From positions 24,332 to 88,331 of IMG/VR virus record IMGVR_UViG_3300042946_000144: a DNA stretch of 64,000 bases; one strand, written 5' to 3'. Positions 1 through 64,000 of the stretch are shown here, piece after piece. A program made the position numbers and the translations under genes. The notes beneath the pieces were generated by a model, which ran no database searches, was not told the DNA's origin, and saw nothing but the letters and a program-made list of their open reading frames with translations. Within the stretch, counting starts at the first letter, position 1, and each line of letters starts with the position of its first letter. The DNA comes from a virus (lineage: Duplodnaviria > Heunggongvirae > Uroviricota > Caudoviricetes).

Positions 1-2753
1 CCAGGAAGTTTACCTTTTATTTTAAACTCATCACCGTTTTGAGCTTTGAATATCTCTTTACCAAATCTAGCCATTTCTGTTTGTGCTTTTTTGTCTATTT
101 TAACTTTACCCTTAGCAAGAGCATCTGCATCAATTCCATATTCTTCAGCTGTGTCATTTAATGCACTTTGTACAGAAGCAGCTTCCATTTTACTATCAGC
201 TATCTTCTTGAGTTTCATGTTCTTGCCAATTAGATTTGCTTGCAATGCATCCATCTTAAGCTTATCAAACGGTGTGTAAACTTCTATATTATCAAGAGCA
301 TCAACATCTTTGTCCAAAGACTTGCTAATTTTATCTTCTTTTTCAGAAAGACCTTTTACATAGTTTTTGAACTTCTTACCACCAGCTTGAGGAATGTATT
401 GTTTTGGAACCTTGAGGTTACCAAATACCACCATGTTGTTTTCTCCTGTTTCGCTATCTGGAAGTTCAACAGCTGGTTCACCTCTTTCCACTTCAACATC
501 TGTAACATCTTCTATACCATCTCTTCCATATTCCATGTAAGGAGAATAGTCATCCCCACCTCCATATTTAACACCTATTCCTGTTCTTCCTTTTCCATCA
601 CCTTCTTCATGGGAATTACCTCTGAACATTACAGTTTGTCCTGTTCCTGGAAGATATGGGTTTTCTGAAATAGGTTCTGCGTATCCACCCCATGTGGTTT
701 GAAGAGATCCTCCAAAGTTATATTGATCTGTAGGGAACATTTGATTTTGTCTAATGTGACCACCTGTTCTCAATGTATCCATTGTTTCATCAGGTTGAAG
801 AAGATCTTCTACATCATATTCCCCAAACTTTGTAATCACCTGTGGTTGCCAATCGTGAGAAACCCATCCACCATTTTTAACATAGGCAGAATATTGTGAT
901 TGAAGACCTTGTGCCATAGAAGCAGCTGCTGCTTTGTTTACATTTTTTTGTGTCTTTTCTTGTGCAGCTTTGATCTTTCTAGGAGCTTGGTCTAATGCTC
1001 CCCCAATTAATGAACCAGCAAGATTACCAACTGTTCCTCCTACACCTGGAACAATAGCGTTTCCAATAGCTCCTCCAATAGCTCCTCCTGCTTGAGATCC
1101 AGCATTAGCCTGAAAACCTCCACCACCAATTGCTCCACCTAAAGGACCTGCTATTCCAGAGAACGCTCCTAATGTAGAGTTTAGTTGTGACATATCTCCA
1201 CCAGTAGCGTATTGTTTTATGATATCACTTTCACTAAGTGGTTCATATCCAAGGTCTTCATACATGTCCCCAGGATTGTACATGTTCTGTATCTCTGTAA
1301 GATTGCCACCAATCTGCATACCATATTCAGCTTGATCTTGCATTTCATCTTCTGTACAGTTAGCTCCAAAACAACGTCTTTGACGTCTAATACCTTTTCT
1401 TGTTTTTCTTCTATTGTTCCATTCTTCATAAGGATATTTAATATTTTCTTTCCACCAATCTCCAAAACCATCTTCACGCTCTTCTCTAGGTTCTGCCCAT
1501 TGTGTAGGATACCATGCTGTTATAGGAGTTGTATATGATTGCACACCGTATGGATTACTCTCCATATTTGTTAGCTCACTAGGAATGCTGTGTCTCTTCA
1601 TAAAAAGAACACTAGGATTTTTTATAAATGCTTTAGCTGTTGCTCTTGCACTATTAAGATCACTAACCTTTCCAGTTCTTTCATTTTTATATTCATTAGC
1701 TGCCCCATATAATGTTTCATAAAAAGGAGCCATTCGATCATAGGCAGAAGACCCATATTCTTTTAACTTTTCATAAGTTTCATCTGTACCATTCTGAGCT
1801 TTCAGAATAGAACCATTTCTTGCCAAAACATTTGTTCCTACACCGTATGAAGGAAACAATTGCTCTGGCTGAATAATTGTATCTTCTGGTCTTACGTACT
1901 TACGTTTATTATATTCAGGCTTTAGCGTTGCAGCCTGTAATGTGATGTCACTAAGTTTAGCTTGTTGTTCAGCTCTCCTTCTCACTTCTCTCTCATCATA
2001 TAATGCTTGTATTCCACCTATAATTCCTCCAACAACAGGAATAGCACCTGTAAGTCCTGATAAAGATGATCCTTTTGAAGAAGATGATTGTGGTGTTGTA
2101 GAGGGTACTTGTGGTGTAACAGGAGCTGGGGAAGGAGCTGTAATATTGTACGATCCTTCCAAAGGTTGTGTACTGTTGTACATATAAGGATTAACTCCAG
2201 CAGTTGTAACACCTGTCATGGTTCCTGCAGCAGGGCTATTTAATCCAAGTCCTTGTTGTGTACCAACCTGAGCTTTGTTTAATTTCTTACCCTTCTTACT
2301 GATTGGAAGAGGAGCAGCTCCACCAGCACCACCCATCATAGATGCCATTTGACCAATGTTTCCAAGACTAGGCATTCCTCCACCAGCTTTAGAAGACTGT
2401 TGTTTTTGCATCTGAGCTTGTCTCTGTTGTTCAGCTTGTCTTTCAGCTTCTGTAGATCCTGTAAACTGCCTATCGTAAGAATCTCTAAATCCTTGAAAAT
2501 CAATAGGTTGAAAAGGTTGAGATGCAGGAGTTTGGTTTATGATAGACCCTATTTCACTCATGGGTATGATGTTATCAACATCACCTTCAAAGCTTGTAAG
2601 CTGGTTCAGCTTCTTTTGCTGACCACCTTGCTTATACTGCTTCAGATCTTTAGCTTCAGGATGAGCTTTAAAGAATGCAGCCTCTGAAGGATACTTCTTG
2701 TAAAACTCAGCTTCTGTCTTAACTCCTGCTATTTTTAGGAACTTTTTTACCAT
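1..2753 (-). CDS. large Gly-rich virion (ejected/cargo-type) protein; C-terminus runs off the window edge
   Basis: Minus-strand frame starts at ATG 2753 (MVKKFLKIAGVKTEAEFYKKYPSEAAFF...). It stayed open in my manual translation to position 1. Only short low-complexity antisense ORFs occur on the plus strand. Gly-rich tracts (GGAIGGGGFQANAGSQAGGAIGG) and KAQNG motifs are shared with the downstream giant gene. Confidence 0.7.
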   Translation of the reverse strand, partial: MVKKFLKIAGVKTEAEFYKKYPSEAAFFKAHPEAKDLKQYKQGGQQKKLNQLTSFEGDVDNIIPMSEIGSIINQTPASQPFQPIDFQGFRDSYDRQFTGSTEAERQAEQQRQAQMQKQQSSKAGGGMPSLGNIGQMASMMGGAGGAAPLPISKKGKKLNKAQVGTQQGLGLNSPAAGTMTGVTTAGVNPYMYNSTQPLEGSYNITAPSPAPVTPQVPSTTPQSSSSKGSSLSGLTGAIPVVGGIIGGIQALYDEREVRRRAEQQAKLSDITLQAATLKPEYNKRKYVRPEDTIIQPEQLFPSYGVGTNVLARNGSILKAQNGTDETYEKLKEYGSSAYDRMAPFYETLYGAANEYKNERTGKVSDLNSARATAKAFIKNPSVLFMKRHSIPSELTNMESNPYGVQSYTTPITAWYPTQWAEPREEREDGFGDWWKENIKYPYEEWNNRRKTRKGIRRQRRCFGANCTEDEMQDQAEYGMQIGGNLTEIQNMYNPGDMYEDLGYEPLSESDIIKQYATGGDMSQLNSTLGAFSGIAGPLGGAIGGGGFQANAGSQAGGAIGGAIGNAIVPGVGGTVGNLAGSLIGGALDQAPRKIKAAQEKTQKNVNKAAAASMAQGLQSQYSAYVKNGGWVSHDWQPQVITKFGEYDVEDLLQPDETMDTLRTGGHIRQNQMFPTDQYNFGGSLQTTWGGYAEPISENPYLPGTGQTVMFRGNSHEEGDGKGRTGIGVKYGGGDDYSPYMEYGRDGIEDVTDVEVERGEPAVELPDSETGENNMVVFGNLKVPKQYIPQAGGKKFKNYVKGLSEKEDKISKSLDKDVDALDNIEVYTPFDKLKMDALQANLIGKNMKLKKIADSKMEAASVQSALNDTAEEYGIDADALAKGKVKIDKKAQTEMARFGKEIFKAQNGDEFKIKGKLP

Positions 2754-2780
2754 TTTGGGTAAGTTTTAGAATAAAATTAA

Positions 2781-5700
2781 TTACTTATATTGGTCTAACC
2801 AAGACTGAGGTGCTTTTTGGTTAACCATTTTGGTTTGTTTTGTATTACTATATTGACCACCTTTTTCAAACTTTACATAATCTTTACCAAACTTCTGACC
2901 TACATACTTCTGAAGTGCTTCTTGATTTTCTAATAATGCTTTATCAGGACTGTTTAATGCATCATGTTTGTAAGTGGTAAACTTTCCTTTGTTCATAACA
3001 CCAATCAAACTGTTTCCTGGACCATATACAGGATCTCCTCCAGGAACTCCTGGACTATAAGACATTTCCACTTTGGAGGCAACTGCAGCAGGTGTTTGTG
3101 TTATTTTAGAAGAAGTTTGCTGAGACTGATTATCAAGTAGAACAGATTCTGGAGTTATAGATTTTTTAGTTACCTTAGGTTCTGGTTTTTTCTTTTCTAC
3201 AGGTGTAGATTTAGTTGTTTTCTTAGACCCATATTTCTTTTCCCACTCAGCCTTTTCCTTAGGTGTTCTCATATTATACGGCTTTATGGCAAGTGGATCA
3301 TAATCATACACAACAACATTACCTCCAGGATATCCGCTTCCTACAGGACTATATGAAATTTTTGATTGTGGTTTTATACGCTCATCATACAATGCAAATG
3401 GAGAAGCTAAGTTTTGCATAGGGGTTATCAAATCTCTGTAGTAAGCTTGATGATTGTTTTTATGTTGACTTTTCTTCAATCCTCTTTCTTCTAATAGTTG
3501 AAGTTGTGGTGGAAGTAAGTTAAAGTATTTATAATAAAAATCATCGTACATACCTTTATTAAAACGATTTCTTCTTTCAGTTTCACCTCTATAAAATTTT
3601 AAATTTTCATCATTCAGTTCTGAAGCTTTAGCTAAAGCAAATTTATCTTTAACAGCATCTTTTTTAATTCTACCCTTTTTCATCTCATCCTCATAAAACT
3701 TATTTAAAGCAATTTGAGCATTGAATAAGTTTAAGCTATCTGTTGTTGTTGGAACATTAAGTCCCTTTTGAGCCTTAGTTACTCCTCCGTACATCTGATT
3801 AGTGGGTGTTTGGTCAAGTGGGAAATATCCTTCATCAACATATCTTTGATAATTAGAAACACCCCCTGGCATTTTGTTATACACATCTAATACATCTGTA
3901 GCACTAATCTTAGTTTGTTTAGGGAACTGTTTTCTGTAGAAACGCATAAAAGGATCTACGTTTCTAGTATCTGTGTTTCTTAAAAACTCCCCTGTCTCAG
4001 GATTAAAGTATTGTCCATATCTCTCAGGTTGACTAAACTGCACACTTGTTCTACCAGCATCTCTGTTAGCAGCAACAAGCATGTTAAAATCAAGACCTGG
4101 GTATTTATCTTTAATTAATTTAAACTGTTCTTTTAAAGCTTTCTTATCTTCTTTATCAAGACGAGTAATATCTTGCCATTCAGTCAGTTGCTCAGGACCT
4201 TTTTCTTTAGCTAGTTTTCTCAACTCTCTTGCTGCCTCAGCGTTCATTGCAGCATCATGCTTAGTTCTTCCACAAGATCTACGAACTTCTTTATTAGTTG
4301 ATCCAGTAGGACCAAGGTCCATATACTCAAGGCCGTTTTGAGCTTTAGTCAATCCTCCATTTCTTTGTTGTGGAGTTTCGCCATCTTCCTCCATAAGGGC
4401 TTCTGCACCAATACCAACTCCTGCAGCAGCTGGAAGTTTATTAAACAAGTTAGATAGACCAGACATTTGATCCTTGCTCGAAGGGTTTGCAAAACTTGAT
4501 ATTCTATCTTTTGGATTTTCTTTTACAAACCTACTCATTAAGTCTGGATCAATAGGATCATATATATTTTTTATATACCCCTTTTCCAACATAGTCTGTC
4601 TTGTCTCTCTCATATGAGGTATAGCCTCGTTTAATTTAGGTCCATTTGCTTTTGCAAAATACTCAATTGACGATTTACCATATTCTGGAAGAGAATTGTA
4701 TCCTGGATAATTTTTCAGATTAGATGGTGTATAATTATTTGGACTCAATCCAAATATTTGTCTTGCTTCAGAACTAGACACCCCTCCTCTATTACCAACC
4801 ATGTTCTCTAACCAATGTCCAAGTTCATGTTCATATATAGCTTCTGGAGACATCTCCATACCATATTGTTTAGCAATGTTTACATCACTAGGATCTATAT
4901 TTATTCTATTATTATACGGATCATAATGAGATCCAGAACTTTTTGTTTTTTGTTTAGTAAACCTTGCTCCAGGGAAAGTACTAATTTCTGGTAAGTTTAA
5001 ATACTTTTCAGGATTTTCTGAAAACTCTTCAAACGTAGGTTCAGACAAAAGTTTTTTAGTATACTTTGTATTATATAAACGTTTCAAAGCTTCTGGATCC
5101 TTAATTCTATCAAATAGTCCAGAGTGATATTTTTTTATGTCTTTGATTTGTTTGGCATACTTGATTGGATGATATAATTCATAAGCAGCATTTCCAACAT
5201 CTAGTCCAAAAGCCTGTACAGGTTCTTTTACTATTTTTTCAAAAGATTTTGATAACTGATTTTTTAATCCAGGAATTTTCATAGCACTTCCTAAAGGATC
5301 AAATCCAAAAGCTCCTTCAATAAGAGGAGAAGCAACAGCTGATAGATAGGGCATAACAGAACCTGACTGTTGAGCTTCATATGGAGCTGTTCCTAATCCA
5401 CCTGCAGCACCTGTAATCCAGTTAATAGGGTTTGCAAAGTCATCATACCAAGCTTCTTCATCTTGATTAAATCTACCTCTTTGTTCGAGAGCTTTACCAG
5501 AGACATACAGTTTTTCTGTAGCACTCATGTCATCATACTTCTTTGTTTCTCCTGAAGGTAGCTTAAAGGCAGATCCTTTATCTTTAGCAGCAACAGCAGA
5601 TTTTCTTTCAGACACTCTTCTTTTTTCTTCTTCCTTCTCAAACTTTTTATACTTTCCCATATCTGAAGTAGCAGCAGCAACATCTTTTTTGCTTTGTCCA

Positions 5701-7337
5701 GTTGTAGCTGTACTAACCATTCTTTTTGTAATAGGATCAAACACCATTCTACTTGTAGATTCAGAAGCTGCTCTAGGTGCTTTAAAGTCCGTTACTCCTG
5801 GTATATTTAAACCAGTTTGAGCCATAGGAATTATAGAACCATCTTCACTGATTGTCTTAGGGTTCCAATCTAGTCCATGTTGGTAGTAGGACATTGAGCC
5901 ACCATTCTCTTGTTTAAGAACATTTTTATCAATCAAGTGTCTAGTCAAATTTCCATAAAACTCATCCATGGAAGTGTCTCTTTCAGTAGTGCTATGATCT
6001 TTTATAAATTTAGCAGTGAGTTTACCTTGATCTACTTTTCTTTTATCACTTGGTGATAGTTCTTCTGTATACCAAACTTGACTAGGATCTTTTACTTGAG
6101 TTATTTGCCAAGCAGGTCCTGTAGTAGTTACCATAGGAGCTTCTTTCTGCAAATGATCATAATAGTAAGAATCATATCCATCGTCTCCTCTATTTACACT
6201 ATACCAATCTTTATAGTCTTGGTTCATGTAATTTAGATAGTTCTTAACATAATTTCCATTCTGTGCACTGGGCATTGTCTTCTTTGCATAAGGACCTTCT
6301 GAAGGAGCAGGACTATTCGTACGTGCGTACATGAATCCTACAGAACCAGGAAGAGATGCTCCGTTCATAGCTGTTAGCACTGACTCAGAACTAATTCCTC
6401 CAGGTACACCATCATACAATTTTCCTTGGTTTAATAAGTTTTCAGAAACATTAGCCTCAGGGCTGGTGTAATTGGAAACTATAGAATCACCATATATTGG
6501 AGTTGCGTTCTGTTCTGGTGAGGTTGTAGGAATTGTGTTTCTGAAAAATCCCCCCATAGCAGTTGTTCTTCCAAACCCTGGTATACTAAGTTTGTTTTGA
6601 AAGTAGTCAAAGTTATTGAAGTCATTTTCAAAACTAGGAGGAATCATATTACCACCAAATAAACCACCAGAATTAGTATTTACATCTTCTGAGTTGTCAT
6701 CTATTTCATTCTTTTTCTTCTCACCTCTTTTTAGCAATCTCTCAGCTCTTCTCTCAGCTCTTCTTTCTTTTCTTTCATCACCTTTTCCCACTCCTAAAAA
6801 ATCACCAATACCACCAATCAATCTACCAACACCACCTTGTTGTCCTGAATAACTAGAGTCACATATATTCTTTGGGCAACTAAATCCTCTTTGAGCTTTT
6901 GTAACTTTTCCACCAATATCAAATTGTCCACCCCATGCTCCGTTGTAATTAAATCCTTGATCGGTTAAACCACCCATTGTTCCCTCTATACCATTCTCAG
7001 CTTTAGGGTTGTATTTATCAAGCCATCCTCCTTTTTTGAAATCTTCAGGTTGCTCAAGATCAGGCTGGAGTCTATAATCACTTGTAAGTTCTTCTCCTTT
7101 CTTAATAGGTTTAATTGCAACCAGGTGTCTTTCATTTCCAACAAGAACGTTTTGAACATTTGGATTGTTACTATGATTGTGATTCCTTCCAAGATCTGTA
7201 AAGTCGTAATCTGTATAAAGTTGATTGATTGTATGAACCTTACCTATAGGATCTCCAGGAGCAAGATTTTTCTTAGAGAAAACCCCTTTGCCTTCAATCT
7301 TACTTTTACCAACTCGATAGTTTTTGTTCTTTGCCAT
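2781..7337 (-). CDS. 1518-aa polyvalent virion protein: N-terminal SET-domain (protein-lysine methyltransferase-like) plus internal HExxH zincin motif
   Basis: The N-terminus carries three SET signatures: GKGVFS (GxG), RNHNHSNNPN (NHSxxPN-like) and EELTSDY (ELxFDY-like). YEHELGHWLEN (HExxH) lies at about 4812..4829. Gly-rich linkers are present. A GG(K)[VL]TKAQ[RNK]G motif repeats three times. Confidence 0.75.
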   Translation of the reverse strand: MAKNKNYRVGKSKIEGKGVFSKKNLAPGDPIGKVHTINQLYTDYDFTDLGRNHNHSNNPNVQNVLVGNERHLVAIKPIKKGEELTSDYRLQPDLEQPEDFKKGGWLDKYNPKAENGIEGTMGGLTDQGFNYNGAWGGQFDIGGKVTKAQRGFSCPKNICDSSYSGQQGGVGRLIGGIGDFLGVGKGDERKERRAERRAERLLKRGEKKKNEIDDNSEDVNTNSGGLFGGNMIPPSFENDFNNFDYFQNKLSIPGFGRTTAMGGFFRNTIPTTSPEQNATPIYGDSIVSNYTSPEANVSENLLNQGKLYDGVPGGISSESVLTAMNGASLPGSVGFMYARTNSPAPSEGPYAKKTMPSAQNGNYVKNYLNYMNQDYKDWYSVNRGDDGYDSYYYDHLQKEAPMVTTTGPAWQITQVKDPSQVWYTEELSPSDKRKVDQGKLTAKFIKDHSTTERDTSMDEFYGNLTRHLIDKNVLKQENGGSMSYYQHGLDWNPKTISEDGSIIPMAQTGLNIPGVTDFKAPRAASESTSRMVFDPITKRMVSTATTGQSKKDVAAATSDMGKYKKFEKEEEKRRVSERKSAVAAKDKGSAFKLPSGETKKYDDMSATEKLYVSGKALEQRGRFNQDEEAWYDDFANPINWITGAAGGLGTAPYEAQQSGSVMPYLSAVASPLIEGAFGFDPLGSAMKIPGLKNQLSKSFEKIVKEPVQAFGLDVGNAAYELYHPIKYAKQIKDIKKYHSGLFDRIKDPEALKRLYNTKYTKKLLSEPTFEEFSENPEKYLNLPEISTFPGARFTKQKTKSSGSHYDPYNNRINIDPSDVNIAKQYGMEMSPEAIYEHELGHWLENMVGNRGGVSSSEARQIFGLSPNNYTPSNLKNYPGYNSLPEYGKSSIEYFAKANGPKLNEAIPHMRETRQTMLEKGYIKNIYDPIDPDLMSRFVKENPKDRISSFANPSSKDQMSGLSNLFNKLPAAAGVGIGAEALMEEDGETPQQRNGGLTKAQNGLEYMDLGPTGSTNKEVRRSCGRTKHDAAMNAEAARELRKLAKEKGPEQLTEWQDITRLDKEDKKALKEQFKLIKDKYPGLDFNMLVAANRDAGRTSVQFSQPERYGQYFNPETGEFLRNTDTRNVDPFMRFYRKQFPKQTKISATDVLDVYNKMPGGVSNYQRYVDEGYFPLDQTPTNQMYGGVTKAQKGLNVPTTTDSLNLFNAQIALNKFYEDEMKKGRIKKDAVKDKFALAKASELNDENLKFYRGETERRNRFNKGMYDDFYYKYFNLLPPQLQLLEERGLKKSQHKNNHQAYYRDLITPMQNLASPFALYDERIKPQSKISYSPVGSGYPGGNVVVYDYDPLAIKPYNMRTPKEKAEWEKKYGSKKTTKSTPVEKKKPEPKVTKKSITPESVLLDNQSQQTSSKITQTPAAVASKVEMSYSPGVPGGDPVYGPGNSLIGVMNKGKFTTYKHDALNSPDKALLENQEALQKYVGQKFGKDYVKFEKGGQYSNTKQTKMVNQKAPQSWLDQYK

Positions 7338-8206
7338 TATTTATAGGAGATTTGACTAGGTGTAACAATGAATTGAGAAACAAGATGAGCATCTGAGCGG
7401 TTATCAAGAATATGTCTCACCTTGAGATCTTTTGCTCTTAGAGGTTCCTTCTTAAAGGATCTCTTGCTGTAGTCCATATTAGATTGGTTTACCACTTTAT
7501 CCACAGATAAATTTTCGCACGAATTTACAAAAAGAGGAACTGATTTGTTTCTTACAAGGGACCAAAATGTATTGTATTGATAGAAGTTATCACTCTTTGT
7601 ATACGTAATCACTTTACTATCAGCGTTATATACAGGATACTTCATGTATTCCTTTAGGTTATGTTTTGGTTTTGGAGCTAGTTCAAGAACTCCTGTAGAC
7701 TGCTGTCCGTTATATAGAACAGCTTTGTTAAACCAAACATCATCCACCTCTATCTTATTAGGTTCTTCTGCAAATACCTGTGTACCATTTATGTATTTAT
7801 ATGTCTTTGTATAGTCTTTTACATTCTGTAAAATCTCATCCATATACTGGTATGCAAATGGATATTCTATTACATACGGTTGTGTAGTTCCGTAGAAGGT
7901 GTTGTATATCTCTGGGTTCCTTAAATGAGACCAGATGCATCCTGTATTTATTTCCTCATAAACAATAGCCGCTATCTGGTTCAAAGGAGTTTCAACAATC
8001 TTCAATCGTTGAACAATATTACAACTATCCTTTGACTTTATTACAACAAGAACAGCATTGTCTGAAACATTTATAGATCTTCCAGATATAAGATTGTCTT
8101 TTGTAATATTGTCTGCTAATACATTTCCAATATTATCCTCAATGACAAATGGTCCAACAGATTTTCTGCTGGACTTTGTCAATTTTATGAGTATTGATTT
8201 AGACAT
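7337..8206 (-). CDS. hypothetical virion protein (289 aa)
   Basis: ORF in the structural operon; ATGA overlap with the downstream gene start. Confidence 0.55.
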   Translation of the reverse strand: MSKSILIKLTKSSRKSVGPFVIEDNIGNVLADNITKDNLISGRSINVSDNAVLVVIKSKDSCNIVQRLKIVETPLNQIAAIVYEEINTGCIWSHLRNPEIYNTFYGTTQPYVIEYPFAYQYMDEILQNVKDYTKTYKYINGTQVFAEEPNKIEVDDVWFNKAVLYNGQQSTGVLELAPKPKHNLKEYMKYPVYNADSKVITYTKSDNFYQYNTFWSLVRNKSVPLFVNSCENLSVDKVVNQSNMDYSKRSFKKEPLRAKDLKVRHILDNRSDAHLVSQFIVTPSQISYK

Positions 8207-8218
8207 TCTTTGTTATAT

Positions 8219-11200
8219 TTAACTTGTACAGAGTAGGATATCAATAATTAGTCCAGATCCATTACACTCATACACGTACGATCCATTTGAATAGAATCCA
8301 CTAACTGATACAGGAACAGTTAATGTTAGGTCTGTATAAATTATACAACCTAGTGACAAAGGAATACATGCTGGGTTTACGTAGTAAGCTATTTGAGATG
8401 CTGTACATGCTATTACATCAGTTGCACCATACCCCAAGAATATTCTTGTTCCGAATATAGTGGTTGATGTTGTTGTGGTTGTATAGTTAGAGCATGTAGA
8501 TATTTCAGTGATCACTCCTCCAACAACATGGAATACAGTTCCTATTAATGTTATGTCGTTAACAAAATACCAACCATCACCTATTGTATCACAATTAGTA
8601 ACTCCAACTCCTCCAAGATATACATTGCTTCCCACAGTTAATTGTGGAATAGACACTACAAATATTTGTGGAGTTGCACCACTTTCAAATACTGCTCCAA
8701 CAGCTGTACATGCATCATTGAAAGTTAAGCTTGATATAATTGATGGTCCTGTTGTAGGAGAATATCCATAAACAAAAGAATATACTTGCAAGTTTGTAGG
8801 TCTTTGACAAGGTGGAGGGATAGGTGGTTCTGTTATGTAAGCAACCCCTTCGATTGTACAGCCAATGATTTCAGCTGTTCCTGCAATTGTACAATTAAGA
8901 ACTGTTGTAGTGGTAGTTGTTGTACCAGGTCTTTCTGTAGAAGTGGTAGTAGTTGTTTCCTCAGGAGGAGTTACGACTGTTGCTAACACTTCAAAAACAG
9001 AATCATCACAGCATGAATTAATTCCAGAATAGAAGAAGTTGTTCTCAGCTATATACCAGTTAGGGATGTAACTGTGGAAACTAATCCAACTTTTTGAGTT
9101 GATTCCATAAGAAAGAGTCCAAGATTTATTACAGAAGTATTCAGGATTTGTAACATCCACTACCTCTCTAATTGTAAATTCACCATTTCCTATAGATCTA
9201 TCTATATAAAACTCTCTATTTACACTATCGTATTTTACATTCTTTTCAGGGAATGGAACATAGTCAAGTTTTGTTATAATCACTCTATCATACTTACTAT
9301 CATAGGTTCCGTGTAAACCTATTCCATTTAGATGATTGTCTATATTTACCTCAGGGAAATGTTTCAGTATTTTAAATGCTAGGTGTTCTACAAAGAATCT
9401 ATTCATACCAGAACCAAAAGCTGAAATGTCAATAGCTTGTGTTCCAGATATAATAAACACTTGTCCACGTTTAGCATCAACTGTAACCTGTCCTTGAGGA
9501 ATTTTCAGGAGCATTTTGTTCTGACTTCCTACATAACCAAGATCTGTTTCTGCAAAGTCAATAGGAGGTGCAGATGAAAACAACTTATTGTTTCCAATAT
9601 AAGCAGCCTGAGGGTTACTTGTATCAATTGTCAATAAGTTATTGTAAAGCAATGTCTTATTCTCAAATCTTGCAAGAATTGCCTTATTTTGAATACCATC
9701 CAAAGAAGTGAGTTTTCCGTAGTTCTGAGGGAAATCAAAATATGAAACAGGACGGTATATTAACCATTCTTCACTATCTGAATAGATTGCTCTGAATGGG
9801 AAATTTGTAAAACAAAGCTTATCTTCCCAATCTACAGGAAGGTGCGTGAATGCATTTTCTTTATTCTGCTTAGAGAACGTAACATTATAATAGTATGTAT
9901 TGTCCTGAGCAATTGTTACATTGTTTTCCTGTAACCAATCATCAGGAATATCTGTACTAACATGTGGCCAGAAGTCACCTTCTTTATTATTGAATGCCTG
10001 ACGAAGATCTGTATTTATAGAAGTTTCACAATAGAATGATGGAATTCCATAAGCAAACAAATAGAAATATCCATCGTAGAACATTCTATTTGGATTGTTA
10101 TTAGTTACTCCCTGTGAATTAGGACAGTCAAAGTTATGTGCCTTATATGAAATAAGATTTGGCATAACAGATGATACATCATTTCCATTGTTATAATTCA
10201 AGATGTAATCCTTTGTAACAGACCTTGCAGAGTGCCAGTATTTAGGATAGGCAACATTACCAATCTCATCATAGAAAATGTCTGAATCATCGGGAGCGTT
10301 TACACGGTTATCTATGAAGAAAGGAATCTTCACCTTAAATGCAAACTTACTAATGAATGTATCTCCTCCAAATACGGTGCTTGGGAGGTTTTGTGTTTTG
10401 GTCAATAGTCTTTGGAAACCTGTATCGATTGTTTCATAAGAATAAATCTGACCCCACTGATTTACAAATATGTTCTTGAGAGAAGCATAATAGGAAAGAA
10501 CATCAATCTTATCCTGTCTTGCAGGAACATCACATGCAGACCTTTCAGATATTGTATATCTAGACTTATCAGAAACAATAGGTATTCCTGTTGGACTGAT
10601 AGAAGGTTGTGTGTATGGATAACCTAAAGGAGGAACTGGAATGTTTGCTGAATAGTATTTTAAATCACTTTCCGTGATTATTGTTGAAACATATGGTAGT
10701 ATATCTAACGGAGTTGTTGTAGAATCAAAAGTTTCACACTTTCCTGCTCTGATTACTATAGATGCTGTTTGTAATGTTGTAGGATCAGTGTATGAAAATA
10801 AAGCAAATGGAGGAAAAAATCCAGAAGGAGATTCCGTATTGCATATCTCATATGTTCTATAAGGAATTGTAAAATCCCTAACATCATCTGTAGTTTTTAT
10901 ATATACAGAAGATTCTCTGTTAAAGTTGTTAATAGGATTGTCATCACCAACAGCTTGAACTCCAGGAATTAGGTATTGAGCAATGTCAATAGGTCTTTGT
11001 TTAATTCCTGCATTATCTTTTATTTCTCCAGAATAGTTATAAGAAGCAATTGAGTTAAATGAGTATGCAAAGTTTCTTCTTGATATTCCATTTAAGTAGA
11101 TTGCTAGATATGCTTGATATGCTGCGAAGAATACAGCAATATTAAAAGGATCTGTTTCCGAGGCTAGTCTATCGGATGAATCTAGAGCATCTCTTTGAGC

Positions 11201-13786
11201 TTCTTCTGACAAGAGTCTATATCTAGCATTGTCATTAACTTCTACATCATGTGATTTTCCAGCTCCATATATAACACTCTCAAGCTTTAGTACATTGCCT
11301 AAGAATGGTTGTCCAAAAGAAGTCTCTGGAGAATTAAATACCATTCTATATTTAGAACCATTGTCAGCAAATGCGTCTAAAGGATTTGGTGTACAAAGAT
11401 CATAACCAACTTCGTTTACAAGTGTTATTTCAAAGTCTGATAAAGAACCATCTATTCCTCTTGGATAGAAAATTGAATTAATGTAATATTCTTGGTATTC
11501 ACTTACTTTAACCTGTTTTCTAATTTCATTAAATCTACCAGTTGCAAATGTACTTGTTGGACAGCAAACATTTGAAGGATTTGTTACACATACATCACAA
11601 TTTGGTATAGAAATTGAAGTTGTACATCCAGTTCCCCTAGGATCATATATTCCATAAATTGCAAGTATTATTCCAGGGTTACTTTGAGTTCCTTTCCATT
11701 TTATAAGATATTGACTGTATGTGTTAGATCTCATACATGCCTTACCGCTAACTATAATAGGAAGATCAAGAGAACATATATCTTTTGTATCTCCATAGTT
11801 TTCAATTTTTACTCTCTGAGTCTTTTCTGTAAAACAACTTAAAAACTCTACAACTGTATTATCTGCATATGCCGTTATTGTAAAACTTCTGCAAAAGAAG
11901 TTCGTAGTGTTTGTTGCTGTTATATCAGCAGTAAAAGAGTTTGGTTTATCTAGAATAAACGGATCCTTGTTAAGATCGTTGTATGGGTAGTTGGCAAAAT
12001 AGTATTCTGTCTCATCCCTATCATACTTACCAACGTTTCTTAGAATACCTTTTGCTACAATTGACTTGTTTGTACCTCTGTTTCCTCTTACAATCTTAAA
12101 CCCTACAATTGCTTGCTTTTGTTCATTTGTAAGAGAAGACTGTTGGATTAAAGTTTGTATTTGAGAAGGATCGAGTTTAACACCAATTGGGAAAACTGCA
12201 TTAGATCCCATCACCATGTTATTAGCTCCAGTGAATAGCTTTGATTCAAATATTGGAGAAACACTTACATCTGGAAACTTATGATGTCTGATTGGTTGAT
12301 TTGCAAGATTTCCCCAAACTTCTTCATTACAAGGATAGACCTCTGTGGATTCCCAATATGCAAACTCTCCATATTTGTATGGAGTTGCATTTCCAATGTT
12401 TATATCAATAGCATCTCCCAACACTCTTGCAGTGTTGTATATCTTCCAATACGGACTATACCCAATTCCTGTATCAGGATCAACTCTATCAGGATCACCT
12501 ATGAAGTCTGGGTTTGAATCTGAAACATCTGCAAACGAATCATCATAATCATTCTTTGCTCTACCAGGAATATGGAAACCATCTGTTTGTTTACCATTAT
12601 CCAATAAGAAAACAATCTCAAATGCATACACCTCATCACGCAGGTAACCGCGTAAGTTTGTTGCATTTAGCTCATCAGAATATGTTTCTGTCTCAGGAAT
12701 TTTATACGTTTGCCAATATAAGTTTATATCATTGGCAATCTTCTGATAGTTGATTCTATCAATAGATGTTAGATTGTCCCATACAAGAATATCTTGTACA
12801 GCTGTAACATCCTGTGCAATTTCGTAATATGGGAATTTCTCAAAAATGTCTTCAATTGTCAGACGAATCTGTGTAACATTCTGTCCTGTATAGGTGATTT
12901 GCTTGTTACTCTTATCTATAAAATATGTACCAACAAGTTCAACAGATGTTATATCATTCACTGTTTTTACAACAGCAATGTTGAAATATTCATAGTATCC
13001 TGTAATATCAATTTCAGAAATGTCTATGATGATTGATTTTCCAACTAGGTAGTTGAAGTTTGGTGTTGTTAGGTCTGGGTTTGCAATAGGAGTTGGGTTT
13101 GTGACAGAATAGTAGGAAGTATATCCACTTCCTTCAGCATCACAATACTGAATAGCAAACTGATATGTACCAGCTGTAAGACTTCCGCCTGTCTGAATAT
13201 CAACAACGTTAAGTTGAGGAATTGAGAAGAGGGGTTGAAGTTTTAATCTGTTACAATCAATCTCAGGAATAGTCTCACCATCACAAACGTCCGAACCAGG
13301 CTTAACCTTATATGGAATTTCTGTAAGATCTAAAAATCTTCTAGGGTTTAGCCCATCTGTCCAATATACTTCCGTAGAGCAGTTTGTTATTCTGTGTACG
13401 GTTTTTAATATAGGATAGTTTATGTTGAAGTTTAAACAAGAAGCATTTATATATGTATGGTAGACACAATCATTGTTCTCCATAAATCCAATCTCTGAAT
13501 CTCCTGATATAGGATTAGAGAGGAAGAATACATGTTTATTTTGCTCGTAGATAGAATGGTGTCCTATCAATCTATATCCCTCAGGAAACTGAACACAGAA
13601 TTCATTTCCTTGTTCATTTTGATAGTTTACAATGCTACCATCAAAGTTTTCCAAAGATGCATTTAATGCATAAGTAAGTGCCCCCTTAGGAACTTGATTC
13701 ACGGTGTTATCCATGTTCAATCCTACGGTGGCAGTATTATATTCTGCTCTTATGTTGCCTTGATTAGTTGTTTCTTCTCCAGCCAT
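8219..13786 (-). CDS. giant structural protein (1855 aa); tail hub/baseplate or receptor-binding candidate
   Basis: Very long ORF downstream of the tail fiber genes. C-terminal poly-Thr linker (PPEETTTTTSTERPGTTTTTTT) followed by a Cys-rich domain. No enzymatic motif recognised. Confidence 0.6.
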   Translation of the reverse strand: MAGEETTNQGNIRAEYNTATVGLNMDNTVNQVPKGALTYALNASLENFDGSIVNYQNEQGNEFCVQFPEGYRLIGHHSIYEQNKHVFFLSNPISGDSEIGFMENNDCVYHTYINASCLNFNINYPILKTVHRITNCSTEVYWTDGLNPRRFLDLTEIPYKVKPGSDVCDGETIPEIDCNRLKLQPLFSIPQLNVVDIQTGGSLTAGTYQFAIQYCDAEGSGYTSYYSVTNPTPIANPDLTTPNFNYLVGKSIIIDISEIDITGYYEYFNIAVVKTVNDITSVELVGTYFIDKSNKQITYTGQNVTQIRLTIEDIFEKFPYYEIAQDVTAVQDILVWDNLTSIDRINYQKIANDINLYWQTYKIPETETYSDELNATNLRGYLRDEVYAFEIVFLLDNGKQTDGFHIPGRAKNDYDDSFADVSDSNPDFIGDPDRVDPDTGIGYSPYWKIYNTARVLGDAIDINIGNATPYKYGEFAYWESTEVYPCNEEVWGNLANQPIRHHKFPDVSVSPIFESKLFTGANNMVMGSNAVFPIGVKLDPSQIQTLIQQSSLTNEQKQAIVGFKIVRGNRGTNKSIVAKGILRNVGKYDRDETEYYFANYPYNDLNKDPFILDKPNSFTADITATNTTNFFCRSFTITAYADNTVVEFLSCFTEKTQRVKIENYGDTKDICSLDLPIIVSGKACMRSNTYSQYLIKWKGTQSNPGIILAIYGIYDPRGTGCTTSISIPNCDVCVTNPSNVCCPTSTFATGRFNEIRKQVKVSEYQEYYINSIFYPRGIDGSLSDFEITLVNEVGYDLCTPNPLDAFADNGSKYRMVFNSPETSFGQPFLGNVLKLESVIYGAGKSHDVEVNDNARYRLLSEEAQRDALDSSDRLASETDPFNIAVFFAAYQAYLAIYLNGISRRNFAYSFNSIASYNYSGEIKDNAGIKQRPIDIAQYLIPGVQAVGDDNPINNFNRESSVYIKTTDDVRDFTIPYRTYEICNTESPSGFFPPFALFSYTDPTTLQTASIVIRAGKCETFDSTTTPLDILPYVSTIITESDLKYYSANIPVPPLGYPYTQPSISPTGIPIVSDKSRYTISERSACDVPARQDKIDVLSYYASLKNIFVNQWGQIYSYETIDTGFQRLLTKTQNLPSTVFGGDTFISKFAFKVKIPFFIDNRVNAPDDSDIFYDEIGNVAYPKYWHSARSVTKDYILNYNNGNDVSSVMPNLISYKAHNFDCPNSQGVTNNNPNRMFYDGYFYLFAYGIPSFYCETSINTDLRQAFNNKEGDFWPHVSTDIPDDWLQENNVTIAQDNTYYYNVTFSKQNKENAFTHLPVDWEDKLCFTNFPFRAIYSDSEEWLIYRPVSYFDFPQNYGKLTSLDGIQNKAILARFENKTLLYNNLLTIDTSNPQAAYIGNNKLFSSAPPIDFAETDLGYVGSQNKMLLKIPQGQVTVDAKRGQVFIISGTQAIDISAFGSGMNRFFVEHLAFKILKHFPEVNIDNHLNGIGLHGTYDSKYDRVIITKLDYVPFPEKNVKYDSVNREFYIDRSIGNGEFTIREVVDVTNPEYFCNKSWTLSYGINSKSWISFHSYIPNWYIAENNFFYSGINSCCDDSVFEVLATVVTPPEETTTTTSTERPGTTTTTTTVLNCTIAGTAEIIGCTIEGVAYITEPPIPPPCQRPTNLQVYSFVYGYSPTTGPSIISSLTFNDACTAVGAVFESGATPQIFVVSIPQLTVGSNVYLGGVGVTNCDTIGDGWYFVNDITLIGTVFHVVGGVITEISTCSNYTTTTTSTTIFGTRIFLGYGATDVIACTASQIAYYVNPACIPLSLGCIIYTDLTLTVPVSVSGFYSNGSYVYECNGSGLIIDILLCTS

Positions 13787-14693
13787 ATCTGTTTACTCTA
13801 TTAGGAAGTTCATACATGTTGAATCTATTCAAATCATTCTTTATTCTTCTCTGCTTTGCATAAGCATCTTGCTTCTTGATTTCTATATCAGCCATGATGA
13901 ATGCCTCCTCAGAGAGCTGCTTGTAATATGCAAGCTTTGCCTGAAGTTGTTGGAATGTCTCATCGTTTGTTTGATTTGTTAAGGTTTCAAACACCTTGTA
14001 TTTAATGAATGTCTCAACATATTCTCTGATACGATAGTTATCAGGAATCATCTGATTACCTGCACCATCATATTCTGTTGCATAGAATATTAAATAAACT
14101 GTTCCGTTTCTAAAGTTTGTTACAAACTTATTATCTCTAATATCAAATGAATCCGCAGAAGAACTTCCAAGATTCTTACAATCCAGAGCACAATTTGCTC
14201 TTACAGAAATGTTTCCTGGTTTTAAAAGATACTGCTTTGTGATAGTAACTGCAGATTGATTGTTTGTTTTGTAAACAGCCTGAATAAGTTCTGGCATACA
14301 TGTTCCTGCACATTCAGGATTGGTGCATGTAGGATTGTTGCAAGGAGTTCCTCCAATTGTCAGAGGGCTCACTTGTATTGTTGTAGCTGATGCAGATTGT
14401 GTGTATAGAGAGTTTGGAGTTTGGAATGGATAACCATCAACATGTGTACAAAGCCAAGCTTCTCTTACAGCAAAGAAGTTATCTGGAAGTCTTGCTTCAA
14501 AGTCTTCAATATGTAATATCTGCTCTGCAATAACGTATGTAGCCCTACCTAGTTTTCTCAAGCATTTGTCAAGATAGGTGGGAAACATAAGATCATCTAC
14601 TGCTCCTGTATCAAAGTAGCTCTTAAGCTCTTCCTTTACAGTGGAATAAACAATCTCTGGAGATGTAAAGTTATATTTGTAATAGTAGCTCAT
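13764..14693 (-). CDS. hypothetical structural protein
   Basis: ORF 13764..14744. Start probably the internal Met (MSYYYKYNF) at 14693, which avoids overlap with the upstream stop. Confidence 0.5.
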   Translation of the reverse strand: MSYYYKYNFTSPEIVYSTVKEELKSYFDTGAVDDLMFPTYLDKCLRKLGRATYVIAEQILHIEDFEARLPDNFFAVREAWLCTHVDGYPFQTPNSLYTQSASATTIQVSPLTIGGTPCNNPTCTNPECAGTCMPELIQAVYKTNNQSAVTITKQYLLKPGNISVRANCALDCKNLGSSSADSFDIRDNKFVTNFRNGTVYLIFYATEYDGAGNQMIPDNYRIREYVETFIKYKVFETLTNQTNDETFQQLQAKLAYYKQLSEEAFIMADIEIKKQDAYAKQRRIKNDLNRFNMYELPNRVNRYGWRRNN

Positions 14694-14703
14694 TTTCTTT
14701 GTT

Positions 14704-15177
14704 TTATTTTTTCCATTCCCTGTACATATGCTGATATTTATCATCAGCCTTTATATAGTGTGAGAGAAGTCTTGATGTTGTTCTTGATGGTTTAAAATAC
14801 CAAAGTTCTGTATGTCTAAGTCTTGCAGAATCTTTGAACCACATCCATCCAAAGAAATAACCTTCAGTGTGGTAGTTGAAATTATAAATAATCTTTCCCT
14901 TTTCTCTTGTCTTTTGCCAATCTACAGGAAGATTTACAAACTCGTTATTCAATCCTATCTTCTTTCTTCTCTTCTTCTTGTTTACAGAAAACTCACCAAA
15001 ACCAAAAGGGAGCTTTGCTTTCTCCCCTGATTCAAGAATGTATTCTTTAAAAGCATCATTGAAGGAATAGATGATTGTTCTCCATTCATCAAATGTTAGC
15101 TTTATTGAGGGATTTTTCTTGCAAAAGCTTTTGTAGTTTTCAACACTTGCAGATCTCCAATCTACTTTAACTCTCAT
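14704..15177 (-). CDS. hypothetical protein (157 aa)
   Basis: ORF; 1-nt overlaps with its neighbours. Confidence 0.5.
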   Translation of the reverse strand: MRVKVDWRSASVENYKSFCKKNPSIKLTFDEWRTIIYSFNDAFKEYILESGEKAKLPFGFGEFSVNKKKRRKKIGLNNEFVNLPVDWQKTREKGKIIYNFNYHTEGYFFGWMWFKDSARLRHTELWYFKPSRTTSRLLSHYIKADDKYQHMYREWKK

Positions 15178-15905
15178 TATTTTCCGTTTGGTGCATTACT
15201 AGCCTGTCCATCCACTCCATCATCAGTCATATCTGTTTTAACTTGGAAGTATGTAGACAGGAGTTTTTTAGATGTTAGTTCCAACACTTGACTTTCCAGG
15301 TAACCAGGAAGTGCGAAGTCTTTGTCTAAAGGATTCTTGCACCATTCCTCATTGGTGGGCTGTGGTGTACCACAATCACATTCAGGATACATCACCTCAT
15401 TAGGAACATCTTGTTCGAAGAATGCAGAAATTCTAATTGCATGCATTAATGGGTTGCTTATGTATAAGTAACCATTCATAATCCAATAGTAATGTTCCTT
15501 CTTGATTATTGGGAGCTTAAGAAGATTTACATATCTATTCACTGTAATCTCTTTGAACTTTGTTCCCATTCCTCCCATAGCATTGATTGAATAAACTCCC
15601 TGTATAACATACTGATAATTTCCTTCAGAAATGCGAGGGAGCTTGTATCTACTTCTTGCTATTGTGCATTCATCAACATATTCACAACATTCAGAAATAG
15701 GAACTTCCACCATCTCCAAACAGGGAATGGTGGTAAATAGTGTGTTAGTTGCCCAAAGTTTTCTTAGGTTTGTTTCTCGTTTTACAAGAAGAAGGGTGTT
15801 GTTTCTGATCTCAGAAGCAATCACTCTGTCTGTGATTAGACTGTCTGTAGAAAGCAACTTGTGCATGCTACGTACATCTGAAACAAGTTTTCTAAGTGTT
15901 GACAT
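15177..15905 (-). CDS. hypothetical structural protein (242 aa)
   Basis: ORF in the operon; Cys-containing. Confidence 0.5.
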   Translation of the reverse strand: MSTLRKLVSDVRSMHKLLSTDSLITDRVIASEIRNNTLLLVKRETNLRKLWATNTLFTTIPCLEMVEVPISECCEYVDECTIARSRYKLPRISEGNYQYVIQGVYSINAMGGMGTKFKEITVNRYVNLLKLPIIKKEHYYWIMNGYLYISNPLMHAIRISAFFEQDVPNEVMYPECDCGTPQPTNEEWCKNPLDKDFALPGYLESQVLELTSKKLLSTYFQVKTDMTDDGVDGQASNAPNGK

Positions 15906-17176
15906 TATAAATACTGTTTGAATATATTTGTCATACCATCAAGCAGATCTATCATAAATGCTGTCACTTCTCCTTTAGAGCATGTGTAGCCATTTTTATC
16001 ATCCCATTGACTCTTAGCATTTGAGAATGCTGGGATTTGATAGAACTTGATTCCGTTAAAGTCTTGAGATAACTCATGATGTTTATCTCCTGTAAAGATG
16101 TAATAGTTGTTATGATTTGACCATCCATCTTTAAATTCCATAGGGAATATTCCTGCGAGCTTTGAAGGTTTGATAGCATCTCCGTGGTTAAACATCATTG
16201 CTGATGATCCGTAGGAAATGTACTTCCTATACTTAGGACTGTCATCAAATTTTAATCGAGAATTGCTTCTAAAAAACGTTGATAACCAATTAATTAGATG
16301 CCATCCTACAAACTCATCATGGTTCCCTGGTACATATATCACTTCAACTTCCCTGGAAGATTGAAGCATCAGTGTTATCATTCTAATCTCATGTTCACAA
16401 ACCATTCTGAATGATTCCTGATAAGATGTAATATTTGTTTGAGGAGTTCCTTTTGTTGTGGCATTTGTCCACTCACTGTTAAACTCATCAGAACCAATTA
16501 CATATACAATCTGATCGAGGTTGTTTGACAATCTTGCTTGAGAGATGATTGTTTCTGTCTTCTCAATGATTTTTGCAAATCTATCCTCCATGTTATTCTC
16601 ACCATCAACATCATGTTTGTTTAGGTGAGCATCTTGTTTGTTGATAACAAGACAACCATACGGTTTAACTGGCTCTATCTTAGGAAGCATTATGTCCTGA
16701 GAAGCTGGTTGATATTCCTTTAGAAACTCAACAAACACATCTTGGAACACTTGTTCTGTAGATTTCTTATTGAGCCAAGCTTTAACCTGCCAGTGTGGTG
16801 TAGAACTATTTCCCCAATAGTTCTGTACATATTTTGTAATTTCCCATTTAGAAGTGTCAATGTTACACTTCTCAATAAGATCGTCTAAACTTCTAATTTC
16901 ATTAGGGGTATTTAGAACAATCTCCCCAGTGCCCCTGGAGAGATCTTCCTCATACTTTACAATCCTTTCTTCTAGATCACCTATGTAATTAGCTGCTTCA
17001 GCCTCATTATTCAAACTTTCTCGATGTTTCAATTCCTTCATAAGCACTTCAACATCTTCTTCTGTGGTTCCTAGCTTTTCAGCATAGAACTTTTTACTCT
17101 TTTTCCACTGTAACATTTGTTCCAGCTGGAAGAGTAAATGCTGGTTGTTTGACATATGTAGTTTGTTTATTGTCAT
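15905..17176 (-). CDS. calcineurin-like metallophosphoesterase with N-terminal coiled-coil
   Basis: Motif series QDAHLNKHD (DxH), VIGSDEF (GDxxD variant), VPGNHDEF (GNHD/E), NHGD and GDKHHE. Confidence 0.55.
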   Translation of the reverse strand: MTINKLHMSNNQHLLFQLEQMLQWKKSKKFYAEKLGTTEEDVEVLMKELKHRESLNNEAEAANYIGDLEERIVKYEEDLSRGTGEIVLNTPNEIRSLDDLIEKCNIDTSKWEITKYVQNYWGNSSTPHWQVKAWLNKKSTEQVFQDVFVEFLKEYQPASQDIMLPKIEPVKPYGCLVINKQDAHLNKHDVDGENNMEDRFAKIIEKTETIISQARLSNNLDQIVYVIGSDEFNSEWTNATTKGTPQTNITSYQESFRMVCEHEIRMITLMLQSSREVEVIYVPGNHDEFVGWHLINWLSTFFRSNSRLKFDDSPKYRKYISYGSSAMMFNHGDAIKPSKLAGIFPMEFKDGWSNHNNYYIFTGDKHHELSQDFNGIKFYQIPAFSNAKSQWDDKNGYTCSKGEVTAFMIDLLDGMTNIFKQYL

Positions 17177-17234
17177 AAAGGTAAAGATTTATTCCAAATA
17201 TACCAAATTATTTCAACCTGGATGATTATATGGA

Positions 17235-17320
17235 ATAACCAAATTAATTAAATTAAAACCCCCAGCATGGAAATGCTAGGGGATGCTCCTGTAAAACCAA
17301 CAAAACAGGAGCTTTTTATA
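17235..17320. terminator. bidirectional terminator hairpin pair
   Basis: CCCCCAGCAT-GGAA-ATGCTAGGGG (17259..17282) with a T-rich run on the minus strand. GCTCCTGT-13nt loop-ACAGGAGC followed by TTTTTAT (17285..17319) on the plus strand. Confidence 0.55.
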
Positions 17321-17322
17321 TC

Positions 17323-17949
17323 TTATACGGTGCAAGAGGAGCTTTGTGTAAAGTTTCCAACCCCACTAACTAATTGAATATCAACATCATTTCTAACACA
17401 AACACTCTCAAAACCACCATCAGCAACTACAACTGTTGTACTAACATCAGATTCACATTCGAAATATCTAAAAGTTGCACCACCTCCACCAGCTGTTGCA
17501 AACAGTGTAGTGGATGTACATCCAGGTCTTCCAGCTGTACATGATCCTCTTGGATCAATAGATCCATCAGAAGAATTTGTAAAGAATGGATATGATGATG
17601 GATTATTATAAGCACAAATAAGTCTACCGCCTCCAGCAGATAGATCCTCTTCTGTAACAAGTCCTGTCTCACAATTCTTGTATGTAAGAATTGTTTTAGC
17701 GTTTGCAATTACTAAGAATTGAGTACAAGCTGCAGGAGTTGTTTGTAAAGGTATTTCTATAGAGTTTGTGCACTTTCCTGTAGATCTCACTATTACAGAA
17801 GTTGTTGGATCTGGAACAGTGACAGACACTCCTGTTGAGATTTCAGATGCTGTAGCTGTTCCTACTGATATAGTTGGGTTTACATTAGAGTAAATATTGA
17901 ATGGACCTGCGTCCGTTCCAATGGTTGTTAATTGTACAAATACTATCAT
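17323..17949 (-). CDS. hypothetical Cys/Thr-rich structural protein (208 aa)
   Basis: ORF followed on the minus strand by a hairpin plus T-tract. Confidence 0.5.
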   Translation of the reverse strand: MIVFVQLTTIGTDAGPFNIYSNVNPTISVGTATASEISTGVSVTVPDPTTSVIVRSTGKCTNSIEIPLQTTPAACTQFLVIANAKTILTYKNCETGLVTEEDLSAGGGRLICAYNNPSSYPFFTNSSDGSIDPRGSCTAGRPGCTSTTLFATAGGGGATFRYFECESDVSTTVVVADGGFESVCVRNDVDIQLVSGVGNFTQSSSCTV

Positions 17950-17968
17950 ATTGGTTTGATTTTAATTT

Positions 17969-19450
17969 TTATATTGCAGTTGAGTCTAAACTGATCCATT
18001 GACTTCCACCAGATGCAGCAACTCTTACAACAATTTTCTGAAGTGCTGTACTATAAAACATCTCACCGATTGTAGACTCTGAAATGGTTGGTAAAGTTGC
18101 TGTATTTGTTCCAGCGGTTTGTGCAAGTCTAATTCCTCCTGTAGATGCTATTTGATCAATACGACCTGTTACAAATACTGTTTTTCCTAAAATATTAACA
18201 ACTCCTTTTTGATAGTTATAAGCATCTCCTGAATCTCTTCCTTCAGACGTTAGTACTAATGACGTTCTTTGATCTTGTTCTTGGATTGGAAAATCTCCAT
18301 CAACGGTTGATGTTAACCATAATGTAGGTCCTCCACTTGTATACGTAAAAACCCAACCACTTGTATAAGGAGTACCATCTAGTGTAGTAGCTGCTATACC
18401 AGTGAAGTCGTCTATTCCATCTAAGATTCTTAATGTATAGGTCTTTCCTGGAACCCATCCAGGGAAAGTACTTCCGTAAGCATTGGGATTTACAGGGTTT
18501 GTCCATGTATCAATCCATAAAGGATTTCCAACTCTCTCATCAAAATAGTGAGCCTGTACAGCAGAGTCTCTATTTGTACCTTGTAAGTTCTCTAATATCT
18601 GGAAAGGAACGCCTGCAGGAACAGAGGCTGGAACTATCCAAGGATGATCAGTTAACCAATTCTCCCAAGCCCTATATGCAGGGTTATGAGTGGAGTTGTA
18701 AAGATAGTTTGTAGTCCACATAGCACTTGATGCCTTTGTAGAAATTATTCTAGATCTAGATCCATCATTTGTTGGAACATCAGGTGTTCCTGTTATAGAA
18801 TCATATGTATCAAAGTTTACAGCAGATCGATTGAACGTACTCTCAGATCTATTTGTAGCATTTGTATTATTGAATATAGTTATAAAGTAGTCACTTAGAG
18901 GAATTGATGTATTTTGTGTAAGAGTTCCTCCAAGTTGTATATTACTTCCTGTTTTTGTAAGACCATTGTTTGCCGTAAGAGCAGAAAGAATACTAGTTTG
19001 AACTGTGCTTGTTAAAGAGCTAATTGTACTTAATGTCAGTACACCGTTTGAATCAGCTGATACATAGTGTGTAGGACTTGCTGTAGTTTGTAAACCTTGT
19101 AGAGTTAGAGTGTTTGTTGCACTTGTTGTAATGACTGTTGGAGTGGTTAATGTTCCTCCAAGACCAATTGTTCCGTTTGTATTTGTAAGACCATTTCCTG
19201 CTCCTGATACAGAGGACGTTTTCTCAACAAGATCGTTGTTTGTAACACCAGCAGCATACCAATATTCTTTAACAGGACCAAAGTTTACAGTGAGACCAAC
19301 TGTTAATCCTATATATCTTTCTCCTGCAACTGTAGCAGCGTTTGCTGCAGATATAGCTGCATTGATACTTGTACCATTGTAAGGACCATACCTTCTATCT
19401 ACTGGTTTTGTTGCACTAACGTTAAGATTATCATTAAAAGTAATAGCCAT
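17969..19450 (-). CDS. tail fiber protein (493 aa), paralog B
   Basis: N-terminus MAITFNDNLNVSATKPVDRRYGPY...RYIGLTVG is nearly identical to the 842-aa neighbour. NGLT(K/N)TxGxIxLGGTL motifs occur twice. Ser/Thr/Gly/Asn-rich. Confidence 0.6.
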   Translation of the reverse strand: MAITFNDNLNVSATKPVDRRYGPYNGTSINAAISAANAATVAGERYIGLTVGLTVNFGPVKEYWYAAGVTNNDLVEKTSSVSGAGNGLTNTNGTIGLGGTLTTPTVITTSATNTLTLQGLQTTASPTHYVSADSNGVLTLSTISSLTSTVQTSILSALTANNGLTKTGSNIQLGGTLTQNTSIPLSDYFITIFNNTNATNRSESTFNRSAVNFDTYDSITGTPDVPTNDGSRSRIISTKASSAMWTTNYLYNSTHNPAYRAWENWLTDHPWIVPASVPAGVPFQILENLQGTNRDSAVQAHYFDERVGNPLWIDTWTNPVNPNAYGSTFPGWVPGKTYTLRILDGIDDFTGIAATTLDGTPYTSGWVFTYTSGGPTLWLTSTVDGDFPIQEQDQRTSLVLTSEGRDSGDAYNYQKGVVNILGKTVFVTGRIDQIASTGGIRLAQTAGTNTATLPTISESTIGEMFYSTALQKIVVRVAASGGSQWISLDSTAI

Positions 19451-19472
19451 TGTATATTATATTTTTGTTGAT

Positions 19473-22001
19473 TTACGGTTCAAATTGTACAGTTTTCCAA
19501 GTCGTACCATTGTGTATCTTAAGTTTGTTAACTGCAGAATTGTAATAAATATCACCAGCACTTCCAGAAGATGGATCGGTTGCTCTTGGTTGAAGACGCA
19601 TTACATCATTTATATGAAGTGGTCTTTGCGGATCAGAATTGTTAATTCCTACATTACCATCCCATCTAATTACAAGAGGTTCAATGCTCACAGTGTTAGC
19701 ACCAAATACACTTAAAAGGTTTCCAGAAGTTTGGTTACTGTTATTTCTAAGTGAAATCGCTGTACCTGATCCTACATTCGATTGCAACCTTATTCCACCA
19801 GTGTTATTTCTAAGTATTGCTGGAGATCCTGTAAAAGCATACCCTTCCGCACTACCTGATGAAAATCTCATAAATCCACTTGTGCTAAGTTGCAAACAAC
19901 CTTGTATTGCAGCTGTACCAGAAGCATCTATTTTAATTTCACCTGTTTGGCTAATTCCTGTTGTACCCTTTCCTTGAAGTTTGATTGCATAACTATCGTT
20001 ATCAATAGCACCAGTTTCTCCTACAAATATATTACCATTAACATGTAGCTTTTCTGAAGGAGAAACTGTTCCTATACCTACATATGTACCATTGTCATAA
20101 ACTTGACTATCTCCAATTGGAGCTGTGCTATTTGTCCACTTTACAAGTTTATTTAATGTACCAGCAGGCTGATTGAAAAGTCCACCTGACAATTTATCAG
20201 AAACTACTAACGAATTATATAAACCGCCTGATAAATTACTTACGTTTATTCCATCAACTTCAAGACCTCCACCTGTAAACTTAACTTCACCGTTTACATA
20301 CAATTTGTATGTAGGACTTGCAACAGTTACATCTTCATTTATTACAAGTCTTGGAGAAGCTGCTGTAAAAACTCCGCTACCTGCAGCATTTAATGAAACT
20401 GCACCGTCTGGGTGAATAGTTAATATGTTTTCTACACTATCTACAAGTGTTCCAACAGCTGAATCTCTTGTTACAAAATTATTAGATAGTGTTGAATTTA
20501 TTAGAGAGGTTTCATTTACAAATCTAGATTCTGCAAACAAACATTCTCCTGAATATGAAGTTTGAATGTTTCCTAGATATATAGATGATCTATCAGACCC
20601 TGGTGTGGATCCTTCATTATATATACCAAATACAGCTTCGCCAGTTTGATCAGATACAGTAAGTGTTTCAATTGGAAAATCCATAGAACCAGGCAATCCA
20701 ATATGAACAGCATATTTTGCTGCTGTAATCTTAGATGTATCATTAAATATTCCAACTGAACTTCCTATTGATGTAACTGCAGAGTCTACAAGAGAAGTTC
20801 CTAATGGACTACTCCATGCTGTTAGTCTATTTGGAGTTCCAGAACCAATTGAATTAGGAATTGTAATATTTCCAGATGTATCTGCAAATGTTCCATTCAC
20901 AGATAATGCTAGAGTTTGGAAAGAAGAAGGAGCTGATGGTAAATACATTGTCTGATTTCCTGATTGGGATAAAAGCGTATTTGTATACCCAGGACCATTA
21001 AATGTAATTCTATCAAACTCGCATGTTGTATAACTTGTTCCTACTTGAACAATGATTTTATTACTGGTTCCAAGTTGTATAATTCCACCACTAGTAGTAT
21101 TAGATATATAGATGTTTCCACTTTGTATATATGTTAATGAATCTCCTAAAGTGTTTTGGACGTTTATTTGATATCCTGTAACTGTGTTAGCCCCTACTCC
21201 AGAGGACACAACTTGTTGTAATGTTGGAACAGATGGTGTAAATGTTGTAAGGTATTCAGTGAGTGCTTTTACGGATGGGTATTTTGCATCATTATTAGGA
21301 TCAGAAGTTATACCAGAACCACTTAAAACTCTATTTGCACTGTTCTCTGGAATAAATCCTAGTCCTGTATCAAGAATATCCCAATCAGCATCAGTTGTTG
21401 GAGATGGACTATCTATAAGAGCTCTTACGCTAGCACCAATTGCAACAGCTGTTGTTCCTAAGTAACCAGCAGATCTGATATACCACAAATCACCTTTGAG
21501 AATAGCTCCAGCAGGACCACTTCCTCCTGTTGTAGGGTAGGCTCCTGGAGAAGTAGATGATGGAGAAAAACTTCCTCTATCATCCAATAGACCAGCAGCA
21601 ACACTGTCTGCATATGTCTTAACTGCTTTTACAGATGGATATTTTACATCACTTGCTTGATCTGTGATAACATCTGTAGAAATATTTGTTGTAAGCTGTG
21701 TAGGAGTTGTTACAGCAATAGTTGGATTTGTAGCACTTCCTGATACAGAAATACCAGTTCCTTGTGTAATAGATGTCACTCCGCCAGTAGCTGTTTTAGC
21801 AATAAGATCACCATCAGCTATACCATCATTAAACCAATATTCTACAACAGGATTTGTACCAATCCCTACAGTTAGTCCAATATATCTCTGACCAGAAGGA
21901 ATTGCTGCAAGTGCTGCTCCTGTATTAGCATATGGACCAAACCTAGAATCAACAGGTTTTTGAGCACTTACATTTATATTATCATTAAACGTGATAGCCA
22001 T
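19473..22001 (-). CDS. tail fiber protein (842 aa), paralog A
   Basis: N-terminus MAITFNDNINVSAQKPVDSRFGPY...RYIGLTVG is shared with the 493-aa fiber. Long beta-rich S/T/G/N composition. Confidence 0.65.
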   Translation of the reverse strand: MAITFNDNINVSAQKPVDSRFGPYANTGAALAAIPSGQRYIGLTVGIGTNPVVEYWFNDGIADGDLIAKTATGGVTSITQGTGISVSGSATNPTIAVTTPTQLTTNISTDVITDQASDVKYPSVKAVKTYADSVAAGLLDDRGSFSPSSTSPGAYPTTGGSGPAGAILKGDLWYIRSAGYLGTTAVAIGASVRALIDSPSPTTDADWDILDTGLGFIPENSANRVLSGSGITSDPNNDAKYPSVKALTEYLTTFTPSVPTLQQVVSSGVGANTVTGYQINVQNTLGDSLTYIQSGNIYISNTTSGGIIQLGTSNKIIVQVGTSYTTCEFDRITFNGPGYTNTLLSQSGNQTMYLPSAPSSFQTLALSVNGTFADTSGNITIPNSIGSGTPNRLTAWSSPLGTSLVDSAVTSIGSSVGIFNDTSKITAAKYAVHIGLPGSMDFPIETLTVSDQTGEAVFGIYNEGSTPGSDRSSIYLGNIQTSYSGECLFAESRFVNETSLINSTLSNNFVTRDSAVGTLVDSVENILTIHPDGAVSLNAAGSGVFTAASPRLVINEDVTVASPTYKLYVNGEVKFTGGGLEVDGINVSNLSGGLYNSLVVSDKLSGGLFNQPAGTLNKLVKWTNSTAPIGDSQVYDNGTYVGIGTVSPSEKLHVNGNIFVGETGAIDNDSYAIKLQGKGTTGISQTGEIKIDASGTAAIQGCLQLSTSGFMRFSSGSAEGYAFTGSPAILRNNTGGIRLQSNVGSGTAISLRNNSNQTSGNLLSVFGANTVSIEPLVIRWDGNVGINNSDPQRPLHINDVMRLQPRATDPSSGSAGDIYYNSAVNKLKIHNGTTWKTVQFEP

Positions 22002-22041
22002 TTTATAATTTTGTTAGTTTAATTTTAAAATATGTTACAAG

Positions 22042-23550
22042 TTATGGCTGTCCAGGAATTGATGTATTATCAAATCTAATACTGTTCATTGCTGTTTCAT
22101 AATCTGTAATGTAAAACTTATAGGAAATATTACTCCAAAGAGGAGTTCCTCCAGGTGCTGTTACATTTTGTGTGTAAGGAGATCCTAAGAAAGGTCCTGT
22201 TGGATTTGTAAAGTTTCCTTTGTTATTTGGATTATTTGTATCTTGCCATGAAAGCTTTGTGTTATCTGGAGTGTTTGATACAGGAATAGCAATCCAGCAC
22301 CAGTATTGTGTAGAACCACTATTGAAATTCACTGTAACAGATCCTAACGAGCTAGCAAGAACCTTGTTAACACCTGCATCATTAGCTTGAATCAATCCAG
22401 CAATAACTCCTGCTGTAGGTTGAGAACCTCCAAGAATCTTTCCATAATAGTAAGGATAGGTTCCTTTAAACGATTGTGTAGGAGTTGATATAGTTCCACC
22501 TGCTTGTGGTGTGTTTGTTGTATTTCCTGGAGTTCTAGTATCGTTCTGATTGTAACTTGTTTTCTTAGGAAGACCAGCATTATATGTTCCAGACACACTC
22601 AATGAAACTTCTGTTTCGATTCCACCTGCAGGAGGATTAGGTATTGTGAACGGTGCTGATATGTTTCCTTGATATATATTATTAGGGTTGTTTGGATCTG
22701 GGAAAGTGAATTGATCAGGAAGTGTAGAACCTGTTCCAATTACAGGGGCTGCTGTTCCAATTTGATAGAGAGATCCTCCGTTCACAGTTCTTGAGAACAA
22801 GAAACTTACAAATGCACCAGCATTGTTTTTTGTTCCTGTACCATTAGCTGTTAAAGTTATTGTAGATCCAATCTCCTGATATACAGTTAAGCTAGAAGGA
22901 GAAGAAATTGATAACGATATTGTCGGAAGTGCGTATGTAGGAAGTTGCAAGGGGAATAAGATTCTATCAAGTACCTCAACCAGCGTTAATTGTTTCCAAT
23001 TAGCAGCAGTGTCTGGAGTGGCACCACCAACAAGAATTGAAATTGCAGAATCAGGAACTTGTGTGTTATATAATGTTGATAAATTTGTTTCTTCTGCGTT
23101 TGTCCAAACCAAACCTACGTTGTCTTCAAGAGTTATGTTTTTTCCTAAAGATGTTGGTGGGTATTTCTTAACAACACCTAGAGAGTCAACTACTAATATG
23201 TAATCAGGCTCAGAACTTTGTGTTGGAAGGTTTGTAATAGACAAAGATTTGCCATTGGTATTCAGAATAGTTGGAGAAGAAAGAATTCCTCCAAATCTAA
23301 TATCATCACCAACTTTTGTTAGACCATTACTCGCAGTAACTGTAACCTGAACCTGTGAAATGGCATTATCAAGCTTTTCTATAGCAAGACAAAGATTGTT
23401 TAGATTCTCAATACCTGAATTTGGAAGAGCAGGTCCGCAATATAATATAGTGTCACAACAATTACTACCACTGCCACTTCCACCACTAGATGGACTGTTG
23501 CAAGGATCTATATAAGTGCCATAACAAGGATTTCCAGGAAGACAAGACAT
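22042..23550 (-). CDS. tail fiber-like protein (502 aa), Cys-rich N-terminus
   Basis: MSCLPGNPCYGTYIDPCNSP...; contains NGLTKVGDDIRFGGIL motif shared with the 493-aa fiber. Confidence 0.5.
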   Translation of the reverse strand: MSCLPGNPCYGTYIDPCNSPSSGGSGSGSNCCDTILYCGPALPNSGIENLNNLCLAIEKLDNAISQVQVTVTASNGLTKVGDDIRFGGILSSPTILNTNGKSLSITNLPTQSSEPDYILVVDSLGVVKKYPPTSLGKNITLEDNVGLVWTNAEETNLSTLYNTQVPDSAISILVGGATPDTAANWKQLTLVEVLDRILFPLQLPTYALPTISLSISSPSSLTVYQEIGSTITLTANGTGTKNNAGAFVSFLFSRTVNGGSLYQIGTAAPVIGTGSTLPDQFTFPDPNNPNNIYQGNISAPFTIPNPPAGGIETEVSLSVSGTYNAGLPKKTSYNQNDTRTPGNTTNTPQAGGTISTPTQSFKGTYPYYYGKILGGSQPTAGVIAGLIQANDAGVNKVLASSLGSVTVNFNSGSTQYWCWIAIPVSNTPDNTKLSWQDTNNPNNKGNFTNPTGPFLGSPYTQNVTAPGGTPLWSNISYKFYITDYETAMNSIRFDNTSIPGQP

Positions 23551-23570
23551 ATATTAATTTATTTAAAAGA

Positions 23571-24662
23571 TTATGGAATGTACATTATGTAATAGCAACC
23601 AATTCCAGGTTGATAGTTGTTGTGTGGAACATCTCCACCAGATGGAGCATTTGTAACAGCTACAGTTAATGTTGTTGGTTCTGTAAGAGTTCCGCTTTGT
23701 GTTCCAACTGTAGTTGCAGAAATGTGATTACCGCTTGAGTTTGTTCCAGCATATTCCTGAACTGTGTGTGTATGAGGATTTGGAGATACATTAGCTGCAG
23801 CTACGTGCGTGTGAGAAGGCATGTTGTCTGTGCTAAGAGCCACTCTATTTGTTCCAACAATTCCACCATTGTATATGTATGTAGGATTTCCTGTTGTTGC
23901 TGGATTTACAAGAACATTCATTGTTCCTCCAAGCATTGTTCCATCTGTAACACCTACAGCTACAACACCTCTTTTGTCTGGGGTTCCGTTTAAACCATTG
24001 CAAAGATATACCTTTTCCCAATTAGTTCCTGCAATACCTTTTCCTGTACTATCAAAATTATTTAAAGTTCCAGGAGTTGGATAGAATTCCATAGCTACGT
24101 ATGGAACCATCTTTGTGTAATACTTTGTAGAAGTTCCTTGTTCTTGTAGATATTGTCCAATCAATATAGGTAACTCGGTAACTGTTACATAAGTTACACC
24201 AACGTCTTCAACAAACTGACAAAATGCTTCGATTACATTTTGTAAAACTTGGTGCGTTGTTGAGCTTGCTGTTAAACCCTCTAAACAAGAAGGAATTGCG
24301 TAAGGTGAATTTATCTCGTCGAGCTCTGTGTTTATACTTGTGATTGATCCATTTATTGTTGTTATCTGAGCTTGCAAAGAACAAACAGACTTTACAAGAG
24401 CATTCAGAATATCAACTACACTAAGGTTTCCACACGTTGGAAGATTAGATGTTACAAGCTCACATAAATCTAATTGAGTTTTGTCAATTATGATTCCACT
24501 ACCATCTAAAGTGGATGTTAAAAACCCTATCAACGCTTGCTCTACATATGATAGGGAATCTCCAGTTTTAATACCTAGAACAGGAATATCAATACCTGTA
24601 TATCTTACGCATTGGTCAGATGTAATTTGCACACATCCGTTGTAGCAATTTGAGCAGCTCAT
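23571..24662 (-). CDS. tail fiber protein with C-terminal phage-tail-collar (MdpB-like) domain
   Basis: C-terminus NMPSHTHVAAANVSPNPHTHTV...GGDVPHNNYQPGIGCYYIMYIP matches the tail-collar HxH repeats and the N(M/Y)QPY...I ending. N-terminus MSCSNCYNGC. Confidence 0.65.
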   Translation of the reverse strand: MSCSNCYNGCVQITSDQCVRYTGIDIPVLGIKTGDSLSYVEQALIGFLTSTLDGSGIIIDKTQLDLCELVTSNLPTCGNLSVVDILNALVKSVCSLQAQITTINGSITSINTELDEINSPYAIPSCLEGLTASSTTHQVLQNVIEAFCQFVEDVGVTYVTVTELPILIGQYLQEQGTSTKYYTKMVPYVAMEFYPTPGTLNNFDSTGKGIAGTNWEKVYLCNGLNGTPDKRGVVAVGVTDGTMLGGTMNVLVNPATTGNPTYIYNGGIVGTNRVALSTDNMPSHTHVAAANVSPNPHTHTVQEYAGTNSSGNHISATTVGTQSGTLTEPTTLTVAVTNAPSGGDVPHNNYQPGIGCYYIMYIP

Positions 24663-24929
24663 TTATCTGTGTTTTAAAAGTTTAATTCTACTTGCAATTT
24701 GATTCACTGAATAGCATTCTGCATAGTCAGAGTTGCAAAGCTTATATGTAAGAATTCGTTTGTAATTCAAAAGATCCATCATCAATGTTCCATCAAAAGG
24801 TTTGTTTAGAGAAAATATAACATTGTTATATTGAATCCTTGCCATCTTTGCAAGCTTCTCATCGATCTCACAAAGAAGAGACGATATATCAGAACATTGT
24901 AAACATTCTCCAAGTCTTGGTGATAACAT
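24663..24929 (-). CDS. hypothetical Cys-containing small protein (88 aa)
   Basis: ORF abutting the fiber gene. Confidence 0.4.
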   Translation of the reverse strand: MLSPRLGECLQCSDISSLLCEIDEKLAKMARIQYNNVIFSLNKPFDGTLMMDLLNYKRILTYKLCNSDYAECYSVNQIASRIKLLKHR

Positions 24930-25041
24930 TTTTTATTCGTTTTACTCCTTTAGATGCAGCTGCATGACATGCTGCACAAAGGCCATTAGTTAATTGACAT
25001 CCACAGCCAAACTTAGCTCCGCAGTTTCTACATTGTGCCAT
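24889..25041 (-). CDS. small Cys-rich peptide (50 aa, zinc-ribbon-like)
   Basis: Manual translation MAQCRNCGAKFGCGCQLTNGLCAACHAAASKGVKRIKN... (CxxC..CxC..CxxCH). Below the ORF-track cutoff. The 3' end overlaps the next gene. Confidence 0.25.
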   Translation of the reverse strand: MAQCRNCGAKFGCGCQLTNGLCAACHAAASKGVKRIKNVITKTWRMFTMF

Positions 25042-25044
25042 ATA

Positions 25045-25605
25045 TTAATAAAAGTTGGTTACGTAGTTATTTCCAGAACAGTTACATCCACCATTGATGA
25101 AATTGGTTAACATCTTGTCAGCCTGATTGTACAATCTGTTAGCTTCCATAACAGCACAATTGTTAGCTGCAGCAACTGCTCCTTGTATAAAGAAGTATAT
25201 ACTATTTAGTGTCACCTTAGCTTGTGTTTTAATAGCCATATCACACTCCATCATATCAAGTCTCATGAAAGCACTATCAAACTTCTCTTGAAGCTGATCA
25301 ACACGCATTATAGATTTCTCAACAAAGTTGATGTATGAAGGAGCAATGCTATACTTCAAAAAGTAAACACCATCTGGAATAGGAGTAGTAGCATATGTAG
25401 GATCTGTTATTCCTAATGATGCTGAATTAAATACGTTTGTTGTATTTATAGTGAATGGAAGAAACACTGTACCAAACCCATTAGGGATTGTAATCTCAAT
25501 CGTTGGAGCAGAGGGTTCTGTAGGATATGTAGAAATATCCTTGATAGACAACAACCTGGTGTCATAAGTAGGAACTACAATTATATCTAAATTTAAATCT
25601 GCCAT
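25045..25605 (-). CDS. hypothetical structural protein (186 aa)
   Basis: ORF; C-terminus GGCNCSGNNY. Confidence 0.5.
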   Translation of the reverse strand: MADLNLDIIVVPTYDTRLLSIKDISTYPTEPSAPTIEITIPNGFGTVFLPFTINTTNVFNSASLGITDPTYATTPIPDGVYFLKYSIAPSYINFVEKSIMRVDQLQEKFDSAFMRLDMMECDMAIKTQAKVTLNSIYFFIQGAVAAANNCAVMEANRLYNQADKMLTNFINGGCNCSGNNYVTNFY

Positions 25606-25689
25606 GTTGTTTAAAATAATTATGCCAGAGGATTTTGAGAATATCCTCTCTCACCCTCTGGCATAGGTTATATGATTCTACTTTCTATC

Positions 25690-26865
25690 TTACGGGATCA
25701 AAGTAGTTGTTGTTGAGGTAGTAGGCCATACAGTGGTAGTGGTTGTGGTAGTTGTTACACAATCATTATCACCATCGACTGTACCAAGTGCAGCTTCAAG
25801 AATTGCTTCAACTGCAGCAGGCAATCCACCAGTTTGAGGAACAGCAATGATTACCATTGAGTCTTCCTTGATGTAGTCACCCCAAGAATATACAGACTTG
25901 TCATACTCATTGAACTTAACGTAGTAGGTATCATAAGTTGTACCATCACTAACCCAAGATTCAAAGTTTTCGTTGTAACCAACCATTCTGTACAAATGCT
26001 TCAAGTAACCAGCTTGGTAGCTATAGTAGTTTTTCTCAAGCTGTTGCATCTCTTTAGATGTACCGCTAGGATAAGAAGAACGTTGAGTGATTGTAGCATC
26101 AGCAACAATGTTACAGTTATCAGCCACGATGAAGTCAGCTGTGGTAGCTGGACCACTGTATACGAATGTACGGAACCACATACGGTCATACTCCCAAGGG
26201 AATGCAGCAACGTCACAAGGTTGTCCGTAAGCTGTTAAAGCTTTACCAGAGATAACCAATTCAGCATTTGCGTCATCACCAACTCTTTGGAATTGGAAGA
26301 AATTGTTCAAGCTAATGTTATCAGGATTGATACCAGGAGCTTGTTGTTGCAACTTCAAAACGAAAGCATCGATCAAAGCAGGAACATCAACAGTGTCACA
26401 AGGATCACCACCACAATCGCAGCAAGGAGCCTGAACAGTTACTGAACGAGTGAGACCATTGAAATACAATGTGTCAATGTAGCTAGAATGAGCACGTAAT
26501 GTCAAAGTTACAACATCACCGCATTTTACATTCCATCCAGAAACCTTAGTTATCTGGTTTGCTGGAGTAGGACATCCAGACACTTTGTACCATTCGGTTA
26601 CATTTGTTCCATTTCCAGCATTGTTCTTACCAGAAATTTTGTCAGAACGCTTAGATCCTTGCAAATAGGTGTTTGTTCTACCTTGAGCAACATAGAAATA
26701 AGGAGCAGCAGCAATAGTACCTGAAGCCAAGCAAGTGTAAGGACCACTAGCACCTTGACCAAAGAAACCAACTTTACCAGCTGTCAAATCTTGCGTAGAA
26801 CCGCTATTGGCAATAGTTGAGCCAACAGGCACTACGAAGAGCGTAGTTAATGAAAAATCAGCCAT
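25690..26865 (-). CDS. major structural protein candidate (391 aa) with C-terminal poly-Thr tail
   Basis: ORF; C-terminus DCVTTTTTTTTVWPTTSTTTTLIP. Confidence 0.5.
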   Translation of the reverse strand: MADFSLTTLFVVPVGSTIANSGSTQDLTAGKVGFFGQGASGPYTCLASGTIAAAPYFYVAQGRTNTYLQGSKRSDKISGKNNAGNGTNVTEWYKVSGCPTPANQITKVSGWNVKCGDVVTLTLRAHSSYIDTLYFNGLTRSVTVQAPCCDCGGDPCDTVDVPALIDAFVLKLQQQAPGINPDNISLNNFFQFQRVGDDANAELVISGKALTAYGQPCDVAAFPWEYDRMWFRTFVYSGPATTADFIVADNCNIVADATITQRSSYPSGTSKEMQQLEKNYYSYQAGYLKHLYRMVGYNENFESWVSDGTTYDTYYVKFNEYDKSVYSWGDYIKEDSMVIIAVPQTGGLPAAVEAILEAALGTVDGDNDCVTTTTTTTTVWPTTSTTTTLIP

Positions 26866-26890
26866 TTTGTTTTATTTAAATTGTGAAAAA

Positions 26891-27619
26891 TTACTCGTTT
26901 GTTTGTATTCTCATTTGTGAACTTTGTACAGCAGCCTGATTCTCCGTGTACATAGCAAGGTTTTGTACTGTTAAATCGAGAAGCTCATCTTCGAGATATG
27001 TTTCTAATTCACAGTCTTGATCTACAGATTCTGTTCCATCAAACTTAACATATCCTTCTTTATCAATGTAAACTGGATATCTCATGTAAGAAACATACAG
27101 CTTTTTTGGGATGAATGTTCCATCTGTAAAGATTGATATCTCGTCAGAAGATAAGAAGTTGAATGTTTCTTGATACTCAAATGACGGTTTGTAATGATCG
27201 TTATTCAAGAGAAACTGAAGGTCTCCGTGTTTGGTGAGATCTCTGTTAATCCAAATCTTTCTATCTTTACATCTTCCTTTTTCAGCAATAGCGTAACTAT
27301 CAATATAGAACATGTATTTTGAAAGATTCTCAATATACCCTGTCCACTGATTAATTTGCTCGTTCTTTAAACTTATTGAAAGTTCACCATCCTTATAACC
27401 TACAACAAGCTTTTGAAGATCTTCATAACGCTTCTTGAAAGAATCCAGACCAAGTCCACTCAGTGTACTAAACCCATCAACTTTTTGTTTAATGAGCTTT
27501 ATCTGAGCTTCGTTCAAAGCTAAAATCTTATCTTCTAACTGGATCTGCTGATGGTCATTAGTAGATAGTTTATTTAGTCTTTGATCAATCTTGTACAATA
27601 AACTATCTACAGGTATCAT
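26891..27619 (-). CDS. hypothetical head-tail joining/structural protein (242 aa)
   Basis: ORF, positional. Confidence 0.45.
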   Translation of the reverse strand: MIPVDSLLYKIDQRLNKLSTNDHQQIQLEDKILALNEAQIKLIKQKVDGFSTLSGLGLDSFKKRYEDLQKLVVGYKDGELSISLKNEQINQWTGYIENLSKYMFYIDSYAIAEKGRCKDRKIWINRDLTKHGDLQFLLNNDHYKPSFEYQETFNFLSSDEISIFTDGTFIPKKLYVSYMRYPVYIDKEGYVKFDGTESVDQDCELETYLEDELLDLTVQNLAMYTENQAAVQSSQMRIQTNE

Positions 27620-28584
27620 GATGCAGCCAGTTTCTTAGTTTTTAATTTTTGTTCCAACACAATCAAATCTTCTTGATTGTCATCATCAGCTAGATATTTA
27701 ATCAATTCTTCTTCATCTCTAGCCACTTCAAACTCACCTTCATAAATCTTACCACTATTCTTAACTCTATAAACAGAGTGAGTGATAGCTTGTTTTACCA
27801 AGTCTTTAATATGGAGCAAGTTTTCTCTCATGTCAGCAAACCTATTGAACACTTCAATTGGGTTCAGTCCCTGGAATGATCCAGTTTTAAACTCAGTTTG
27901 CTTAAGGACATTATCTACTTGATTATATACCACTTCTTCTTTTGTATCATCGGTTACTGGTAATCCAAGTAAGCGAGCTACTTTCTTTCTCTTCTCAGGA
28001 GTCATTTGTTCAAACTTCAGAATAGCCTTGTTGATAAGCTGTTTCTTTTTGAACATCACTGCATTTTCAATCTCATCATCTACAACATAGAACTGAGTTT
28101 CAGCAGGATATTCACCACGCTCCCATGACTGATAAGAACTTGCAATTGTAGGATGCACACGCAACCAAGAGAATGCTAGTTCCTGAAGAGGGATGCTGAG
28201 GTCGAAATAGTTATCACCATCTAAAAGTTTTACAGACTGAACATGCATAGTGTCATCTGTAGATGTTGATAGTCCATAGTTCCAAAACTTAGAACGAGGT
28301 CCTAAATCAATTCCTCCGAGAGAGTTTTCAAGTTTGGTCTTAAGAGCTGTAACACGTTCAATTTCAAGCTCTCTTTCTGTAGGATCTTGAATTCTGCGAA
28401 TGTAAGCAGCTTCAGAATCAAGCCCTGTTCTATATCTTCCATCCAATTCCTTATAAGGATACTTAAATACCCCAGTACCAGGAATTCGTGTCATACCTTT
28501 AGAAGCTAATCCTGTTTGCATTGTCTGCAAACCAGAAGTGCTATAATCTTTCTTAATAGTAGAAATTTTTCCAATCTTGCCCAT
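27616..28584 (-). CDS. hypothetical head protein (322 aa)
   Basis: ORF immediately downstream of the MCP candidate. Confidence 0.45.
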   Translation of the reverse strand: MGKIGKISTIKKDYSTSGLQTMQTGLASKGMTRIPGTGVFKYPYKELDGRYRTGLDSEAAYIRRIQDPTERELEIERVTALKTKLENSLGGIDLGPRSKFWNYGLSTSTDDTMHVQSVKLLDGDNYFDLSIPLQELAFSWLRVHPTIASSYQSWERGEYPAETQFYVVDDEIENAVMFKKKQLINKAILKFEQMTPEKRKKVARLLGLPVTDDTKEEVVYNQVDNVLKQTEFKTGSFQGLNPIEVFNRFADMRENLLHIKDLVKQAITHSVYRVKNSGKIYEGEFEVARDEEELIKYLADDDNQEDLIVLEQKLKTKKLAAS

Positions 28585-28683
28585 ATGTAGTTGTTTATTT
28601 GGTTTGTTAGCAGAGTGATACCCATCGAAGGGATCAGCAATTGGGAATTCCCCAGTCCAATCACTCTGTAATTTGAGAAGAGC

Positions 28684-28704
28684 TCCCCCACTCTGAAGTG
28701 GGGG
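28684..28704. promoter_or_regulatory. GC-rich hairpin downstream of major capsid gene (attenuator/terminator candidate)
   Basis: CCCCCACT-CTGA-AGTGGGGG, perfect 8-bp stem in the 165-nt gap after the 517-aa gene. Confidence 0.4.
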
Positions 28705-28749
28705 GCATTCTCTTCTCGATGATATAGGTGCACATGAAGTGCACAGTTA

Positions 28750-30303
28750 TTAGAATTGTGGAATCTCTTCGATCAACACAGTGCGAGACAAATCTTCGAT
28801 AAATACATCGCAACGGTCTTTCATCCAGATTTCATATCCTGGGAATTTGTTAGCAGAACTCATACCCTGAGATTTAGCAAAACCTAAGTGGTGACGAGTA
28901 CCATCGATATAACCCCAAGTCATTGAAGGAGCACCCTTCATACGAACCTCACGGATGTTGTTTACCATTGAACCATCACTCATTGGAGAAACGTCGAACA
29001 CCATGAATACAGGAGTTGATTTCTTGTTCTGACCGAATTCCAAGTTAGATTGTGGCAAATCCAGTTCTTTCAAGTGAATCAGTTCAACACGACCAGTCTC
29101 ACGAGTAACCATTGCGTCGAAAGCAAAGTTGTAAGTGATGTGTTGTCCTTCTCCTTGCATGTAACGATTTCCAGAATCAGCCATGAAAGTAAGACCGCTA
29201 TTCAAAGCATCAGTCTTCAAAGCTTGTTGGAACACGTCAAAACCAGCTTCGTTAGTGTACATTTTAACACGACGATCTTTAACATCCACACGACGATAGA
29301 ACAAATCTCCAAATACAGAACGGATCAAGTTAGCAGAGAACTCACCGCGGTTGTATTGAACCAAGTTACCGTTGTTACGCATTCTGTGGTAAACACCTGC
29401 AGATGTACGCTTCAACTCTTGCTTAGAACCGTTAGTCTTAACAGTACCTGGCTTAGACCAGATCATACGCTTAACTTTCAATTCCAACATGCTCTTACGC
29501 ATCCAGAACTCGATGAATGGTTCCCATTTAACATCATTACGAGTTAAAGGCAACTGATTTCTACGTTGAGGAGCATACACCAGGATATCCAAAGGCTTAC
29601 CTGAAGCATCACGCATCATTTTGTCATCAGCCCACTCAGTGATCTTGTGCTCAAAACCATATGCAGAACCCAAAGATTCGAACATAGTGATTTGCTCACC
29701 CAAACGAGGAAGACCTAACAAGTCTTGATCGAATTCACCGATTGCAGCATCAACCAATTCCAACTCAATACCATATTGCAGGAATGTAGAAGTTACGAAA
29801 TCAACAGTAGGATTGTCAGTAACCAAAGTGAAGGTGTACAAGTAACCCATGTTCCAAGGAACTGGATCTTTGGTTACGTAGAAGCGAGGACCATATTGAC
29901 GAGAACCTACAGAAACGATAGCGTTCTTAGAGAACTCGTTAGTGTCCAACACTAATGTAAATTCTTGACCATCGATACCAGGCTTAGACAACTCGCTAGT
30001 TGTTGTTGGGATGTCGATGATTTTAGGGAATTTGTAAGGAACAGCAACTTGCCATTTCCAAGCATCACTATTATTATCAATGTAATAAGGTGTGCTCTTG
30101 TTAATCATGTCCAAGAAATCATTGCTATACAATGAGCTCTGGGTGTAGAGACTGATGATCTTTTTGTCATAATCAGCAGGCTCTGTGCTGTGGAAGCTCT
30201 CCAGGTGATTAGCATCGGTGAGTTTACCCACAGCACGCTTATCCATAGAGGCCACTCTCGCATAAGTGAATCCAGTTAAACCTGGAATTGTTTGAATTGC
30301 CAT
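28750..30303 (-). CDS. major capsid protein candidate (517 aa)
   Basis: Position after the acidic scaffold-like gene, size and a downstream hairpin. No motif proof. Confidence 0.5.
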   Translation of the reverse strand: MAIQTIPGLTGFTYARVASMDKRAVGKLTDANHLESFHSTEPADYDKKIISLYTQSSLYSNDFLDMINKSTPYYIDNNSDAWKWQVAVPYKFPKIIDIPTTTSELSKPGIDGQEFTLVLDTNEFSKNAIVSVGSRQYGPRFYVTKDPVPWNMGYLYTFTLVTDNPTVDFVTSTFLQYGIELELVDAAIGEFDQDLLGLPRLGEQITMFESLGSAYGFEHKITEWADDKMMRDASGKPLDILVYAPQRRNQLPLTRNDVKWEPFIEFWMRKSMLELKVKRMIWSKPGTVKTNGSKQELKRTSAGVYHRMRNNGNLVQYNRGEFSANLIRSVFGDLFYRRVDVKDRRVKMYTNEAGFDVFQQALKTDALNSGLTFMADSGNRYMQGEGQHITYNFAFDAMVTRETGRVELIHLKELDLPQSNLEFGQNKKSTPVFMVFDVSPMSDGSMVNNIREVRMKGAPSMTWGYIDGTRHHLGFAKSQGMSSANKFPGYEIWMKDRCDVFIEDLSRTVLIEEIPQF

Positions 30304-30336
30304 CTTAGTTTACTTTTAAGTTATTGTTTAAATTGT

Positions 30337-31614
30337 TTATAAAAACCATGAATTGGATTTCTGACCTGGATTTGATGATTTGACTGAAGACTTACTAACT
30401 TGTCTTGCCACCTCACCAAATAGTTCATTAGACTTCTTGCTTATTCCAGTTTTCTGTATAGTGGAAAGCGTAGGATCTTTTTCCATGATCTTCATCAGAA
30501 GAGCAATCTTTACTTTTGCTTCGTGGTTCTCTGGTCTTTTTAGTTCCAAAATAGCACGATCAAATTCTGTGATTGTTTCTCCAGAAGATGTTCTATACCT
30601 GTCTGTCAACAGGAAGTCTTGTAGTTCGTTTGCTAGTTTGGGGTTCAAAGGAATACCGTCAAACTCTTTTGTCTTAAGCTTGTCTTGAAGGATAGCTTGG
30701 ACGTTATTAATATACTGAGACTTGATAGCGTGTTTTTGTTGCAATTGTCTTTCAGACTCTTGCTCCAATCGTTGAAGCTTTGCTGCTTCCTTTTTAACCA
30801 GCACTTTATGGTGCTTAGTTGCAACCGTTTCAAGATCTCCGTAGTTCTTTAATCTTTCAACCTCAGTTTCAATATCTTCTGAATCAAAACCTTGATCTTC
30901 AAGAGCTTGTCTAATTACTGCAACCTGATTAGACTCTGAAGAAAGATCCATTTCAGCAAAACTTACAGCATTGTTATATGTGCCAAAATACTCCTTAGGA
31001 TCAACTCCTTTTACAAATATGGCTTCAAATGCTTGTTGATAATCTTCTCCGAACTGTCCAATGAAGTTATTTACCACTTCAATAGCACCTTTCTTTTTCT
31101 CTTCTTGGAATCTCTCCAGGAATTCTTCAGGTGTAGAAATGTCAATATCCTCATCTTCATCTTGGGAAAATACACCAAGTTTTACAAGATCTTTTGCAAG
31201 AGCACTAAACTGACTAACTTCTTCAGAGGATTCTTCCTCACTGTCATTAGTTTCTTCAGGTTCAGTCTTAGCAACTGGTTTTTTCTTTTGGGTAGTAGAA
31301 GCTTCTTCTTCTTCATCAGATTCTTCTTCTTCATCTCCTCCCATTAGAAAATCAGTTAGCGATTTTTTAGTCGCCTCTTCTTCATCTTTCTTCTCACCAC
31401 TTTCTTCTCCTTTTGGAGCTGAAGTTTTGGAAGTAGATTTTTTAGAAGGTTCAGGTGCAGCAGGTTCTTCATCTTTAATTTCTTTGATGTCATCTGGACT
31501 ACTTGTGGAAGTCTCAGGAGCTAACAAATCGTTGAGCAATTCTGTGTTTCCAGCACCCATAGTGTTTTCAATACTAAAGTTACCAAAGGATGGTGTATCT
31601 AAGTTCTCAGCCAT
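30337..31614 (-). CDS. scaffolding protein candidate (425 aa, highly acidic, low complexity)
   Basis: D/E/K-rich (EEEESDEEEEASTTQKKKP...) with a coiled-coil C-terminal half, located between portal and MCP. Confidence 0.5.
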   Translation of the reverse strand: MAENLDTPSFGNFSIENTMGAGNTELLNDLLAPETSTSSPDDIKEIKDEEPAAPEPSKKSTSKTSAPKGEESGEKKDEEEATKKSLTDFLMGGDEEEESDEEEEASTTQKKKPVAKTEPEETNDSEEESSEEVSQFSALAKDLVKLGVFSQDEDEDIDISTPEEFLERFQEEKKKGAIEVVNNFIGQFGEDYQQAFEAIFVKGVDPKEYFGTYNNAVSFAEMDLSSESNQVAVIRQALEDQGFDSEDIETEVERLKNYGDLETVATKHHKVLVKKEAAKLQRLEQESERQLQQKHAIKSQYINNVQAILQDKLKTKEFDGIPLNPKLANELQDFLLTDRYRTSSGETITEFDRAILELKRPENHEAKVKIALLMKIMEKDPTLSTIQKTGISKKSNELFGEVARQVSKSSVKSSNPGQKSNSWFL

Positions 31615-31732
31615 ATGTAGTTGTATTTATTTGGTTTTCAATGTAAAACTATGTAATGCTTTATAATTTACAAAGAGATGTACGTATATATAAATCAATT
31701 TTGTGCTTAATATAGCATTATTAGTTTTTTAT

Positions 31733-32263
31733 TTAATCAAGTTTGTTTGAAATGGTGTCATTTATTAATCTGAAACTCCTGATAGGAGCTAAATCAGTGA
31801 GTGTCACTTGGTTAATCTCAACTCCCCACTTTCTAACTTCCACTCTAGCTTTCTTTGTTAGAATGTTATCTATCTCTGGATCAATACATTCTTCTACAGT
31901 TTTTGACATGATGATGTTCTTGATAATGCTCTGAGTCATGTCTGATATAGCATCCTGTGCATCATACACTTCTAATAGAAATATCTTAACGTCTGATATC
32001 TTATACTTCACCACTCCTTTTACAACAATGTTCTGTTTATCAATAGTATATAACGATTGTGCTGGTAGGCTAAGTGTTGTTGTAACTGTATATTGTGTAA
32101 TAACTTCATCAAGTATTGGTATCTTAAAATGAATCCCAGGAGATATCACTTTCTTAAACTTACCCACTCTATTAAGAACACCCTCCTCATAGGGATTCAC
32201 AATGACAAAAGGAGCTAGTAAACTAGCCCAATTTGTCAATATGTCTATGAGTTTTTCAAACAT
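31733..32263 (-). CDS. SPFH/band-7 (stomatin-prohibitin-like) domain protein
   Basis: Pattern ...YTIDKQNIVVKGVVKYKISD...YDAQDAISDMTQSIIKNIIMS...RKWGVEINQVTLTDL resembles the SPFH core. ATGA-coupled to portal. Confidence 0.45.
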   Translation of the reverse strand: MFEKLIDILTNWASLLAPFVIVNPYEEGVLNRVGKFKKVISPGIHFKIPILDEVITQYTVTTTLSLPAQSLYTIDKQNIVVKGVVKYKISDVKIFLLEVYDAQDAISDMTQSIIKNIIMSKTVEECIDPEIDNILTKKARVEVRKWGVEINQVTLTDLAPIRSFRLINDTISNKLD

Positions 32264-34860
32264 TATTTACCTTTTTTAGATGCTCTGTTCTTAGCATTTT
32301 CTTTTGCAATTGCTAAGTCATTAGCTTGGTTCTCTCTTGCCACTTGTAGCTTTTCTTTCTCAAGAGCCATCTTATCAGAATTTTGTTTTGACTTACTTTG
32401 TATATCAGCAAGTTTTAACTGATAGTCTTTCATGGCTTTCTGTTGCTCATTTGCTAACTTACTCACTTCAAGAACATCAGGAACTACGTTCTGATTAACA
32501 TCTTCAGCTTCCACTCTACCAAATCCTGTAGCCTGAATGATGGCAATCTCTTTCTTATTGATTCTATCAAGTTCTTTTTGATAGTCATCATGAGCAATCT
32601 TCTGTTCAGCTTGTTGCTGTTGCATTTGCATTTGAGATTGAGCAATTTGTTGTTGTTGTTCCATCTGCTGCTGCTGTTGTTGCATTTGCTGATCTTGTAA
32701 TTGCTCTTGTCTTTCTTTCAGAGTTTTGAACACCTTCTTCATCTGACGTACAGACTTAGTGCTATACAACTCAATGATATCATGTAGAGAACCACCGTTC
32801 TGAATAACAGCTTGAGACAATGCTCTAATCTCTTGGAACATCTGATTATCTTCAGGTCTGTTAGTGAGGAACACTTTGAGATCACGGAATCTGAGGTCTG
32901 CACCATTCACTTGTACAAAAGCTGATTCTCCTTCAGACGTAATGTATGATAGTGTGGATTGTGGTTTCTTGCTTTCTACGTACAGAGCAGCATCGATGAT
33001 TGCTTGATACAACTGACCCATTACATACTCATGAGCTACGAACAGAGGTTCTGTCTGAGCATATGATTGTTGAATAGCTGTGTTTGTACCAGTTGCTGAT
33101 TCACTAGCCTGAACAGAACCAAGTCTTTGTCTTGACATACCTACAAGTTCCCAACACTCATTCTTAAGTTGTTGAGCAAGTGTATATCTAGATTGTATCT
33201 CCTGCGTACGTGTAAGATCGATATCTCTGAACTGGTTAAATGAGCTTGGAGATTTCAGGTTCTCAGGGCTGTCATCAATAAACACCACACCTCTATTACG
33301 TGCTTCCATTTCCCAAATATCCAATGCATCTTGTGCATCACCATCTTTAGGAACTGGTACGTGTCTGATAGATGTTAAATACACCTTACCAACCTCTTTC
33401 TCAAGAAGTTTGTAAAGCTGGTTCATGCAGACATTGTACAACACCTGGAAAGGTTTCATCATGTCTACAAGACTCTTAGCCTCTGTATTCTTCACCTCAA
33501 ATGTTGTTCCAATGATAGGGCAATAGTTAAGGAGCTTGAATGGTTTGATGTGATAGATATCTGGACCAATCTTTATTCCCTGATACCACTGGTTAATCCA
33601 TCCCCACTCCAAAGATTCTTGTGTAGGAATAGTTCCAGATTTGTATGTTTCATCAACAAGCATCGATTGCTCATTGCCCATCTCATCTATGTAGATTAGT
33701 TTACCAATCTTCTTCTTAGACAACCAGTATGCTCTCACTACAACATACTTATATCCAAATGAGCTCACGTTAGATGTAAGTCCCAAGAAGTCTTTAAGAC
33801 CATCATTGTTCTCCTTCATCTCACTCTCAATCATCATTCTTGTCTGAAGAACAAGAGGATCATATGTATCGTATGTAACTGAATCAATACCTGGATTCAC
33901 ATCTGGATTACCAAGGTTTGACTCTCTAACATTAATCAATCCATAATCCTGGAGAGAAGATCTGAGGTGGTCAATCTCATCTTTTGTTAAGTCAGGAACT
34001 GACTCAATAATTTCAGAAAGCTCCATGACCTGTACTGTACCAGCTGCATAAGCCCCCTGAGCTCTTCCTGTGGGATCTGAAATCCACTTTCTATCAGGAG
34101 TTGTAAGGAACCACGTATTCTTAGGATTTGCCACTTCAATGTTAAACCCAAGTTTCGAGTTGTCTTCATATATATGGTAGAATTCTCTCGCAGAAATAAG
34201 CATATCTCTGAAAGCATCTTCACTTTTTTCTTTTAAATTAAACTCAGCTTTCTGACATGTGAGAACGTGGTTTGCCCATTTCTCAGCTACAGATGTATAT
34301 GTGTCAAGCTGATCTTTTACATCTTCTACACTCATCTTCTCAATCTCCTCAGGATCAACTTCTTCTAAATTGACTCCCTGCATAGCAAGCTTTTCGTACA
34401 GCTTTTGCTTTGCTTTATCAATAACATATTCCTGTAGAACGTTTGTTTTAAACTCTAACTCTTCTGATTTAGAATCATCATCAAATGCTTTTACACGGAA
34501 TGTGTCAGGTCTTTTAGATATTTCCCCAACCAACTCATTAACAGGAGTGGTGATGATTGAATAATGTTTTACATATGCAGGAAGCTCAAGGTCTGATGTA
34601 AGCATATCTGTAAAACTCTTAACCTGAGGCTCCTGATAGAAGTCTTCCATTCTAAGGATGCCCTTGATGAGATCATAGTTTTTTACAAATGTATCACGGT
34701 TTTTTACATACTCAGCATAAGCTTTGTTTGCAAAATAGTCCATTGTATTCTTAATCCAGCTCTCATCCTTCTTCTCCTTTTCAGTTTTGAATTGATCTGG
34801 AAATATGTTTAGATACGCATAACGTATTGTAGCATCTTTTGTATACCTAATAATTGCCAT
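32263..34860 (-). CDS. portal protein candidate (865 aa)
   Basis: Immediately downstream of TerL, ATGA-coupled. Size and a Gln-rich coiled-coil C-terminus. Confidence 0.5.
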   Translation of the reverse strand: MAIIRYTKDATIRYAYLNIFPDQFKTEKEKKDESWIKNTMDYFANKAYAEYVKNRDTFVKNYDLIKGILRMEDFYQEPQVKSFTDMLTSDLELPAYVKHYSIITTPVNELVGEISKRPDTFRVKAFDDDSKSEELEFKTNVLQEYVIDKAKQKLYEKLAMQGVNLEEVDPEEIEKMSVEDVKDQLDTYTSVAEKWANHVLTCQKAEFNLKEKSEDAFRDMLISAREFYHIYEDNSKLGFNIEVANPKNTWFLTTPDRKWISDPTGRAQGAYAAGTVQVMELSEIIESVPDLTKDEIDHLRSSLQDYGLINVRESNLGNPDVNPGIDSVTYDTYDPLVLQTRMMIESEMKENNDGLKDFLGLTSNVSSFGYKYVVVRAYWLSKKKIGKLIYIDEMGNEQSMLVDETYKSGTIPTQESLEWGWINQWYQGIKIGPDIYHIKPFKLLNYCPIIGTTFEVKNTEAKSLVDMMKPFQVLYNVCMNQLYKLLEKEVGKVYLTSIRHVPVPKDGDAQDALDIWEMEARNRGVVFIDDSPENLKSPSSFNQFRDIDLTRTQEIQSRYTLAQQLKNECWELVGMSRQRLGSVQASESATGTNTAIQQSYAQTEPLFVAHEYVMGQLYQAIIDAALYVESKKPQSTLSYITSEGESAFVQVNGADLRFRDLKVFLTNRPEDNQMFQEIRALSQAVIQNGGSLHDIIELYSTKSVRQMKKVFKTLKERQEQLQDQQMQQQQQQMEQQQQIAQSQMQMQQQQAEQKIAHDDYQKELDRINKKEIAIIQATGFGRVEAEDVNQNVVPDVLEVSKLANEQQKAMKDYQLKLADIQSKSKQNSDKMALEKEKLQVARENQANDLAIAKENAKNRASKKGK

Positions 34861-36884
34861 TATGTAAATAATTTACGTTTTTTAGTATTGAACATTCCTC
34901 TCGATTCAGAGAACAATGTGTTCTTTTGTTTATTTGCATATAGTGCCTTCACCCTGTCATCACCAGATCCCCCAACCTTTCCAAGTATAGGATCCATCTT
35001 CATAGCCTGTGCTATTGCTAGTTCTGCTGCTACAATACGGTCAAAGTTACCTTGATCGTTGTATTGTATAATCTCTTCCAACAGAACAGGATCAAATATC
35101 TTACTCACACCTGTAGATTCTCTAATCACATTCCCAGCATCATCTGTTTCCTTGTATATAGTCTCTTCCATATACTTCTTCAGACAGTTGTGAAGATAGT
35201 CAATCACCTTCTGTGCAGAACGATGTATTCCATACTCACGTTTAACGGTAGTATTTGGAACCACTTCCATCAACCACTGAGGCTGTTTCTCCAGATAGTG
35301 AGCATCACCTTTTGCCTTCATATATTCAATGAACGAGATGTCATCATTCTCACAAAGCGTACGTGCATTGTAATATTTGATGAGTAGTCTAGCTTGTTCT
35401 TCCCAGGTTTCCTTCTTATCAGGTCTTGCACAATACGAAGCTACGAACATATCTTGATATTTCTCGCCTGTTAGGTCATGCATTCTTTTATAAATATACA
35501 CAGATCCTAAAGAGGAGCTATATGCTGACTTACCTTGTCTATATGGATCCACCCCAGCTACATACAGTCCATATGGGGGATGTTCCACGGGAAACTCGTA
35601 TATTACAATAGGAGCATCCTTCAAATCTGTATTCTTAAGTGGGAAGTTGCTAATTGGTTGTTTATCTGTAAACTCATGAGTAATCTTCTCACCATCATTA
35701 AACAGGACAACAGGAGTTCCTGTACGTTCCTGTTGAAGCAATCTTGTTTTCTGTCTCTTTGCAGCCTCAATATCAAAGATGTTTGTATCCTCGTTTAGGA
35801 ATATGTCATCCACCTCTAATGGGTAGTACATTTTTTCCTTTAGATAGGCAAGTCTATCACCAGCTTTCTTTAATCTTTCTAGATTATCCTGTGTAACCTT
35901 TAATGCTTTCTCTTCGTTAGATACAAGCATTTTTACGTTATGTAGGTCACTTCCTGCAGGCTGATTTAGATAGGCTCCAAGTGTAGAATCTTCTTTAGCT
36001 TCCATTCTATACTTGTATGAGATGAATAACCCATGGATTCTCTTCTCATCTTTCTCGTTATTATAAGTGAGAAAGTTAAAGTTGTCCACGTCAAACATCA
36101 AGGACTTTGCATCCATGAATTTCTTCATATCACCACCTGTACCTGTAAGAATAGGGCTACAACCCCATCCAAATGGTGTTGTAAAACCAGGAACAGCTGC
36201 CTGAAAGCCTCTAAGAAAACTTCCTTTACCAATCTCATCTATGATTAGTTTACGAGGTTTTGTACCTGCAATAGCTTCTTCGTTATTACCTTCATCAAGG
36301 TTCCTAATAAGAATCTGAGAGAAGGGGATTCTCTCTCCTGATTTGGTTTTGATACCTAATGTCACTTGGTTTTTCCAATTGTCCTCAATCCTATTCCATC
36401 TCCAAGCTTCTGGTAGGAAGTTCAATCCCTTATCAATCTTATCTGTAATCAGCTTTATATCTGGAGCATTCAGTCCTGCAATAATGTTCTGACTGTTCTC
36501 ATCAAACGTTGCACCCCATGCTATATAAGATGCTTCCAAAACAGACTTTGCAAAACGTCGTATACCAAGAATAACCAAACCTTTCTTATCTCGTTGAGCT
36601 CTATCAATCTCGTTTGTCACCACCCACTCATTATCCCTGAGAAGAGGGTTGGCATATTTCTGGGAAATACGTCCTCTCTCATCAATAACATCCACCTCTG
36701 TGTGCCAGATGTTCATGTGCCAATAGAGAAAGGGGTTTATGTAAACCCCATCCATCATAGCTCCATTTAAACAAAGCTCCTTATGAAAATTAAAGAACGG
36801 TTTATATTCCTCAGAGTCCCTATCGGGGAGACGTTTCTGATTTATAAACCAATCTTTATAATCTATATTCTGTAGTTCATTCAT
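34860..36884 (-). CDS. terL: terminase large subunit
   Basis: N-terminal ATPase: GIRRFAKS (deviant Walker A), LIIDEIGKG (Walker B). C-terminal nuclease-like region YVAGVDPYRQGKSAY. 674 aa. Confidence 0.65.
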   Translation of the reverse strand: MNELQNIDYKDWFINQKRLPDRDSEEYKPFFNFHKELCLNGAMMDGVYINPFLYWHMNIWHTEVDVIDERGRISQKYANPLLRDNEWVVTNEIDRAQRDKKGLVILGIRRFAKSVLEASYIAWGATFDENSQNIIAGLNAPDIKLITDKIDKGLNFLPEAWRWNRIEDNWKNQVTLGIKTKSGERIPFSQILIRNLDEGNNEEAIAGTKPRKLIIDEIGKGSFLRGFQAAVPGFTTPFGWGCSPILTGTGGDMKKFMDAKSLMFDVDNFNFLTYNNEKDEKRIHGLFISYKYRMEAKEDSTLGAYLNQPAGSDLHNVKMLVSNEEKALKVTQDNLERLKKAGDRLAYLKEKMYYPLEVDDIFLNEDTNIFDIEAAKRQKTRLLQQERTGTPVVLFNDGEKITHEFTDKQPISNFPLKNTDLKDAPIVIYEFPVEHPPYGLYVAGVDPYRQGKSAYSSSLGSVYIYKRMHDLTGEKYQDMFVASYCARPDKKETWEEQARLLIKYYNARTLCENDDISFIEYMKAKGDAHYLEKQPQWLMEVVPNTTVKREYGIHRSAQKVIDYLHNCLKKYMEETIYKETDDAGNVIRESTGVSKIFDPVLLEEIIQYNDQGNFDRIVAAELAIAQAMKMDPILGKVGGSGDDRVKALYANKQKNTLFSESRGMFNTKKRKLFT

Positions 36885-37243
36885 TACTTTCTGCTTTTCA
36901 AGAAGTCTTCAGCCATAGAGCTGAGTTCTCCTTTTCCTCTCACCTCAACCTTTGCTTCTTCAAGACTTCTCAGTTTATCAACCACTTCTACCAGTGCAAG
37001 ATAGTTCTTCATTGTCTCTTGAACAAATTTACCTTGTGCTTCTATAGAGGCAATAACCATTGGTAACATTCCTCCTTTAGCTGTAGGCTTCCATTCAATC
37101 CTATCCTTTAGTTCATGGAGAGGATTAGCATCAACATAAGCTTTCCAAGACGTGAGCTGTTGCTCTGCCCATTCAAGCTCCGTGTTAATGAATGTAGTTT
37201 TTTTAATAGTCGCCATTATCTTCTTCTTTAAACAGGTTATCAA
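36884..37243 (-). CDS. hypothetical (possible small terminase subunit)
   Basis: Small ORF directly upstream of, and coupled to, TerL. Positional only. Confidence 0.35.
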   Translation of the reverse strand: MITCLKKKIMATIKKTTFINTELEWAEQQLTSWKAYVDANPLHELKDRIEWKPTAKGGMLPMVIASIEAQGKFVQETMKNYLALVEVVDKLRSLEEAKVEVRGKGELSSMAEDFLKSRK

Positions 37244-37487
37244 GATCTAGCCCCTCCTTTATAATCTTGTCTATTTCAGAATCGTCTGTATGAGGGACAT
37301 CCATTTCAAGCTGACCTTTGTATTTAGCTAAGGAATATACAAGTTCTTTGTCTGTCATTCCCCATACATCACCATATTCATCTAGGGCTGTTGCCAGGTG
37401 TCTACCCATATTGTATTGTGGGTAGGATGTATGTAGTTCCTGAAGAATATGCAACGCTCTGTTGTAATAGTTCACTCTCTTTTGCAT
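37203..37487 (-). CDS. hypothetical protein (94 aa)
   Basis: ORF. Confidence 0.35.
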   Translation of the reverse strand: MQKRVNYYNRALHILQELHTSYPQYNMGRHLATALDEYGDVWGMTDKELVYSLAKYKGQLEMDVPHTDDSEIDKIIKEGLDLDNLFKEEDNGDY

Positions 37488-37492
37488 ATCCT

Positions 37493-37675
37493 TTATTTTA
37501 CAATTAGACCAGAGCTTGTAGCAGTGAGCTTATTTAAACTTGGTTTCACTACGTCAGATAGTAGCTTCTGAATCTCCTCATTAGCTATCTTCTGTGTTTC
37601 TTCTGAGATGCCTGGTGTAGCACACAAGGCTCCCAGCTTCTCAATTACAATCCATGCTTCGTGTATTGGGTTCAT
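37493..37675 (-). CDS. hypothetical protein (60 aa)
   Basis: ORF. Confidence 0.3.
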   Translation of the reverse strand: MNPIHEAWIVIEKLGALCATPGISEETQKIANEEIQKLLSDVVKPSLNKLTATSSGLIVK

Positions 37676-37977
37676 GACAGTTGGTTTAAATCGTCATCAG
37701 ATAGTTTAATATCTTTCTTAAATTCTTCAGGGCTTGAAGGTGTCTCACCATCATCAAGGTTATCTATAAAATCCTCAATAGCCTTTTCTACATCATCTTG
37801 AACCTCTTTGGAGAAGTATTCAGGAGTGTATATAATAGAAATTGTATCTTGCTCCTCATCAGGGGTTCCAATTATATCGAAATAATCCACTCCCTTTTCA
37901 TATATCTGCGTTAAGACTTCCAGAAACATATCTATAGGAATCTTTCTGAGTCTCACCTCTTGCTTTTTCTTTTTCAT
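37672..37977 (-). CDS. hypothetical acidic protein (101 aa)
   Basis: ORF. Confidence 0.35.
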   Translation of the reverse strand: MKKKKQEVRLRKIPIDMFLEVLTQIYEKGVDYFDIIGTPDEEQDTISIIYTPEYFSKEVQDDVEKAIEDFIDNLDDGETPSSPEEFKKDIKLSDDDLNQLS

Positions 37978-38294
37978 GATTTTTTGTTTAGTTGTTGTTT
38001 CACTCTTTCTTCCTCATCACCTGTCATTATTTCCTCCCATTTTTTCAAGGGACAACTACAAGAAAGGCATCTGGTTTTAGCTGAGAGCGTACATCCACAT
38101 TCTACACAATGATGATCTGGTCTTATACTCTTATATCCCCTGTTCTTCTTTGCGTTCTCAGAATGATGCTCACAACCCAAACAAATCTTTGTTCTCTCGT
38201 TGCTCGTCAATTCTATTACACCCTTCATTTGAGCTGGGGGAATCAGCTTGTTCTTCCACCCCTCGTAAATCTGTGACAAAAGATTGTTGCCCAT
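37974..38294 (-). CDS. Cys-rich zinc-finger protein (106 aa)
   Basis: CLGCEHH...HHCVECGC...CLSCSC; overlaps the HU-like gene 3' end out of frame. Confidence 0.4.
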   Translation of the reverse strand: MGNNLLSQIYEGWKNKLIPPAQMKGVIELTSNERTKICLGCEHHSENAKKNRGYKSIRPDHHCVECGCTLSAKTRCLSCSCPLKKWEEIMTGDEEERVKQQLNKKS

Positions 38295-38631
38295 ATAACT
38301 TTGGTTTTAAATTCTCTATTGCAGCTGTTATGTTATTCACCTTACTTATTGTAGAAAGCCTTTTGGTTTCTGAAAGAGGGGTGTCTAGAAGCTCTAGCAA
38401 AACCTTCCTTTTATTCTCAAGAGAAGCCATCTTCTTAACAGCCTTCTTTGTATTGAAAATAAACTTCCCAAACCCAGAGATCTCCACCGTATTATTAGAA
38501 AGCAAAGCTGAATTAGCCTCACTAAACTGATGTGCTATGACAGCATCCACTATCTTCTCAGAAATAAGAAGCTTTGGAGCAATCTTCCTCACCAACCACT
38601 CCCTCATCGAAAGACTCTGTGGCTTATCCAT
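38170..38631 (-). CDS. HU/IHF-family DNA-binding protein
   Basis: IAHQFSEANSALLSNNTVEISGFGKFIF matches the HU beta-arm signature (GFGxF). Confidence 0.5.
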   Translation of the reverse strand: MDKPQSLSMREWLVRKIAPKLLISEKIVDAVIAHQFSEANSALLSNNTVEISGFGKFIFNTKKAVKKMASLENKRKVLLELLDTPLSETKRLSTISKVNNITAAIENLKPKLYGQQSFVTDLRGVEEQADSPSSNEGCNRIDEQRENKDLFGL

Positions 38632-39028
38632 GTGTCAAACTTATTTGCAATACAACATCCCTATCAAAAGGAAGAATTATAACAGGATTGACCTTCACCT
38701 TCGTCCCATCTTTCACTAACACTCCCACCTTCTTCAGCTTAGAAATGATGTTATTAATCGTTGGGCTTGTGCTGTCATACCTCTCACAAAACTCCTTCCT
38801 ATTATTAGCATAGGAAATATTCCCCCTAATAGCTGTAAATGCCACAAGCTGTATTTCTCTTGTTGTCAGCTTAAGACCGTTCACAGCAGAAAGAATAGAA
38901 TAATACCTTTCAGCTGAGGCGAAGTTATCGTCCACCTGCTTTTTAAGCTTCTGCACAACTATGTTATTAGCCTTGTCCATATTTAGTTTATACAAAGATA
39001 GGAATATTAGAATAGATGTCAAATACAT
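38624..39028 (-). CDS. hypothetical protein, possible DNA-binding regulator
   Basis: ORF; likely start at the internal MDKANN. Confidence 0.35.
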   Translation of the reverse strand: MYLTSILIFLSLYKLNMDKANNIVVQKLKKQVDDNFASAERYYSILSAVNGLKLTTREIQLVAFTAIRGNISYANNRKEFCERYDSTSPTINNIISKLKKVGVLVKDGTKVKVNPVIILPFDRDVVLQISLTHG

Positions 39029-39048
39029 TTATTACATGAAATGCTATA

Positions 39049-39366
39049 TTATGCATCAATTTCTTTATAAAACTTCAAAACAATGTTGAAGAAGAAAAAC
39101 CCAATCTCCAACTTCTCAAAATAAGAAAGAGGATATAACAACTCTTTATCATCACTCTCATCAAATCCTGGATAGTAGGAAACACCTAGTGTAAATTCTG
39201 TAACACTAGTGAACCTATTTATCTCCAATCCTAGTTCAATCTCATAACTAGTGAATATACCAATGAGAATAGTTGATATAATAATCAACAAATAAAACCA
39301 TCCAACAATAGAAACAATCAATTCCATAACTTTTCGTTTTAACTGTGTTTGTATATAAAGGAGCAT
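39049..39366 (-). CDS. small membrane protein (105 aa)
   Basis: Hydrophobic segment LIVSIVGWFYLLIIISTILIGIF. First gene of the minus-strand module. Confidence 0.4.
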   Translation of the reverse strand: MLLYIQTQLKRKVMELIVSIVGWFYLLIIISTILIGIFTSYEIELGLEINRFTSVTEFTLGVSYYPGFDESDDKELLYPLSYFEKLEIGFFFFNIVLKFYKEIDA

Positions 39367-39606
39367 TTATGTCCTACCCCACCCAGCACACCCCAAAGTT
39401 ACTGGTGTTTCCAAATACAAACCAAATATTTTTTTCCATAGAAGGAAAAATTATTTTAAAACCCCCACCCAGCCTAGGAAAAATTTTTATATCCCCCCCT
39501 ACCTATTATATGCATAGGAGAAGGGACTACTCCCAGTTCCAACCCCTCCCATAATTTGGGGGATCGTGGGTATCCCCCGTATTGTTAATCACTAAATCTT
39601 AAAACT
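39367..39606. promoter_or_regulatory. divergent control region between the structural (minus) and early (plus) modules
   Basis: Direct repeat CCCCACCCAGC at 39377..39387 and 39463..39473. Poly-C runs. Palindrome TATGCATA at 39509..39516. Hairpins GGGA-CTAC-TCCC and GGGGGAT-CGTGGGT-ATCCCCC at 39557..39577. Confidence 0.5.
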
Positions 39607-39990
39607 ATGGCACTACAATTCGCCAAGTACGAAAGGGCAGAGAGCACCCTTGAATCTCTCGGAACAGTATTAGAGAATGTTGGAAAGGACGGTTTCCTTG
39701 AACTCATTCCACGCAATGTTAAGGATGTGACCAAGCGTGTTGTTGTCATCCTTAAGAAGAAGAATGGTACCAGCACAATGGTTACTTGTTCTCAGCAAGT
39801 GTCTGATGGTATCAGAAACAAAACCATTGAGTTGGGGCACGTTCTGAACTTTGAGATTCTTGAAGGAGAAGCAGGTGTTCCATTCATCAGCATGCCTGGT
39901 GGTCTCATCAGCGTTGCTGTTAAGAGCATCACTGTTAAGGACTATGCTGTTGACACCACTTCCATCAGTTTGGAAGATCTCATCGGATGA
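39607..39990 (+). CDS. hypothetical early protein (127 aa)
   Basis: First plus-strand ORF, followed by a perfect terminator. Confidence 0.5.
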   Translation: MALQFAKYERAESTLESLGTVLENVGKDGFLELIPRNVKDVTKRVVVILKKKNGTSTMVTCSQQVSDGIRNKTIELGHVLNFEILEGEAGVPFISMPGGLISVAVKSITVKDYAVDTTSISLEDLIG

Positions 39991-39993
39991 TAA

Positions 39994-40018
39994 AAGGGGC
40001 TTTGCCCCTTTTTTATAT
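39994..40018 (+). terminator. rho-independent terminator
   Basis: GGGGC-TTT-GCCCC followed by TTTTTT. Confidence 0.8.
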
Positions 40019-40411
40019 ATAGGGTGGGCTGTAATGCATTTAGGGTGGGGAAGTAAAACAGTATTTCCTTCATAACTAATTGATTATCAGCTCATTCTAT
40101 ATATTTTATTGAGGGTGAATGAGGTGATGTAGAACCCATTCTGGAATATAAACAACATTTCTCCATCTTGTCAAATCAAAAGGCATTTGGCATAAATATA
40201 GCATTATGATTACACTTTGTGTTCTACCTAACTTTGTTGGTACTAAGAGAGAGTTTATACTATGTGCTCTTTCTTGTTTATTATTAGATAGTATTTATCT
40301 TGTTCCTATGATATGTGGGCTGTAACAAGCCCATTTCTGTCCATAGACTATTGTCTATGCTGATGATGACCTAATTGAGGGTCGAAACAGAAACACACAA
40401 AACTAAATAAA

Positions 40412-40666
40412 ATGGAACAGTCTTTAAAGGTTATAGGAAAGATTACACTTCCTGATGCTCCTGAAAAGCATAAATGTGTATGTGATGATTGTAAAGATGT
40501 TTTGGATGATTCATACGGTGATCCAAGAACTAAAATTACCACTGAATATTTAGATGGTTCTAAAAGTGAGAGGTTTATATGTCCTAATTGTGAGTTTATG
40601 AAATATGTGGATCATGAACCAATTAGTATATTTGATGGTACACCAGATTGGATGAGAATGTTATAA
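40412..40666 (+). CDS. zinc-ribbon-like small protein (84 aa)
   Basis: CVCDDCKD ... CPNC. Confidence 0.45.
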   Translation: MEQSLKVIGKITLPDAPEKHKCVCDDCKDVLDDSYGDPRTKITTEYLDGSKSERFICPNCEFMKYVDHEPISIFDGTPDWMRML

Positions 40667-40692
40667 GAGCCTGTAACAGGGCTCTTTCTTTT
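40666..40692 (+). terminator. rho-independent terminator
   Basis: AGAGCC-TGTAACA-GGGCTCT followed by TTCTTTT, overlapping the stop codon. Confidence 0.7.
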
Positions 40693-40765
40693 GGGTCTAT
40701 AGTTAAATGGATATAACCACAGCCTTCTAAGCTGTTGTTCCTAGTTCGATTCTAGGTGGACCTAC
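40693..40765 (+). tRNA. tRNA-Arg (anticodon UCU)
   Basis: Acceptor GGGTCTA/TGGACCT (two GU pairs). D-stem GTTA/TAAC. Anticodon stem ACAGC/GCTGT with loop CTTCTAA. T-arm CCTAG-TTCGATT-CTAGG. 73 nt, no encoded CCA. Confidence 0.85.
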
Positions 40766-40805
40766 TAATCATTTATTAATTACACACAATTAAATCAAAT
40801 TCAAC

Positions 40806-40931
40806 ATGAAAAAGATCATCGTTTTAGCAATTTTGGCAATCGTTGCCTTCAGTTCTTGCACCACTTCTAAGTATGGCTGCTATGAAACAAAAGACCGTGG
40901 AATTATTTACAGACCATTACACAGATATTAA
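40806..40931 (+). CDS. small lipoprotein (41 aa)
   Basis: MKKIIVLAILAIVAFSSCTTSKYGCYETKDRGIIYRPLHRY: signal peptide plus lipobox-like AFSSC. Below the ORF-track cutoff. Confidence 0.4.
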   Translation: MKKIIVLAILAIVAFSSCTTSKYGCYETKDRGIIYRPLHRY

Positions 40932-40957
40932 TTCACACATTTAAAACTACATTTAAC

Positions 40958-41113
40958 ATGGAAAAGATTATTGCTCCTGTTGAACAGGAAAACAACGAGC
41001 TTTCTCACGCAGAACAGCTTAATGCTATTAGCGAAACAATGTCAAATGAACAAGATGATTGGTTCTTAGACCAAATCATTCAAGGACAACCCAACTTTTG
41101 GTGGGTTTATTAA
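40958..41113 (+). CDS. small acidic protein (51 aa)
   Basis: Manual ORF MEKIIAPVEQENNELSHAEQLNAISETMSNEQDDWFLDQIIQGQPNFWWVY. Confidence 0.3.
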   Translation: MEKIIAPVEQENNELSHAEQLNAISETMSNEQDDWFLDQIIQGQPNFWWVY

Positions 41114-41134
41114 GAAGGTCAAACACCTAAGCAT

Positions 41135-41377
41135 GTGTTAAAACTGCTTTTTTTATTTACAATTAAAACTCTTATATTTATGTCACAAACAAAATGGAAA
41201 ATATGGTTCGTTGTATCGTTTATGTGGATTATGCTTCACATATTCTTGTTTACAATTTCTACAGATGAGCAAAGAATTACATTAATACATAATTCTCTGT
41301 TTATGGCAGGAGCTTGGCTTTCTGCTATAAACATATCGTTTGTCTTGTATGTAGGAAACCTAAAAGACGATAAATAA
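41135..41377 (+). CDS. small integral membrane protein (80 aa, 2-3 TM)
   Basis: Hydrophobic segments. Confidence 0.45.
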   Translation: MLKLLFLFTIKTLIFMSQTKWKIWFVVSFMWIMLHIFLFTISTDEQRITLIHNSLFMAGAWLSAINISFVLYVGNLKDDK

Positions 41378-41454
41378 TAACAACATTGTGTGTGGGTAAC
41401 CCAAAGCCTATATGGTGGAGGGTTTCCAACACATGTCTAAAACCCCATTAAATC

Positions 41455-42003
41455 ATGCTACACACAGTAAGACTAATTCCAAGATCATACATTCCAGATG
41501 ATATAAAACCAGGAATGTTGTTCTTTACAGACAGAATCATACAAGTGGACAAAGTTCCTTTAGATGAGAAGAAGTTCTTCGAGGAATATGGCTATCCTGT
41601 TGAATTCTATCTTTTAGACCAAGATCCAAACCTCAGATGGTCTAATGTATTAGCCACACCACAACAGATTGGTTGGTTTGATTATGATCCTGAGGGAGAA
41701 GATTTTGCTGATATTACAGTGGATCATCTCAATATGATCATCTCTGACTATGACGGATTTTGTCAAATTGATGTATATACAGACAATTTGGATGATGATG
41801 AGGCACATGAAGAATATGTCAAGGTGATGCCTGAACTGTTGGAAGGTAAAGTGATCATTCATACAATAGAATATGAAGAGGATGAAGATGATTGGGAAGA
41901 TGATGAAGATCTTCAGTGGGAATATATGAATGGTGAATATGAAGAGGAGGATGACTATTACGAACCAACAGATGAAGATGATGACACATGGAAAGAAAAC
42001 TAA
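41455..42003 (+). CDS. highly acidic early protein (182 aa); DNA-mimic/anti-restriction candidate
   Basis: About 30% D+E; C-terminus EYEEDEDDWEDDEDLQWEYMNGEYEEEDDYYEPTDEDDDTWKEN. Confidence 0.5.
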   Translation: MLHTVRLIPRSYIPDDIKPGMLFFTDRIIQVDKVPLDEKKFFEEYGYPVEFYLLDQDPNLRWSNVLATPQQIGWFDYDPEGEDFADITVDHLNMIISDYDGFCQIDVYTDNLDDDEAHEEYVKVMPELLEGKVIIHTIEYEEDEDDWEDDEDLQWEYMNGEYEEEDDYYEPTDEDDDTWKEN

Positions 42004-42258
42004 AAACTAAATAATCATGAAATACATTAAAGAATTCCTATTTGGAAGGAGAAGAGAGGCTGTTGAGCCTTTCTATCCAGGAGTGAAGACACTCGATATG
42101 TCAAATAGACCATCGTTTCAACAATGGTGTAAAGAGTTCAGAGTGAGTATGTTATACGACAGAAAGCTCATAGAAATGAACTAAAACTCGTTTTTGTGTG
42201 TAGATTTAGCCCTCAGCAGCAATGTTGGGGGCTTTTTCATTCATTAAACTCTATACAT

Positions 42259-42600
42259 ATGCCTACAATACATATTCCTGATAAGATATGTCCTCATTGT
42301 GGTGGTACTAAATGGTATATTTTTACACAGGATAGTAGAACAAAAAAAGTTTGTTATGTTCTAAAACGTGAAGGATGGATAAAGTTTCATAAATCTAATC
42401 CTGACAAACATCGCACTTATAGAAAATCAGGTTATAAGCAAAAAAGTAAGAAACTGACAAATACTTATTTAAAAGAGTTGATTATCTCTAATTCAGATTT
42501 ATCATTTTCTGATGTACCGCAAGAACTTATAGAACTTAAACGTAAACAATTAACATTAAAACGTCAAATATGGCAAGAAGCAAAAAACAATCAGTGGTAG
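42259..42600 (+). CDS. zinc-finger protein (about 113 aa), basic
   Basis: Probable start MPTIHIPDKICPHCGGTKWY. Confidence 0.4.
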   Translation: MPTIHIPDKICPHCGGTKWYIFTQDSRTKKVCYVLKREGWIKFHKSNPDKHRTYRKSGYKQKSKKLTNTYLKELIISNSDLSFSDVPQELIELKRKQLTLKRQIWQEAKNNQW

Positions 42601-42827
42601 CTTTAAAAGCTACGGTGATTAAGCAATCTGTAGGTGTGACAGATGTAACGAATGAGTGTAAATCAATTGGTGATACACTTAGTTCAACATTCCACAATAC
42701 AGGAGATTTTAAGGCTGCTCAGGGTGCAATTTCTGCATATGGAACAGCTGTTAGTGCTATGAAGGCTCTACTTATATACAAAAAGCTCACTGGCACACCA
42801 ATGGAAATAGAATTCTTTAAAAATTAA
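42570..42827 (+). CDS. hypothetical protein (85 aa)
   Basis: ORF. Confidence 0.35.
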   Translation: MARSKKQSVVALKATVIKQSVGVTDVTNECKSIGDTLSSTFHNTGDFKAAQGAISAYGTAVSAMKALLIYKKLTGTPMEIEFFKN

Positions 42828-42855
42828 TCAATCACACCCCATTAAATCAATCAAA

Positions 42856-43134
42856 ATGCGTACAAAAAGCTCAAACAACTACACACAGAGAGAAATTAAC
42901 GAATTAAAAGATGCAATTCGTTCAGGCAAACCTTATACACAGATAGCACAGGAGTTTTCCGTTGCTTACAATCGTTCCTATGCAGGAGTGTATATGAAGG
43001 TTTGTAGCATTTCAAAGAAAACACGTAAAAGAGTGAATACACTCAAAACACAAACAGTTGATTCAAAATCATTGAGCTTTCAAGCTAAAAGAATTGAAAT
43101 CAACCCTAATGGTACAGTTACATTACATTTTTAA
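42856..43134 (+). CDS. hypothetical protein, possible HTH (92 aa)
   Basis: ORF with conserved upstream ATTAAATCAATC motif. Confidence 0.4.
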   Translation: MRTKSSNNYTQREINELKDAIRSGKPYTQIAQEFSVAYNRSYAGVYMKVCSISKKTRKRVNTLKTQTVDSKSLSFQAKRIEINPNGTVTLHF

Positions 43135-43152
43135 CCACTAAAACCATACACA

Positions 43153-43362
43153 ATGGCTACATTAATTTGGTCCTCAATGGATCACGACAGAAGCAACATT
43201 CTTACGCTGGATAACACTAATTCAGCTACAAGATTCTTTCACAAGGCATTTGCTGATTCTCAGTCTAAACGATTGACAATCAATAACAACAGGTATTTCT
43301 ATGCTCCTTCAGATGAGTATAGAAGCTTTGCCATTCGTTTCAAAGGAATCAAGAAGAAATGA
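43153..43362 (+). CDS. hypothetical protein (69 aa)
   Basis: ORF. Confidence 0.3.
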   Translation: MATLIWSSMDHDRSNILTLDNTNSATRFFHKAFADSQSKRLTINNNRYFYAPSDEYRSFAIRFKGIKKK

Positions 43363-43565
43363 GAACATTTTACATCAAGAAACACGGGGAATATATCAAC
43401 TATATATTCCCCTTTAATGAGCCCTTAAAGCTCAGAAATACAAAGCTCAAGATAACTCAAAACAGAGTGGCAAACTTACAGCCTCACATTATATATACAG
43501 AGAAAGAGGCTAGAGTTGTATTACAACTAGAAAAAGATGCTAAACTTATTCCTGTTATAGGGTGA
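43359..43565 (+). CDS. hypothetical protein (68 aa)
   Basis: ORF. Confidence 0.3.
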   Translation: MRTFYIKKHGEYINYIFPFNEPLKLRNTKLKITQNRVANLQPHIIYTEKEARVVLQLEKDAKLIPVIG

Positions 43566-43601
43566 GAGTTATTATCTTTGTAATCATTAAATCAATTTAA
43601 C

Positions 43602-43988
43602 ATGAAAAAGCTAATTTTCCTACTCCTATGTGGGATTGCTATTTCTACATCCGTTTTCTCACAAACGTTTAGGAAAGTAGCTACAATGAACGCTATGTCA
43701 TACAATCGAATCAAAAAAGATTGGGTTGTTGACAAGTCTTACAGTCCTTCAAACCTTGCTGTTCTCATCAAGGGTTCAGAAATCATCATTGCAAATGAAT
43801 ACGAACAGCGTATTTATACGTATGGAGATTGTGAAAAAGACACGTATGATACACACGTTGTGTATTCTTGGCCAGCTCTTGATAAAGATGGTAAAAAGTG
43901 TAAGTTCATGATTAAGAACTTCTTCTCTGGAACAACGGTTTACACATTTTTGTATGATGAATTGGCTATAGAATACATAATGGAATAA
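43602..43988 (+). CDS. secreted protein with N-terminal signal peptide (128 aa)
   Basis: MKKLIFLLLCGIAISTSVFSQTF. Confidence 0.5.
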   Translation: MKKLIFLLLCGIAISTSVFSQTFRKVATMNAMSYNRIKKDWVVDKSYSPSNLAVLIKGSEIIIANEYEQRIYTYGDCEKDTYDTHVVYSWPALDKDGKKCKFMIKNFFSGTTVYTFLYDELAIEYIME

Positions 43989-44203
43989 TCAAAATAACTA
44001 GCCCTAAGTACACGGGATCGAAACCTCAAGCTACTCTTCCTACATTTGAAAAACAGTGTATAGAAGCTTCTAAATCGTTAGTTAGCAGTGTTGGCAACTT
44101 ACACTGGGGAGTTAAAGTTGTGGTTAGCTTAGTAACATCTTAGGTGTGTGATATTGTGAAAATATGGGTTCAATTCCCATCTAGGCTACTAAAACTAAAA
44201 TAT

Positions 44204-44413
44204 ATGACATCAATAGAATGGTTATACACAACAATGTGGGCAACAAATGGAAATATTTCTAATGAACAATTTGAACAAGCCAAAGAAATGCACAAGCAAG
44301 AGATAATAAATGCTTGGTCTGATGGTGCTGGTGGTGGACAATTTACAACTACACCCGATACACCAGAACAATACTATCAAGAAACATTTAAACAACCTAA
44401 AAAAATACAGTAA
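44204..44413 (+). CDS. hypothetical protein (about 70 aa)
   Basis: ORF 44144..44413 with likely internal start MTSIEW. Confidence 0.35.
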   Translation: MTSIEWLYTTMWATNGNISNEQFEQAKEMHKQEIINAWSDGAGGGQFTTTPDTPEQYYQETFKQPKKIQ

Positions 44414-44465
44414 AGCTAAACATTAACTATTTTAAACTAAAAGTAAACTTATAACTTTACACACT

Positions 44466-44654
44466 ATGGCAACAATGATTGATCCACCATCAGGATGGAA
44501 GTATGGATTTCCTAAACCTATTCCTGAAGATAGAAGACAAGATAGCCTAGTATGGCTTGTAGAACAGGGTTATCCTCAATCTGAAATAGACGCATTAGGA
44601 GAATATTTCTACTGCAGATTCTGGGAAAGACCAGATGATGAGGGGGAGGAATAG
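44466..44654 (+). CDS. small protein with acidic C-terminus (62 aa)
   Basis: ORF. Confidence 0.35.
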   Translation: MATMIDPPSGWKYGFPKPIPEDRRQDSLVWLVEQGYPQSEIDALGEYFYCRFWERPDDEGEE

Positions 44655-44657
44655 AAG

Positions 44658-44790
44658 TATATGCAATTGCATATATGAATGACAAATCATTCACTATTGT
44701 ATGTTTTTGCATATAATGAATGATATGTCATACACATTATTCCAACGAAAAATTGTATCTTAACCACATTATTCAAACGAAAACTTAACT
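44658..44790. repeat. palindrome and direct-repeat cluster in a 250-bp non-coding gap
   Basis: Perfect 18-bp palindrome TATATGCAATTGCATATA at 44658..44675. TGAATGA-CAAA-TCATTCA at 44676..44693. Direct repeats ACACATTATTCCAACGAAAAATT at 44734..44756 and CCACATTATTCAAACGAAAACTT at 44764..44786. Confidence 0.6.
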
Positions 44791-44904
44791 TATGATTGTA
44801 TTTTTTATGGCATTAGCTGCTTTTGTAGCCATATATGGGACAGTTAACATGTTCAGGCAGCTATTTTGTAAAACAAAAAGGTAAAAATCTGTAAAATAGA
44901 CATT

Positions 44905-45216
44905 ATGATTCCATGTATCTGCATCAATGACAAAAACCGTCCTAAGGAGATTCCTGTTAACAAATGGATTAAAGAAGGACAGGAATATCATGTTATATAC
45001 ACTGTTTGGAGCATTCCTTCTAATACATTAGGGCTGCATTTAGATGAAATATGGTTGGATGATTGCTGTTTTCCATATGAATTCTTCAAAGCAGATAGGT
45101 TTGCTTTTACAGAGGAGAATCTTAAGCTCCTTATAGAGCTAATTAAAGACTGTAACGATACAGATTTCTCAATGGATGAGATATTAAAACAAACAACGCT
45201 TGAAGAAGCCTCTTAA
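44905..45216 (+). CDS. hypothetical Cys-containing protein (103 aa)
   Basis: ORF. Confidence 0.4.
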   Translation: MIPCICINDKNRPKEIPVNKWIKEGQEYHVIYTVWSIPSNTLGLHLDEIWLDDCCFPYEFFKADRFAFTEENLKLLIELIKDCNDTDFSMDEILKQTTLEEAS

Positions 45217-45601
45217 AACAAACAAAATGAACTATTACGTATTTCCAGGATTAAAGCGTACAATTGATCCAAGTAGTGGTCCATTGTGCAAGCGAGGGAA
45301 GATTTCCACAGAAGAGGTTATAAAGATTGTTGCTAAAAGCTGTAATGTCACGGTTGATGATATAAGATCAAACATGAGACGTGAAAATATAGTGGAAGCA
45401 AGACATATAACCTGTGGTGTCCTTAGAAACGAGTTTGATTATTCCCTCAAGTTTATAGGAGATGTTATGGGTGGTAAACACCACACCACTATAATACATT
45501 CAATTAGAACCTTCAGAGATAGATATAAGGTTTATAATGATTACAAACAGCTTGTAGATGGTGTAACAAACGAAATAAAGGTGTATATTGCATGCAATTA
45601 A
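45200..45601 (+). CDS. DnaA domain-IV-like HTH DNA-binding protein
   Basis: RRENIVEARHITCGVLRNEFDYSLKFIGDVMGGKHHTTIIHSIRTFRDR resembles the DnaA C-terminal HTH (..AR..AMYL...T..SL..IG..FGGRDHTTV.HA..KI). Confidence 0.55.
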   Translation: MKKPLKTNKMNYYVFPGLKRTIDPSSGPLCKRGKISTEEVIKIVAKSCNVTVDDIRSNMRRENIVEARHITCGVLRNEFDYSLKFIGDVMGGKHHTTIIHSIRTFRDRYKVYNDYKQLVDGVTNEIKVYIACN

Positions 45602-45613
45602 AACTTATAAAAC

Positions 45614-46951
45614 ATGAAAAAAGCAATTGTGATTATTGGGATGCTATTGTCCCAATTAAGCTATGGTAGAAAGATTTATGTATCCTCTTCTACAGGAAAT
45701 GATACAAGAACTATTACACAAGCTCAAAGCTCATCTACACCATGGGCTAGTCTTAGTAAGGTGCAGAGCTCTATGTCCTCCATAGTTAGTGGAGACAGTG
45801 TGTTGTTTAAAAGTGGAGATAGATTCAATGGGACATTGGTTGTATCTTCTAAGACAAATGTCTATTTTGGCTCTTATGGAACAGGTGCAAAACCTTTGTT
45901 CTGGGGAACAGGAGCTACAATATCATCATTAGTCATCCTTAGAACATCTAAGAACATTGTAATTGATAACTGGGATATATCTGATACAACCATCTCATTT
46001 ACAGACAGATATGTAATGGCTAAGATTAAGATAGCCTTTATGATGGATCAAAGTTCTACAGGAAACACTGTTAAAAACTGTAGAATGGATAGAATTGGAT
46101 ATGGGTTCTATCTTACATCATCCTCAAGAGGTAACAATATTACAGGCTGTGATATTGGTAATCTTAGAATGATTAAGAACACACCAAAAGAAATAAACCC
46201 TGATGATGACTATGGTGGTGTACCAGTACAAATCTCTAGTTCTGGAAATACATTCACAAACAACTATCTACATGACTGTTGGGCTATGTCCTATGATTAT
46301 GGTAGAGATGGTGGCGGTATAGAATTCTTTGAAGAAGGAGCTGTTATAGAGAATAATTTTATTGCTTATAACACGTTCTATGATAACAATGGTACACTTG
46401 AGCACGGTTCTAACGCTGATGGTATAGCTAACAATGACATCCGTAACAACACATTTGCTTTTAACAAGGTGATTAACTGTGGTAGTAGTGTTTATATTAA
46501 TAACGGTGGACAGTATAAGACAAGAGTGAGAAACCTGATGATCTATAATAATGTGTTTGTAGAAACAAGAGCTAAAACATCTACAGCTGTATTTGGTCAA
46601 AAAGCAGCTGACACTATTCCTAATGTTATCACAATAAAAAATAACATCTTCAAACTTACCAACGGTCTTCAAGTGGCTAGAACAAGCTTAACCACTCCTG
46701 CTAATCAGTTTGTACATACAAACAATCTCTATCAACTATCTGGTGGTAGTATAACTAACTTTCCATTAGACAGATCAGAAATCAATTCTACATCAACTAT
46801 CTGGATGAACACAGCTAATAGTAATCCTCTTCTTTGGGATTATCATTTAGCACCAGGAAGTCCAGCTGCTAGTACAGGAACTGATGTGGGCTTATCTAAA
46901 AACTTTGAAAACAATCCTGTTGTATTCCCATACAACATGGGCATTTATTAA
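45614..46951 (+). CDS. secreted right-handed beta-helix (pectate-lyase-fold) protein
   Basis: Signal peptide MKKAIVIIGMLLSQLSYG. Repeated N/G/T-rich beta-helix rungs (NNDIRNNTFAFN, NNGGQYKT, IKNNIF). Confidence 0.55.
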   Translation: MKKAIVIIGMLLSQLSYGRKIYVSSSTGNDTRTITQAQSSSTPWASLSKVQSSMSSIVSGDSVLFKSGDRFNGTLVVSSKTNVYFGSYGTGAKPLFWGTGATISSLVILRTSKNIVIDNWDISDTTISFTDRYVMAKIKIAFMMDQSSTGNTVKNCRMDRIGYGFYLTSSSRGNNITGCDIGNLRMIKNTPKEINPDDDYGGVPVQISSSGNTFTNNYLHDCWAMSYDYGRDGGGIEFFEEGAVIENNFIAYNTFYDNNGTLEHGSNADGIANNDIRNNTFAFNKVINCGSSVYINNGGQYKTRVRNLMIYNNVFVETRAKTSTAVFGQKAADTIPNVITIKNNIFKLTNGLQVARTSLTTPANQFVHTNNLYQLSGGSITNFPLDRSEINSTSTIWMNTANSNPLLWDYHLAPGSPAASTGTDVGLSKNFENNPVVFPYNMGIY

Positions 46952-46976
46952 AAACCCTCAAAACTCCCCCAAAACA

Positions 46977-47186
46977 ATGATTGGCGTTCTCAAAAAAAGA
47001 GGTGAAGAATGGTTTGTAGCAACTGTTCTTTACAATTCAGCTTGGTCAAACTACTATCCTACACACCCTGACCACAATTTATGGTTGAAGATTTGGGGAA
47101 AGGATGGCCAAAAGGTTTTATTTGAGATTGTAAACAAAACACACGTTAAACTAAAAGAATTATGCAATGAAGGTTGTGATGTATGA
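46977..47186 (+). CDS. hypothetical protein (about 69 aa)
   Basis: ORF 46884..47186; likely internal start MIGVLKK after the upstream stop. Confidence 0.3.
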   Translation: MIGVLKKRGEEWFVATVLYNSAWSNYYPTHPDHNLWLKIWGKDGQKVLFEIVNKTHVKLKELCNEGCDV

Positions 47187-49122
47187 CATAGAGACCCTTA
47201 AGGAATATTTCTTAGTGGTCGCATTAGTTCCTCAGGAACCATATAGAGTTTTTAAGGTTAATAAAGACCAGAACAGCTTAGATGCTTTCATCAATTTTAC
47301 AAAGGAATATCAAGATTACTATTGGGTGGGGTATAACAACCTAAGGTTTGACTCTCAGGTGATTGAGTGGATTATTAGGAACAATGAGAATTGGCATGAG
47401 CTTTCAAGCTTAGATATTACATCTAGAATACATCAGAAAGCACAAGATGTGATACATGATGCTAATTATGATGTATTTCCTGAATACAGAGAATCAGATC
47501 TTTCCTTGAAACAGCTCGATCTATTTAAAATACACCACTATGACAATAAGAACAGACGAGTGAGTTTAAAAAGACTTGAGTTTGAAATGGATCTTGAGAA
47601 CATTGAAGAGATGCCCATAGATCATAACAAAACAGGTATGACTGATGAAGAAATAATCCTCACTACAGAATACTGTTTGAACGATGTTTGGGCTACTTAT
47701 CAGTTCTATCTTGTAACAATTGGTGAAACAGAACATCCTTTATATAAAGGAAACAACCAGATTGAGCTCAGAATGGATATACAGGAAGAATTTGGTATTC
47801 CCTGTTTAAACTATTCAGATAGTAAGATTGGTGATGAGATGATTAAGAAGTATTATTGTATAGAAAAGGGAATAGACTACAAAGAACTTCCCAAGAAAGG
47901 ATTCTTCAGGAAGGATATTAAGATTAAACACTGTATAGCACACTATGTTGAATTCGAAACACCTGAACTAAAGAAGTTCCTTTCTGATATAAGTAAGAAA
48001 ACACTCACAATGAGTGATGATTTTAAAGAAGATTTACATTTTTATGACAACATTTATGCATTCGCAAAGGGTGGGCTACATACAGAAAATGGTCCAAAGG
48101 TGTTTGAGGCTGATGATGAACACTTCATTATTGATTGGGACGTTAGCTCATACTATCCTGCTATCATCATTAATAACGGTAAGTATCCCTATCATTTGGG
48201 TAAGGAATTCCTTGCTGGATATAAGAAGATGTTTGAGAAAAGGCTAGAACTGAAACCCTTAGCTAAGAAAGACAAGAAGATCAAAGGTATTGTTGGTGCT
48301 CTAAAGCTTGCTGTAAACTCTGTTTATGGTAAATCTTCTGACATGCAATCCTGGATTTATGACAGACAACTTACAATGTTCACCACTATAACAGGAGAAC
48401 TTTCTCTGTTAATGCTCATTGAGAAATATGAACTTGCTGGTATAAAAGTTATTTCTGCTAATACAGATGGTGTCACTATTCGCATTCATAAAGACAAACT
48501 CGAAAAGATGTTTGAGATTAATAAATGGTGGTGCAAAGCGACACAATATGAGCTAGAACGTGCTGATTATCAGAAGATTATATTCTCAACGGTGAACGAT
48601 TATTTAGCAATTAAAACTGATGGAGATGTTAAAAAGAAAGGTGATTTCCTCACAGACTTTGAATTACATAAAAACAAGTCTGCGTGTATTGTTCCTATTG
48701 CCCTTGAGCATTATTTTGTTAGCGGTGTTCCTATTGTGGACACTATTAGAACTCACTCTAATATTTTTGATTTCTGTCTTAGACAAAAGTCTTCCAGGGA
48801 CTTTCACTATGAAGGAATCAATAGAAGAACTGGAGAAACCACAGTATACCACAAACTTATCAGATACTACATATCTCAACAAGGAGAAAAACTCCTGAAA
48901 GTGAAGAATGAAGATTCTGACAGTGGTGCAGCTAATGTTTCTCAAGTGGAAGCAGGTGAATGGCTAGCAACAGTGTGTAATCATCTTACCAAGGATCATC
49001 CAATGGACAACATCAACTATGAATATTACATAGAGAGAGCAAATAAGATAGTCCACAAGATTGAAACAGAAGGTAAGAAGAGAAAAGTTATTGTTAACCC
49101 AAATCAAATGTCACTATTCTAA
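47167..49122 (+). CDS. polB: family B DNA polymerase with 3'-5' exonuclease (compact, 651 aa)
   Basis: Exo I YDIET, Exo II YNNLRFD, Exo III YCLNDVWATY. Motif A DWDVSSYYPAII, motif B KLAVNSVYGK, motif C ISANTDGV. Confidence 0.8.
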   Translation: MKVVMYDIETLKEYFLVVALVPQEPYRVFKVNKDQNSLDAFINFTKEYQDYYWVGYNNLRFDSQVIEWIIRNNENWHELSSLDITSRIHQKAQDVIHDANYDVFPEYRESDLSLKQLDLFKIHHYDNKNRRVSLKRLEFEMDLENIEEMPIDHNKTGMTDEEIILTTEYCLNDVWATYQFYLVTIGETEHPLYKGNNQIELRMDIQEEFGIPCLNYSDSKIGDEMIKKYYCIEKGIDYKELPKKGFFRKDIKIKHCIAHYVEFETPELKKFLSDISKKTLTMSDDFKEDLHFYDNIYAFAKGGLHTENGPKVFEADDEHFIIDWDVSSYYPAIIINNGKYPYHLGKEFLAGYKKMFEKRLELKPLAKKDKKIKGIVGALKLAVNSVYGKSSDMQSWIYDRQLTMFTTITGELSLLMLIEKYELAGIKVISANTDGVTIRIHKDKLEKMFEINKWWCKATQYELERADYQKIIFSTVNDYLAIKTDGDVKKKGDFLTDFELHKNKSACIVPIALEHYFVSGVPIVDTIRTHSNIFDFCLRQKSSRDFHYEGINRRTGETTVYHKLIRYYISQQGEKLLKVKNEDSDSGAANVSQVEAGEWLATVCNHLTKDHPMDNINYEYYIERANKIVHKIETEGKKRKVIVNPNQMSLF

Positions 49123-49406
49123 TGGCAATCAATCGTACAAACATTGCTGATCATTTGGTTGAGTATCAACTGAATATGGTTGGTAAGACAATGGCAGAAG
49201 CTTACAAAACAGATGAATGGTATCACAAATGGACTATGACAGAAGCTCAACAGGAAGACCTTAGAGCATATGCTATTCCTCTTATAAAGAAAGTATTTAG
49301 ATGTAACAAGAGAAAGGCTGAAAGTATATTCAGCTGGTTTATTCTCCAATTTGGTCTCAGAATTGATAACAACAATAAAATGGAAGATTATGCAGAAGAG
49401 TTATAA
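49122..49406 (+). CDS. hypothetical protein (94 aa)
   Basis: ORF, ATGA-type overlap with polB. Confidence 0.4.
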   Translation: MAINRTNIADHLVEYQLNMVGKTMAEAYKTDEWYHKWTMTEAQQEDLRAYAIPLIKKVFRCNKRKAESIFSWFILQFGLRIDNNNKMEDYAEEL

Positions 49407-49656
49407 ACTTATAGACACAGATGGTGCTGTTTATACATTTACAAATATAAATGACATGTATGAGCTAAAAGATGGTAATGGAGACATATTGCTATCTGGA
49501 ACAGACACAGGAAATGAATTTGTATTTAATCAAGAAGACATTTCATCAGAGATGGGCTATTATACATTAGATGCATTGAGAATGTTTTTAAACATGATTG
49601 AGAAATGCGATTCAAATATGTTTGAACCGTATGAAATCTACGAAAAAGTAAAATAA
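49351..49656 (+). CDS. hypothetical protein (101 aa)
   Basis: ORF. Confidence 0.4.
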   Translation: MVSELITTIKWKIMQKSYKLIDTDGAVYTFTNINDMYELKDGNGDILLSGTDTGNEFVFNQEDISSEMGYYTLDALRMFLNMIEKCDSNMFEPYEIYEKVK

Positions 49657-49970
49657 TGGAAAATCAAGGAAAAAGAAAGTCCCAGATAGAAGATTCTGGG
49701 ATTTTTTTGTTTATAGCAGGTATGTCACTCATCATCTCTATACTACTAATGTTCCTATTAGGAGGTTGTGCAAGCGGTTCTTCTCAGAATATAGAAGAAG
49801 AAAAGGTGCTTATAAACATCAATGGAATAAATGTAGAACTTGTATCAGATGAATACGGTGGACAGTATTTGAAACAAAATACTAGAGCTGGAGTTATTTA
49901 TGTCCCATATATAGGACCTACAGAAGAACCTACAGACACATTAAAATTCTTTAACGCTAAAAACAAATAA
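49656..49970 (+). CDS. lipoprotein (lipobox LLGGC)
   Basis: Hydrophobic h-region followed by LLGGCASGSS; alternative start at 49722. Confidence 0.45.
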   Translation: MENQGKRKSQIEDSGIFLFIAGMSLIISILLMFLLGGCASGSSQNIEEEKVLININGINVELVSDEYGGQYLKQNTRAGVIYVPYIGPTEEPTDTLKFFNAKNK

Positions 49971-49972
49971 CA

Positions 49973-50524
49973 ATGGGAGCTACGTTCTTTAAAACAACCT
50001 ACAGAGGTAAATCATTATCAGAAGCATATAAAAGTGCTGTAGAAGATGCAGAAAATGAATATGGACATGATCCATATAATGGAACTATATCCACAACAAC
50101 AGGATTTCGTGTACTGGACAAAACAAGTGATTATAAGGCTAGTGGTAAGTCGTTGAATGAATATATAGACATTCAATCAGATGAAATTGATAAGCGTCAG
50201 TGTGCAGCTATATGCATAGAAGAACCTAAGACAAATAATAACAAGATTAAATCTCACGTAGAGCATGTTGTCACTCCTGGTACAAAGAAATGGGTATTAC
50301 GATATGTTGTTAGGCATCATGATCATTTCATTGGTGCTTGGCCTACAAAAGGAGATGCTGTAAAAGATGCTCGTAGATATACAGAAGCAAATCAAGTGGG
50401 TACAACGATATCAATGGAGAAATATCTTGAAAAAGGTACAACAACAGTGGCTAAAGTCACATACAAACGTTCAGACAAAGAAAAAGATGGTCGTTGGGTA
50501 TTCTTTGGTTGGGCTGCTGAATAA
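49973..50524 (+). CDS. hypothetical protein (183 aa)
   Basis: ORF. Confidence 0.45.
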   Translation: MGATFFKTTYRGKSLSEAYKSAVEDAENEYGHDPYNGTISTTTGFRVLDKTSDYKASGKSLNEYIDIQSDEIDKRQCAAICIEEPKTNNNKIKSHVEHVVTPGTKKWVLRYVVRHHDHFIGAWPTKGDAVKDARRYTEANQVGTTISMEKYLEKGTTTVAKVTYKRSDKEKDGRWVFFGWAAE

Positions 50525-50541
50525 CACTAAAAACAATTATT

Positions 50542-50730
50542 ATGATTAACGAAGATTGGGAGAGGGAATCCTTCAAAGATTTCATATATTTGCAAGAGGA
50601 GATGGAGCTTCTCAAACAGGAAATTAACGAAGAGAAAGAACGTCTTGCTGCTAAGATATTGGTAATCAAAGAAGAAAAAATACGTGAATATGAAAAACAT
50701 AGCGTTTCAGCAATTCCACGAACTACATAA
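50542..50730 (+). CDS. small coiled-coil protein (62 aa)
   Basis: ORF. Confidence 0.3.
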   Translation: MINEDWERESFKDFIYLQEEMELLKQEINEEKERLAAKILVIKEEKIREYEKHSVSAIPRTT

Positions 50731-51313
50731 TGGTGGACATACATTGGACCAGGTTTATATGCTACTGAAGATCGAAGAAGGTGTTGACCTTAATTCTTTG
50801 TGTAAAGGATCTCCTAAAATGGAGATTCTTTACCAAGGATTATATAGAAGAGGTCTAATCACAGATGATCACAAGATTACCCTTAGAGGGCAAGAGATGA
50901 TTAAGTTTATAGAAGAATCTGCTCCTGAGGAGAAACTACCAAGGAGAAGAGTTGTAACTACAGACTTTGATCTATGGTGGAAAACCTATCCAGGAACAGA
51001 CACATTCACTCATCAGGGAAAAAGTTTCTCAGGAAGCAGGAGCTTGAGAGTTAAAAAGGATGATTGTAAAGCTAAGTTTAAGAAGATCCTTGAAGAAGGT
51101 GAATACACAGCTAATGATCTAGTTGAAGCCTTAAAGTTTGAAGTGGAGCAGAAGAAACAAAACTCCATAAAGGAGAAAACAAACAAGCTCACATTTATGC
51201 AGAACAGTCTCACCTATCTTAATCAGCGTACGTTTGAACCATTCATTGAGCTCATTAAATCAGGAATCAAGATTGTAGAACACAAAGAAGTGCAAGGAGG
51301 CACTGATATATGA
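50684..51313 (+). CDS. hypothetical protein (209 aa)
   Basis: ORF. Confidence 0.45.
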   Translation: MNMKNIAFQQFHELHNGGHTLDQVYMLLKIEEGVDLNSLCKGSPKMEILYQGLYRRGLITDDHKITLRGQEMIKFIEESAPEEKLPRRRVVTTDFDLWWKTYPGTDTFTHQGKSFSGSRSLRVKKDDCKAKFKKILEEGEYTANDLVEALKFEVEQKKQNSIKEKTNKLTFMQNSLTYLNQRTFEPFIELIKSGIKIVEHKEVQGGTDI

Positions 51314-51525
51314 CAGCAAAAGAAAAAGCAAAAGATTTGTATAACAAAATGATTGTTGATTTTACAATAGACAAATGGCAATCTAAACAATGTGCATTAG
51401 TAGCAGTAGATGAGATAATAAAATCAAATCCAACATCTGAACTTTCAAACCCATTCTTAGGTAATAGAACTTATGAAAATGTTAACTATTGGAAGGATGT
51501 AAAAAAAGAAATAGAAAGCCTATGA
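51310..51525 (+). CDS. hypothetical protein (71 aa)
   Basis: ORF. Confidence 0.4.
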   Translation: MTAKEKAKDLYNKMIVDFTIDKWQSKQCALVAVDEIIKSNPTSELSNPFLGNRTYENVNYWKDVKKEIESL

Positions 51526-52583
51526 GTTTTGAACAATTAAAAGCAGCTGTACAAGATGGTCTCGATGGGAGAAACAGTGGTATTCCTATGGGGTTCAATA
51601 GATTGAACAAGTATATAGGAATCAGGAAAAGCATGTATTTCCTTGTAGGTGGGCTTACAGGTTCAGGTAAGACATCCTTTATAGATGATGCATTTGTTTT
51701 GAACCCTTTTGACTGGTATATCATGCAGAAAGACCCAAAAATCAAATTGCGAATGATATATCGTTCAATGGAGCGGTCTAGAACATACAAGCTAGCAAAA
51801 TGGGTGAGCAGAAAGATCTTCTTAGATCACGGTGTAATTGTTCCTGTTCCCAAGATGTTAGGTTGGACAGAGAAGATGACCAAGGATGAGCATGATCTGT
51901 TCTTAATGTATGAAGATTATATGGGACAAATGGAAGAGGTTATTACAATCATCGATGGTCCAGAGAATGCTGTAGGTGTAGCCAAAGAACTAAAAGCACA
52001 TGCTTTACAGAACGGAAGGATTGAACAGATTGATGAATACAACAAGGTGTATGTTCCCAATAATGAGAATGAAGTGACTATTGTAGTTATAGACCACATA
52101 GGTCTTTTAAAAACCACAAAAGACCAGCCTTCTAAAAAGGAAGCTATTGATAAGATGAGTGATGAGCTCAGATATGCAAGAGATTTCTTTGGATATACAC
52201 CTGTAGCTGTTAGTCAGTTCAACAGATCTATTTCCAATCCTATGAGAATCAAGAATGGTGATGTAGAACCTCAATTGGAGGATTTTGCAGAGAGTTCCAG
52301 TACACAAAATGATGCAGACGTTGTATTAGCATTATTTGATCCTATGAGATATAAGGTGGCAGATCCATCAGGTTATGACCTAAACAAGCTAAAAGATCAA
52401 TTCGGAGCAAAGTATTTCAGGAGTCTTAGATTGATTAAGAATTCCTATGGAGAGGATGATGTGAGAATTGGTCTTGGTTTTATGGGTCAAATAGGTATGT
52501 TCAAAGAACTTCCTAAAAGAGCAGAAATGACAGACGCAGACTATGAATCTGTAACAAACAAATCTTTTTTTCTAAACCAATAA
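51522..52583 (+). CDS. DnaB-family (SF4) replicative helicase, RecA-like core only
   Basis: GIPMGFNRLNKYIG. H1 GGLTGSGKTSF, H2 IVVIDHIGLL, H3 SQFNRS, H4 RIGLGFMGQ. Start at the ATGA-coupled Met 51522. Confidence 0.8.
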   Translation: MSFEQLKAAVQDGLDGRNSGIPMGFNRLNKYIGIRKSMYFLVGGLTGSGKTSFIDDAFVLNPFDWYIMQKDPKIKLRMIYRSMERSRTYKLAKWVSRKIFLDHGVIVPVPKMLGWTEKMTKDEHDLFLMYEDYMGQMEEVITIIDGPENAVGVAKELKAHALQNGRIEQIDEYNKVYVPNNENEVTIVVIDHIGLLKTTKDQPSKKEAIDKMSDELRYARDFFGYTPVAVSQFNRSISNPMRIKNGDVEPQLEDFAESSSTQNDADVVLALFDPMRYKVADPSGYDLNKLKDQFGAKYFRSLRLIKNSYGEDDVRIGLGFMGQIGMFKELPKRAEMTDADYESVTNKSFFLNQ

Positions 52584-52753
52584 CATGAGAATAACAACAG
52601 CAGCGTTTAACACACTACCTAGCACAAAAGATCACTTTTGGCAAGTGGTAATTTTTCCAACAATTTCAGTGCTAAAAAGCATTGATAGATATGATCCATA
52701 TACAGCCATTAATTTTGAATGGTTGTTCTGGTCATTCACAATAATGATTAACA

Positions 52754-52999
52754 ATGACAAGAGACGAGTATTTGGGTCTTAGGGGGTCAACTTCCTACAA
52801 CCTTCTCTATGAATATTATAGAGAGAAATATGACGGTTATAAGCATCAGCCATTCCTGGACTTCATGGAATTTGTAAAATTCATGCAAATGTGGCCAGCA
52901 ATAAGAGGTGCTTATGACAAAGTGTTGGACTATTATGATGAAAAATTCAATGTCACAGTGTTAAAAGACAAAGAAGGAAACACAATAGGATATTCATGA
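52754..52999 (+). CDS. hypothetical protein (81 aa)
   Basis: ORF. Confidence 0.4.
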   Translation: MTRDEYLGLRGSTSYNLLYEYYREKYDGYKHQPFLDFMEFVKFMQMWPAIRGAYDKVLDYYDEKFNVTVLKDKEGNTIGYS

Positions 53000-54072
53000 A
53001 GCAAGATGAATTACAACAAAAATTTATAGACGAAGGACTAAAGTTCTTTAAGAAAATCGACAGGGGGTATTATAACCTCGCAATGAGATTTGGTAAATGT
53101 AGGACCACCATTGAGCTTATGAAAAAGCTCCTGCGTAAGAATGAATGGGTGCTTATAGCCTATCCAGATAACAAGTTGAAACAAACTTGGATGGATGAGA
53201 TGGAGAAATGGGGATGGGATGATTCAATTAACGTAGAATATGTCAATTTTAGCTCTCTCAAGAAACATCTTGATGCTAAATATGACTTCTTTGTGATTGA
53301 TGAATTTCATTCTGCCTCAGAGAATGAGCGTGATTATGCTCATGTAATCCTTGAGAACTCCAAATACACCCTTGGCTTATCAGGAACTGTTAGTAATGAT
53401 ACAATAGCATTATGGGATCTTGCAGAGATAGCTTCTTATTCTACAGATCAGGGTATTCAGGATGGTATTCTTGCAGACTACCAAATATCTGTACATAGAG
53501 TGAACCTGGATACTATAGAAACAACAAAGGATAAGAAAGGAAAGCTCAAGACAGAGAAGCAGAGATATGATGGTTATACATGGGTGATTGAGAATCTTAA
53601 AAGACAGGGTGGGAACTTTATGCATCTAGCCCTTGCAAGAAACAGACTCTCCTTATCATCTATTGGAAAGATAAACCACGTAAAGAAGCTCCTTGAGAAG
53701 CTATCTGACAAACGAGTTTTGGTATTCACAGGACTTGCAAATGTTGCAGACAATTTAGGCATTCCCTCCTACCACAGCAAATCAAAAGATGATTCTGCCT
53801 ATCTGGAGTTCCAGAGTGGTAAACATAATCATTTAGCATTAGCTGCTATGGGTAAGGTGGGGGTTACATATACAGATCTAGATTCTGTTATTCTGCTAAA
53901 CTTTACATATAATGCAGAAGAAACATCTCAAATCCTGAACAGAGCTATCAAGCTTGATTACAAGAACAAGAAAGCAGACCTTCATGTAATATGTCTGAAC
54001 GAACTTCCAGAGCTCAAGAAAGTAAAAGAAAGCCTATCAATGTTAGACGAAAACAAAATCAAATATTTATGA
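52996..54072 (+). CDS. SF2 (DEAD/DEAH-like) helicase/ATPase with degenerate motifs
   Basis: Motif II FFVIDEFH, motif III LSGTV, weak motif I RFGKCRTT, weak motif VI QILNRAIK. Confidence 0.45.
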   Translation: MKQDELQQKFIDEGLKFFKKIDRGYYNLAMRFGKCRTTIELMKKLLRKNEWVLIAYPDNKLKQTWMDEMEKWGWDDSINVEYVNFSSLKKHLDAKYDFFVIDEFHSASENERDYAHVILENSKYTLGLSGTVSNDTIALWDLAEIASYSTDQGIQDGILADYQISVHRVNLDTIETTKDKKGKLKTEKQRYDGYTWVIENLKRQGGNFMHLALARNRLSLSSIGKINHVKKLLEKLSDKRVLVFTGLANVADNLGIPSYHSKSKDDSAYLEFQSGKHNHLALAAMGKVGVTYTDLDSVILLNFTYNAEETSQILNRAIKLDYKNKKADLHVICLNELPELKKVKESLSMLDENKIKYL

Positions 54073-54293
54073 GAATAGAAATTATCAAAGAAACAAAAGT
54101 GGGAGATGATGCTTGGTATATATTAGAAGTGGATGGCAAGTATGTAAAGGGTAGCAGCTTGTTAAAACCCTTGATAGAACTATATGAACAAATTAAACAA
54201 GCAGGTCAAGATGCTCTAAAAACCAAAAGAGAAATTTTGGCAAGTGAAGAAATTGATGTATCTTCGAACTACATAATAAATAAACCACTTTAA
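54069..54293 (+). CDS. hypothetical protein (about 74 aa)
   Basis: ATGA-coupled internal start of ORF 53991..54293. Confidence 0.3.
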   Translation: MRIEIIKETKVGDDAWYILEVDGKYVKGSSLLKPLIELYEQIKQAGQDALKTKREILASEEIDVSSNYIINKPL

Positions 54294-54296
54294 ACT

Positions 54297-54968
54297 ATGG
54301 CAAGCAAATTAATCGGGATTGTTGGCTCTACTGGTACAGGTAAGAGCACTTCAATCAAACATCTAGATCCAAAAGAAACCTACATTATTAACACAGCAAA
54401 GAAAGAACTTCCCTTTAAAGGAGCAGACAAACTTTACAACGCAGAAAGCAAAAATTACAAGGAGGTAGATGAAATTACAGAGATTACACGTTTATTAAAA
54501 ACGATCTCTGAGAAAGCCCCACACATCAAAACTATTGTTATCGAGGATAGCAATTACATGATGTCCTTTCGTATGGCTGATAAAGCTACAGAAGTGGGAT
54601 ATACAAAGTTCACCATTCTTGCAAAAGATATGGTGGAATTATTTAGAGAAGCTCGTAAGCTTCGTGATGATCTCAAGATATTCTACTTTACACATCCAGA
54701 GATTATAGAGGATGGTGGTGAGATCGTTGGATATAAGATGAAAACATCAGGTAAGATGTTAGATAATCAAATCAATTTAGAAGGTCTCTTCACAATATGC
54801 TTATATACACATGTTGAAGAGGCAAAGGATGGAACTGCTACATACAATTTTGTAACAAACCGCTTTAAAAAATATCCTGCTAAAAGTCCAGACGGTATGT
54901 TTGATGAAATCAAGATACCAAACAACTTGCAAATTGTAGTGGATACAATCAACAACTATTATAATTAA
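54297..54968 (+). CDS. P-loop NTPase (AAA/Sak4-like or kinase-like)
   Basis: Walker A IVGSTGTGKST; Walker B-like IVIEDSN. Confidence 0.5.
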   Translation: MASKLIGIVGSTGTGKSTSIKHLDPKETYIINTAKKELPFKGADKLYNAESKNYKEVDEITEITRLLKTISEKAPHIKTIVIEDSNYMMSFRMADKATEVGYTKFTILAKDMVELFREARKLRDDLKIFYFTHPEIIEDGGEIVGYKMKTSGKMLDNQINLEGLFTICLYTHVEEAKDGTATYNFVTNRFKKYPAKSPDGMFDEIKIPNNLQIVVDTINNYYN

Positions 54969-54987
54969 CAATTAAAAACTAGAAAAC

Positions 54988-55857
54988 ATGTCATTAATCG
55001 GAGGAAAAAAGAAAGAACAACAACAATTTACAGAATCAGTTAAACGTGTAGGATTATTTGAAGCAAATGTAGTAGCAATCAATCCTGATATTGAGGAATA
55101 TAAAGACATCCTTGGTATGGAATTGAAAGAAGATAGCAAGGCTACAGAATATTTGGGTAAGTCTCAAGATGGAAACACTACATTGCGTGTAGATGTCTGG
55201 TTGGAAGAAACAAAGAATCAAGAGAAATATAAGGTGACTTTCTTCCTGGAGAACAAGGAGAGAGAGAATAAAGATGCTACTAAGTCTCAATTCATCAATT
55301 CTGTTGGTGCTTGCACATGGGCAGTAGATGCTAATGATTTACCAGACTGGTTTAAAGCAAGAGAGTGTCGTAAGGCATATGTAGGAGAAGAAGATCTTTA
55401 CAACTTCTTACGTACATGGTTAGGTAATCTTGACTATCGTGATGCTGAAACCACTTTACAATTAGATTGGAAGAAACTTATGAAAGGTAACATCAAAGAT
55501 TTGAAAGATCAGATTGATGGTGAATGGTGCACACCTGTTGTAGCTATGGCAACCATCAAAACTGTAATCAAAGATGATGAAACCAAAGAATATCAATCTG
55601 TTTACAATCGTGCTTTCTTACCAGCTTATGCAATTAAGCAGTTCCGTTTGGTTGATTATAATAAACCTGAGATAATTGGTGGATTGAAGTCTAAGAAACC
55701 TAAAGACCTGAAGCCTCATGAGAGATTTGTAATCAATGTAACAGGAGAATATGGCTGTCGTGATTTCTACACTTTTAAAGATCTAAAAGACTATAATCCT
55801 GAAGATAATCTGGTAGCTTCGGATAAGACCATCTCTGATGATGGGGCTGATTTCTAA
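54988..55857 (+). CDS. hypothetical protein (289 aa); SSB/annealing-protein candidate by position
   Basis: ORF after the ATPase; positional only. Confidence 0.4.
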   Translation: MSLIGGKKKEQQQFTESVKRVGLFEANVVAINPDIEEYKDILGMELKEDSKATEYLGKSQDGNTTLRVDVWLEETKNQEKYKVTFFLENKERENKDATKSQFINSVGACTWAVDANDLPDWFKARECRKAYVGEEDLYNFLRTWLGNLDYRDAETTLQLDWKKLMKGNIKDLKDQIDGEWCTPVVAMATIKTVIKDDETKEYQSVYNRAFLPAYAIKQFRLVDYNKPEIIGGLKSKKPKDLKPHERFVINVTGEYGCRDFYTFKDLKDYNPEDNLVASDKTISDDGADF

Positions 55858-55877
55858 TCAATTTGGTTAGTAAATGA

Positions 55878-55910
55878 GATCCCCTGCAGAGATGTGGGGG
55901 ATCTTTTTTT
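55878..55910 (+). terminator. rho-independent terminator
   Basis: GATCCCC-11nt loop-GGGGATC followed by TTTTTTT. Confidence 0.75.
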
Positions 55911-55923
55911 ATATCTTTATAAC

Positions 55924-56922
55924 ATGATAACAGGCAAAAAGAAAACAGTATTAACTACAGAAACTGTCCTTCAAAAAGTTACAGAATATGACATATTTAG
56001 ATGGTACATGCCTGATAAAAGTTGGAAGATCAACCAAGTTACATTCTCACCTTTCAGGAATGAGAGAAATCCTTCCTTCATAATAGGAAATAAGCATGGT
56101 AGATTGTCTTTTATAGATTTTGGTGACACAAGCAGAAGAGGAGACTGTTTCTCTTTTGTCAAGATGTTATACAATCTCTCTACAATAGATGATGTTCTCA
56201 AGATGATTGATCGTGATTTTGGTCTTGGTATACATGGTGCTCCTACAGGAGAATACAAAAGAGTTGTAGCTGAATACAAACAACCTGAGGAAAGCAAAAG
56301 ATATTCCTTAATACAGGTTAAGACACGTAAGTTCACTCAAGAGGAATTAGCTTATTGGAACCAGTATCACCAGGATATACAAGATCTCAGAGATAACAAC
56401 ATCTATTCTGTAGACAAACTCTATCTAAACAAACAAAGGTTCCCTATAAAGGATAATGAACTTAGGTTTGGTTATTTCTATGATGGACATTGGAAGATTT
56501 ACAGACCGTTTGCTGATAAGAAGAATAAATGGATGCCTAATAATGTTCCCATTACAGCAATGGATGGACTTAAGGACATAGAGCACTGCAGAATAGCCTT
56601 CATCAACAAGAGTAAGAAAGATTATATGGTGATGAAGAAGATTTTTCCTTGCTGCTGTGCTGTTCAGAATGAGGGACTGGGATGTTTCTCTACAGAGAAC
56701 GTTCAATATCTCAAGGACAATTCTGACATCCAAATCCTATCCTTTGATGCAGACTCTACAGGAGTGACAAACTCCCAACAAATCACCAAACTGTTTGACT
56801 TTGGTTATTGTAATGTTCCAAGATCCTATGTGAAAGAAGGAATTAAAGACTGGGCTGATCTTGCAAAAGCACATGGTCTGAAAGCTATTGAGGATTATTT
56901 GATAGAAAAAGAACTGTTATGA
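55924..56922 (+). CDS. DnaG-like primase (TOPRIM) with Cys-less zinc-ribbon-like motif
   Basis: FSPFRNERNPSF resembles CPFHxEKTPSF. TOPRIM ILSFDADSTG and EGLGCFS glutamate. The upstream ATG 55894 lies inside the terminator stem. Confidence 0.55.
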   Translation: MITGKKKTVLTTETVLQKVTEYDIFRWYMPDKSWKINQVTFSPFRNERNPSFIIGNKHGRLSFIDFGDTSRRGDCFSFVKMLYNLSTIDDVLKMIDRDFGLGIHGAPTGEYKRVVAEYKQPEESKRYSLIQVKTRKFTQEELAYWNQYHQDIQDLRDNNIYSVDKLYLNKQRFPIKDNELRFGYFYDGHWKIYRPFADKKNKWMPNNVPITAMDGLKDIEHCRIAFINKSKKDYMVMKKIFPCCCAVQNEGLGCFSTENVQYLKDNSDIQILSFDADSTGVTNSQQITKLFDFGYCNVPRSYVKEGIKDWADLAKAHGLKAIEDYLIEKELL

Positions 56923-57072
56923 CAATTAACCAGCTTATAGACAAAATAAAAGACAACGCTGAGTGGTTACAGACCACAGAAGGAGATGAAATAGAGTGTA
57001 TATCTATGGAGAATCTCCAAGAAATTTTACAAAAGTATTTTAAACTAGAATTAAACTTAAAAACAGATGACT
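56920..57072 (+). CDS. small protein (50 aa)
   Basis: Manual ORF MTINQLIDKIKDNAEWLQTTEGDEIECISMENLQEILQKYFKLELNLKTDD. Confidence 0.3.
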
Positions 57073-57849
57073 GACAACACTTATTCAATGGCAAAAGGAC
57101 TTCTCATTAATGCAGAACTCCCACAACAAACACGTACATACAAGCCTATTAGCCATCAACAATTGATGGACCTCACCCTGGAAAGTATATATCAAGCAGG
57201 GTTTGAATTAGATCAAGAGATATATTCAGGAGCAAGAGATGGTCAGATTGGTAATGGTAGATACACAATCAAGAATGTAGCTGATTCAGAAATGCAATTG
57301 CAGATTGGCTGGCAGAATTCCTATGACAAGAGTCTTTCTCTGAAGTTTGCTATTGGTACACGCATATTCATTTGTCAAAATGGTTGTGTATCAGGAGACT
57401 TTGGTACATTCAAAAAGAAACACAAAGGTGATGTACAAGAATTCACCCCATCAGCTATTACAGAATATATCAGAAGAGCAGGAGATGTGTTTCAGCAAAT
57501 TCAGAAAGACAAAGAGGGAATGAAGCAAATCGAGATGACTAAGCGTACATCTGCTGAAATCATCGGTAGAATGTTCCTTGAAGAAGAAATCATCCAGAGC
57601 ACACAGTTAAACATCATCAAGAGAGAGATGGATAATCCTTCTTTTGATTATGGTGCTGATGGATCTATGTGGCAGCTGTACAACCACACCACATTAGCTA
57701 TGAAGGAATTACATCCTTCTTTATGGATGAACAACCACATGAAAGCACATTCATTCTTTGTAAAAGAAAGTGGATTATTTGTTCCTAATAGCGAAATCAC
57801 TGTTCCTGAGGAAGGGCAGCTTACACAACTTGAATTATTCACCAATTAA
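57067..57849 (+). CDS. DUF932-family (phage/plasmid-like, TIGR03299-type) protein
   Basis: QNSYDKSLSLKFAIGTRIFICQNGCV resembles the NSHDGS...R.VC.NG core. Confidence 0.5.
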   Translation: MTDNTYSMAKGLLINAELPQQTRTYKPISHQQLMDLTLESIYQAGFELDQEIYSGARDGQIGNGRYTIKNVADSEMQLQIGWQNSYDKSLSLKFAIGTRIFICQNGCVSGDFGTFKKKHKGDVQEFTPSAITEYIRRAGDVFQQIQKDKEGMKQIEMTKRTSAEIIGRMFLEEEIIQSTQLNIIKREMDNPSFDYGADGSMWQLYNHTTLAMKELHPSLWMNNHMKAHSFFVKESGLFVPNSEITVPEEGQLTQLELFTN

Positions 57850-57860
57850 AAACCAATAAA

Positions 57861-58133
57861 ATGGCTACAAAAAAAGCGAAAGCACCAAAGACAATTACAT
57901 TAGTAAAGAAGCAACCTGCTTTAACAAAAACTCAGATTGAAGAACTACGTACGATTGCCCTCTATTTAGGAGAAATCAGACGTAAGTTATACAATTTAGA
58001 AGATGAATCAGAAAGTCTGTCTAAAGTGATGTTCAATGTAGGTATGATCTTTAAGGTGGCAGATCAGGCAGAAGATAGGTTGAATGACTTTATTGAAGAA
58101 ATTGAACCAACTGATCATGAACTAAACTTTTAA
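57861..58133 (+). CDS. hypothetical coiled-coil protein (90 aa)
   Basis: ORF. Confidence 0.4.
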   Translation: MATKKAKAPKTITLVKKQPALTKTQIEELRTIALYLGEIRRKLYNLEDESESLSKVMFNVGMIFKVADQAEDRLNDFIEEIEPTDHELNF

Positions 58134-58135
58134 TT

Positions 58136-58855
58136 ATGATTTGGGAGAAATTCAAGGATAACTTTCACGAAAGCTGGCATGCTAAAATGCAACCCTTTAT
58201 TGAAAGTGAGGAGTGTGATAAGATTTATGAATTTCTAAAGTCAGAAAGCAAGAGGGGTAAGAAGATTGCCCCTCTTTCTTCTGATGTTTGGAGATGTTTT
58301 AAAGAAACACCTCTCACAGATCTGAAGGTGATAATGATTGGGATGTGCCCATATCATACAGAAAGAAACGGAGAACCTGTAGCTGATGGTCTTCTTATGG
58401 GCTGTAGTAAAACAGGAAAACTCCAACCTTCTCTAGAGCAATTCTATGGAGGAATAGAAAGAGAACTACACGATGGATTACATCTTACATATGACAAAAC
58501 ACCTGATGTTTCCTATCTAGCGAAACAAGGTGTGCTTATGATGAACGCTGCTCTCACTACAGAGATAAACAAAGCAGGTTCACACATTGCCCTCTGGGAA
58601 CCATTAGTTAAATATCTGTTTGAACACGTGTTTCAGTATGAAGGAGCACCTATTGTGTTCCTTGGAAAGGATGCAGCTAAGTATAAGAAGCTTGTTAGTC
58701 CTCTTTCCTGGTCATTTGTTGTAACACATCCAGCATCTGCAGCATATAAACAAACAGAATGGGATACAGAGGGTGTATTTGGTAAGGTGAATAGGATTTT
58801 AAAAGACAACAACAATTTCACAATTAGCTGGTTGGATGAACCAGCCCCATTTTAA
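58136..58855 (+). CDS. uracil-DNA glycosylase family-1-like protein with altered catalytic motif
   Basis: [28 protein letters not shown] aligns with Ung [38 protein letters not shown] aligns with [20 protein letters not shown] aligns with HPSPLS. The catalytic QD is replaced by MC. Confidence 0.6.
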   Translation: [239 protein letters not shown]

Positions 58856-58867
58856 ATCACTAAAAAC

Positions 58868-59260
58868 ATGAGAACATTAAAGTATGGGGGACAATTGTCT
58901 CCAGGAGATTTTATTGCCGTAGCTTATTCCAATCATATAGACTTTGGTTGGTATTTTGGGAATGGTATAAACCAAACCTTACAATACTACTCACTTCGTT
59001 ATCCAAAAGCTGCATATGAAAGATATCAAGACTTCAAAGCAAAGCTTGATGGAGGAATAACTACTTCCGCCTATGAAGCAAAGAGATATAGCAACGGTTT
59101 TACAATTAAGTGTATGTACAAATCCTATATAAATGCTGTACATGCTACAAGAGTGATGAAAGTTACAAATCCAGAAGATATATTCATAGAACAACAAGAT
59201 AGAGAAGACTACGAAAAATCAAAAGAAGCACTAATTACATTAAATTTCATTAAAAAGTAA
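58868..59260 (+). CDS. hypothetical protein (130 aa)
   Basis: ORF. Confidence 0.4.
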   Translation: MRTLKYGGQLSPGDFIAVAYSNHIDFGWYFGNGINQTLQYYSLRYPKAAYERYQDFKAKLDGGITTSAYEAKRYSNGFTIKCMYKSYINAVHATRVMKVTNPEDIFIEQQDREDYEKSKEALITLNFIKK

Positions 59261-59265
59261 GCAAA

Positions 59266-61605
59266 ATGATTTTAGAAAAACAAACAGAAGCACTGGTTCA
59301 ACAAGAAGGAACCTCACAAGAATCAATCGGTATGTCACTTGACTTAGATTCTGCACAGATATTGATGCAGATGTTAAGTAAGAATCTCTATTCAGATTCA
59401 ATAGGCTCTACTGTCAGAGAATGTGCATCTAATGCATTAGACAGTCATAGAAGAGCTGGTGTTGACAAACCAATCGTTGTGTCTTTTAAGCCAAATGAAG
59501 CTAATAACTATGAATTCTCTGTAGAGGATTTTGGTATAGGCTTAGATGCAGATGATGTAAAGAACATCATTAGTAAGTATGGTAAGAGTACAAAGCGTGA
59601 TTCAGCTACAGAATTAGGTATGATGGGCTTGGGTTTCAAAGCTCCTTTAGCTTATAGTTCTTCGTTCTATTTCGTATGTCGTAAAGATGGTATGGAGCGT
59701 AAGTATATGATGTACGAAGGAGAAGATACAAACACCATCGACTTGTTGTATGAGAAACCAACCACAGAAGGTAATGGTGTAAAGGTGATTGTTCCTGTTA
59801 ACTATTATGACAGAAGAGAGTTTCACAGTAAGATTAGTGAGCAGCTTGCTTATTTCGAGAGTGTGTATTTCGATGTACCTGGAGTGATAGACAATGATTT
59901 CCAGATAGTTAGAAGTGAACACTTCCAATTCTCAACTCTTGCTTCAGATAGCAAAATGCACATCTGCTTGGACAATGTGTACTATCCTCTGGAGTTTGAT
60001 AAGGTTGGAATGAGCAACACCATACATTTCCCTGTAGGTTTGAGATTTAGTCTTACAGATGGCATATTCCCTACACCAAACAGAGAATCAATTCGTTACA
60101 CCAAAGAAGCTAAGGAGATTATTCTCAAGAAGATAGCTATGGTGGCTGATTACATGGTTAGTAAGTATAATGAGTCTATTATTGAGACAGACAACATAAT
60201 AGAAATCATGAACTATTATTCCAGTGATGCTAGAAATCTTGAGTTTGCCAGTGGTAGATATGATATTGCCGAACTTTCTAACTATGCTACAATCAAGGTG
60301 GCTGAACCAAAGTTGAAAGGTATTAATGTCCTAAATCTCAGATTGCTCCACAAGAATAGAGATTTTATTCTGAAGGAATATCAGGTGAGATACAGAATCG
60401 ATGGTGGTAAATTCAGAGAGTGTAAGAACTATTGGAATCAAGATCTGAAGATCCGTGATATGACCAAAGATAGACACTTCTTGCTGGAAGATAAACTGAC
60501 TGGTAAGAAGAAAGAATATCTGAGAGAAACAATGGGCAAGGATACAGGATGGGGAAAGAATAAGTTCCTAATCAAGAAGGTTAAAGAGTTTAAGCTTGGT
60601 AAACCAAATGCTTCTACAAACTATGAAACTTATATGGATCTTCTTGGTTTGAGAAAGATTCAGAAACATCTCTGGAGAGCTGCTATCAAAGAGTTTCAAT
60701 CTATTGTAGGTATGTACATCGATTGTCTTACAAAAATTGATGACATAAAGATTCCTGATGGCTGGGTTGACAGCAAGAAGAGAGCAAAGATTATCATCTC
60801 TGGAGGAACAATAGGTCCAAAAGCAAGGAGAGTTAAACTCAAAGGAGAAATTGTTGTAAAGCTTGCTACAACTCTTGAAAGATGGGTGGATGGTAAGAAC
60901 TGTAAATGGGTTCCTACAACATACAATCTAGAGAGTCTTCACAAATCTCCACATTTGACAGTTTATGCATCTCAGAACGAGACAGATACAAAACTAATGG
61001 ATGGTCTTTTCAAGATTACATATGGTATATCTAAGACCAAGATCAATTTTGTAGCTGCTTCTGAGAGAGAACTGAAGAACCTTGAGAAACTTGAATTGCA
61101 CAACTGGATAAAACTTGAAACATTTATGGAAGGGAAGAATAAACCATTCAAAAGAATTGTCACTGCATATCTGATTAAAGAGTTAACTGATAAATATAGT
61201 GACACTTTTCAGAAGAGTGCTAAATTGAAGCCTCTGTCAGAAGATCTTGCAAACAAGATTGAACTACTTGATTCATATAGAGATGATCATTACATTTCCT
61301 CTATAGATGCAGTTCATAAAGCTATGTTAGCTGTGGCAGAGGAGAACAATCTGTTTGATGGTGAAATCTATCCCATCTATAAGGAAGTCAAGGCTTTCTT
61401 GAATAGATATTCATTTGTTGACACCATCCTTGATAAAATTTCTTATTATGAAAAGGATGATAACCCTATGATGGACGTGTTGAGAGACATGTTGAAATAT
61501 CATAGAAGAAGACTCGACTGGAAGAACTACAACATAAAACTCAACGATGATGTAGTTAAGACAGAACTTACAGAGGAATTAGTAGAAGATTTATTAGAAG
61601 ATTAA
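59266..61605 (+). CDS. GHKL-ATPase-domain protein, rIIA-like
   Basis: N box RECASNALDSH, G1 EDFGIGLD, G2 ELGMMGLGFKAPLAYSS. 779 aa. Followed by a partner gene as in rIIA/rIIB pairs. Confidence 0.5.
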   Translation: MILEKQTEALVQQEGTSQESIGMSLDLDSAQILMQMLSKNLYSDSIGSTVRECASNALDSHRRAGVDKPIVVSFKPNEANNYEFSVEDFGIGLDADDVKNIISKYGKSTKRDSATELGMMGLGFKAPLAYSSSFYFVCRKDGMERKYMMYEGEDTNTIDLLYEKPTTEGNGVKVIVPVNYYDRREFHSKISEQLAYFESVYFDVPGVIDNDFQIVRSEHFQFSTLASDSKMHICLDNVYYPLEFDKVGMSNTIHFPVGLRFSLTDGIFPTPNRESIRYTKEAKEIILKKIAMVADYMVSKYNESIIETDNIIEIMNYYSSDARNLEFASGRYDIAELSNYATIKVAEPKLKGINVLNLRLLHKNRDFILKEYQVRYRIDGGKFRECKNYWNQDLKIRDMTKDRHFLLEDKLTGKKKEYLRETMGKDTGWGKNKFLIKKVKEFKLGKPNASTNYETYMDLLGLRKIQKHLWRAAIKEFQSIVGMYIDCLTKIDDIKIPDGWVDSKKRAKIIISGGTIGPKARRVKLKGEIVVKLATTLERWVDGKNCKWVPTTYNLESLHKSPHLTVYASQNETDTKLMDGLFKITYGISKTKINFVAASERELKNLEKLELHNWIKLETFMEGKNKPFKRIVTAYLIKELTDKYSDTFQKSAKLKPLSEDLANKIELLDSYRDDHYISSIDAVHKAMLAVAEENNLFDGEIYPIYKEVKAFLNRYSFVDTILDKISYYEKDDNPMMDVLRDMLKYHRRRLDWKNYNIKLNDDVVKTELTEELVEDLLED

Positions 61606-61631
61606 TTAGATATTTATTAGAACAATTATTA

Positions 61632-61658
61632 GAGGGAGGTATATAACTCCCTCATTTT
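61632..61658 (+). terminator. rho-independent terminator
   Basis: GAGGGAG-GTATATAA-CTCCCTC followed by ATTTTCA. Confidence 0.6.
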
Positions 61659-61680
61659 CAACACTTTAAATTAAAACAAC

Positions 61681-63213
61681 ATGAGCAAATTTCTCAGCAT
61701 GCAGTGGTTCAAAAGCAAGATCGAACACGCAGTAGAAAAAGTGATTACAAGTAAGATTGAAGATTTGATGGAACAAGAAGACAATGATACAGTTCCTGAG
61801 TTTAGAGATCCTCTTAACATTAGAAAGCCCTATCTAACTGTCAAAAGAGTGAATGATGTATTGACTATAGTTATGAAGGATGGTGATATCCTTAGTAAAC
61901 CAAATTCTACAGATGATGACTTTATTAGAGCTAAGAATGCAAGAACAGAAGATGATCTGTATTCTATTGTAGCAACACCAGAAGTTATATCTGAAAGAAA
62001 GAACAGAGAAGCTGAATTGGTAAAATTGAGAGCTCTTCATCAGGGAATTGAGCAATTAGCAAATCTTCGTCAGTTCAGAGTGGAGGGTAATACAGTTTAT
62101 CTTACAGGGATTAACAGAAGTCTTCCTCAATTACTTGTAGAAAGATTCATCGAGATTGTATATCCTTATACAAACAATCCATATTTGTCTAACCAGGAAA
62201 TGTCTGATATCCTAGATTCTAATGATGATTTCTTAGCTCACAAGAGATTCTTCATGTGGTGCTGCCTGAATCCAAGAGCAGAAGTTGCAGATAGACTATA
62301 TGACTTCCTGAATAAGAATGGTATGAAGATTACAAAGCAAGGTTTCTTTGTTGCTCTTAGGAACATTGTTGTGGTACATGGTTCTGCACAGCTTGTAGAC
62401 TTTGTAAGTAATGCTTACAACAAGGTGAAAGCTGTATGGAAAAAGTCTCCTGATAACTACACTGTATTCCTGGAAGATGGTGAGTACAAGCTGGTTCACA
62501 ATGATGATCTAGAGAGAACAGAAATGATGGAATGTGAAATGTGTAATGGTGAAGGAGAATGGTGGAATGAAGAAGCTTCAGAATATGGTGATGAGCCAGG
62601 ATATGAAACATGTTACAACTGTGATGGTACGGGAGAACATGAAGCCACTATACTTATTAACCACGGTGAGAGAATTGGTGGATTAACAGAGCTCTATCTC
62701 GATCTTCCTAACAGACATGAGAATAGATATACAGACAACTGGACCAAGACATTTGATATTCGTGTTGGTCAGGTGGTGAGTATGCCTATTGAAGATTGTA
62801 ACTGGTCTACACAAGACTGTGCTACAGCAGGATTACACTTTGCTGGTCATACAGCTCCATATGTATTGTGTGGTGATACAACTGTATTTACCTTGCACAA
62901 TCCTATGAAGGTTGTAGGTATTGGTGAAGAGAAAGGTAGATGCTACGAATATCTTCCATTCATGACTACAAACATCGAGGAAGCTGATGAGATTATGAAC
63001 TCACGTGATTTTGATTTCTTACAGCTGGATGAGCAATATGCTATCAACGAACTTCAAAGTCTTGAAGAGAAAGTGAAAGCAGGCTTTGCTGCAGAGGCTA
63101 AGAAGTATGATTTCAATTTACCACACATCAGTGCTTCAGAGATCAAGAACATTGTTGCTTCTCTGGAGGATATGCGTAGTGAGATTGCTAACAGAGTCAA
63201 CCACATTGACTAA
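61681..63213 (+). CDS. 510-aa protein (rIIB-like partner candidate) with DnaJ-type CxxCxGxG zinc finger
   Basis: CEMCNGEGEWW...CYNCDGTGEHE. Position after the GHKL gene. Confidence 0.45.
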   Translation: MSKFLSMQWFKSKIEHAVEKVITSKIEDLMEQEDNDTVPEFRDPLNIRKPYLTVKRVNDVLTIVMKDGDILSKPNSTDDDFIRAKNARTEDDLYSIVATPEVISERKNREAELVKLRALHQGIEQLANLRQFRVEGNTVYLTGINRSLPQLLVERFIEIVYPYTNNPYLSNQEMSDILDSNDDFLAHKRFFMWCCLNPRAEVADRLYDFLNKNGMKITKQGFFVALRNIVVVHGSAQLVDFVSNAYNKVKAVWKKSPDNYTVFLEDGEYKLVHNDDLERTEMMECEMCNGEGEWWNEEASEYGDEPGYETCYNCDGTGEHEATILINHGERIGGLTELYLDLPNRHENRYTDNWTKTFDIRVGQVVSMPIEDCNWSTQDCATAGLHFAGHTAPYVLCGDTTVFTLHNPMKVVGIGEEKGRCYEYLPFMTTNIEEADEIMNSRDFDFLQLDEQYAINELQSLEEKVKAGFAAEAKKYDFNLPHISASEIKNIVASLEDMRSEIANRVNHID

Positions 63214-63224
63214 TTAAACTAGGA

Positions 63225-63266
63225 ATGTGTCACAGATATTTGTATATTTGTGACACATTTTTATTA
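63225..63266 (+). terminator. rho-independent terminator (10-bp perfect stem)
   Basis: ATGTGTCACA-14nt loop-TGTGACACAT followed by TTTTTATT. Confidence 0.8.
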
Positions 63267-63268
63267 TT

Positions 63269-63667
63269 ATGGCTACAAAGAAAAAGAAGGCTGTTGCTAA
63301 ACCTAAGACACTGAAGACTAGAAATGCAGGCACTATGACAGAGTCTGCATTCTGGTCTTTTATTAGGAGTGGGTTGAGACAAAAGTCAAGATGGTGGAAA
63401 CCAATTACACAATGCAAGATGAACGCTCGAAGACCATATAAAGGTCCTAATAAGAGACAAAAGTTTGAATATCAATGCAATGTGTGTGATGGATGGTTTC
63501 CAGAAAAGAAAATAAACATTGACCATATCGTGCCTGCTGGTACATTAAGATGTGCAAATGACCTCCCAGGATTTGTAGAAAGACTATTCTGTGAAGAGGA
63601 CAATTTACAATGCATCTGTACTACATGCCATGATGCAAAAACAAAATCAGAAAAAGATGCAAAATAG
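63269..63667 (+). CDS. HNH endonuclease (free-standing, homing-type candidate)
   Basis: CNVCDGW...IDHIVPAGT...N...CTTCHDAKT (CxxC / DH / N / CxxCH). Lys-rich N-terminus. Confidence 0.7.
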   Translation: MATKKKKAVAKPKTLKTRNAGTMTESAFWSFIRSGLRQKSRWWKPITQCKMNARRPYKGPNKRQKFEYQCNVCDGWFPEKKINIDHIVPAGTLRCANDLPGFVERLFCEEDNLQCICTTCHDAKTKSEKDAK

Positions 63668-64000
63668 CGTAGAACTTTTAGGCTTCTATGGATCAGATGA
63701 GATTATAGCTTGTTCAGCATGGACTAGTACATCCAGAGAGCTTACAGATGATAAGAAGGAGCGTATTCCCAAGCTTATAAATATGCTTTGGTCAGAAGGA
63801 CATGAAACTCCTTTTGAAAAGGGAACAGTTCACTTTTTAGTAAACTGTGACATAGCGTCACACATTCATCTTCTTAAGCACAGGATAGCTTCTATTAATG
63901 CTGAAAGTGCTAGGTATAAAGAGCTAAAGGAAGATAAGTGTTATTTTCCTGCAGATTGGAAACAAATTTTAATTAAAGATGATGTGAATGGAAATACTTG
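63657..64000 (+). CDS. thyX: flavin-dependent thymidylate synthase ThyX (N-terminal part, continues beyond the window)
   Basis: KHRIASINAESARY matches the ThyX RHRxxSxxxxSxRY motif. Confidence 0.75.
   Translation, partial: MQNSVELLGFYGSDEIIACSAWTSTSRELTDDKKERIPKLINMLWSEGHETPFEKGTVHFLVNCDIASHIHLLKHRIASINAESARYKELKEDKCYFPADWKQILIKDDVNGNT

Follow-up and report, generated by a model that had tools for sequence, protein, structure and literature searches.

The minus-strand open reading frame (ORF) at positions 2781..7337 of the window (the whole 64,000-nucleotide stretch of viral DNA analyzed here) is predicted to encode a polyvalent cargo protein of an uncultured crAss-like phage, which would be injected into the host and would methylate lysines by means of a SET head; we give this reading a probability of roughly 0.6. 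The ORF starts with ATG and specifies 1518 aa plus a stop codon, in agreement with its first-pass annotation as one giant protein. By analogy, the protein is probably an injected multi-tool effector, because its SET and zincin-like domains sit in the slot that holds virion cargo in related phages. We infer its packaging, ejection, activity, and substrate. The identical 1518-aa protein is present on four contigs (longest contig on record, 111 kb), and 380 homologs were recovered at E ≤ 1e-3; tblastn and megablast against 50,697 deposited phage genomes gave no match.

Genomic Setting

The window is from a crAss-like phage, the host of which is probably a member of the Bacteroidota. Upstream of the target, and likewise on the minus strand, are a 289-aa ORF (7337..8206) whose counterpart in other lineages is the C-terminal part of the muzzle protein, and a muzzle homolog of 1855 aa (8219..13786) that is collinear with crAss001 gp44 (BLASTP, E values of 1e-6 and 5e-5); the syntenic muzzle genes in L082 and L083 match Pfam crAss_MUZ. 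The target ATG shares the sequence TAATG with the stop codon of the 289-aa ORF. Also on the minus strand are genes for ring protein 1 (13764-14744; Pfam CrAss_Ring_1), an IHF/HU-like protein (14704-15177; matching phi14:2 g073, E 3e-18), and ring protein 2 (15177-15905; Pfam CrAss_Ring_2). The gene order is therefore ring protein 2, IHF-like protein, ring protein 1, muzzle, target, and then proteins of 1303, 902, and 4350 aa; the first of these three is a cargo-type protein with Gly-zipper segments and three AQxG motifs, and its first 917 residues are encoded within the window (1..2753, minus strand). TerL, portal, and major capsid protein were also identified for this phage, and together with the ring and muzzle genes they substantiate the earlier statement that the SET domain belongs to a phage structural operon.

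The target thus occupies the Crassvirales cargo position, between the muzzle gene and the giant RNAP-associated genes. In crAss001, gp45 (C1) and gp46 (C2) are encoded directly after muzzle gp44, with the genes for the giant RNAP-associated proteins downstream of them, and both are cargo proteins found in virions by mass spectrometry (Bayfield et al., 2023; PMC10172136). The target shares with gp45 and gp46 abundant Gly-Gly motifs and apparently flexible regions, and gp45 has Gly-zipper hydrophobic segments, as does the 1303-aa neighbor of the target. The crAss001 proteins differ in that they lack an HExxH motif and give no match to the SET profile; no significant similarity was found by BLASTP or profile searches between the target and crAss001 gp45 or gp46, or phi14:2 gp65 or gp67-gp70.

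SET Domain

The N-terminal module is, by sequence and predicted structure, a minimal SET protein-lysine methyltransferase of ~100 residues with its SAM-binding and catalytic motifs intact. The domain (residues 4-100; 7038..7328, minus strand) is supported by Pfam, phmmer against PDB, alignment, and AlphaFold with Foldseek. The first-pass annotation had reported three SET signatures in the right order within the first 90 residues, and all are present: GxG (GKG, G16-K-G18; 7284-7292), NHSxxPN (NHSNNPN, N54-H-S-N-N-P-N60; 7158-7178), and ELxxDY with the catalytic Tyr (ELTSDY, E83-L-T-S-D-Y88; 7074-7091), followed by an invariant C-flank, RLQPDLEQPEDF (7038-7073), all on the minus strand. Residues G16, G18, N54, H55, S56, P59, E83, and Y88 are invariant across the target and 14 homologous modules (59-81% identity). 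The assignment anticipated for this region was recovered both by profile and by structure: PF00856 matches with 29.6 bits (gathering cut-off, 22.4), phmmer against PDB retrieves the MLL1 SET domain and PBCV-1 vSET (E ~4e-4), and the top 50 Foldseek matches of the AlphaFold model in PDB consist entirely of SET or PR domains, led by vSET (3kma; E 4e-5). The top matches in a BFVD structure search were SET proteins as well. Block-mean pLDDT is 85-96 over residues 21-90, with a mean of just 72 for the whole SET model, in which residues 1-14 are modeled poorly.

PBCV-1 vSET (A612L; PDB 3kma, 1n3j), with 26% identity over 89 columns, is likewise a minimal virus-encoded SET domain of ~100-120 residues that lacks a Cys-rich post-SET region. 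This enzyme is packaged in the virion and methylates H3K27 in host chromatin, thereby repressing host transcription. However, vSET is a stand-alone protein of 119 residues, comes from a eukaryotic virus, and modifies a histone, whereas the target SET domain heads a 1518-residue bacteriophage protein, has ~18 fewer residues between GxG and NHS (manual count), and carries the C-flank described above.

The SET module is mobile: it is N-terminal, internal, or C-terminal in different homologs (61-85% identity). A SET profile search returned 428 clusters (50% identity) at E ≤ 1e-10. Among 139 further, more distant representatives, 89 carry the module N-terminally in a protein of 300 aa or more, and 119 retain the SET motifs. 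In two more distant lineages a SET-headed protein again follows the muzzle, with conservation limited to the SET module (~44.5% identity). Our literature search found no paper on SET domains in phage virion proteins, nor any account of phages using injected protein-lysine methyltransferases against bacteria.

Zincin-Like Domain

The central module (residues 690-1000; 4338..5270, minus strand) contains a conserved HExxH...E site, and the resemblance of its model to zincin peptidases is weak. An HExxH motif had previously been noted about 830 residues into the protein; the motif (HELGH, residues 837-841) is real and conserved, and its span is corrected here from 4812..4829 to 4815-4829 (minus strand). 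Given the composition of the target, the probability of a chance occurrence is 1.3%. The motif is a conserved site and not a chance match, because its H, E, and H are invariant across the target and nine homologs (27-38% identity), as are E904, E911, R913, and Q914. HELGH falls in a predicted helix (142-159 of the zincin-domain model), and E904 and E911, which are 63-70 residues past HExxH and belong to a putative third-ligand helix (EAIPHMRETRQ, residues 904-914; 4596-4628, minus strand), are in or just beside predicted helices. In Pfam, no family exceeded its threshold for this domain, with Peptidase_M91 at 15.1-17.8 bits (cut-off 25).

Among proteins of cultured phages, the sole detectable link of the zincin core is to Cellulophaga phage phi17:2 gp42 (profile-profile probability 51%, E 1.5e-4; shared core GS.Y..N.I.D...HE..H), which is annotated as a "tail protein" and is encoded in the virion gene block directly downstream of a muzzle homolog. 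Both phi14:2 gp65 and the N4 vRNAP C1 domain also have HExxH in a very large virion-block protein, with a proposed role in processing or activation of co-packaged proteins, although the profile comparison between gp65 and the target zincin is not significant (probability 0.1%). One crAss virion protein is zincin-bearing, and fused crAss polyproteins were described as "likely cleaved" (bioRxiv 10.1101/2020.03.07.982082).

Junction Motifs and Other Regions

The modules are bounded by two short, strongly conserved, and apparently unstructured motifs, GGWLxKY and [VIM]-P-x-AQNG. Neither junction motif features in the first-pass annotation. GGWLxKY is the C-terminal tail in 111 of 121 family proteins (SWLDQYK in the target, residues 1512-1518; 2784..2804, minus strand). 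It also occurs internally, with 173 copies compared with one in shuffled sequences, and 13 of the 22 SET-bearing homologs have it after the SET module (manual count); in the target, GGWLDKY (residues 103-109; 7011..7031, minus strand) comes immediately after that module. AQxG, for which the family consensus is [VIM]-P-x-A-Q-[ND]-G, occurs at five target sites where 0.11 are expected (at least five in 0 of 20,000 shuffles); elsewhere in the window (16.5 thousand residues) there are none except the three in the next ORF. The sites are at 6885-6896, 6255-6266, 5811-5822, and 3762-3773, and at 4332..4343 (the fourth site, AQNG, residues 999-1002), all on the minus strand.

Three linkers (all minus strand) contain these motifs. 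The first, GGWLDKY..AENGIEGTMGGLTDQGFNYNGAWGGQF..AQRG (residues 100-151; 6885..7040), is covered by 54-107 of 120 homologs, and its residues 108-125 look unstructured, since pLDDT is <50 in the model. The second, GSVGFMYARTNSPAPSEGPYAKKTMPSAQNG (residues 331-361; 6255..6347), is covered by 100-116 of 120 homologs. In the third, NGGSMSYYQHGLDWNPKTISEDGSIIPMAQTG (residues 478-509; 5811..5906), the bin 481-500 is covered by 103 of 120 homologs, and the motif stands before C-terminal SET modules in relatives. Because the motifs bound modules, and GGWLxKY is also the family C-terminal tail, GGWLxKY and PxAQNG can be read as putative docking or processing signals that would let the lineage exchange warheads in one slot.

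The middle region (residues 520-690; 5268..5780, minus strand) is moderately conserved (~40-58 homologs cover it) and includes a weakly hydrophobic Gly-rich stretch (residues 634-679); no confident transmembrane helix was found in the target, with a Kyte-Doolittle peak of 1.21 over 19 residues. A conserved C-terminal region with no recognized fold (residues 1193-1400; 3138..3761, minus strand; ~20-26 homologs) has no match in Pfam, PHROG, or NCBIfam.

Domain Exchange and Polyvalent Architecture

The same slot is filled in other phages by proteins of different composition: ADP-ribosyltransferase (ART), LysM, and Amidase_2 domains (P0112), or YkuD and SET domains (P0028); GNAT, SprT, and ART-PolyVal domains were found in other family members. 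The warheads seen in the lineage therefore comprise SET, ADP-ribosyltransferase, GNAT, YkuD, amidase, and SprT. The amidase, YkuD, and LysM heads of orthologs target peptidoglycan, so effectors that act in the cytoplasm are not the only ones the slot can hold.

These relatives, and the mobility of the SET module, uphold the likeness to polyvalent proteins proposed on first inspection, and the other computationally testable elements of that first interpretation held up as well. As described by Iyer et al. (2017; PMC5512222), polyvalent proteins of phages and conjugative elements are very large multidomain proteins that combine an HExxH zincin-like domain with an unrelated effector; their homologs shuffle domains, including the ART-PolyVal, ADP-ribosyltransferase, lysozyme-type, and SprT domains found in relatives of the target; and they are predicted to be delivered alongside DNA. 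The zincin peptidase is the hub domain of these proteins in phages, and was proposed to process them (PMC5512222). The target has at least two unrelated effector domains (SET and zincin-like), with domain shuffling among its relatives. It differs in that hallmarks such as ArdC-N and DNA adenine methylase were not detected in it, and PMC5512222 nowhere uses "SET domain," "lysine methyl," or "protein methyl." The target is classed with polyvalent proteins by its architecture, not by a shared diagnostic domain.

Proposed Function and Alternatives

Judging from gene position, the target would be synthesized late, enter the virion, and leave through the tail before or with the DNA. The SET head would then methylate lysines in the host cytoplasm, where SAM is available; possible targets are host nucleoid, transcription, translation, or defense proteins, or the phage IHF/HU-like protein. 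The zincin domain could cut the polyprotein at the conserved junctions, or attack host proteins. As a concept, this resembles T4 Alt and other packaged ADP-ribosyltransferases, capsid-carried enzymes that are injected and covalently modify host proteins as infection begins. ADP-ribosyltransferase heads fill the target's slot in sister phages. Alt and its like are not homologous to the target and catalyze ADP-ribosylation, not lysine methylation.

It is unlikely, but deserves most weight after the injected effector, that the protein is packaged while its SET domain acts in the producer cell or assembling particle on the phage's own cargo, capsid interior, or IHF/HU-like proteins, which could shield them from host proteases or defense sensors, or tune DNA condensation. 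As the product of a late structural-operon gene, the enzyme would share a SAM-containing cytoplasm with all virion proteins, and suitable substrates exist in the Lys-rich cargo proteins and the Lys-rich IHF/HU-like protein encoded two genes upstream of the muzzle. However, an enzyme with such a role would have no need of a cargo protein as tether, classic host-directed toxins such as ADP-ribosyltransferases otherwise fill the slot, and the packaged vSET of PBCV-1 acts on host chromatin.

Somewhat more improbable is a structural protein of the tail tip or periplasm that never reaches the cytoplasm, with the zincin, and the amidase and YkuD heads of orthologs, acting on the envelope during penetration and the SET domain having only a binding or structural role. 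The LysM, Amidase_2, and YkuD domains of orthologous slot proteins and the tail-protein annotation of phi17:2 gp42 would suit such a role, as would the suggestion by Drobysheva et al. that the crAss zincin might digest peptidoglycan (bioRxiv 10.1101/2020.03.07.982082). Yet SAM is unavailable outside the cytoplasm, invariant SAM-binding and catalytic residues, with motifs retained in distant representatives, are unexpected of a purely structural domain, and domain searches of the target (including Pfam, PHROG, and NCBIfam) found no fiber, spike, or receptor-binding domains. Least probable is a soluble, multi-domain late protein that is not packaged, works as an enzyme on the host late in infection, and is only incidentally encoded close to structural genes. 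The target has no detectable similarity to crAss virion proteins verified by mass spectrometry, which would suit this reading, but across divergent lineages it strictly keeps its place between the muzzle gene and the giant genes downstream, its start codon is coupled in translation to that of the muzzle fragment upstream, and the lineage-specific C-terminal tail is as expected for an incorporation signal.

Implications

Known activities of injected phage enzymes are ADP-ribosylation, DNA methylation, and transcription. If the target is active, its family, which is frequently found in metagenomes, would add a new type of reaction to the opening seconds of infection. More tentatively, and with doubt outweighing confidence, the SET-headed giants may be a widespread and previously undescribed class of injected protein-lysine methyltransferase effectors of Bacteroidota crAss-like phages that methylate host proteins (nucleoid-associated, transcription, translation, or defense) or the phage IHF/HU-like protein in the first moments of infection, with GGWLxKY and PxAQNG forming a zincin-cut loading and processing code for warhead exchange. 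The junction and tail motifs predict cleavage sites and an incorporation signal, and could serve to direct foreign proteins into the capsids of crAss-like phages; the SET-headed family offers a handle on what the large virion cargo of crassviruses does.

SET domain of the target protein

The target ORF (2781-7337, minus strand) runs without interruption for 1518 residues, and its ATG start shares bases with the stop of the ORF ahead of it (TAATG). Four independent tests firmly assign residues ~1-100 to the SET domain family: Pfam PF00856 scores 29.6 bits (curated cut-off 22.4); phmmer against PDB sequences matches the MLL1 SET domain and PBCV-1 vSET (E about 4e-4); the three SET signatures lie in canonical order (G16-x-G18, N54-H-S-x-x-P-N60, and E83-L-x-x-D-Y88), with key residues invariant across 14 homologous modules (59-81% identity); and an AlphaFold model built on the homologue alignment (block-mean pLDDT 85-96 for residues 21-90) returned only SET or PR domains among its top 50 Foldseek matches in the PDB, the best being vSET (3kma, E 4e-5). 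At the sequence level, the catalytic core is intact. The first-pass annotation had read three SET signatures in the first 90 residues and named the Pfam search and structure prediction as checks, and both agree with it.

Genomic context and the putative cargo slot

The minus-strand block of the window is a crAss-like structural operon: it encodes the large terminase subunit, portal, major capsid protein, a muzzle homologue, ring protein 2 (15177-15905, minus strand; Pfam CrAss_Ring_2), and ring protein 1 (13764-14744, minus strand; Pfam CrAss_Ring_1). Terminase comparison places Leptolyngbya phage Lbo-JY46 (40% identity) nearest among cultured phages, followed by Cellulophaga phages phi17:2 and phi4:1 (32%). 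Between the ring genes, a Lys-rich protein of 157 aa (14704-15177, minus strand) matches phi14:2 g073, annotated “IHF subunit” (E 3e-18), and the HU/IHF-like gp42 of crAss001 (E 1e-8); as a histone-like protein sharing an operon with a SET enzyme, it is a speculative candidate methylation substrate. Just before the ring genes, the tail gene block encodes a 423-aa protein (15905-17176, minus strand) that matches phrog_704 (“DNA repair exonuclease”); phi14:2 has g075, “Calcineurin-like phosphoesterase/Metallophosphatase,” at this position. A tRNA-Arg gene (anticodon TCT; 40693-40765, plus strand) lies at the switch from the minus-strand structural module to the plus-strand module, and both GC skew and AT skew reverse sign near 40 kb.

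The 1855-aa neighbor was at first read as a virion RNA polymerase, which was ruled out by muzzle homology: its alignment to gp44, the muzzle of crAss001, is collinear, and its syntenic counterparts in sister contigs match Pfam crAss_MUZ. Between it and the target, a 289-aa ORF (7337-8206, minus strand) aligns to the C-terminal part of single-ORF muzzles in other lineages (L084 and L085), and therefore the muzzle gene seems to be divided between two ORFs in the window and in sister contigs L082 and L083. For the 289-aa ORF there is also a match to phrog_15100, at the C-terminal end of the latter.

On a longer contig with an identical target protein, the gene order is ring 2, IHF-like, ring 1, muzzle, 289 aa, target (1518 aa), 1303 aa, 902 aa, and 4350 aa. 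In crAss001, the muzzle is followed by cargo proteins C1 and C2 and then by giant RNAP-associated proteins, and mass spectrometry has detected every one of these downstream proteins in virions (PMC10172136). Given this shared position after the muzzle, the target would occupy the cargo slot, a placement made by gene position alone. No sequence similarity of the target to crAss001 gp45 and gp46 or to phi14:2 gp65 and gp67-gp70 was detected by BLASTP or profiles. BLASTP did align the SET region with the crAss001 gp45 portal-binding domain (residues 436-495, E 0.1), but this alignment was set aside as chance, since the SET-module profile scores it at 0.8 bits.

On the 3′ side of the target, window positions 1-2753 (minus strand) are part of an ORF that leaves the window and is complete on another contig (L080, 4705-8616; 1303 aa), so that an alternative genetic code is not needed for the seemingly ORF-free positions 1-2780. 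The 1303-aa protein contains hydrophobic segments of the Gly-zipper type and three AQxG motifs, weakly matches a tape-measure-like PHROG, and has a conserved tail, GRNGRIVKAMKGF, common to the metagenomic proteins P0020, P0021, and P0026.

Zincin-like domain

The HExxH motif that had been noted about 830 residues into the protein is HELGH (residues 837-841; window 4815-4829), and the probability of such a motif arising in the target from composition alone is 1.3%. H837, E838, and H841 are invariant in nine homologues (27-38% identity), as are E904, E911, R913, and Q914 in a downstream “HLREMRQ” helix; the alignment shows a conserved HExxH...E domain. A zincin assignment is probable but weaker than the SET assignment, because every Pfam peptidase model stays below its cut-off (Peptidase_M91 reaches 15-18 of the 25 bits needed). 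By profile-profile comparison the zincin core matches Cellulophaga phage phi17:2 gp42 (probability 51%, E 1.5e-4), which is annotated as a “tail protein,” is encoded directly after the muzzle homologue of phi17:2, and is the sole link detected between the target and a cultured phage. Homology to phi14:2 gp65 was unsupported by profile comparison, and a faint match to phi14:2 gp70 covers the E..P...EMR helix only (E 0.046). A profile search of the PDB with the zincin alignment gave chance matches to chalcone synthases only, and the same kind of search returned only two fragments from 5.8 billion proteins.

Family architecture and exchange of heads

A search of the 5.8 billion proteins identified 380 relatives of the target (850-2400 residues), all metagenomic, most of which share with it only three short stretches (residues ~100-150, 320-375, and 480-520). 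Precomputed Pfam domains among them include SET, ADPrib_exo_Tox, ART-PolyVal, GNAT, YkuD, SprT-like, and LysM plus Amidase_2. Two relatives, P0112 (ART, LysM, and Amidase_2 heads) and P0028 (YkuD and SET heads), are encoded in exactly the target’s slot on their contigs, preceded there by ring genes, muzzle, and an ORF of 274-289 aa. The SET module is present in 22 relatives (61-85% identical) in N-terminal, C-terminal, or internal position, and the gene next after the muzzle again encodes a SET-headed protein in two lineages of greater divergence (1713 and 2196 aa), SET alone being recognizably conserved there (about 44.5% identity). Comparison of these proteins shows a fixed genomic slot in which heads swap.

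The family behaves like the polyvalent proteins described by Iyer et al. (2017; PMC5512222), where zincin peptidases form a hub domain; that paper contains none of the terms “SET domain,” “lysine methyl,” and “protein methyl.” The first-pass comparison with polyvalent proteins is thereby upheld, and its reading as a whole, a SET domain plus HExxH in a phage structural operon, stands as far as computation reaches. Outside the SET domain, the target has no match in Pfam, PHROGs, or NCBIfam. In deposited phage genomes, nothing relevant was found by tblastn with the whole target, SET plus linker (E<=1), or the zincin domain (E<=10), or by megablast of 25 kb. “SET domain-containing” is the automatic UniProt label of a few proteins from uncultured phages (one of 971 aa, 44% identical), and we found no paper discussing them; nor did literature searches linking SET domains to phage virions, crAss phages, or polyvalent proteins yield anything relevant, a “SET domain” text match in the crAss001 paper being to a “C2-set” immunoglobulin.

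Junction and tail motifs

Two short motifs, which formed no part of the first-pass annotation, recur in the family. AQ[NKRTV]G has five copies in the target against 0.11 expected (five reached in 0/20000 shuffles) and three in the next ORF, and is absent from the remaining 16.5 thousand residues of window-encoded protein; the family consensus is [VIM]-P-x-A-Q-[ND]-G. GGWL[DNS]xY forms the C-terminal end of 111/121 family proteins (SWLDQYK in the target) and has 173 internal copies against 1 in shuffled sequences, 52% of them with an A[QE]xG site <=20 residues downstream (5% background). In the target, GGWLDKY (residues 103-109) directly follows the SET domain, and pLDDT is below 50 at residues 108-125, just past it; in P0112, copies lie between Zn-ribbon, ART, and LysM modules. 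We infer that GGWL[DNS]xY and AQxG mark module boundaries. These putative boundary motifs and the tails are conserved, and the former may serve in docking, in processing, or in both; cleavage of fused crAss polyproteins, with a zincin as the cutter, has been proposed (bioRxiv 10.1101/2020.03.07.982082).

Distribution of the SET module

Searched against 1.84 billion cluster representatives, the SET-module profile gave 2687 matches at E<=1e-3, 428 at E<=1e-10, and 41 at E<=1e-30. Among 139 further SET representatives, the module is N-terminal in a protein of >=300 aa in 89, C-terminal in 14, internal in 11, and within a protein of <300 aa in 25; all three SET motifs are kept in 119/139. Conserved tails differ by group (GGWLDKYN; RRGGWIVEEY or GYIVEELD; KLNKFIR; NSLGLLD), which suggests lineage-specific C-terminal signals, and they look as lineage-specific incorporation signals would. 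SET-headed giants of other lineages (P0126-P0264) have a further conserved short tail, KKILKNIK.

Within IMG/VR (L004-L047, L050-L065, L022, and L068-L076), the SET module also occurs with an invariant QPDLEQP flank in other phage proteins: C-terminal to a DHH-phosphoesterase-like domain (about 700 aa), in ~1000-aa proteins, at residue 235, along with HxGH nucleotidyltransferase-like and KxDG ligase-like motifs (recognized by eye only), and on its own in ORFs of 113-174 aa, which in some cases lie on contigs of 106-229 kb. In several proteins (P0030, P0023, and L004-type ORFs), another conserved stretch of ~110 residues comes after SET (...PQKDGYR[ST]YSP[FY]K[DN]L.YI.V....D..NIV.DL.L.G...; no Pfam match) and is possibly a domain that partners this SET clade.

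Proposed function

From these sequence comparisons, we read the target as a polyvalent or cargo protein with a predicted SET protein-lysine methyltransferase head, whose gene lies in a hypervariable slot in an uncultured lineage of crAss-like phages. The protein would be carried in the virion as cargo and ejected at infection; its SET head would then use cytoplasmic SAM to methylate lysines of a host protein or the phage IHF-like protein, and the zincin would process the polyprotein at the motifs or attack host proteins. We give this overall picture a probability of roughly 60%. Methylation of the phage’s own proteins during assembly is an unlikely alternative, one in keeping with the Lys-rich IHF/HU-like protein of the operon. 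A structural role in the periplasm with a non-catalytic SET domain would suit a “tail protein” match, stands against invariant SET signature residues, and seems somewhat more doubtful still. The least probable reading, a late enzyme that is not packaged, would have such a protein encoded where crAss001 encodes virion cargo.

In the literature searched, we found no earlier report of an injected lysine methyltransferase in bacteria, of a SET-head family of such size, or of a modular boundary code. The putative injected methyltransferase, the family size, and the boundary code are all open to direct test, and the SET-headed target would be a variant among polyvalent or cargo proteins, which are already known.

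What the first reader, a model, noticed from the sequence alone, without database searches (positions are those of the whole stretch)
15905..17176. Calcineurin-like metallophosphoesterase inside the tail gene cluster
The ordered motif series DxH, GDxxD-like, GNHD/E, NHGD and GDKHH with an N-terminal coiled-coil sits between the tail fibers and the giant proteins. The candidate roles are a virion-associated phosphatase or nuclease and a structural-role protein with a degenerate fold. The placement is unusual either way.
Basis: partly seen in the sequence, partly recalled or inferred. Interest (0 to 1): 0.55.

Follow-up and report, generated by a model that had tools for sequence, protein, structure and literature searches.

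The report
HTH-linked metallophosphoesterase heading crAss-like tail operon
The flagged gene encodes a metal-dependent phosphodiesterase (most likely a DNA nuclease) with a DNA-binding domain at its front end; the protein family is common but untested in phages, and the only unusual point is that a large group of environmental crAss-like phages keeps this gene as the first gene of the tail-barrel operon.

Summary

The window is a crAss-like phage. The gene order MPP, Ring-2, IHF-like, Ring-1, giant protein recurs in 148 of 163 related loci and in Leptolyngbya phage Lbo-JY46. It sits behind a conserved terminator and a promoter-like motif, with TAATG overlaps at the MPP/Ring-2 and Ring-2/IHF-like junctions. 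In other phages the family sits in DNA-metabolism or pre-packaging regions. crAss001 lacks it in the 83 kb examined.

Best reading: an active, DNA-tethered phosphodiesterase or nuclease expressed with the tail genes. A degenerate structural role is rejected. Virion packaging is untested. It is a new member of a known, uncharacterised phage family. Interest is modest.

The parts
15905..17155 (-). HTH-MPP protein coding sequence. The probable true start is M8 at 17155, giving 416 aa. The longest ORF runs to 17176, giving 423 aa. Residue numbers in this report use the 423-aa numbering.
   Evidence: ORF. 416-aa public gene calls. Homologues start at M8. ACTACATATG leader at 17153-17162. PHROG 704 at E=6.7e-49.
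15908..16660 (-). C-terminal metallophosphoesterase domain (about residues 173-423) carrying motifs DAH, GSDEFN, GNHDE, NHGD and GDKHH. No capping domain follows it.
16715..16963 (-). Small beta-rich middle domain plus helix (about residues 72-154). Its fold was not identified.
17003..17149 (-). N-terminal helix-turn-helix domain (about residues 10-58) of sigma70 region 4 / LuxR type, continuing into a long helix (39-71/81).
17192..17209 (-). Promoter-like motif AATTTGGTATATTTGGAA. It contains TATATTTG, which fits the Bacteroidota -7 box TAnnTTTG (consensus from my own knowledge). It is conserved upstream of the gene across the clade.
   Evidence: Alignment of 47 distinct upstream regions. TATTTGGAA also occurs at 39409-39417 (-), at the head of the structural block. 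Function is inferred only.
17259..17282 (-). Intrinsic-terminator-like hairpin CCCCTAGCAT-TTCC-ATGCTGGGGG followed by a T run. It separates the variable fibre genes from the MPP operon.
   Evidence: Present in 47 of 63 related loci by a simple scan, with compensatory stem changes visible.
17285..17312 (-). Conserved hairpin GCTCCTGT-TTTGTTGGTTTT-ACAGGAGC. The loop is highly conserved and the stem covaries.
   Evidence: No Rfam match. Role unknown.
15177..15905 (-). Tail ring protein 2 (R2). Its start overlaps the MPP stop codon (TAATG).
   Evidence: Pfam CrAss_Ring_2 at 3.6e-17. Junction sequence.
14704..15177 (-). IHF/HU-like protein, counterpart of crAss001 gp42. Its start overlaps the R2 stop codon (TAATG).
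   Evidence: BLASTP against crAss001 gp42: E=1e-8, 33% over 80 aa. Weak Bac_DNA_binding hit. Junction.
13764..14744 (-). Tail ring protein 1 (R1).
   Evidence: Pfam CrAss_Ring_1 at 1.7e-11.
8219..13786 (-). Giant 1855-aa virion protein, in the position that the muzzle protein holds in crAss001.
   Evidence: PHROG 37948 at 3.3e-112 and PHROG 15100 at 1.4e-32, both 'virion structural protein'. crAss001 gene order.

Best explanation
The gene encodes a catalytically competent two-metal phosphodiesterase of the calcineurin/Mre11 fold. Its most likely substrate is DNA (exo- or endonuclease activity). An N-terminal sigma70-r4/LuxR-type HTH and a small beta domain probably tether it to DNA.

It belongs to a large, experimentally uncharacterised phage family (PHROG 704, labelled 'DNA repair exonuclease' or 'phosphoesterase'). 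In one broad group of environmental crAss-like phages, this gene has become the first gene of the tail-barrel transcription unit (MPP, R2, IHF-like, R1, giant protein). It follows a conserved terminator and a promoter-like motif, and TAATG stop/start overlaps join MPP to R2 and R2 to the IHF-like gene. It is therefore probably made together with the tail and the DNA-binding IHF-like protein.

The inferred job is a DNA-processing step. Candidates are trimming or clearing replication and recombination intermediates before or during packaging, or degrading host DNA for nucleotide salvage.

Shown: the fold, the intact active-site motifs, the HTH, family membership, the conserved gene order and the regulatory context.
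Inferred: enzymatic activity, DNA as substrate, timing of expression, and the biological role.
For: - Motifs are intact and invariant in 78 diverse relatives. They are also conserved between this window and phage Lbo-JY46 at 26-28% identity.
- PHROG 704 matches at 6.7e-49 and PHROG 284 'exonuclease' at 6.4e-12.
- The family profile aligns motifs I-III with T. maritima Mre11/SbcD.
- The N-terminal domain is an HTH.
- Gene order is conserved. R2 lies directly downstream in 148 of 163 loci. Pfam confirms R2 and R1 in L001, L086, L092 and L093.
- Within the clade the MPP is as conserved as its structural neighbours: median 69% identity, against R2 77%, IHF-like 75% and R1 72%. The upstream fibre genes are not conserved.
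- There are TAATG overlaps at the MPP/R2 and R2/IHF-like junctions and a terminator and promoter-like motif upstream.
- In other phages the family lies among DNA and nucleotide-metabolism genes or just before the packaging genes. Thermus phage Lalka27b has exonuclease, nucleotidase, dNMP kinase in a row next to TerL. Lrm1 has it before an HNH endonuclease and terS. Rctr41k has it before the terminase. PHB17 has it after a helicase, VRR-NUC and methyltransferase. L088 has it after a helicase and RNR.
- A different phage MPE is experimentally a DNA-damaging phosphodiesterase (PMC12287305).
Against: - No member of this family has a measured activity or substrate in the literature I could search.
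- The Mre11 capping domain is absent, and no SbcC/Rad50-like partner is adjacent.
- A cytoplasmic DNA-metabolism enzyme is an odd first gene for a tail operon, and that placement is conserved over deep divergence. This fits a virion or assembly role at least as naturally.
- Pfam Metallophos does not detect this sequence.
Confidence: 0.5

Rival explanations
1. Virion-packaged (cargo) enzyme. The HTH-MPP protein is loaded into the particle with the tail-barrel, muzzle and cargo proteins and is ejected into the host. There it attacks host DNA or a signalling nucleotide at the very start of infection. This would be a pre-made counterpart of early nucleases such as T5 A1 or mycobacteriophage gp48.
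For: - It is the first gene of the conserved operon that encodes R2, R1 and the giant virion proteins.
- It is as conserved as those proteins.
- It shares the ACTACATATG start context with only two other genes, both in the structural block.
- Crassviruses are known to carry cargo proteins in the particle (PMC10172136; one search covers the tail composition, and cargo ejection is from my own knowledge of that paper).
- Early host-DNA attack by phage MPEs is documented (PMC12287305; T5 A1 annotation).
Against: - There is no proteomic or structural evidence.
- crAss001, the only crassvirus with a full virion atlas, has no homologue in the 83 kb examined.
- Non-virion genes do sit in this module: the IHF-like gene here, and the homing endonucleases gp37 and gp41 in crAss001.
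- In siphophages the same family lies outside the structural modules.
- Storing an active nuclease next to packaged DNA would need an inhibition mechanism.
Confidence: 0.17
2. The substrate is not DNA. The enzyme would be a phosphodiesterase or phosphatase for small molecules or proteins. Possible substrates are cyclic mono- or oligonucleotide immune signals, Ap4A, nucleotides for salvage, or phosphoproteins. The HTH would then serve regulation or localisation.
For: - T5 A1-type calcineurin-like enzymes have been predicted to counter nucleotide signals (PMC7824862).
- The family neighbours nucleotidases or HAD phosphatases in Lalka27b, Rctr41k and L087.
Against: - The top structural neighbours are nucleases and polymerase-associated MPPs.
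- The DNA-binding-type HTH recurs across the family.
- There are no PADLOC matches and no hits to known anti-defence families.
- A neighbouring nucleotidase and dNMP kinase fit a nuclease that feeds salvage equally well.
Confidence: 0.15
3. Chiefly a DNA-binding regulator. The sigma-region-4-like HTH binds the conserved palindrome or promoter region upstream of its own operon, and the MPP domain acts as an accessory or sensor.
For: - Conserved palindromic ATAACCAA/TTGGTTAT elements and a promoter-like motif lie just upstream in most clade members.
- One relative is annotated as GcrA-like.
Against: - Strict invariance of every catalytic residue argues that catalysis is the selected function.
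- The palindrome is degenerate in this window.
- Many family members lack a recognisable HTH, or match only from residue 75 onward.
Confidence: 0.06
4. A structural tail component that has kept a dead phosphoesterase fold.
Against: - All seven metal-ligand or catalytic positions are conserved across 78 diverse relatives, and over 150 related loci keep the gene.
- The only deviation is H-to-D at residue 364, and Asp is itself a metal ligand.
- No similarity to any crAss001 virion protein was found.
Confidence: 0.02

Closest known systems
PHROG 704 ('DNA repair exonuclease') and its annotated phage relatives, variously labelled 'phosphoesterase', 'metallophosphoesterase' or 'DNA polymerase II small subunit'
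   Same: Full-length HMM match: residues 17-411 against profile positions 11-374 of 390, E=6.7e-49. The architecture and length (about 390-480 aa) are the same in BFVD models. tblastn with the window protein finds 680 phage records, and with the L092 homologue 2027 records.
   Different: In those phages the gene sits in DNA-metabolism or pre-packaging regions. Here it is the first gene of the crAss-type tail-barrel operon. This clade has GDKHH where the family consensus is GHxH. The family name comes from homology only; I found no experiment.
Mre11 / SbcD nucleases
   Different: There is no C-terminal capping domain and no Rad50-binding helices; the protein ends with the MPP domain. It has an N-terminal HTH and beta domain instead. 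No SbcC/Rad50-like ATPase is adjacent in any locus examined. Sequence similarity is marginal (E=0.024).
Archaeal PolD small subunit DP1 and eukaryotic polymerase B-subunits
   Different: No OB fold could be shown for the middle domain. The gene is not next to the polymerase, which is the PolA at 47167..49122 on the other strand. Eukaryotic B-subunits are catalytically dead, whereas this protein keeps all ligands.
Mycobacteriophage cluster-A metallophosphoesterase (A10ZJ24 gp48; Bxb1 gp47 / L5 gp54)
   Same: A phage-encoded MPE with all the motifs. Experiments show it to be a phosphodiesterase that damages host DNA and counters defence (PMC12287305). It is a functional precedent for a stand-alone phage MPP nuclease.
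   Different: It is about 255 aa with no N-terminal HTH or beta domain, is expressed early, and lies in the replication arm. It is not detectably the same family: A3 HMM score 1.4 bits, hhalign probability 0.4%.
Coliphage T5 A1
   Same: A C-terminal calcineurin-like domain behind a long N-terminal extension, involved in host DNA degradation (annotation; PMC7824862).
   Different: It is a pre-early gene on the first-step-transfer DNA. It does not match the family HMM (score -1.0 bits).
'MPP metallophosphatase' of gut crAss-like phages (Yutin et al. 2021)
   Same: A metallophosphatase listed among the partly conserved crAss-like genes (PMC7886860).
   Different: In the delta group it is drawn in the replication block next to an AAA ATPase (supplement). 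That suggests an SbcCD-like pair (my inference). Here the gene is in the structural block with no ATPase neighbour. Sequence relatedness could not be tested.

Membership tests
Calcineurin-like metallophosphoesterase (MPP) superfamily | Ordered motifs that supply the two-metal site: DxH, GDxx(D/N), GNH(D/E), H, and GHxH | tested here: met
   D182/H184, D230, N285/H286, H331 and H366 are invariant in 78 relatives. The first His of GHxH is Asp364 in this clade, which is still a possible metal ligand.
Calcineurin-like metallophosphoesterase (MPP) superfamily | Beta-sandwich MPP fold | tested here: met
Calcineurin-like metallophosphoesterase (MPP) superfamily | Match to Pfam PF00149 / PF12850 (operational test) | tested here: inconclusive
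   No hit for this sequence at E<=1. 25 of 78 relatives hit Metallophos (best 3.2e-4) and 13 of 78 hit Metallophos_2 (best 5.8e-5). The family lies at the edge of the Pfam models.
Calcineurin-like metallophosphoesterase (MPP) superfamily | Metal-dependent phosphoester hydrolysis | not testable with these tools
   Needs biochemistry.
PHROG 704 phage 'DNA repair exonuclease' family | Full-length profile match and shared domain architecture | tested here: met
   E=6.7e-49, residues 17-411 against 11-374 of 390. Full-length Foldseek matches to phage proteins of 390-480 aa.
Mre11/SbcD nucleases | MPP nuclease domain followed by a capping domain | tested here: not met
   The MPP domain runs to the C-terminus at residue 423, and the extra domains are N-terminal.
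Mre11/SbcD nucleases | Partner Rad50/SbcC ATPase encoded alongside | tested here: not met
   The neighbours are the fibre genes and R2 in the window and in about 150 loci. Only 64 kb of a roughly 111-kb genome was visible, so a distant partner is not excluded.
Crassvirus virion (tail) proteins | Homology to a protein resolved in the crAss001 virion, or to a crAss structural Pfam family | tested here: not met
   No crAss structural Pfam hit. No homologue in crAss001 between 20 and 102.7 kb. The crAss001 tail is built from gp34/35/38/39/40/43/44.
Crassvirus virion (tail) proteins | Physical presence in purified particles | not testable with these tools
   Needs virion proteomics or cryo-EM of a clade member.
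Homing endonucleases inserted in crAss tail modules (such as crAss001 gp37 and gp41) | GIY-YIG, HNH, LAGLIDADG or NUMOD domains and a sporadic distribution | tested here: not met
   gp37 and gp41 carry GIY-YIG/NUMOD domains. The window protein has none, and it holds the same position in 148 of 163 loci.
Gut crAss-like 'MPP' (Yutin 2021) | Location in the replication block beside an AAA ATPase | tested here: not met
   Supplementary gene map, against the structural-block position here.
Gut crAss-like 'MPP' (Yutin 2021) | Match to the authors' MPP profile | not testable with these tools

The most novel reading that the evidence does not exclude
The HTH-MPP protein is a genuine virion cargo of this environmental crAss-like lineage: a nuclease or phosphodiesterase packed with the tail-barrel, muzzle and cargo proteins and injected into the host ahead of or with the DNA. 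That would explain why the gene has been held as the first gene of the tail-barrel operon across deep divergence.
Probability: 0.15. Interest if true: 0.6.

Novelty: new member of a known kind. Interest (0 to 1): 0.3.

Why it matters
The enzyme family is among the more common 'annotated but never tested' phage proteins. It matches thousands of 50%-identity clusters and about 2000 GenBank phage records. Its label 'DNA repair exonuclease' rests on homology alone.

The crAss-like lineages studied here give it an unusually fixed context. It has its own terminator and promoter-like motif, and it lies in a tightly packed operon with the ring proteins and the IHF-like protein (TAATG overlaps at two junctions). 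One member, Leptolyngbya phage Lbo-JY46, is in culture. That makes a direct test of its role feasible: packaging-linked DNA processing, host DNA scavenging, or injected cargo.

If it is a cytoplasmic nuclease, the result is ordinary. If it is packaged, it would add an enzymatic cargo to the crassvirus ejection repertoire.

Tried and rejected
1. Pfam Metallophos on the protein itself gave no hit at E<=1. NCBIfam gave nothing meaningful. A PDB sequence search with the single protein gave nothing.
2. DNA-level similarity of 13000-20000 to GenBank phages gave no match.
3. I asked whether the gene is analogous to crAss001 gp41 or gp37, the 'endonucleases' in the same module. Rejected: these are GIY-YIG/NUMOD homing endonucleases.
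4. I looked for a PD-(D/E)XK nuclease in the window's structural block, as a counterpart of Yutin's PDDEXK_a. None was found among the ORFs scanned.
5. I looked for a second MPP paralogue in the window. There is none.
6. I tested family-level homology to Bxb1 gp47 (cluster-A MPE) and to T5 A1. Neither is detectable.
7. I tried to identify the fold of the middle beta domain with a separate N-terminal model. Only the HTH was matched.
8. PADLOC gave no hit. Rfam on the upstream region gave no hit.
9. The search for related loci with the diverse alignment A3 failed because no stretch was conserved enough. With P0187 it found nothing.
10. p-crAssphage records (NC_024711, JQ995537) are not in the collection. 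Yutin 2018 is not held.
11. Literature searches for Lbo-JY46, Crassvirales plus phosphoesterase, and crAss-like plus 'DNA repair exonuclease' returned nothing relevant.
12. A neighbour-joining tree of MPPs, without bootstrap, split the crAss-like MPPs into two groups. It is too weak to decide between one and two acquisitions.
Full report
**1. The observation**

The ORF listing finds a 423-aa ORF at exactly 15905..17176 on the minus strand.
- QD182-A-H184
- G228-S-D230-E-F-N233
- G284-N-H-D-E288
- N330-H331-G-D333
- G363-D-K-H366-H367

This is not a chance pattern:
- PHROG 704 ("DNA repair exonuclease") matches residues 17-411 at E=6.7e-49. PHROG 284 ("exonuclease") matches at 6.4e-12.
- An exhaustive phmmer search finds 4108 50%-identity clusters at E<=1e-3 and 2235 at E<=1e-10.
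- In an alignment of 78 relatives sharing only 22-53% identity with the window protein, the invariant columns are D182, H184, D230, T240, N285, H286, H331 and H366. All but T240 are the textbook metal-ligand or catalytic positions.
- The family consensus for the last motif is GHxH. The window's clade has GDKHH, so the first His is replaced by Asp364, which is nearly invariant within the clade.

There are two corrections to the observation.
- The real start is most likely M8 at 17155. Public gene calls are 416 aa and homologues align from that Met. The decamer ACTACATATG ends at that ATG. Its only three exact copies in the window all sit at gene starts in the structural block: 17153, 28582 and 31612. 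In the closest relative, the window's upstream ATG corresponds to ATT in the untranslated leader.
- The "N-terminal coiled-coil" is really an HTH domain that runs into a long helix (section 2).

**2. What the protein is**

NCBIfam and a PDB sequence search also fail. Among the 78 relatives, 25 hit PF00149 (best E=3.2e-4) and 13 hit PF12850 (best 5.8e-5). The family profile aligns motifs I-III with T. maritima Mre11/SbcD at E=0.024.

- then purple acid phosphatases, 5'-nucleotidases, Rv0805 and others

The MPP domain spans about residues 173-423 and ends the protein. There is no Mre11-type capping domain.

Between the HTH and the MPP domain lie a long helix (39-71/81) and a four-stranded beta domain with a helix (72-154). 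I could not assign the fold of that domain.

Foldseek against BFVD finds many phage proteins of 390-480 aa with the same full-length architecture. They are labelled "uncharacterized", "calcineurin-like phosphoesterase", "putative metallophosphatase" or "DNA polymerase II small subunit".

**3. Where it sits**

The window is a crAss-like phage.
- The minus strand carries TerL (34860..36884), portal (32263..34860) and the Crass-type major capsid protein (28750..30303).
- These are followed by the ORF run 17323..24662. Only the first of these ORFs (23571..24662) has tail or tail-fibre PHROG hits.
- Then comes the flagged gene, then Ring-2 (15177..15905, CrAss_Ring_2 at 3.6e-17).
- Next is an IHF/HU-like protein (14704..15177), which matches crAss001 gp42 at 1e-8.
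- Then comes Ring-1 (13764..14744, CrAss_Ring_1 at 1.7e-11), then giant virion proteins of 1855 and 1518 aa.
- The plus strand carries PolA, a DnaB-like helicase, another helicase, primase and rIIA/rIIB homologues.

The MPP stop and the R2 start share a base (TAATG), as do the R2 stop and the IHF-like start.

Upstream of the MPP gene is a 146-nt spacer. It contains:
- a hairpin with the loop TTTGTTGGTTTT (17285-17312)
- a strong terminator-like hairpin with a T run (17259-17282)
- a promoter-like AATTTGGTATATTTGGAA (17192-17209), which contains a TAnnTTTG-type box

These elements are conserved, with compensatory stem changes, in 47 distinct upstream regions from related contigs. TATTTGGAA recurs at the head of the structural block at 39409-39417.

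The gene therefore looks like the first cistron of a transcription unit that continues into R2, IHF-like, R1 and the giant proteins. This is an inference from sequence, not from expression data.

**4. Is the placement conserved?**

Yes, and deeply.
- The best GenBank relative is Leptolyngbya phage Lbo-JY46 (26% identity over 91% of the protein). Its gene order is homologue, R2, 169-aa ORF, R1, 1654-aa ORF.
- IMG/VR scans seeded with the window's clade and with divergent representatives (P0156, P0178, P0159) recovered 175 loci with a family member. Of the 163 with at least 900 nt downstream, 148 have R2 within 400 nt and 152 within 1.5 kb. Of the 126 with at least 2.6 kb downstream, 118 have R1 within 3 kb.
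- Pfam confirmed R2 and R1 in L086, L092 and L093.
- Eleven of the fifteen loci without R2 directly downstream have no R2 at all. Eight are clearly other phage types (a Flavobacterium siphophage, Lrm1, the T1-like PHB17, Thermus Lalka27b, Tunturi_3, Rctr41k, L088 and L091). L087, L089 and L090 were not characterised further. In the other four (L086, L134, L147, L172) R2 lies about 570-640 nt further downstream.
- Within the window's clade the MPP is about as conserved (median 69% identity) as R2 (77%), IHF-like (75%), R1 (72%) and the N-terminus of the giant protein (66%). The 208-aa and 493-aa ORFs just upstream have essentially no counterparts in the same 80 loci. The conserved block therefore begins at the spacer and the MPP gene.
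- A crude NJ tree puts the window clade, the P0159 clade, L093 and L086 together, but puts Lbo-JY46 and L092 nearer to non-crAss members. One capture and two captures both remain possible.

**5. Comparison with known crassviruses**

In crAss001 the order is THA gp38, THB gp39, R2 gp40, gp41, IHF-like gp42, R1 gp43, muzzle gp44 (PMC10172136). gp37 and gp41 are GIY-YIG/NUMOD homing endonucleases. The family HMM finds nothing in crAss001 between 20 and 102.7 kb.

Yutin et al. 2021 list an "MPP metallophosphatase" among the partly conserved crAss-like genes. Their supplementary map of the delta group draws it in the replication block beside an AAA ATPase. That is a different context; I could not test whether the sequences are related.

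In other phages the family sits among DNA and nucleotide-metabolism genes or just ahead of the packaging genes:
- Thermus phage Lalka27b: exonuclease, nucleotidase, dNMP kinase, next to TerL
- Lrm1: the gene, then an HNH endonuclease, then terS
- Rctr41k: methyltransferase, HAD hydrolase, then the gene, then terminase
- PHB17: helicase, VRR-NUC, methyltransferase, then the gene, then the lysis genes
- L088: helicase and RNR upstream

**6. How it most likely works**

Shown:
- an intact two-metal MPP active site under strong purifying selection
- an N-terminal DNA-binding-type HTH
- membership of a large phage family
- a fixed position as the first gene of the tail-barrel operon

Inferred: the protein is an active phosphodiesterase, most probably a DNA exo- or endonuclease held on DNA by the HTH, and it is made together with the tail and the IHF-like protein.

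The role I favour (confidence about 0.5 for the whole statement) is DNA processing. This could be removal or trimming of replication and recombination intermediates around packaging, or breakdown of host DNA for salvage. The second option fits the nucleotidase and dNMP kinase neighbours in Lalka27b.

Experimental precedents for stand-alone phage MPP nucleases exist:
- Mycobacteriophage A10ZJ24 gp48 has phosphodiesterase activity, disrupts the host genome and counters defence (PMC12287305).
- T5 A1 is a calcineurin-like protein tied to host DNA degradation.

Neither is detectably in the same family, so they are analogies and not evidence of orthology.

Rivals:
- A packaged, ejected enzyme (about 0.17). 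This is attractive because of the operon and the leader shared with structural-block genes, but it is untested.
- A regulator acting through the HTH on the conserved upstream palindromes (about 0.06).
- A dead structural fold (about 0.02). Residue conservation contradicts it.

**7. Novelty and verdict**

The protein is a new member of a known but experimentally uncharacterised phage family. It is not an Mre11/SbcD orthologue, because it lacks a capping domain and no SbcC partner is adjacent. It is not a known crassvirus virion protein.

What appears to be undescribed in the literature I could search is the conserved arrangement "HTH-MPP, then R2, IHF-like, R1, giant protein" in a broad set of environmental crAss-like phages, with its own regulatory spacer.

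This is a modest but testable lead, and a cultured member exists. It is not a surprise at the level of mechanism. Interest is 0.3. The cargo reading would raise it to about 0.6, at an estimated probability of 0.15.

Noticed in passing
window 2781..7337 (-): The 1518-aa giant ORF downstream of the ring and muzzle genes has a Pfam SET-domain hit at its N-terminus: PF00856, E=9.7e-7, 29.6 bits (above the 22.4 cut-off), residues 51-88. A lysine-methyltransferase-like domain in a putative ejected or cargo protein would be worth a look.
   Followed up: no
window 17177..17322 (-), and the equivalent spacer in L003-L082: The spacer upstream of the MPP gene is densely conserved. It has a hairpin with a highly conserved loop (TTTGTTGGTTTT) and covarying stem, a terminator with compensatory changes, ATAACCAA/TTGGTTAT palindromic repeats (degenerate in the window), a promoter-like TTTGG..ATTT motif, and a conserved leader. 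There is no Rfam match. It marks the boundary between the hypervariable fibre genes and the conserved tail-barrel block.
   Followed up: partly
window 17153-17162, 28582-28591 and 31612-31621 (all on the minus strand): ACTACATATG occurs exactly three times in 64 kb, each time with its ATG as a gene start in the structural block: the MPP gene, the 322-aa ORF after the capsid gene, and the 425-aa ORF after the portal region. Each follows a longer leader of the form AAACCAAATAAAYAACTACAT. It may be a shared translation-initiation or 5'-leader element.
   Followed up: partly
window 17323..19450 (-): The 208-aa and 493-aa ORFs immediately upstream of the MPP operon have no family hits and essentially no homologues in 80 otherwise closely related contigs. 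This is consistent with rapidly swapped receptor-binding modules.
   Followed up: partly
window 59266..63213 (+): rIIA-like (779 aa, PHROG 612 at 1.7e-59) and rIIB-like (510 aa) genes are present in this crAss-like genome.
   Followed up: no
window 39367..39606: The divergent region between the structural (-) and replication (+) blocks is rich in G5-7/C5-7 runs and contains the TATTTGGAA promoter-like motif at 39409-39417 (-). It is probably the main regulatory hub or the origin region.
   Followed up: no
L094 (Thermus phage Lalka27b) 4818-7510: A family member is followed directly by genes annotated as nucleotidase and dNMP kinase. This operon layout suggests DNA breakdown feeding nucleotide salvage.
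   Followed up: no
L088 3177-5885: The ribonucleotide reductase-like ORF upstream of a non-crAss family member contains an intein splicing domain (Pfam Intein_splicing at 6.7e-9).
   Followed up: no

Follow-up and report, generated by a model that had tools for sequence, protein, structure and literature searches.

A shared N-terminal module in two neighbouring fibre genes of a divergent crAss-like phage, and a proposed docking domain in the gene upstream

Overall organization of the fibre gene block

The DNA analysed here (64,000 nucleotides, to be referred to as the window) comes from an uncultivated crAss-like phage that is deeply divergent, and represents its structural module. The terminase, portal, MCP and giant virion-packaged proteins are of crAss type and follow the crAss gene order collinearly, which marks the phage as Crassvirales-like. 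In PHROGs, the portal matches phrog_6547 (E = 5e-103), the major head protein matches phrog_11589 (E = 1e-31), and a 1,855-aa protein matches phrog_37948 / phrog_15100. Portals of Crassvirales share 24-29% identity with this portal across 80-98% of its length. A 242-aa protein can be aligned end to end with the crAss001 ring protein gp34; this match is weak (E = 0.18) and is the only one among the four neighbouring genes tested. No relative of the window at the DNA level was found among 50,697 phage records. The host is probably a member of the Bacteroidota.

The fibre genes are located after the ring-protein-like genes, within the tail module. Three of them are consecutive: g502 (22042..23550, 502 aa), g842 (19473..22001, 842 aa), which follows directly after a 40-nt gap, and g493 (17969..19450, 493 aa), another 22 nt downstream. 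These genes, and all the features described below, are on the minus strand. The first-pass annotation had recognized g842 and g493 as two adjacent fibre genes, and both open reading frames are real. Upstream of g502 in the same block, g363 (23571..24662) encodes a fibre-like protein with a Cys-rich N-terminus. It is syntenic in every relative examined and matches phrog_8763 ('tail protein', E = 7e-15) and phrog_8469 ('tail fiber protein', E = 7e-8) in PHROGs. It also shows a weak match to Pfam Gp10_C (E = 0.004), under the curated cutoff, and g502 has no such match. Downstream of g493 is the small gene g208 (17323..17949), which is kept in some relatives; its homologs are 36-41% identical and have the same position in two of the related loci (L015 and L049). 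No family match was found for g208 in Pfam or PHROGs.

The shared N-terminal module

The protein of g493 opens with MAITFNDNLNVSATKPVDRRYGPY and that of g842 with MAITFNDNINVSAQKPVDSRFGPY, and the segment RYIGLTVG is present in both, as first described. The common module spans about 70 residues (to be referred to as the A-domain). In a global alignment of residues 1-77 of g493 with residues 1-69 of g842, 44 positions are identical, corresponding to 64% without gapped columns and 57% with them. The local alignment score is 209, compared to 26 ± 5 for shuffled sequences (BLASTP E = 5e-20). The two N-termini are thus homologous, far above the 30% identity below which the relationship was to be given up, although the term 'near-identical' used for them was too strong. 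The arms (see below) are the most alike, with 82% identity over residues 1-22 (83% over the first 23).

The two proteins had also been said to diverge completely beyond this point. Most of the remainder agrees with this description, as its alignment score (62) is not above that of shuffles (63 ± 8.5). There is one exception, a C-terminal motif of about 25 residues found in both proteins (GEMFYSTALQKI..W and GDIYYNSAVNKL..W), with a score reached in 2 of 1000 shuffles. At the DNA level, the gene starts are 77% identical over the first 66 nt, no exact match is longer than 12 nt, and synonymous differences are present in 7 of the 18 identical arm codons. The likeness is thus not due to recent duplication or gene conversion.

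Two parts make up the module: about 22 unstructured residues, the arm (consensus MAIxxNDNxxxxAxKPxDxRxG), and about 50 folded residues, the core. Clusters (50% identity) whose proteins begin with it number at least 2,635, with 1,143 at E ≤ 1e-10, and these proteins, of 80-1,474 aa, nearly always have it as residues 1-71. In IMG/VR, proteins of 130-1,867 aa start with it at 77 loci, often encoded by 2-3 tandem genes. The core can also be found by itself, with about 15 tandem copies in one protein (P0263). Searches of g493 and g842 against Pfam-A (E ≤ 0.1), of 22 A-domain members against PHROGs, and of the A-domain profile against the sequences in the PDB gave no matches, and a literature search with the motif strings found no papers. 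By these sequence comparisons, the shared N-terminal module is an uncatalogued domain.

Structural features of g842 and g493

Residues 1-71 of g842 match the A-domain HMM (E = 2e-36). Orthologs with 51-68% identity are present on related contigs of about 110 kb. The arm (residues 1-22, MAITFNDNINVSAQKPVDSRFG; 21936..22001) is the proposed docking peptide, and appears unstructured in the AF2 monomer model (pLDDT 31-51 for residues 1-20). The core (residues 23-71; 21789..21935) is predicted to be a small folded unit with one helix and β-strands (pLDDT 83-88). It is followed by a widespread conserved fibre domain (residues ~100-265; 21207..21704), which is 50-60% identical to segments in many proteins with unrelated N-termini and has a pLDDT of about 90 for residues 140-210. 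The distal region (residues 266-842; 19473..21206) is exchangeable and presumably binds receptors. In the proteins of syntenic relatives (719-1044 aa), the sequence past residue ~270, 418 or 500 is replaced by an unrelated one, and the segment 421-600 is hypervariable (20-70% identity).

The A-domain HMM matches residues 1-79 of g493 (E = 4e-29), the orthologs of which have 42-88% identity. Its arm (residues 1-22, MAITFNDNLNVSATKPVDRRYG; 19385..19450) is predicted to be disordered over residues 1-10. Compared to g842, the core (residues 23-79; 19214..19384; pLDDT 70-79) contains a paralog-specific insertion of 6+2 residues. Residues 84-183 (18902..19201) form about 1.3 copies of a shaft repeat, a unit of ~70-75 residues starting with NGLTxxGxxIxLGGTL. 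Relatives such as P0030 have 2-6 tandem copies of this unit, with a period of 70 residues, and relatives with the shaft repeats terminate in Peptidase_S74 or K1-lyase_C domains. The distal domain of g493 (residues ~190-493; 17969..18883), presumably receptor-binding, includes a confidently modelled β domain (residues 310-390), and no fold match was found for it in the PDB.

Overall confidence is low for the AF2 models of both proteins (pLDDT 60-63), and no significant match was found when their folds were searched against the PDB. In BFVD, the g842 model has 41 matches at E ≤ 0.001, mainly to tail fibre, S74 intramolecular-chaperone and Mtd_N entries, the best being a 'Tail fiber protein' (E = 2.6e-10). 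Judged by position in the tail module, a modular, β-rich organization and predicted fold likeness, g842 and g493 have the general character of tail fibres.

Module exchange among fibre genes

The NGLT..G..I..GG.L module, earlier described as shared among the fibre genes, has exactly three occurrences when the window is translated in six frames, at residues 86 and 162 of g493 and residue 75 of g502. It is therefore common to these two proteins and absent from g842, which holds merely a looser variant (G-V-T-S-I-T-Q-G-T-G-I-S-V-S-G). The repeat units of g493 and g502 are 34-36% identical (E = 6e-5, for residues 84-146 of g493).

The suggestion of module shuffling is borne out by relatives that join N-termini and distal parts in other combinations. 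Five of them (P0009, P0010, P0013, P0014 and P0016) have a g502-type N-terminus and a g493-type distal domain (~45% identity), and P0103-P0105 combine an A-type N-terminus with a g502-type C-terminus. The arm of g493 is 100% identical in P0002, P0003, P0004, P0006 and P0015, and the distal part of P0015 is a different one; P0005 has another arm and the same distal part. In syntenic relatives, the flanking genes are 80-95% identical compared to 40-55% for the fibre genes, with the distal part of g842 replaced. The mosaic breakpoints are located just past the arm and the core.

The C-terminal domain of g502

The g502 protein, a proposed adapter or primary fibre protein, has full-length orthologs in related phages (40-69% identity). 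Its Cys-rich N-terminus (residues 1-70; 23341..23550) is conserved in 47 homologs and weakly resembles that of g363 (hhalign probability 56%, E = 1e-4). It presumably anchors the protein to the virion, by analogy with the disulfide-stabilised collar of crAss001 (PMC10172136). No Pfam match is found in g502, hence no T7 gp17-like anchor domain, and the N-terminus belongs to no catalogued family. One shaft repeat follows (residues ~71-140; 23131..23340), with the same unit as in g493 (36% identity) and with NGLTKVGDDIRFGGIL at residue 75.

The rest of the protein (residues 140-502; 22042..23133), to be referred to as C502, is the proposed socket for A-type arms. The C502 HMM covers residues 140-495 of g502 (E = 2e-114). 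A search of 28 C502 members against Pfam (E ≤ 0.1) found no gp10-related or other family, the profile has no match among PDB sequences, and PHROGs gave nothing consistent. At the level of sequence, fold aside, g502 has no T4gp10-like domain. No internal duplication is seen within C502 (hhalign probability 0.05), a difficulty for a socket that would take two arms with 82% identity. The proteins that carry C502 range from 167 to 1,273 aa and have many different N-termini. C502 occupies the usual place of a receptor-binding head, a point against a role as socket.

C502 and the A-domain are encoded in a near-obligate order. C502 is present at 75 of 78 A-loci, where it ends the gene directly upstream of an A-type gene; L035, with 10 kb of upstream flank, is without it. 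Among 94 A-genes, 71 have a C502-ending gene directly upstream (median gap 6 nt), and another 12 come directly after another A-gene. Reciprocally, 61 of 66 C502 genes are directly followed by an A-gene, and the other five have one small intervening ORF. The same order is observed at all four loci in bacterial genome assemblies (including Mucilaginibacter and Chryseolinea), with the two genes abutting in three and ~394 nt apart in Chryseolinea. Altogether, the pairing spans contigs with lengths of 4 kb up to more than 360 kb, jumbo-phage contigs and bacterial genomes. There are also chain architectures, in which an A-protein itself terminates in C502 and the next gene is again A-type.

These arrangements bear on two other readings of the locus. 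Instead of branching in parallel, the two proteins could be segments of one fibre, g842 being the proximal and g493 the distal one. The tandem genes are separated by 22 nt, the proteins have the short C-terminal motif in common, and head-to-tail order is also seen in the T4 long tail fibre genes. However, loci that imply serial joining have a first A-protein that terminates in C502, and g842 has none; moreover, arms with 82% identity suggest the same partner and not different ones. Serial segments are therefore very improbable. The proteins could also decorate the capsid, with their N-termini in hexon pockets, as do gp21 and gp29 of crAss001, head fibres that bind the capsid through residues 1-38 and 1-58 (PMC10172136). 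Those proteins have only about 100 residues, compared to 493 and 842 here, and the genes of the window are in the tail block beside matches to tail fibre PHROGs, and the fold matches are of the tail-fibre class. The coupling to C502 extends to bacterial genomes and jumbo-phage contigs as well, and a head location is considered extremely improbable.

The arm evolves with C502

The arm and the core show different patterns of divergence. Arm residues 1-22 are 80% identical between paralogs in one genome, compared to 59% between orthologs across clades, and the quartet test gave this result in 17 of 17 quartets, from about three independent clades. The core (residues 23-71), unlike the arm, follows orthology. 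This likeness between paralogous arms is the pattern expected if both fit one genome-specific partner, and it supports the original interpretation that the two proteins dock to the same site. Paralogs with one common socket gene also have more similar arms than those with their own sockets (0.78 and 0.62, p = 0.004), half of the shared-socket cases being from the window's own family; the difference for the core is not significant.

Moreover, the arm co-diverges with the C-terminal 125 residues of C502 (rho 0.53, partial 0.49, reached in 0 of 300 permutations), more so than the core (rho 0.25, partial 0.13); the pairs are non-independent and the statistics ignore kinship. For second A-genes, kilobases away from C502, the values are 0.50 for the arm and 0.00 for the core. 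On the sequences compared, it is the arm and not the core that shows concerted evolution between paralogs and co-divergence with C502. Part of the co-divergence in the first A-gene could be due to the arm being tightly linked, as DNA, to the 3' end of C502.

A reading in terms of DNA alone would take C502 as the receptor-binding head of the upstream fibre, and the 3' end of C502 together with the arm as a recombination junction, inherited in one block and favouring the exchange of cassettes, with no contact between the proteins. The median distance between the arm and the stop codon of C502 is 6 nt, so linkage by itself predicts co-divergence for the first A-gene, and the positions of the mosaic breakpoints fit such a junction. 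Against this, the arm of the second A-gene still tracks C502 from a distance of 1.5-4 kb while its core does not, and arm similarity is kept at the protein level despite synonymous divergence. In addition, a longest shared DNA word of 12 nt is too short for efficient homologous recombination, and linkage leaves the greater likeness of arms with a shared socket unexplained. A pure recombination linker is thus rather improbable.

A second alternative is that the A-type N-termini enter a site in the collar or hub of the tail, with the C502-A order being conserved synteny of fibre genes. In crAss001, the THA2-THB collar hub holds residues 1-26 of gp22 in this manner, and further fibre proteins hang on gp22 (PMC10172136). 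The structural genes in the window are of crAss type, and the proposed peptide, of similar length, would likewise be N-terminal in a crAss-type virion; concerted evolution of the arms equally fits any genome-specific partner. On the other hand, inherited synteny of one tail type could hardly account for pairing across such varied contigs, bacterial genomes and C502 carriers with unrelated N-termini. It is specifically C502 that the arm tracks, also in the distant second gene, and an A-protein ending in C502 followed by an A-gene implies serial attachment. The gp19 protein of the gut crassvirus crAss002 has the core (residues 26-80) with a different arm, and neither the arm found here nor C502. 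There is also no sequence likeness to gp22 or any solved chain; searches of g842, g493 and the A-domain profile against PDB sequences found no crAss001 chain (gp22, or THA/THB gp38/gp39). Direct docking to the tail is considered unlikely, and the common docking site is probably C502 of the upstream g502, the C-terminal domain of another fibre protein rather than the collar.

A proposed plug-and-socket joint

We slightly favour a model in which g502 is an adapter and C502 receives the arms of both g842 and g493, giving a branched fibre with exchangeable tips. The three consecutive, co-oriented genes would encode its parts. The primary fibre, g502, would consist of a tail anchor (the Cys-rich N-terminus), a single shaft repeat and the 335-residue C502. 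The secondary fibres, g842 and g493, would each have an arm, a core and then unrelated, exchangeable distal modules, which presumably bind different host receptors. In such an assembly, presumably trimeric and of an assumed stoichiometry, both arms would physically plug into C502. One virion could then display two specificities, whether together on one fibre or on separate copies of it. With the interface constant within a genome, distal cassettes could recombine without disturbing assembly. If this model is correct, C502 and the A-domain represent an uncatalogued joint by which branched fibres with exchangeable tips are built.

Comparison with characterized fibre systems

The T4 long tail fibre, gp34-gp35-gp36-gp37, is encoded by consecutive genes and assembled through C-terminus-to-N-terminus joints, with conserved joints and variable distal tips. 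It has distinct joints and a monomeric knee protein, whereas one reusable domain pair would serve for both chains and branches here. No homology to the T4 fibre is found, and the fold-search matches to gp34 are insignificant.

A conserved N-terminal peptide on the secondary receptor-binding proteins (RBPs) is a feature of the branched systems of K1-5, G7C, KP32 and CBA120, and is present in g842 and g493 as well. In K1-5, the adapter gp37 holds two RBPs through N-terminal peptides of 7 and 11 residues, which gives a dual host range (PMC6872550). As in K1-5, K1E and SP6, one tail-anchored adapter is proposed here to carry two proteins by short N-terminal peptides. The K1-5 peptides differ from each other and have separate sites, while the 22-residue arms here are 82% identical and are followed by a ~50-residue core. 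The K1-5 adapter has a T4gp10-like domain, and C502 has no sequence similarity to this or any catalogued family; the host and the phage lineage are also unrelated.

In KP32, a branching domain of RBP1 binds a conserved 29-residue peptide of RBP2 (PMC13352976). The RBP1 of the Klebsiella KP32/KP34, E. coli G7C and CBA120/Ackermannviridae systems consists of an N-terminal anchor and a branching domain, with swappable distal domains, and incorporation of RBP2 is abolished when the docking peptide or the branching domain is deleted (PMC13352976; PMC6872550). In KP34 group A, the first protein has its docking domain at the C-terminus and is without an enzymatic domain (PMC13352976; PMC6872550); g502, with its putative C-terminal docking domain, is similar in both respects. 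The domains of KP32/KP34, G7C and the CBA120/Ackermannviridae branched tailspikes are unrelated in sequence to C502 and the A-domain. Compared to the KP32 type, the order here is one socket gene and then two plug genes, as known from sequences, and the C502/A pair extends to thousands of uncultivated proteins, among them those of jumbo-phage contigs. By analogy, the best reading of the C502/A arrangement is that it resembles the branched systems of K1-5, KP32 and G7C, but is built from unrelated domains.

Two neighboring fiber genes share an N-terminal module

The fiber block is located on the minus strand. The genes g493 (17969-19450) and g842 (19473-22001), named by the length of their products in residues, are co-oriented and separated by 22 nt, and the pair is preceded by g502 (22042-23550) and, beyond it, by g363 (23571-24662). 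The proteins g493 and g842 start with MAITFNDNLNVSATKPVDRRYGPY... and MAITFNDNINVSAQKPVDSRFGPY.... Residues 1–77 of g493 can be aligned to residues 1–69 of g842 with 44 identities, or 64% when gapped columns are disregarded and 57% when they are counted, and identity reaches 83% over the first 23 residues. The local alignment score for this region is 209, compared to 26 ± 5 for shuffled sequences (BLASTP E value 5e-20). The common N-terminus described in the first-pass annotation is therefore real and far above chance, although the term 'near-identical' overstates an identity of 64%.

The remainder of the two proteins, described earlier as completely divergent, shows no similarity above that of shuffled sequence, except for a motif of about 25 residues at the C-terminus (GEMFYSTALQKIVV...W and GDIYYNSAVNKLKI...W, at 17969-18060 and 19473-19560), with a local score of 41 (shuffles, 19.9 ± 4). 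In g842, this motif also matches phrog_8309. A strict regular expression for the motif matches only g493 and g842, the pattern being too narrow for a wider family. The sequence NGLT..G..I..GG.L, previously implied to be present in both fiber genes, occurs three times in the six-frame translation of the whole window, twice in g493 and once in g502, and is absent from g842.

At the DNA level, the two genes have 77% identity over their first 66 nt and no exact match longer than 12 nt, and synonymous differences are found in 7 of the 18 codons for identical residues. The likeness is therefore kept at the protein level and does not reflect a recent duplication. The same synonymous divergence, together with the 12-nt longest common word, rules out recent gene conversion as the origin of the arm identity.

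Structure and distribution of the arm-core module

The common module of about 71 residues (the A-domain) consists of an N-terminal arm (residues 1–22) and a core (the following ~50 residues). In the AlphaFold models of both proteins, the arm is unstructured and the core is predicted with confidence as a folded unit (pLDDT values of 83–88 in g842). A profile of the 71-residue module, searched against 1.84 billion proteins, finds 2,635 representative clusters, 1,143 of them with E ≤ 1e-10. The match is nearly always at residues 1–71, in proteins of 80 to 1,474 residues. At 77 IMG/VR loci, whose contigs range in length from a few kb to more than 360 kb, the module heads proteins of 130–1,867 residues, which are often encoded by two or three tandem genes. 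The module has no match in Pfam-A, PHROGs or the sequences of the PDB. In the homologous protein P0263 (1122 residues, from the representative library), about 15 copies of the core are arranged in tandem (..IP..RY.GQ.V.V....Y.F..GI.D.DL.P..), which shows the core to be a small, self-contained fold that can be separated from the arm.

A-type genes are paired with an upstream C502 domain

The 335 C-terminal residues of g502 define a second domain, C502. In 75 of 78 loci, the first A-type gene (a gene headed by the A-domain) is immediately preceded by a gene that has this domain at its C-terminal end. For two of the three loci without C502, the upstream flank is shorter than 700 nt; the third (L035) has a flank of 10 kb and still no C502. 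In the non-redundant loci, 71 of 94 A-type genes are directly preceded by a gene that ends in C502, with a median gap of 6 nt (range −4 to 55), and a further 12 come directly after another gene of the A-type, as is the case for g493 behind g842. When the loci are picked by C502, the next gene is of the A-type for 61 of 66 distinct C502 genes; the remaining five are all of one type and are separated from the A-type gene by one small ORF. The same arrangement is observed in all four loci from bacterial genome assemblies, where the two genes abut in three (including Mucilaginibacter) and are about 394 nt apart in Chryseolinea. The proteins carrying C502 range from 167 to 1,273 residues and have many different N-termini. 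Several loci form a chain, with C502 at the C-terminus of the A-type protein and a further A-type gene next in line. C502 has no sequence relative in Pfam, PHROGs or the PDB, and is found in no cultured phage of the searched collection.

One of the loci (L158, JBAZIW010000001.1) is in a 'Candidatus Paceibacterota' MAG, and this contig and an IMG/VR contig (L058) are both 362,763 bp in length, with the same trio of A-type genes. L158 is probably a jumbo-phage genome binned as a bacterium.

The arm varies together with C502

Seven genomes carry both paralogs. The arms (residues 1–22) of paralogs within a genome have an average identity of 80%, and those of orthologs from different clades 59%. 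All 17 quartets show this difference, although they represent only about three independent clades. For residues 23–71, orthologs are 55% and paralogs 50% identical. Both arms therefore follow something specific to the genome. Moreover, the arms of A-paralogs with one common upstream C502 have an identity of 0.78, compared to 0.62 for those with their own C502 each (Mann-Whitney p 0.004), and the core shows no significant difference in this comparison. Finally, in 72 adjacent pairs the identity of the arm is correlated with that of the C502 end (last 125 residues), with a rho of 0.53 (0.49 as a partial correlation controlling for the core), a value reached in none of 300 permutations, compared to 0.25 and 0.13 (partial) for the core. 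At 14 loci with a shared C502, the arm of the second A-type gene, kilobases away, has a rho of 0.50 and its core 0.00, which argues against simple DNA linkage. The three tests involving C502, each based on non-independent comparisons, are suggestive of an arm that behaves as a plug and a C502 domain that behaves as its socket.

Mosaic organization of the fiber genes

Homologue searches show that the fiber modules recombine freely. The distal domain of g493 is found, with ~45% identity, behind a g502-type N-terminus in P0009, P0010, P0013, P0014 and P0016, and the g502-type C-terminus is found behind an A-type N-terminus in P0103-P0105. The arm of P0015 is identical to that of g493 and its distal part is 41–47% identical; for P0005, the corresponding values are 55% for the arm and 73–77% for the distal part. 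Residues ~100–265 of g842 (21207-21704) are highly conserved and recur with 50–60% identity after many unrelated N-terminal sequences, among them MPNIKISQLP..., Mtd_N (PF18454) and the Cys-rich MRTAAICPTC.... This domain has no family assignment, and pLDDT values of ~90 are observed for residues 140–210. Breakpoints are located directly past the core and near residues 270, 420 and 500 of g842. These homologues, with recombined N-termini and distal parts, confirm the module shuffling and cassette swapping proposed in the first-pass annotation, whose finding is the ordinary signature of modular fiber genes, correctly interpreted. Many of the relatives (P0029-P0102) carry the precomputed tag PF26696.1, which matches neither the A-domain nor C502.

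In collinear uncultivated relatives of ~100–115 kb, the flanking proteins are 80–95% identical, compared to only 40–55% for g363, g502, g842 and g493. The relatives have an entirely different distal part in g842, giving proteins of 719–1044 residues, and one of them has three A-type genes.

Phage context and neighboring genes

The window represents the structural arm of the genome of a crAss-like phage, with the minus-strand order terminase, portal, MCP, a 242-residue protein, the fiber block, a phosphoesterase-like gene and giant virion proteins. The 242-residue protein (26891-27619) is matched end-to-end to ring protein 4/5 (gp34) of crAss001 (residues 11–232 versus 10–232 of 238), with a weak E value of 0.18, and this match would be consistent with a crAss-type tail barrel. 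The portal has only 24–29% identity to any catalogued Crassvirales portal. The DNA of the fiber block has no relative among 50,697 phage records, and tblastn against these records finds no match for g493 or g502. For g842, it finds only crAss002 and cr107_1 (L002), both through the core. In crAss002 gp19 (L001, 11926-15387; 1,153 residues), the core is located at residues 26–80, behind a different N-terminus; this protein is without the arm, and there is no C502 domain upstream. The annotation of gp19 as a 'phosphatase' is probably wrong, as the protein is positioned where crAss fiber genes sit.

Searches of the PDB sequences with g842, g493, four neighboring genes and the profiles of the A-domain and C502 find nothing besides the weak match to crAss001 gp34. 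A Foldseek search of the PDB gives no hit below an E value of 0.1 for the models of g842 and g493, which are low-confidence monomers of probable trimers.

The N-termini of g502 and g363 (23341-23550 and 24530-24662) both start with MSC... and are Cys-rich. They are aligned by hhalign over 27 columns (probability 56%, E value 1e-4), a weak and suggestive match, and BLAST finds no match between the two. They may represent a second common class of anchors, directed at the tail. A 391-residue structural protein without family assignment (25690-26865), with a poly-threonine tract at its C-terminus (TTTTTTTTVWPTTSTTTT), is 69–83% identical in relatives. The 208-residue gene directly after g493 (17323-17949) has homologues with 36–41% identity at the equal position in two loci (L015 and L049), with the start MIVxITLTTAGxDxGPFxLYS, and could be a fiber assembly factor or a further small fiber component. 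Between the fiber genes and the giant virion proteins, within the virion-protein block, is a 423-residue gene (15905-17176) similar to calcineurin-type phosphoesterases/DNA-repair exonucleases (phrog_704, E value 7e-49), which is syntenic in relatives with 31–78% identity. A tRNA-Arg(TCT) is located at 40693-40765, by a switch region (~39000-40500), and here both gene orientation and GC skew flip, the minus-strand structural arm giving way to an arm on the plus strand.

A model for fiber assembly and comparison with known systems

In the proposed mechanism, g502 would be the adapter or primary fiber, presumably anchored at its Cys-rich N-terminal end, and the arms at the N-termini of g842 and g493 would be received by its C502 domain. 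The proteins g842 and g493 bear different distal modules, presumably for receptor binding. We consider docking of the two arms into C502 somewhat favored. An internal duplication of C502, which would provide two sockets, is ruled out (hhalign probability 0.05). More tentatively, and with slightly less confidence than we would need to call it probable, the arm, core and C502 could constitute a general, uncatalogued plug-and-socket connector in thousands of uncultivated phages, from crAss-like podoviruses to contigs of more than 300 kb, and in elements of Bacteroidota genomes. Its interchangeable parts would give segmented or branched fibers, and the 22-residue arm would be a lineage-specific compatibility code matched to the socket.

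If the joint between the arm and C502 is real, it would provide a simple sequence rule for recognizing and ordering fiber components in a very large unannotated share of the environmental virome, including crAss-like relatives; to our knowledge, the receptor-binding proteins of this fraction are essentially unknown. Structural connectors could then be separated from true receptor-binding tips, aiding host prediction, and host-range change through cassette exchange would be explained in these phages. A likely misreading would also be corrected, as a conserved C-terminal domain like C502 would normally be annotated as a receptor-binding head. For modular phage engineering, it would be a second, unrelated pair of docking peptide and branching domain, besides the T4gp10-like systems of enterobacterial phages.

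Several characterized fibers have a comparable organization. The gp37 adapter of K1-5 holds two receptor-binding proteins (RBPs) through short N-terminal peptides, and in the anchor-branch systems of KP32, KP34 and G7C, incorporation of RBP2 is lost upon deletion of the branching domain or a 29-residue conserved peptide (PMC6872550, PMC13352976). In crAss001, gp22 docks by an N-terminal peptide (PMC10172136). The proteins g502, g842 and g493 are similar to these systems in their proposed working but are not sequence members of any of these families. Anchor-branch fiber assembly is a known kind of system, here proposed with unrelated parts, and what lifts the finding is that two uncatalogued domains are almost always paired across a very large set of uncultivated viruses, together with the co-evolution of the 22-residue arm.
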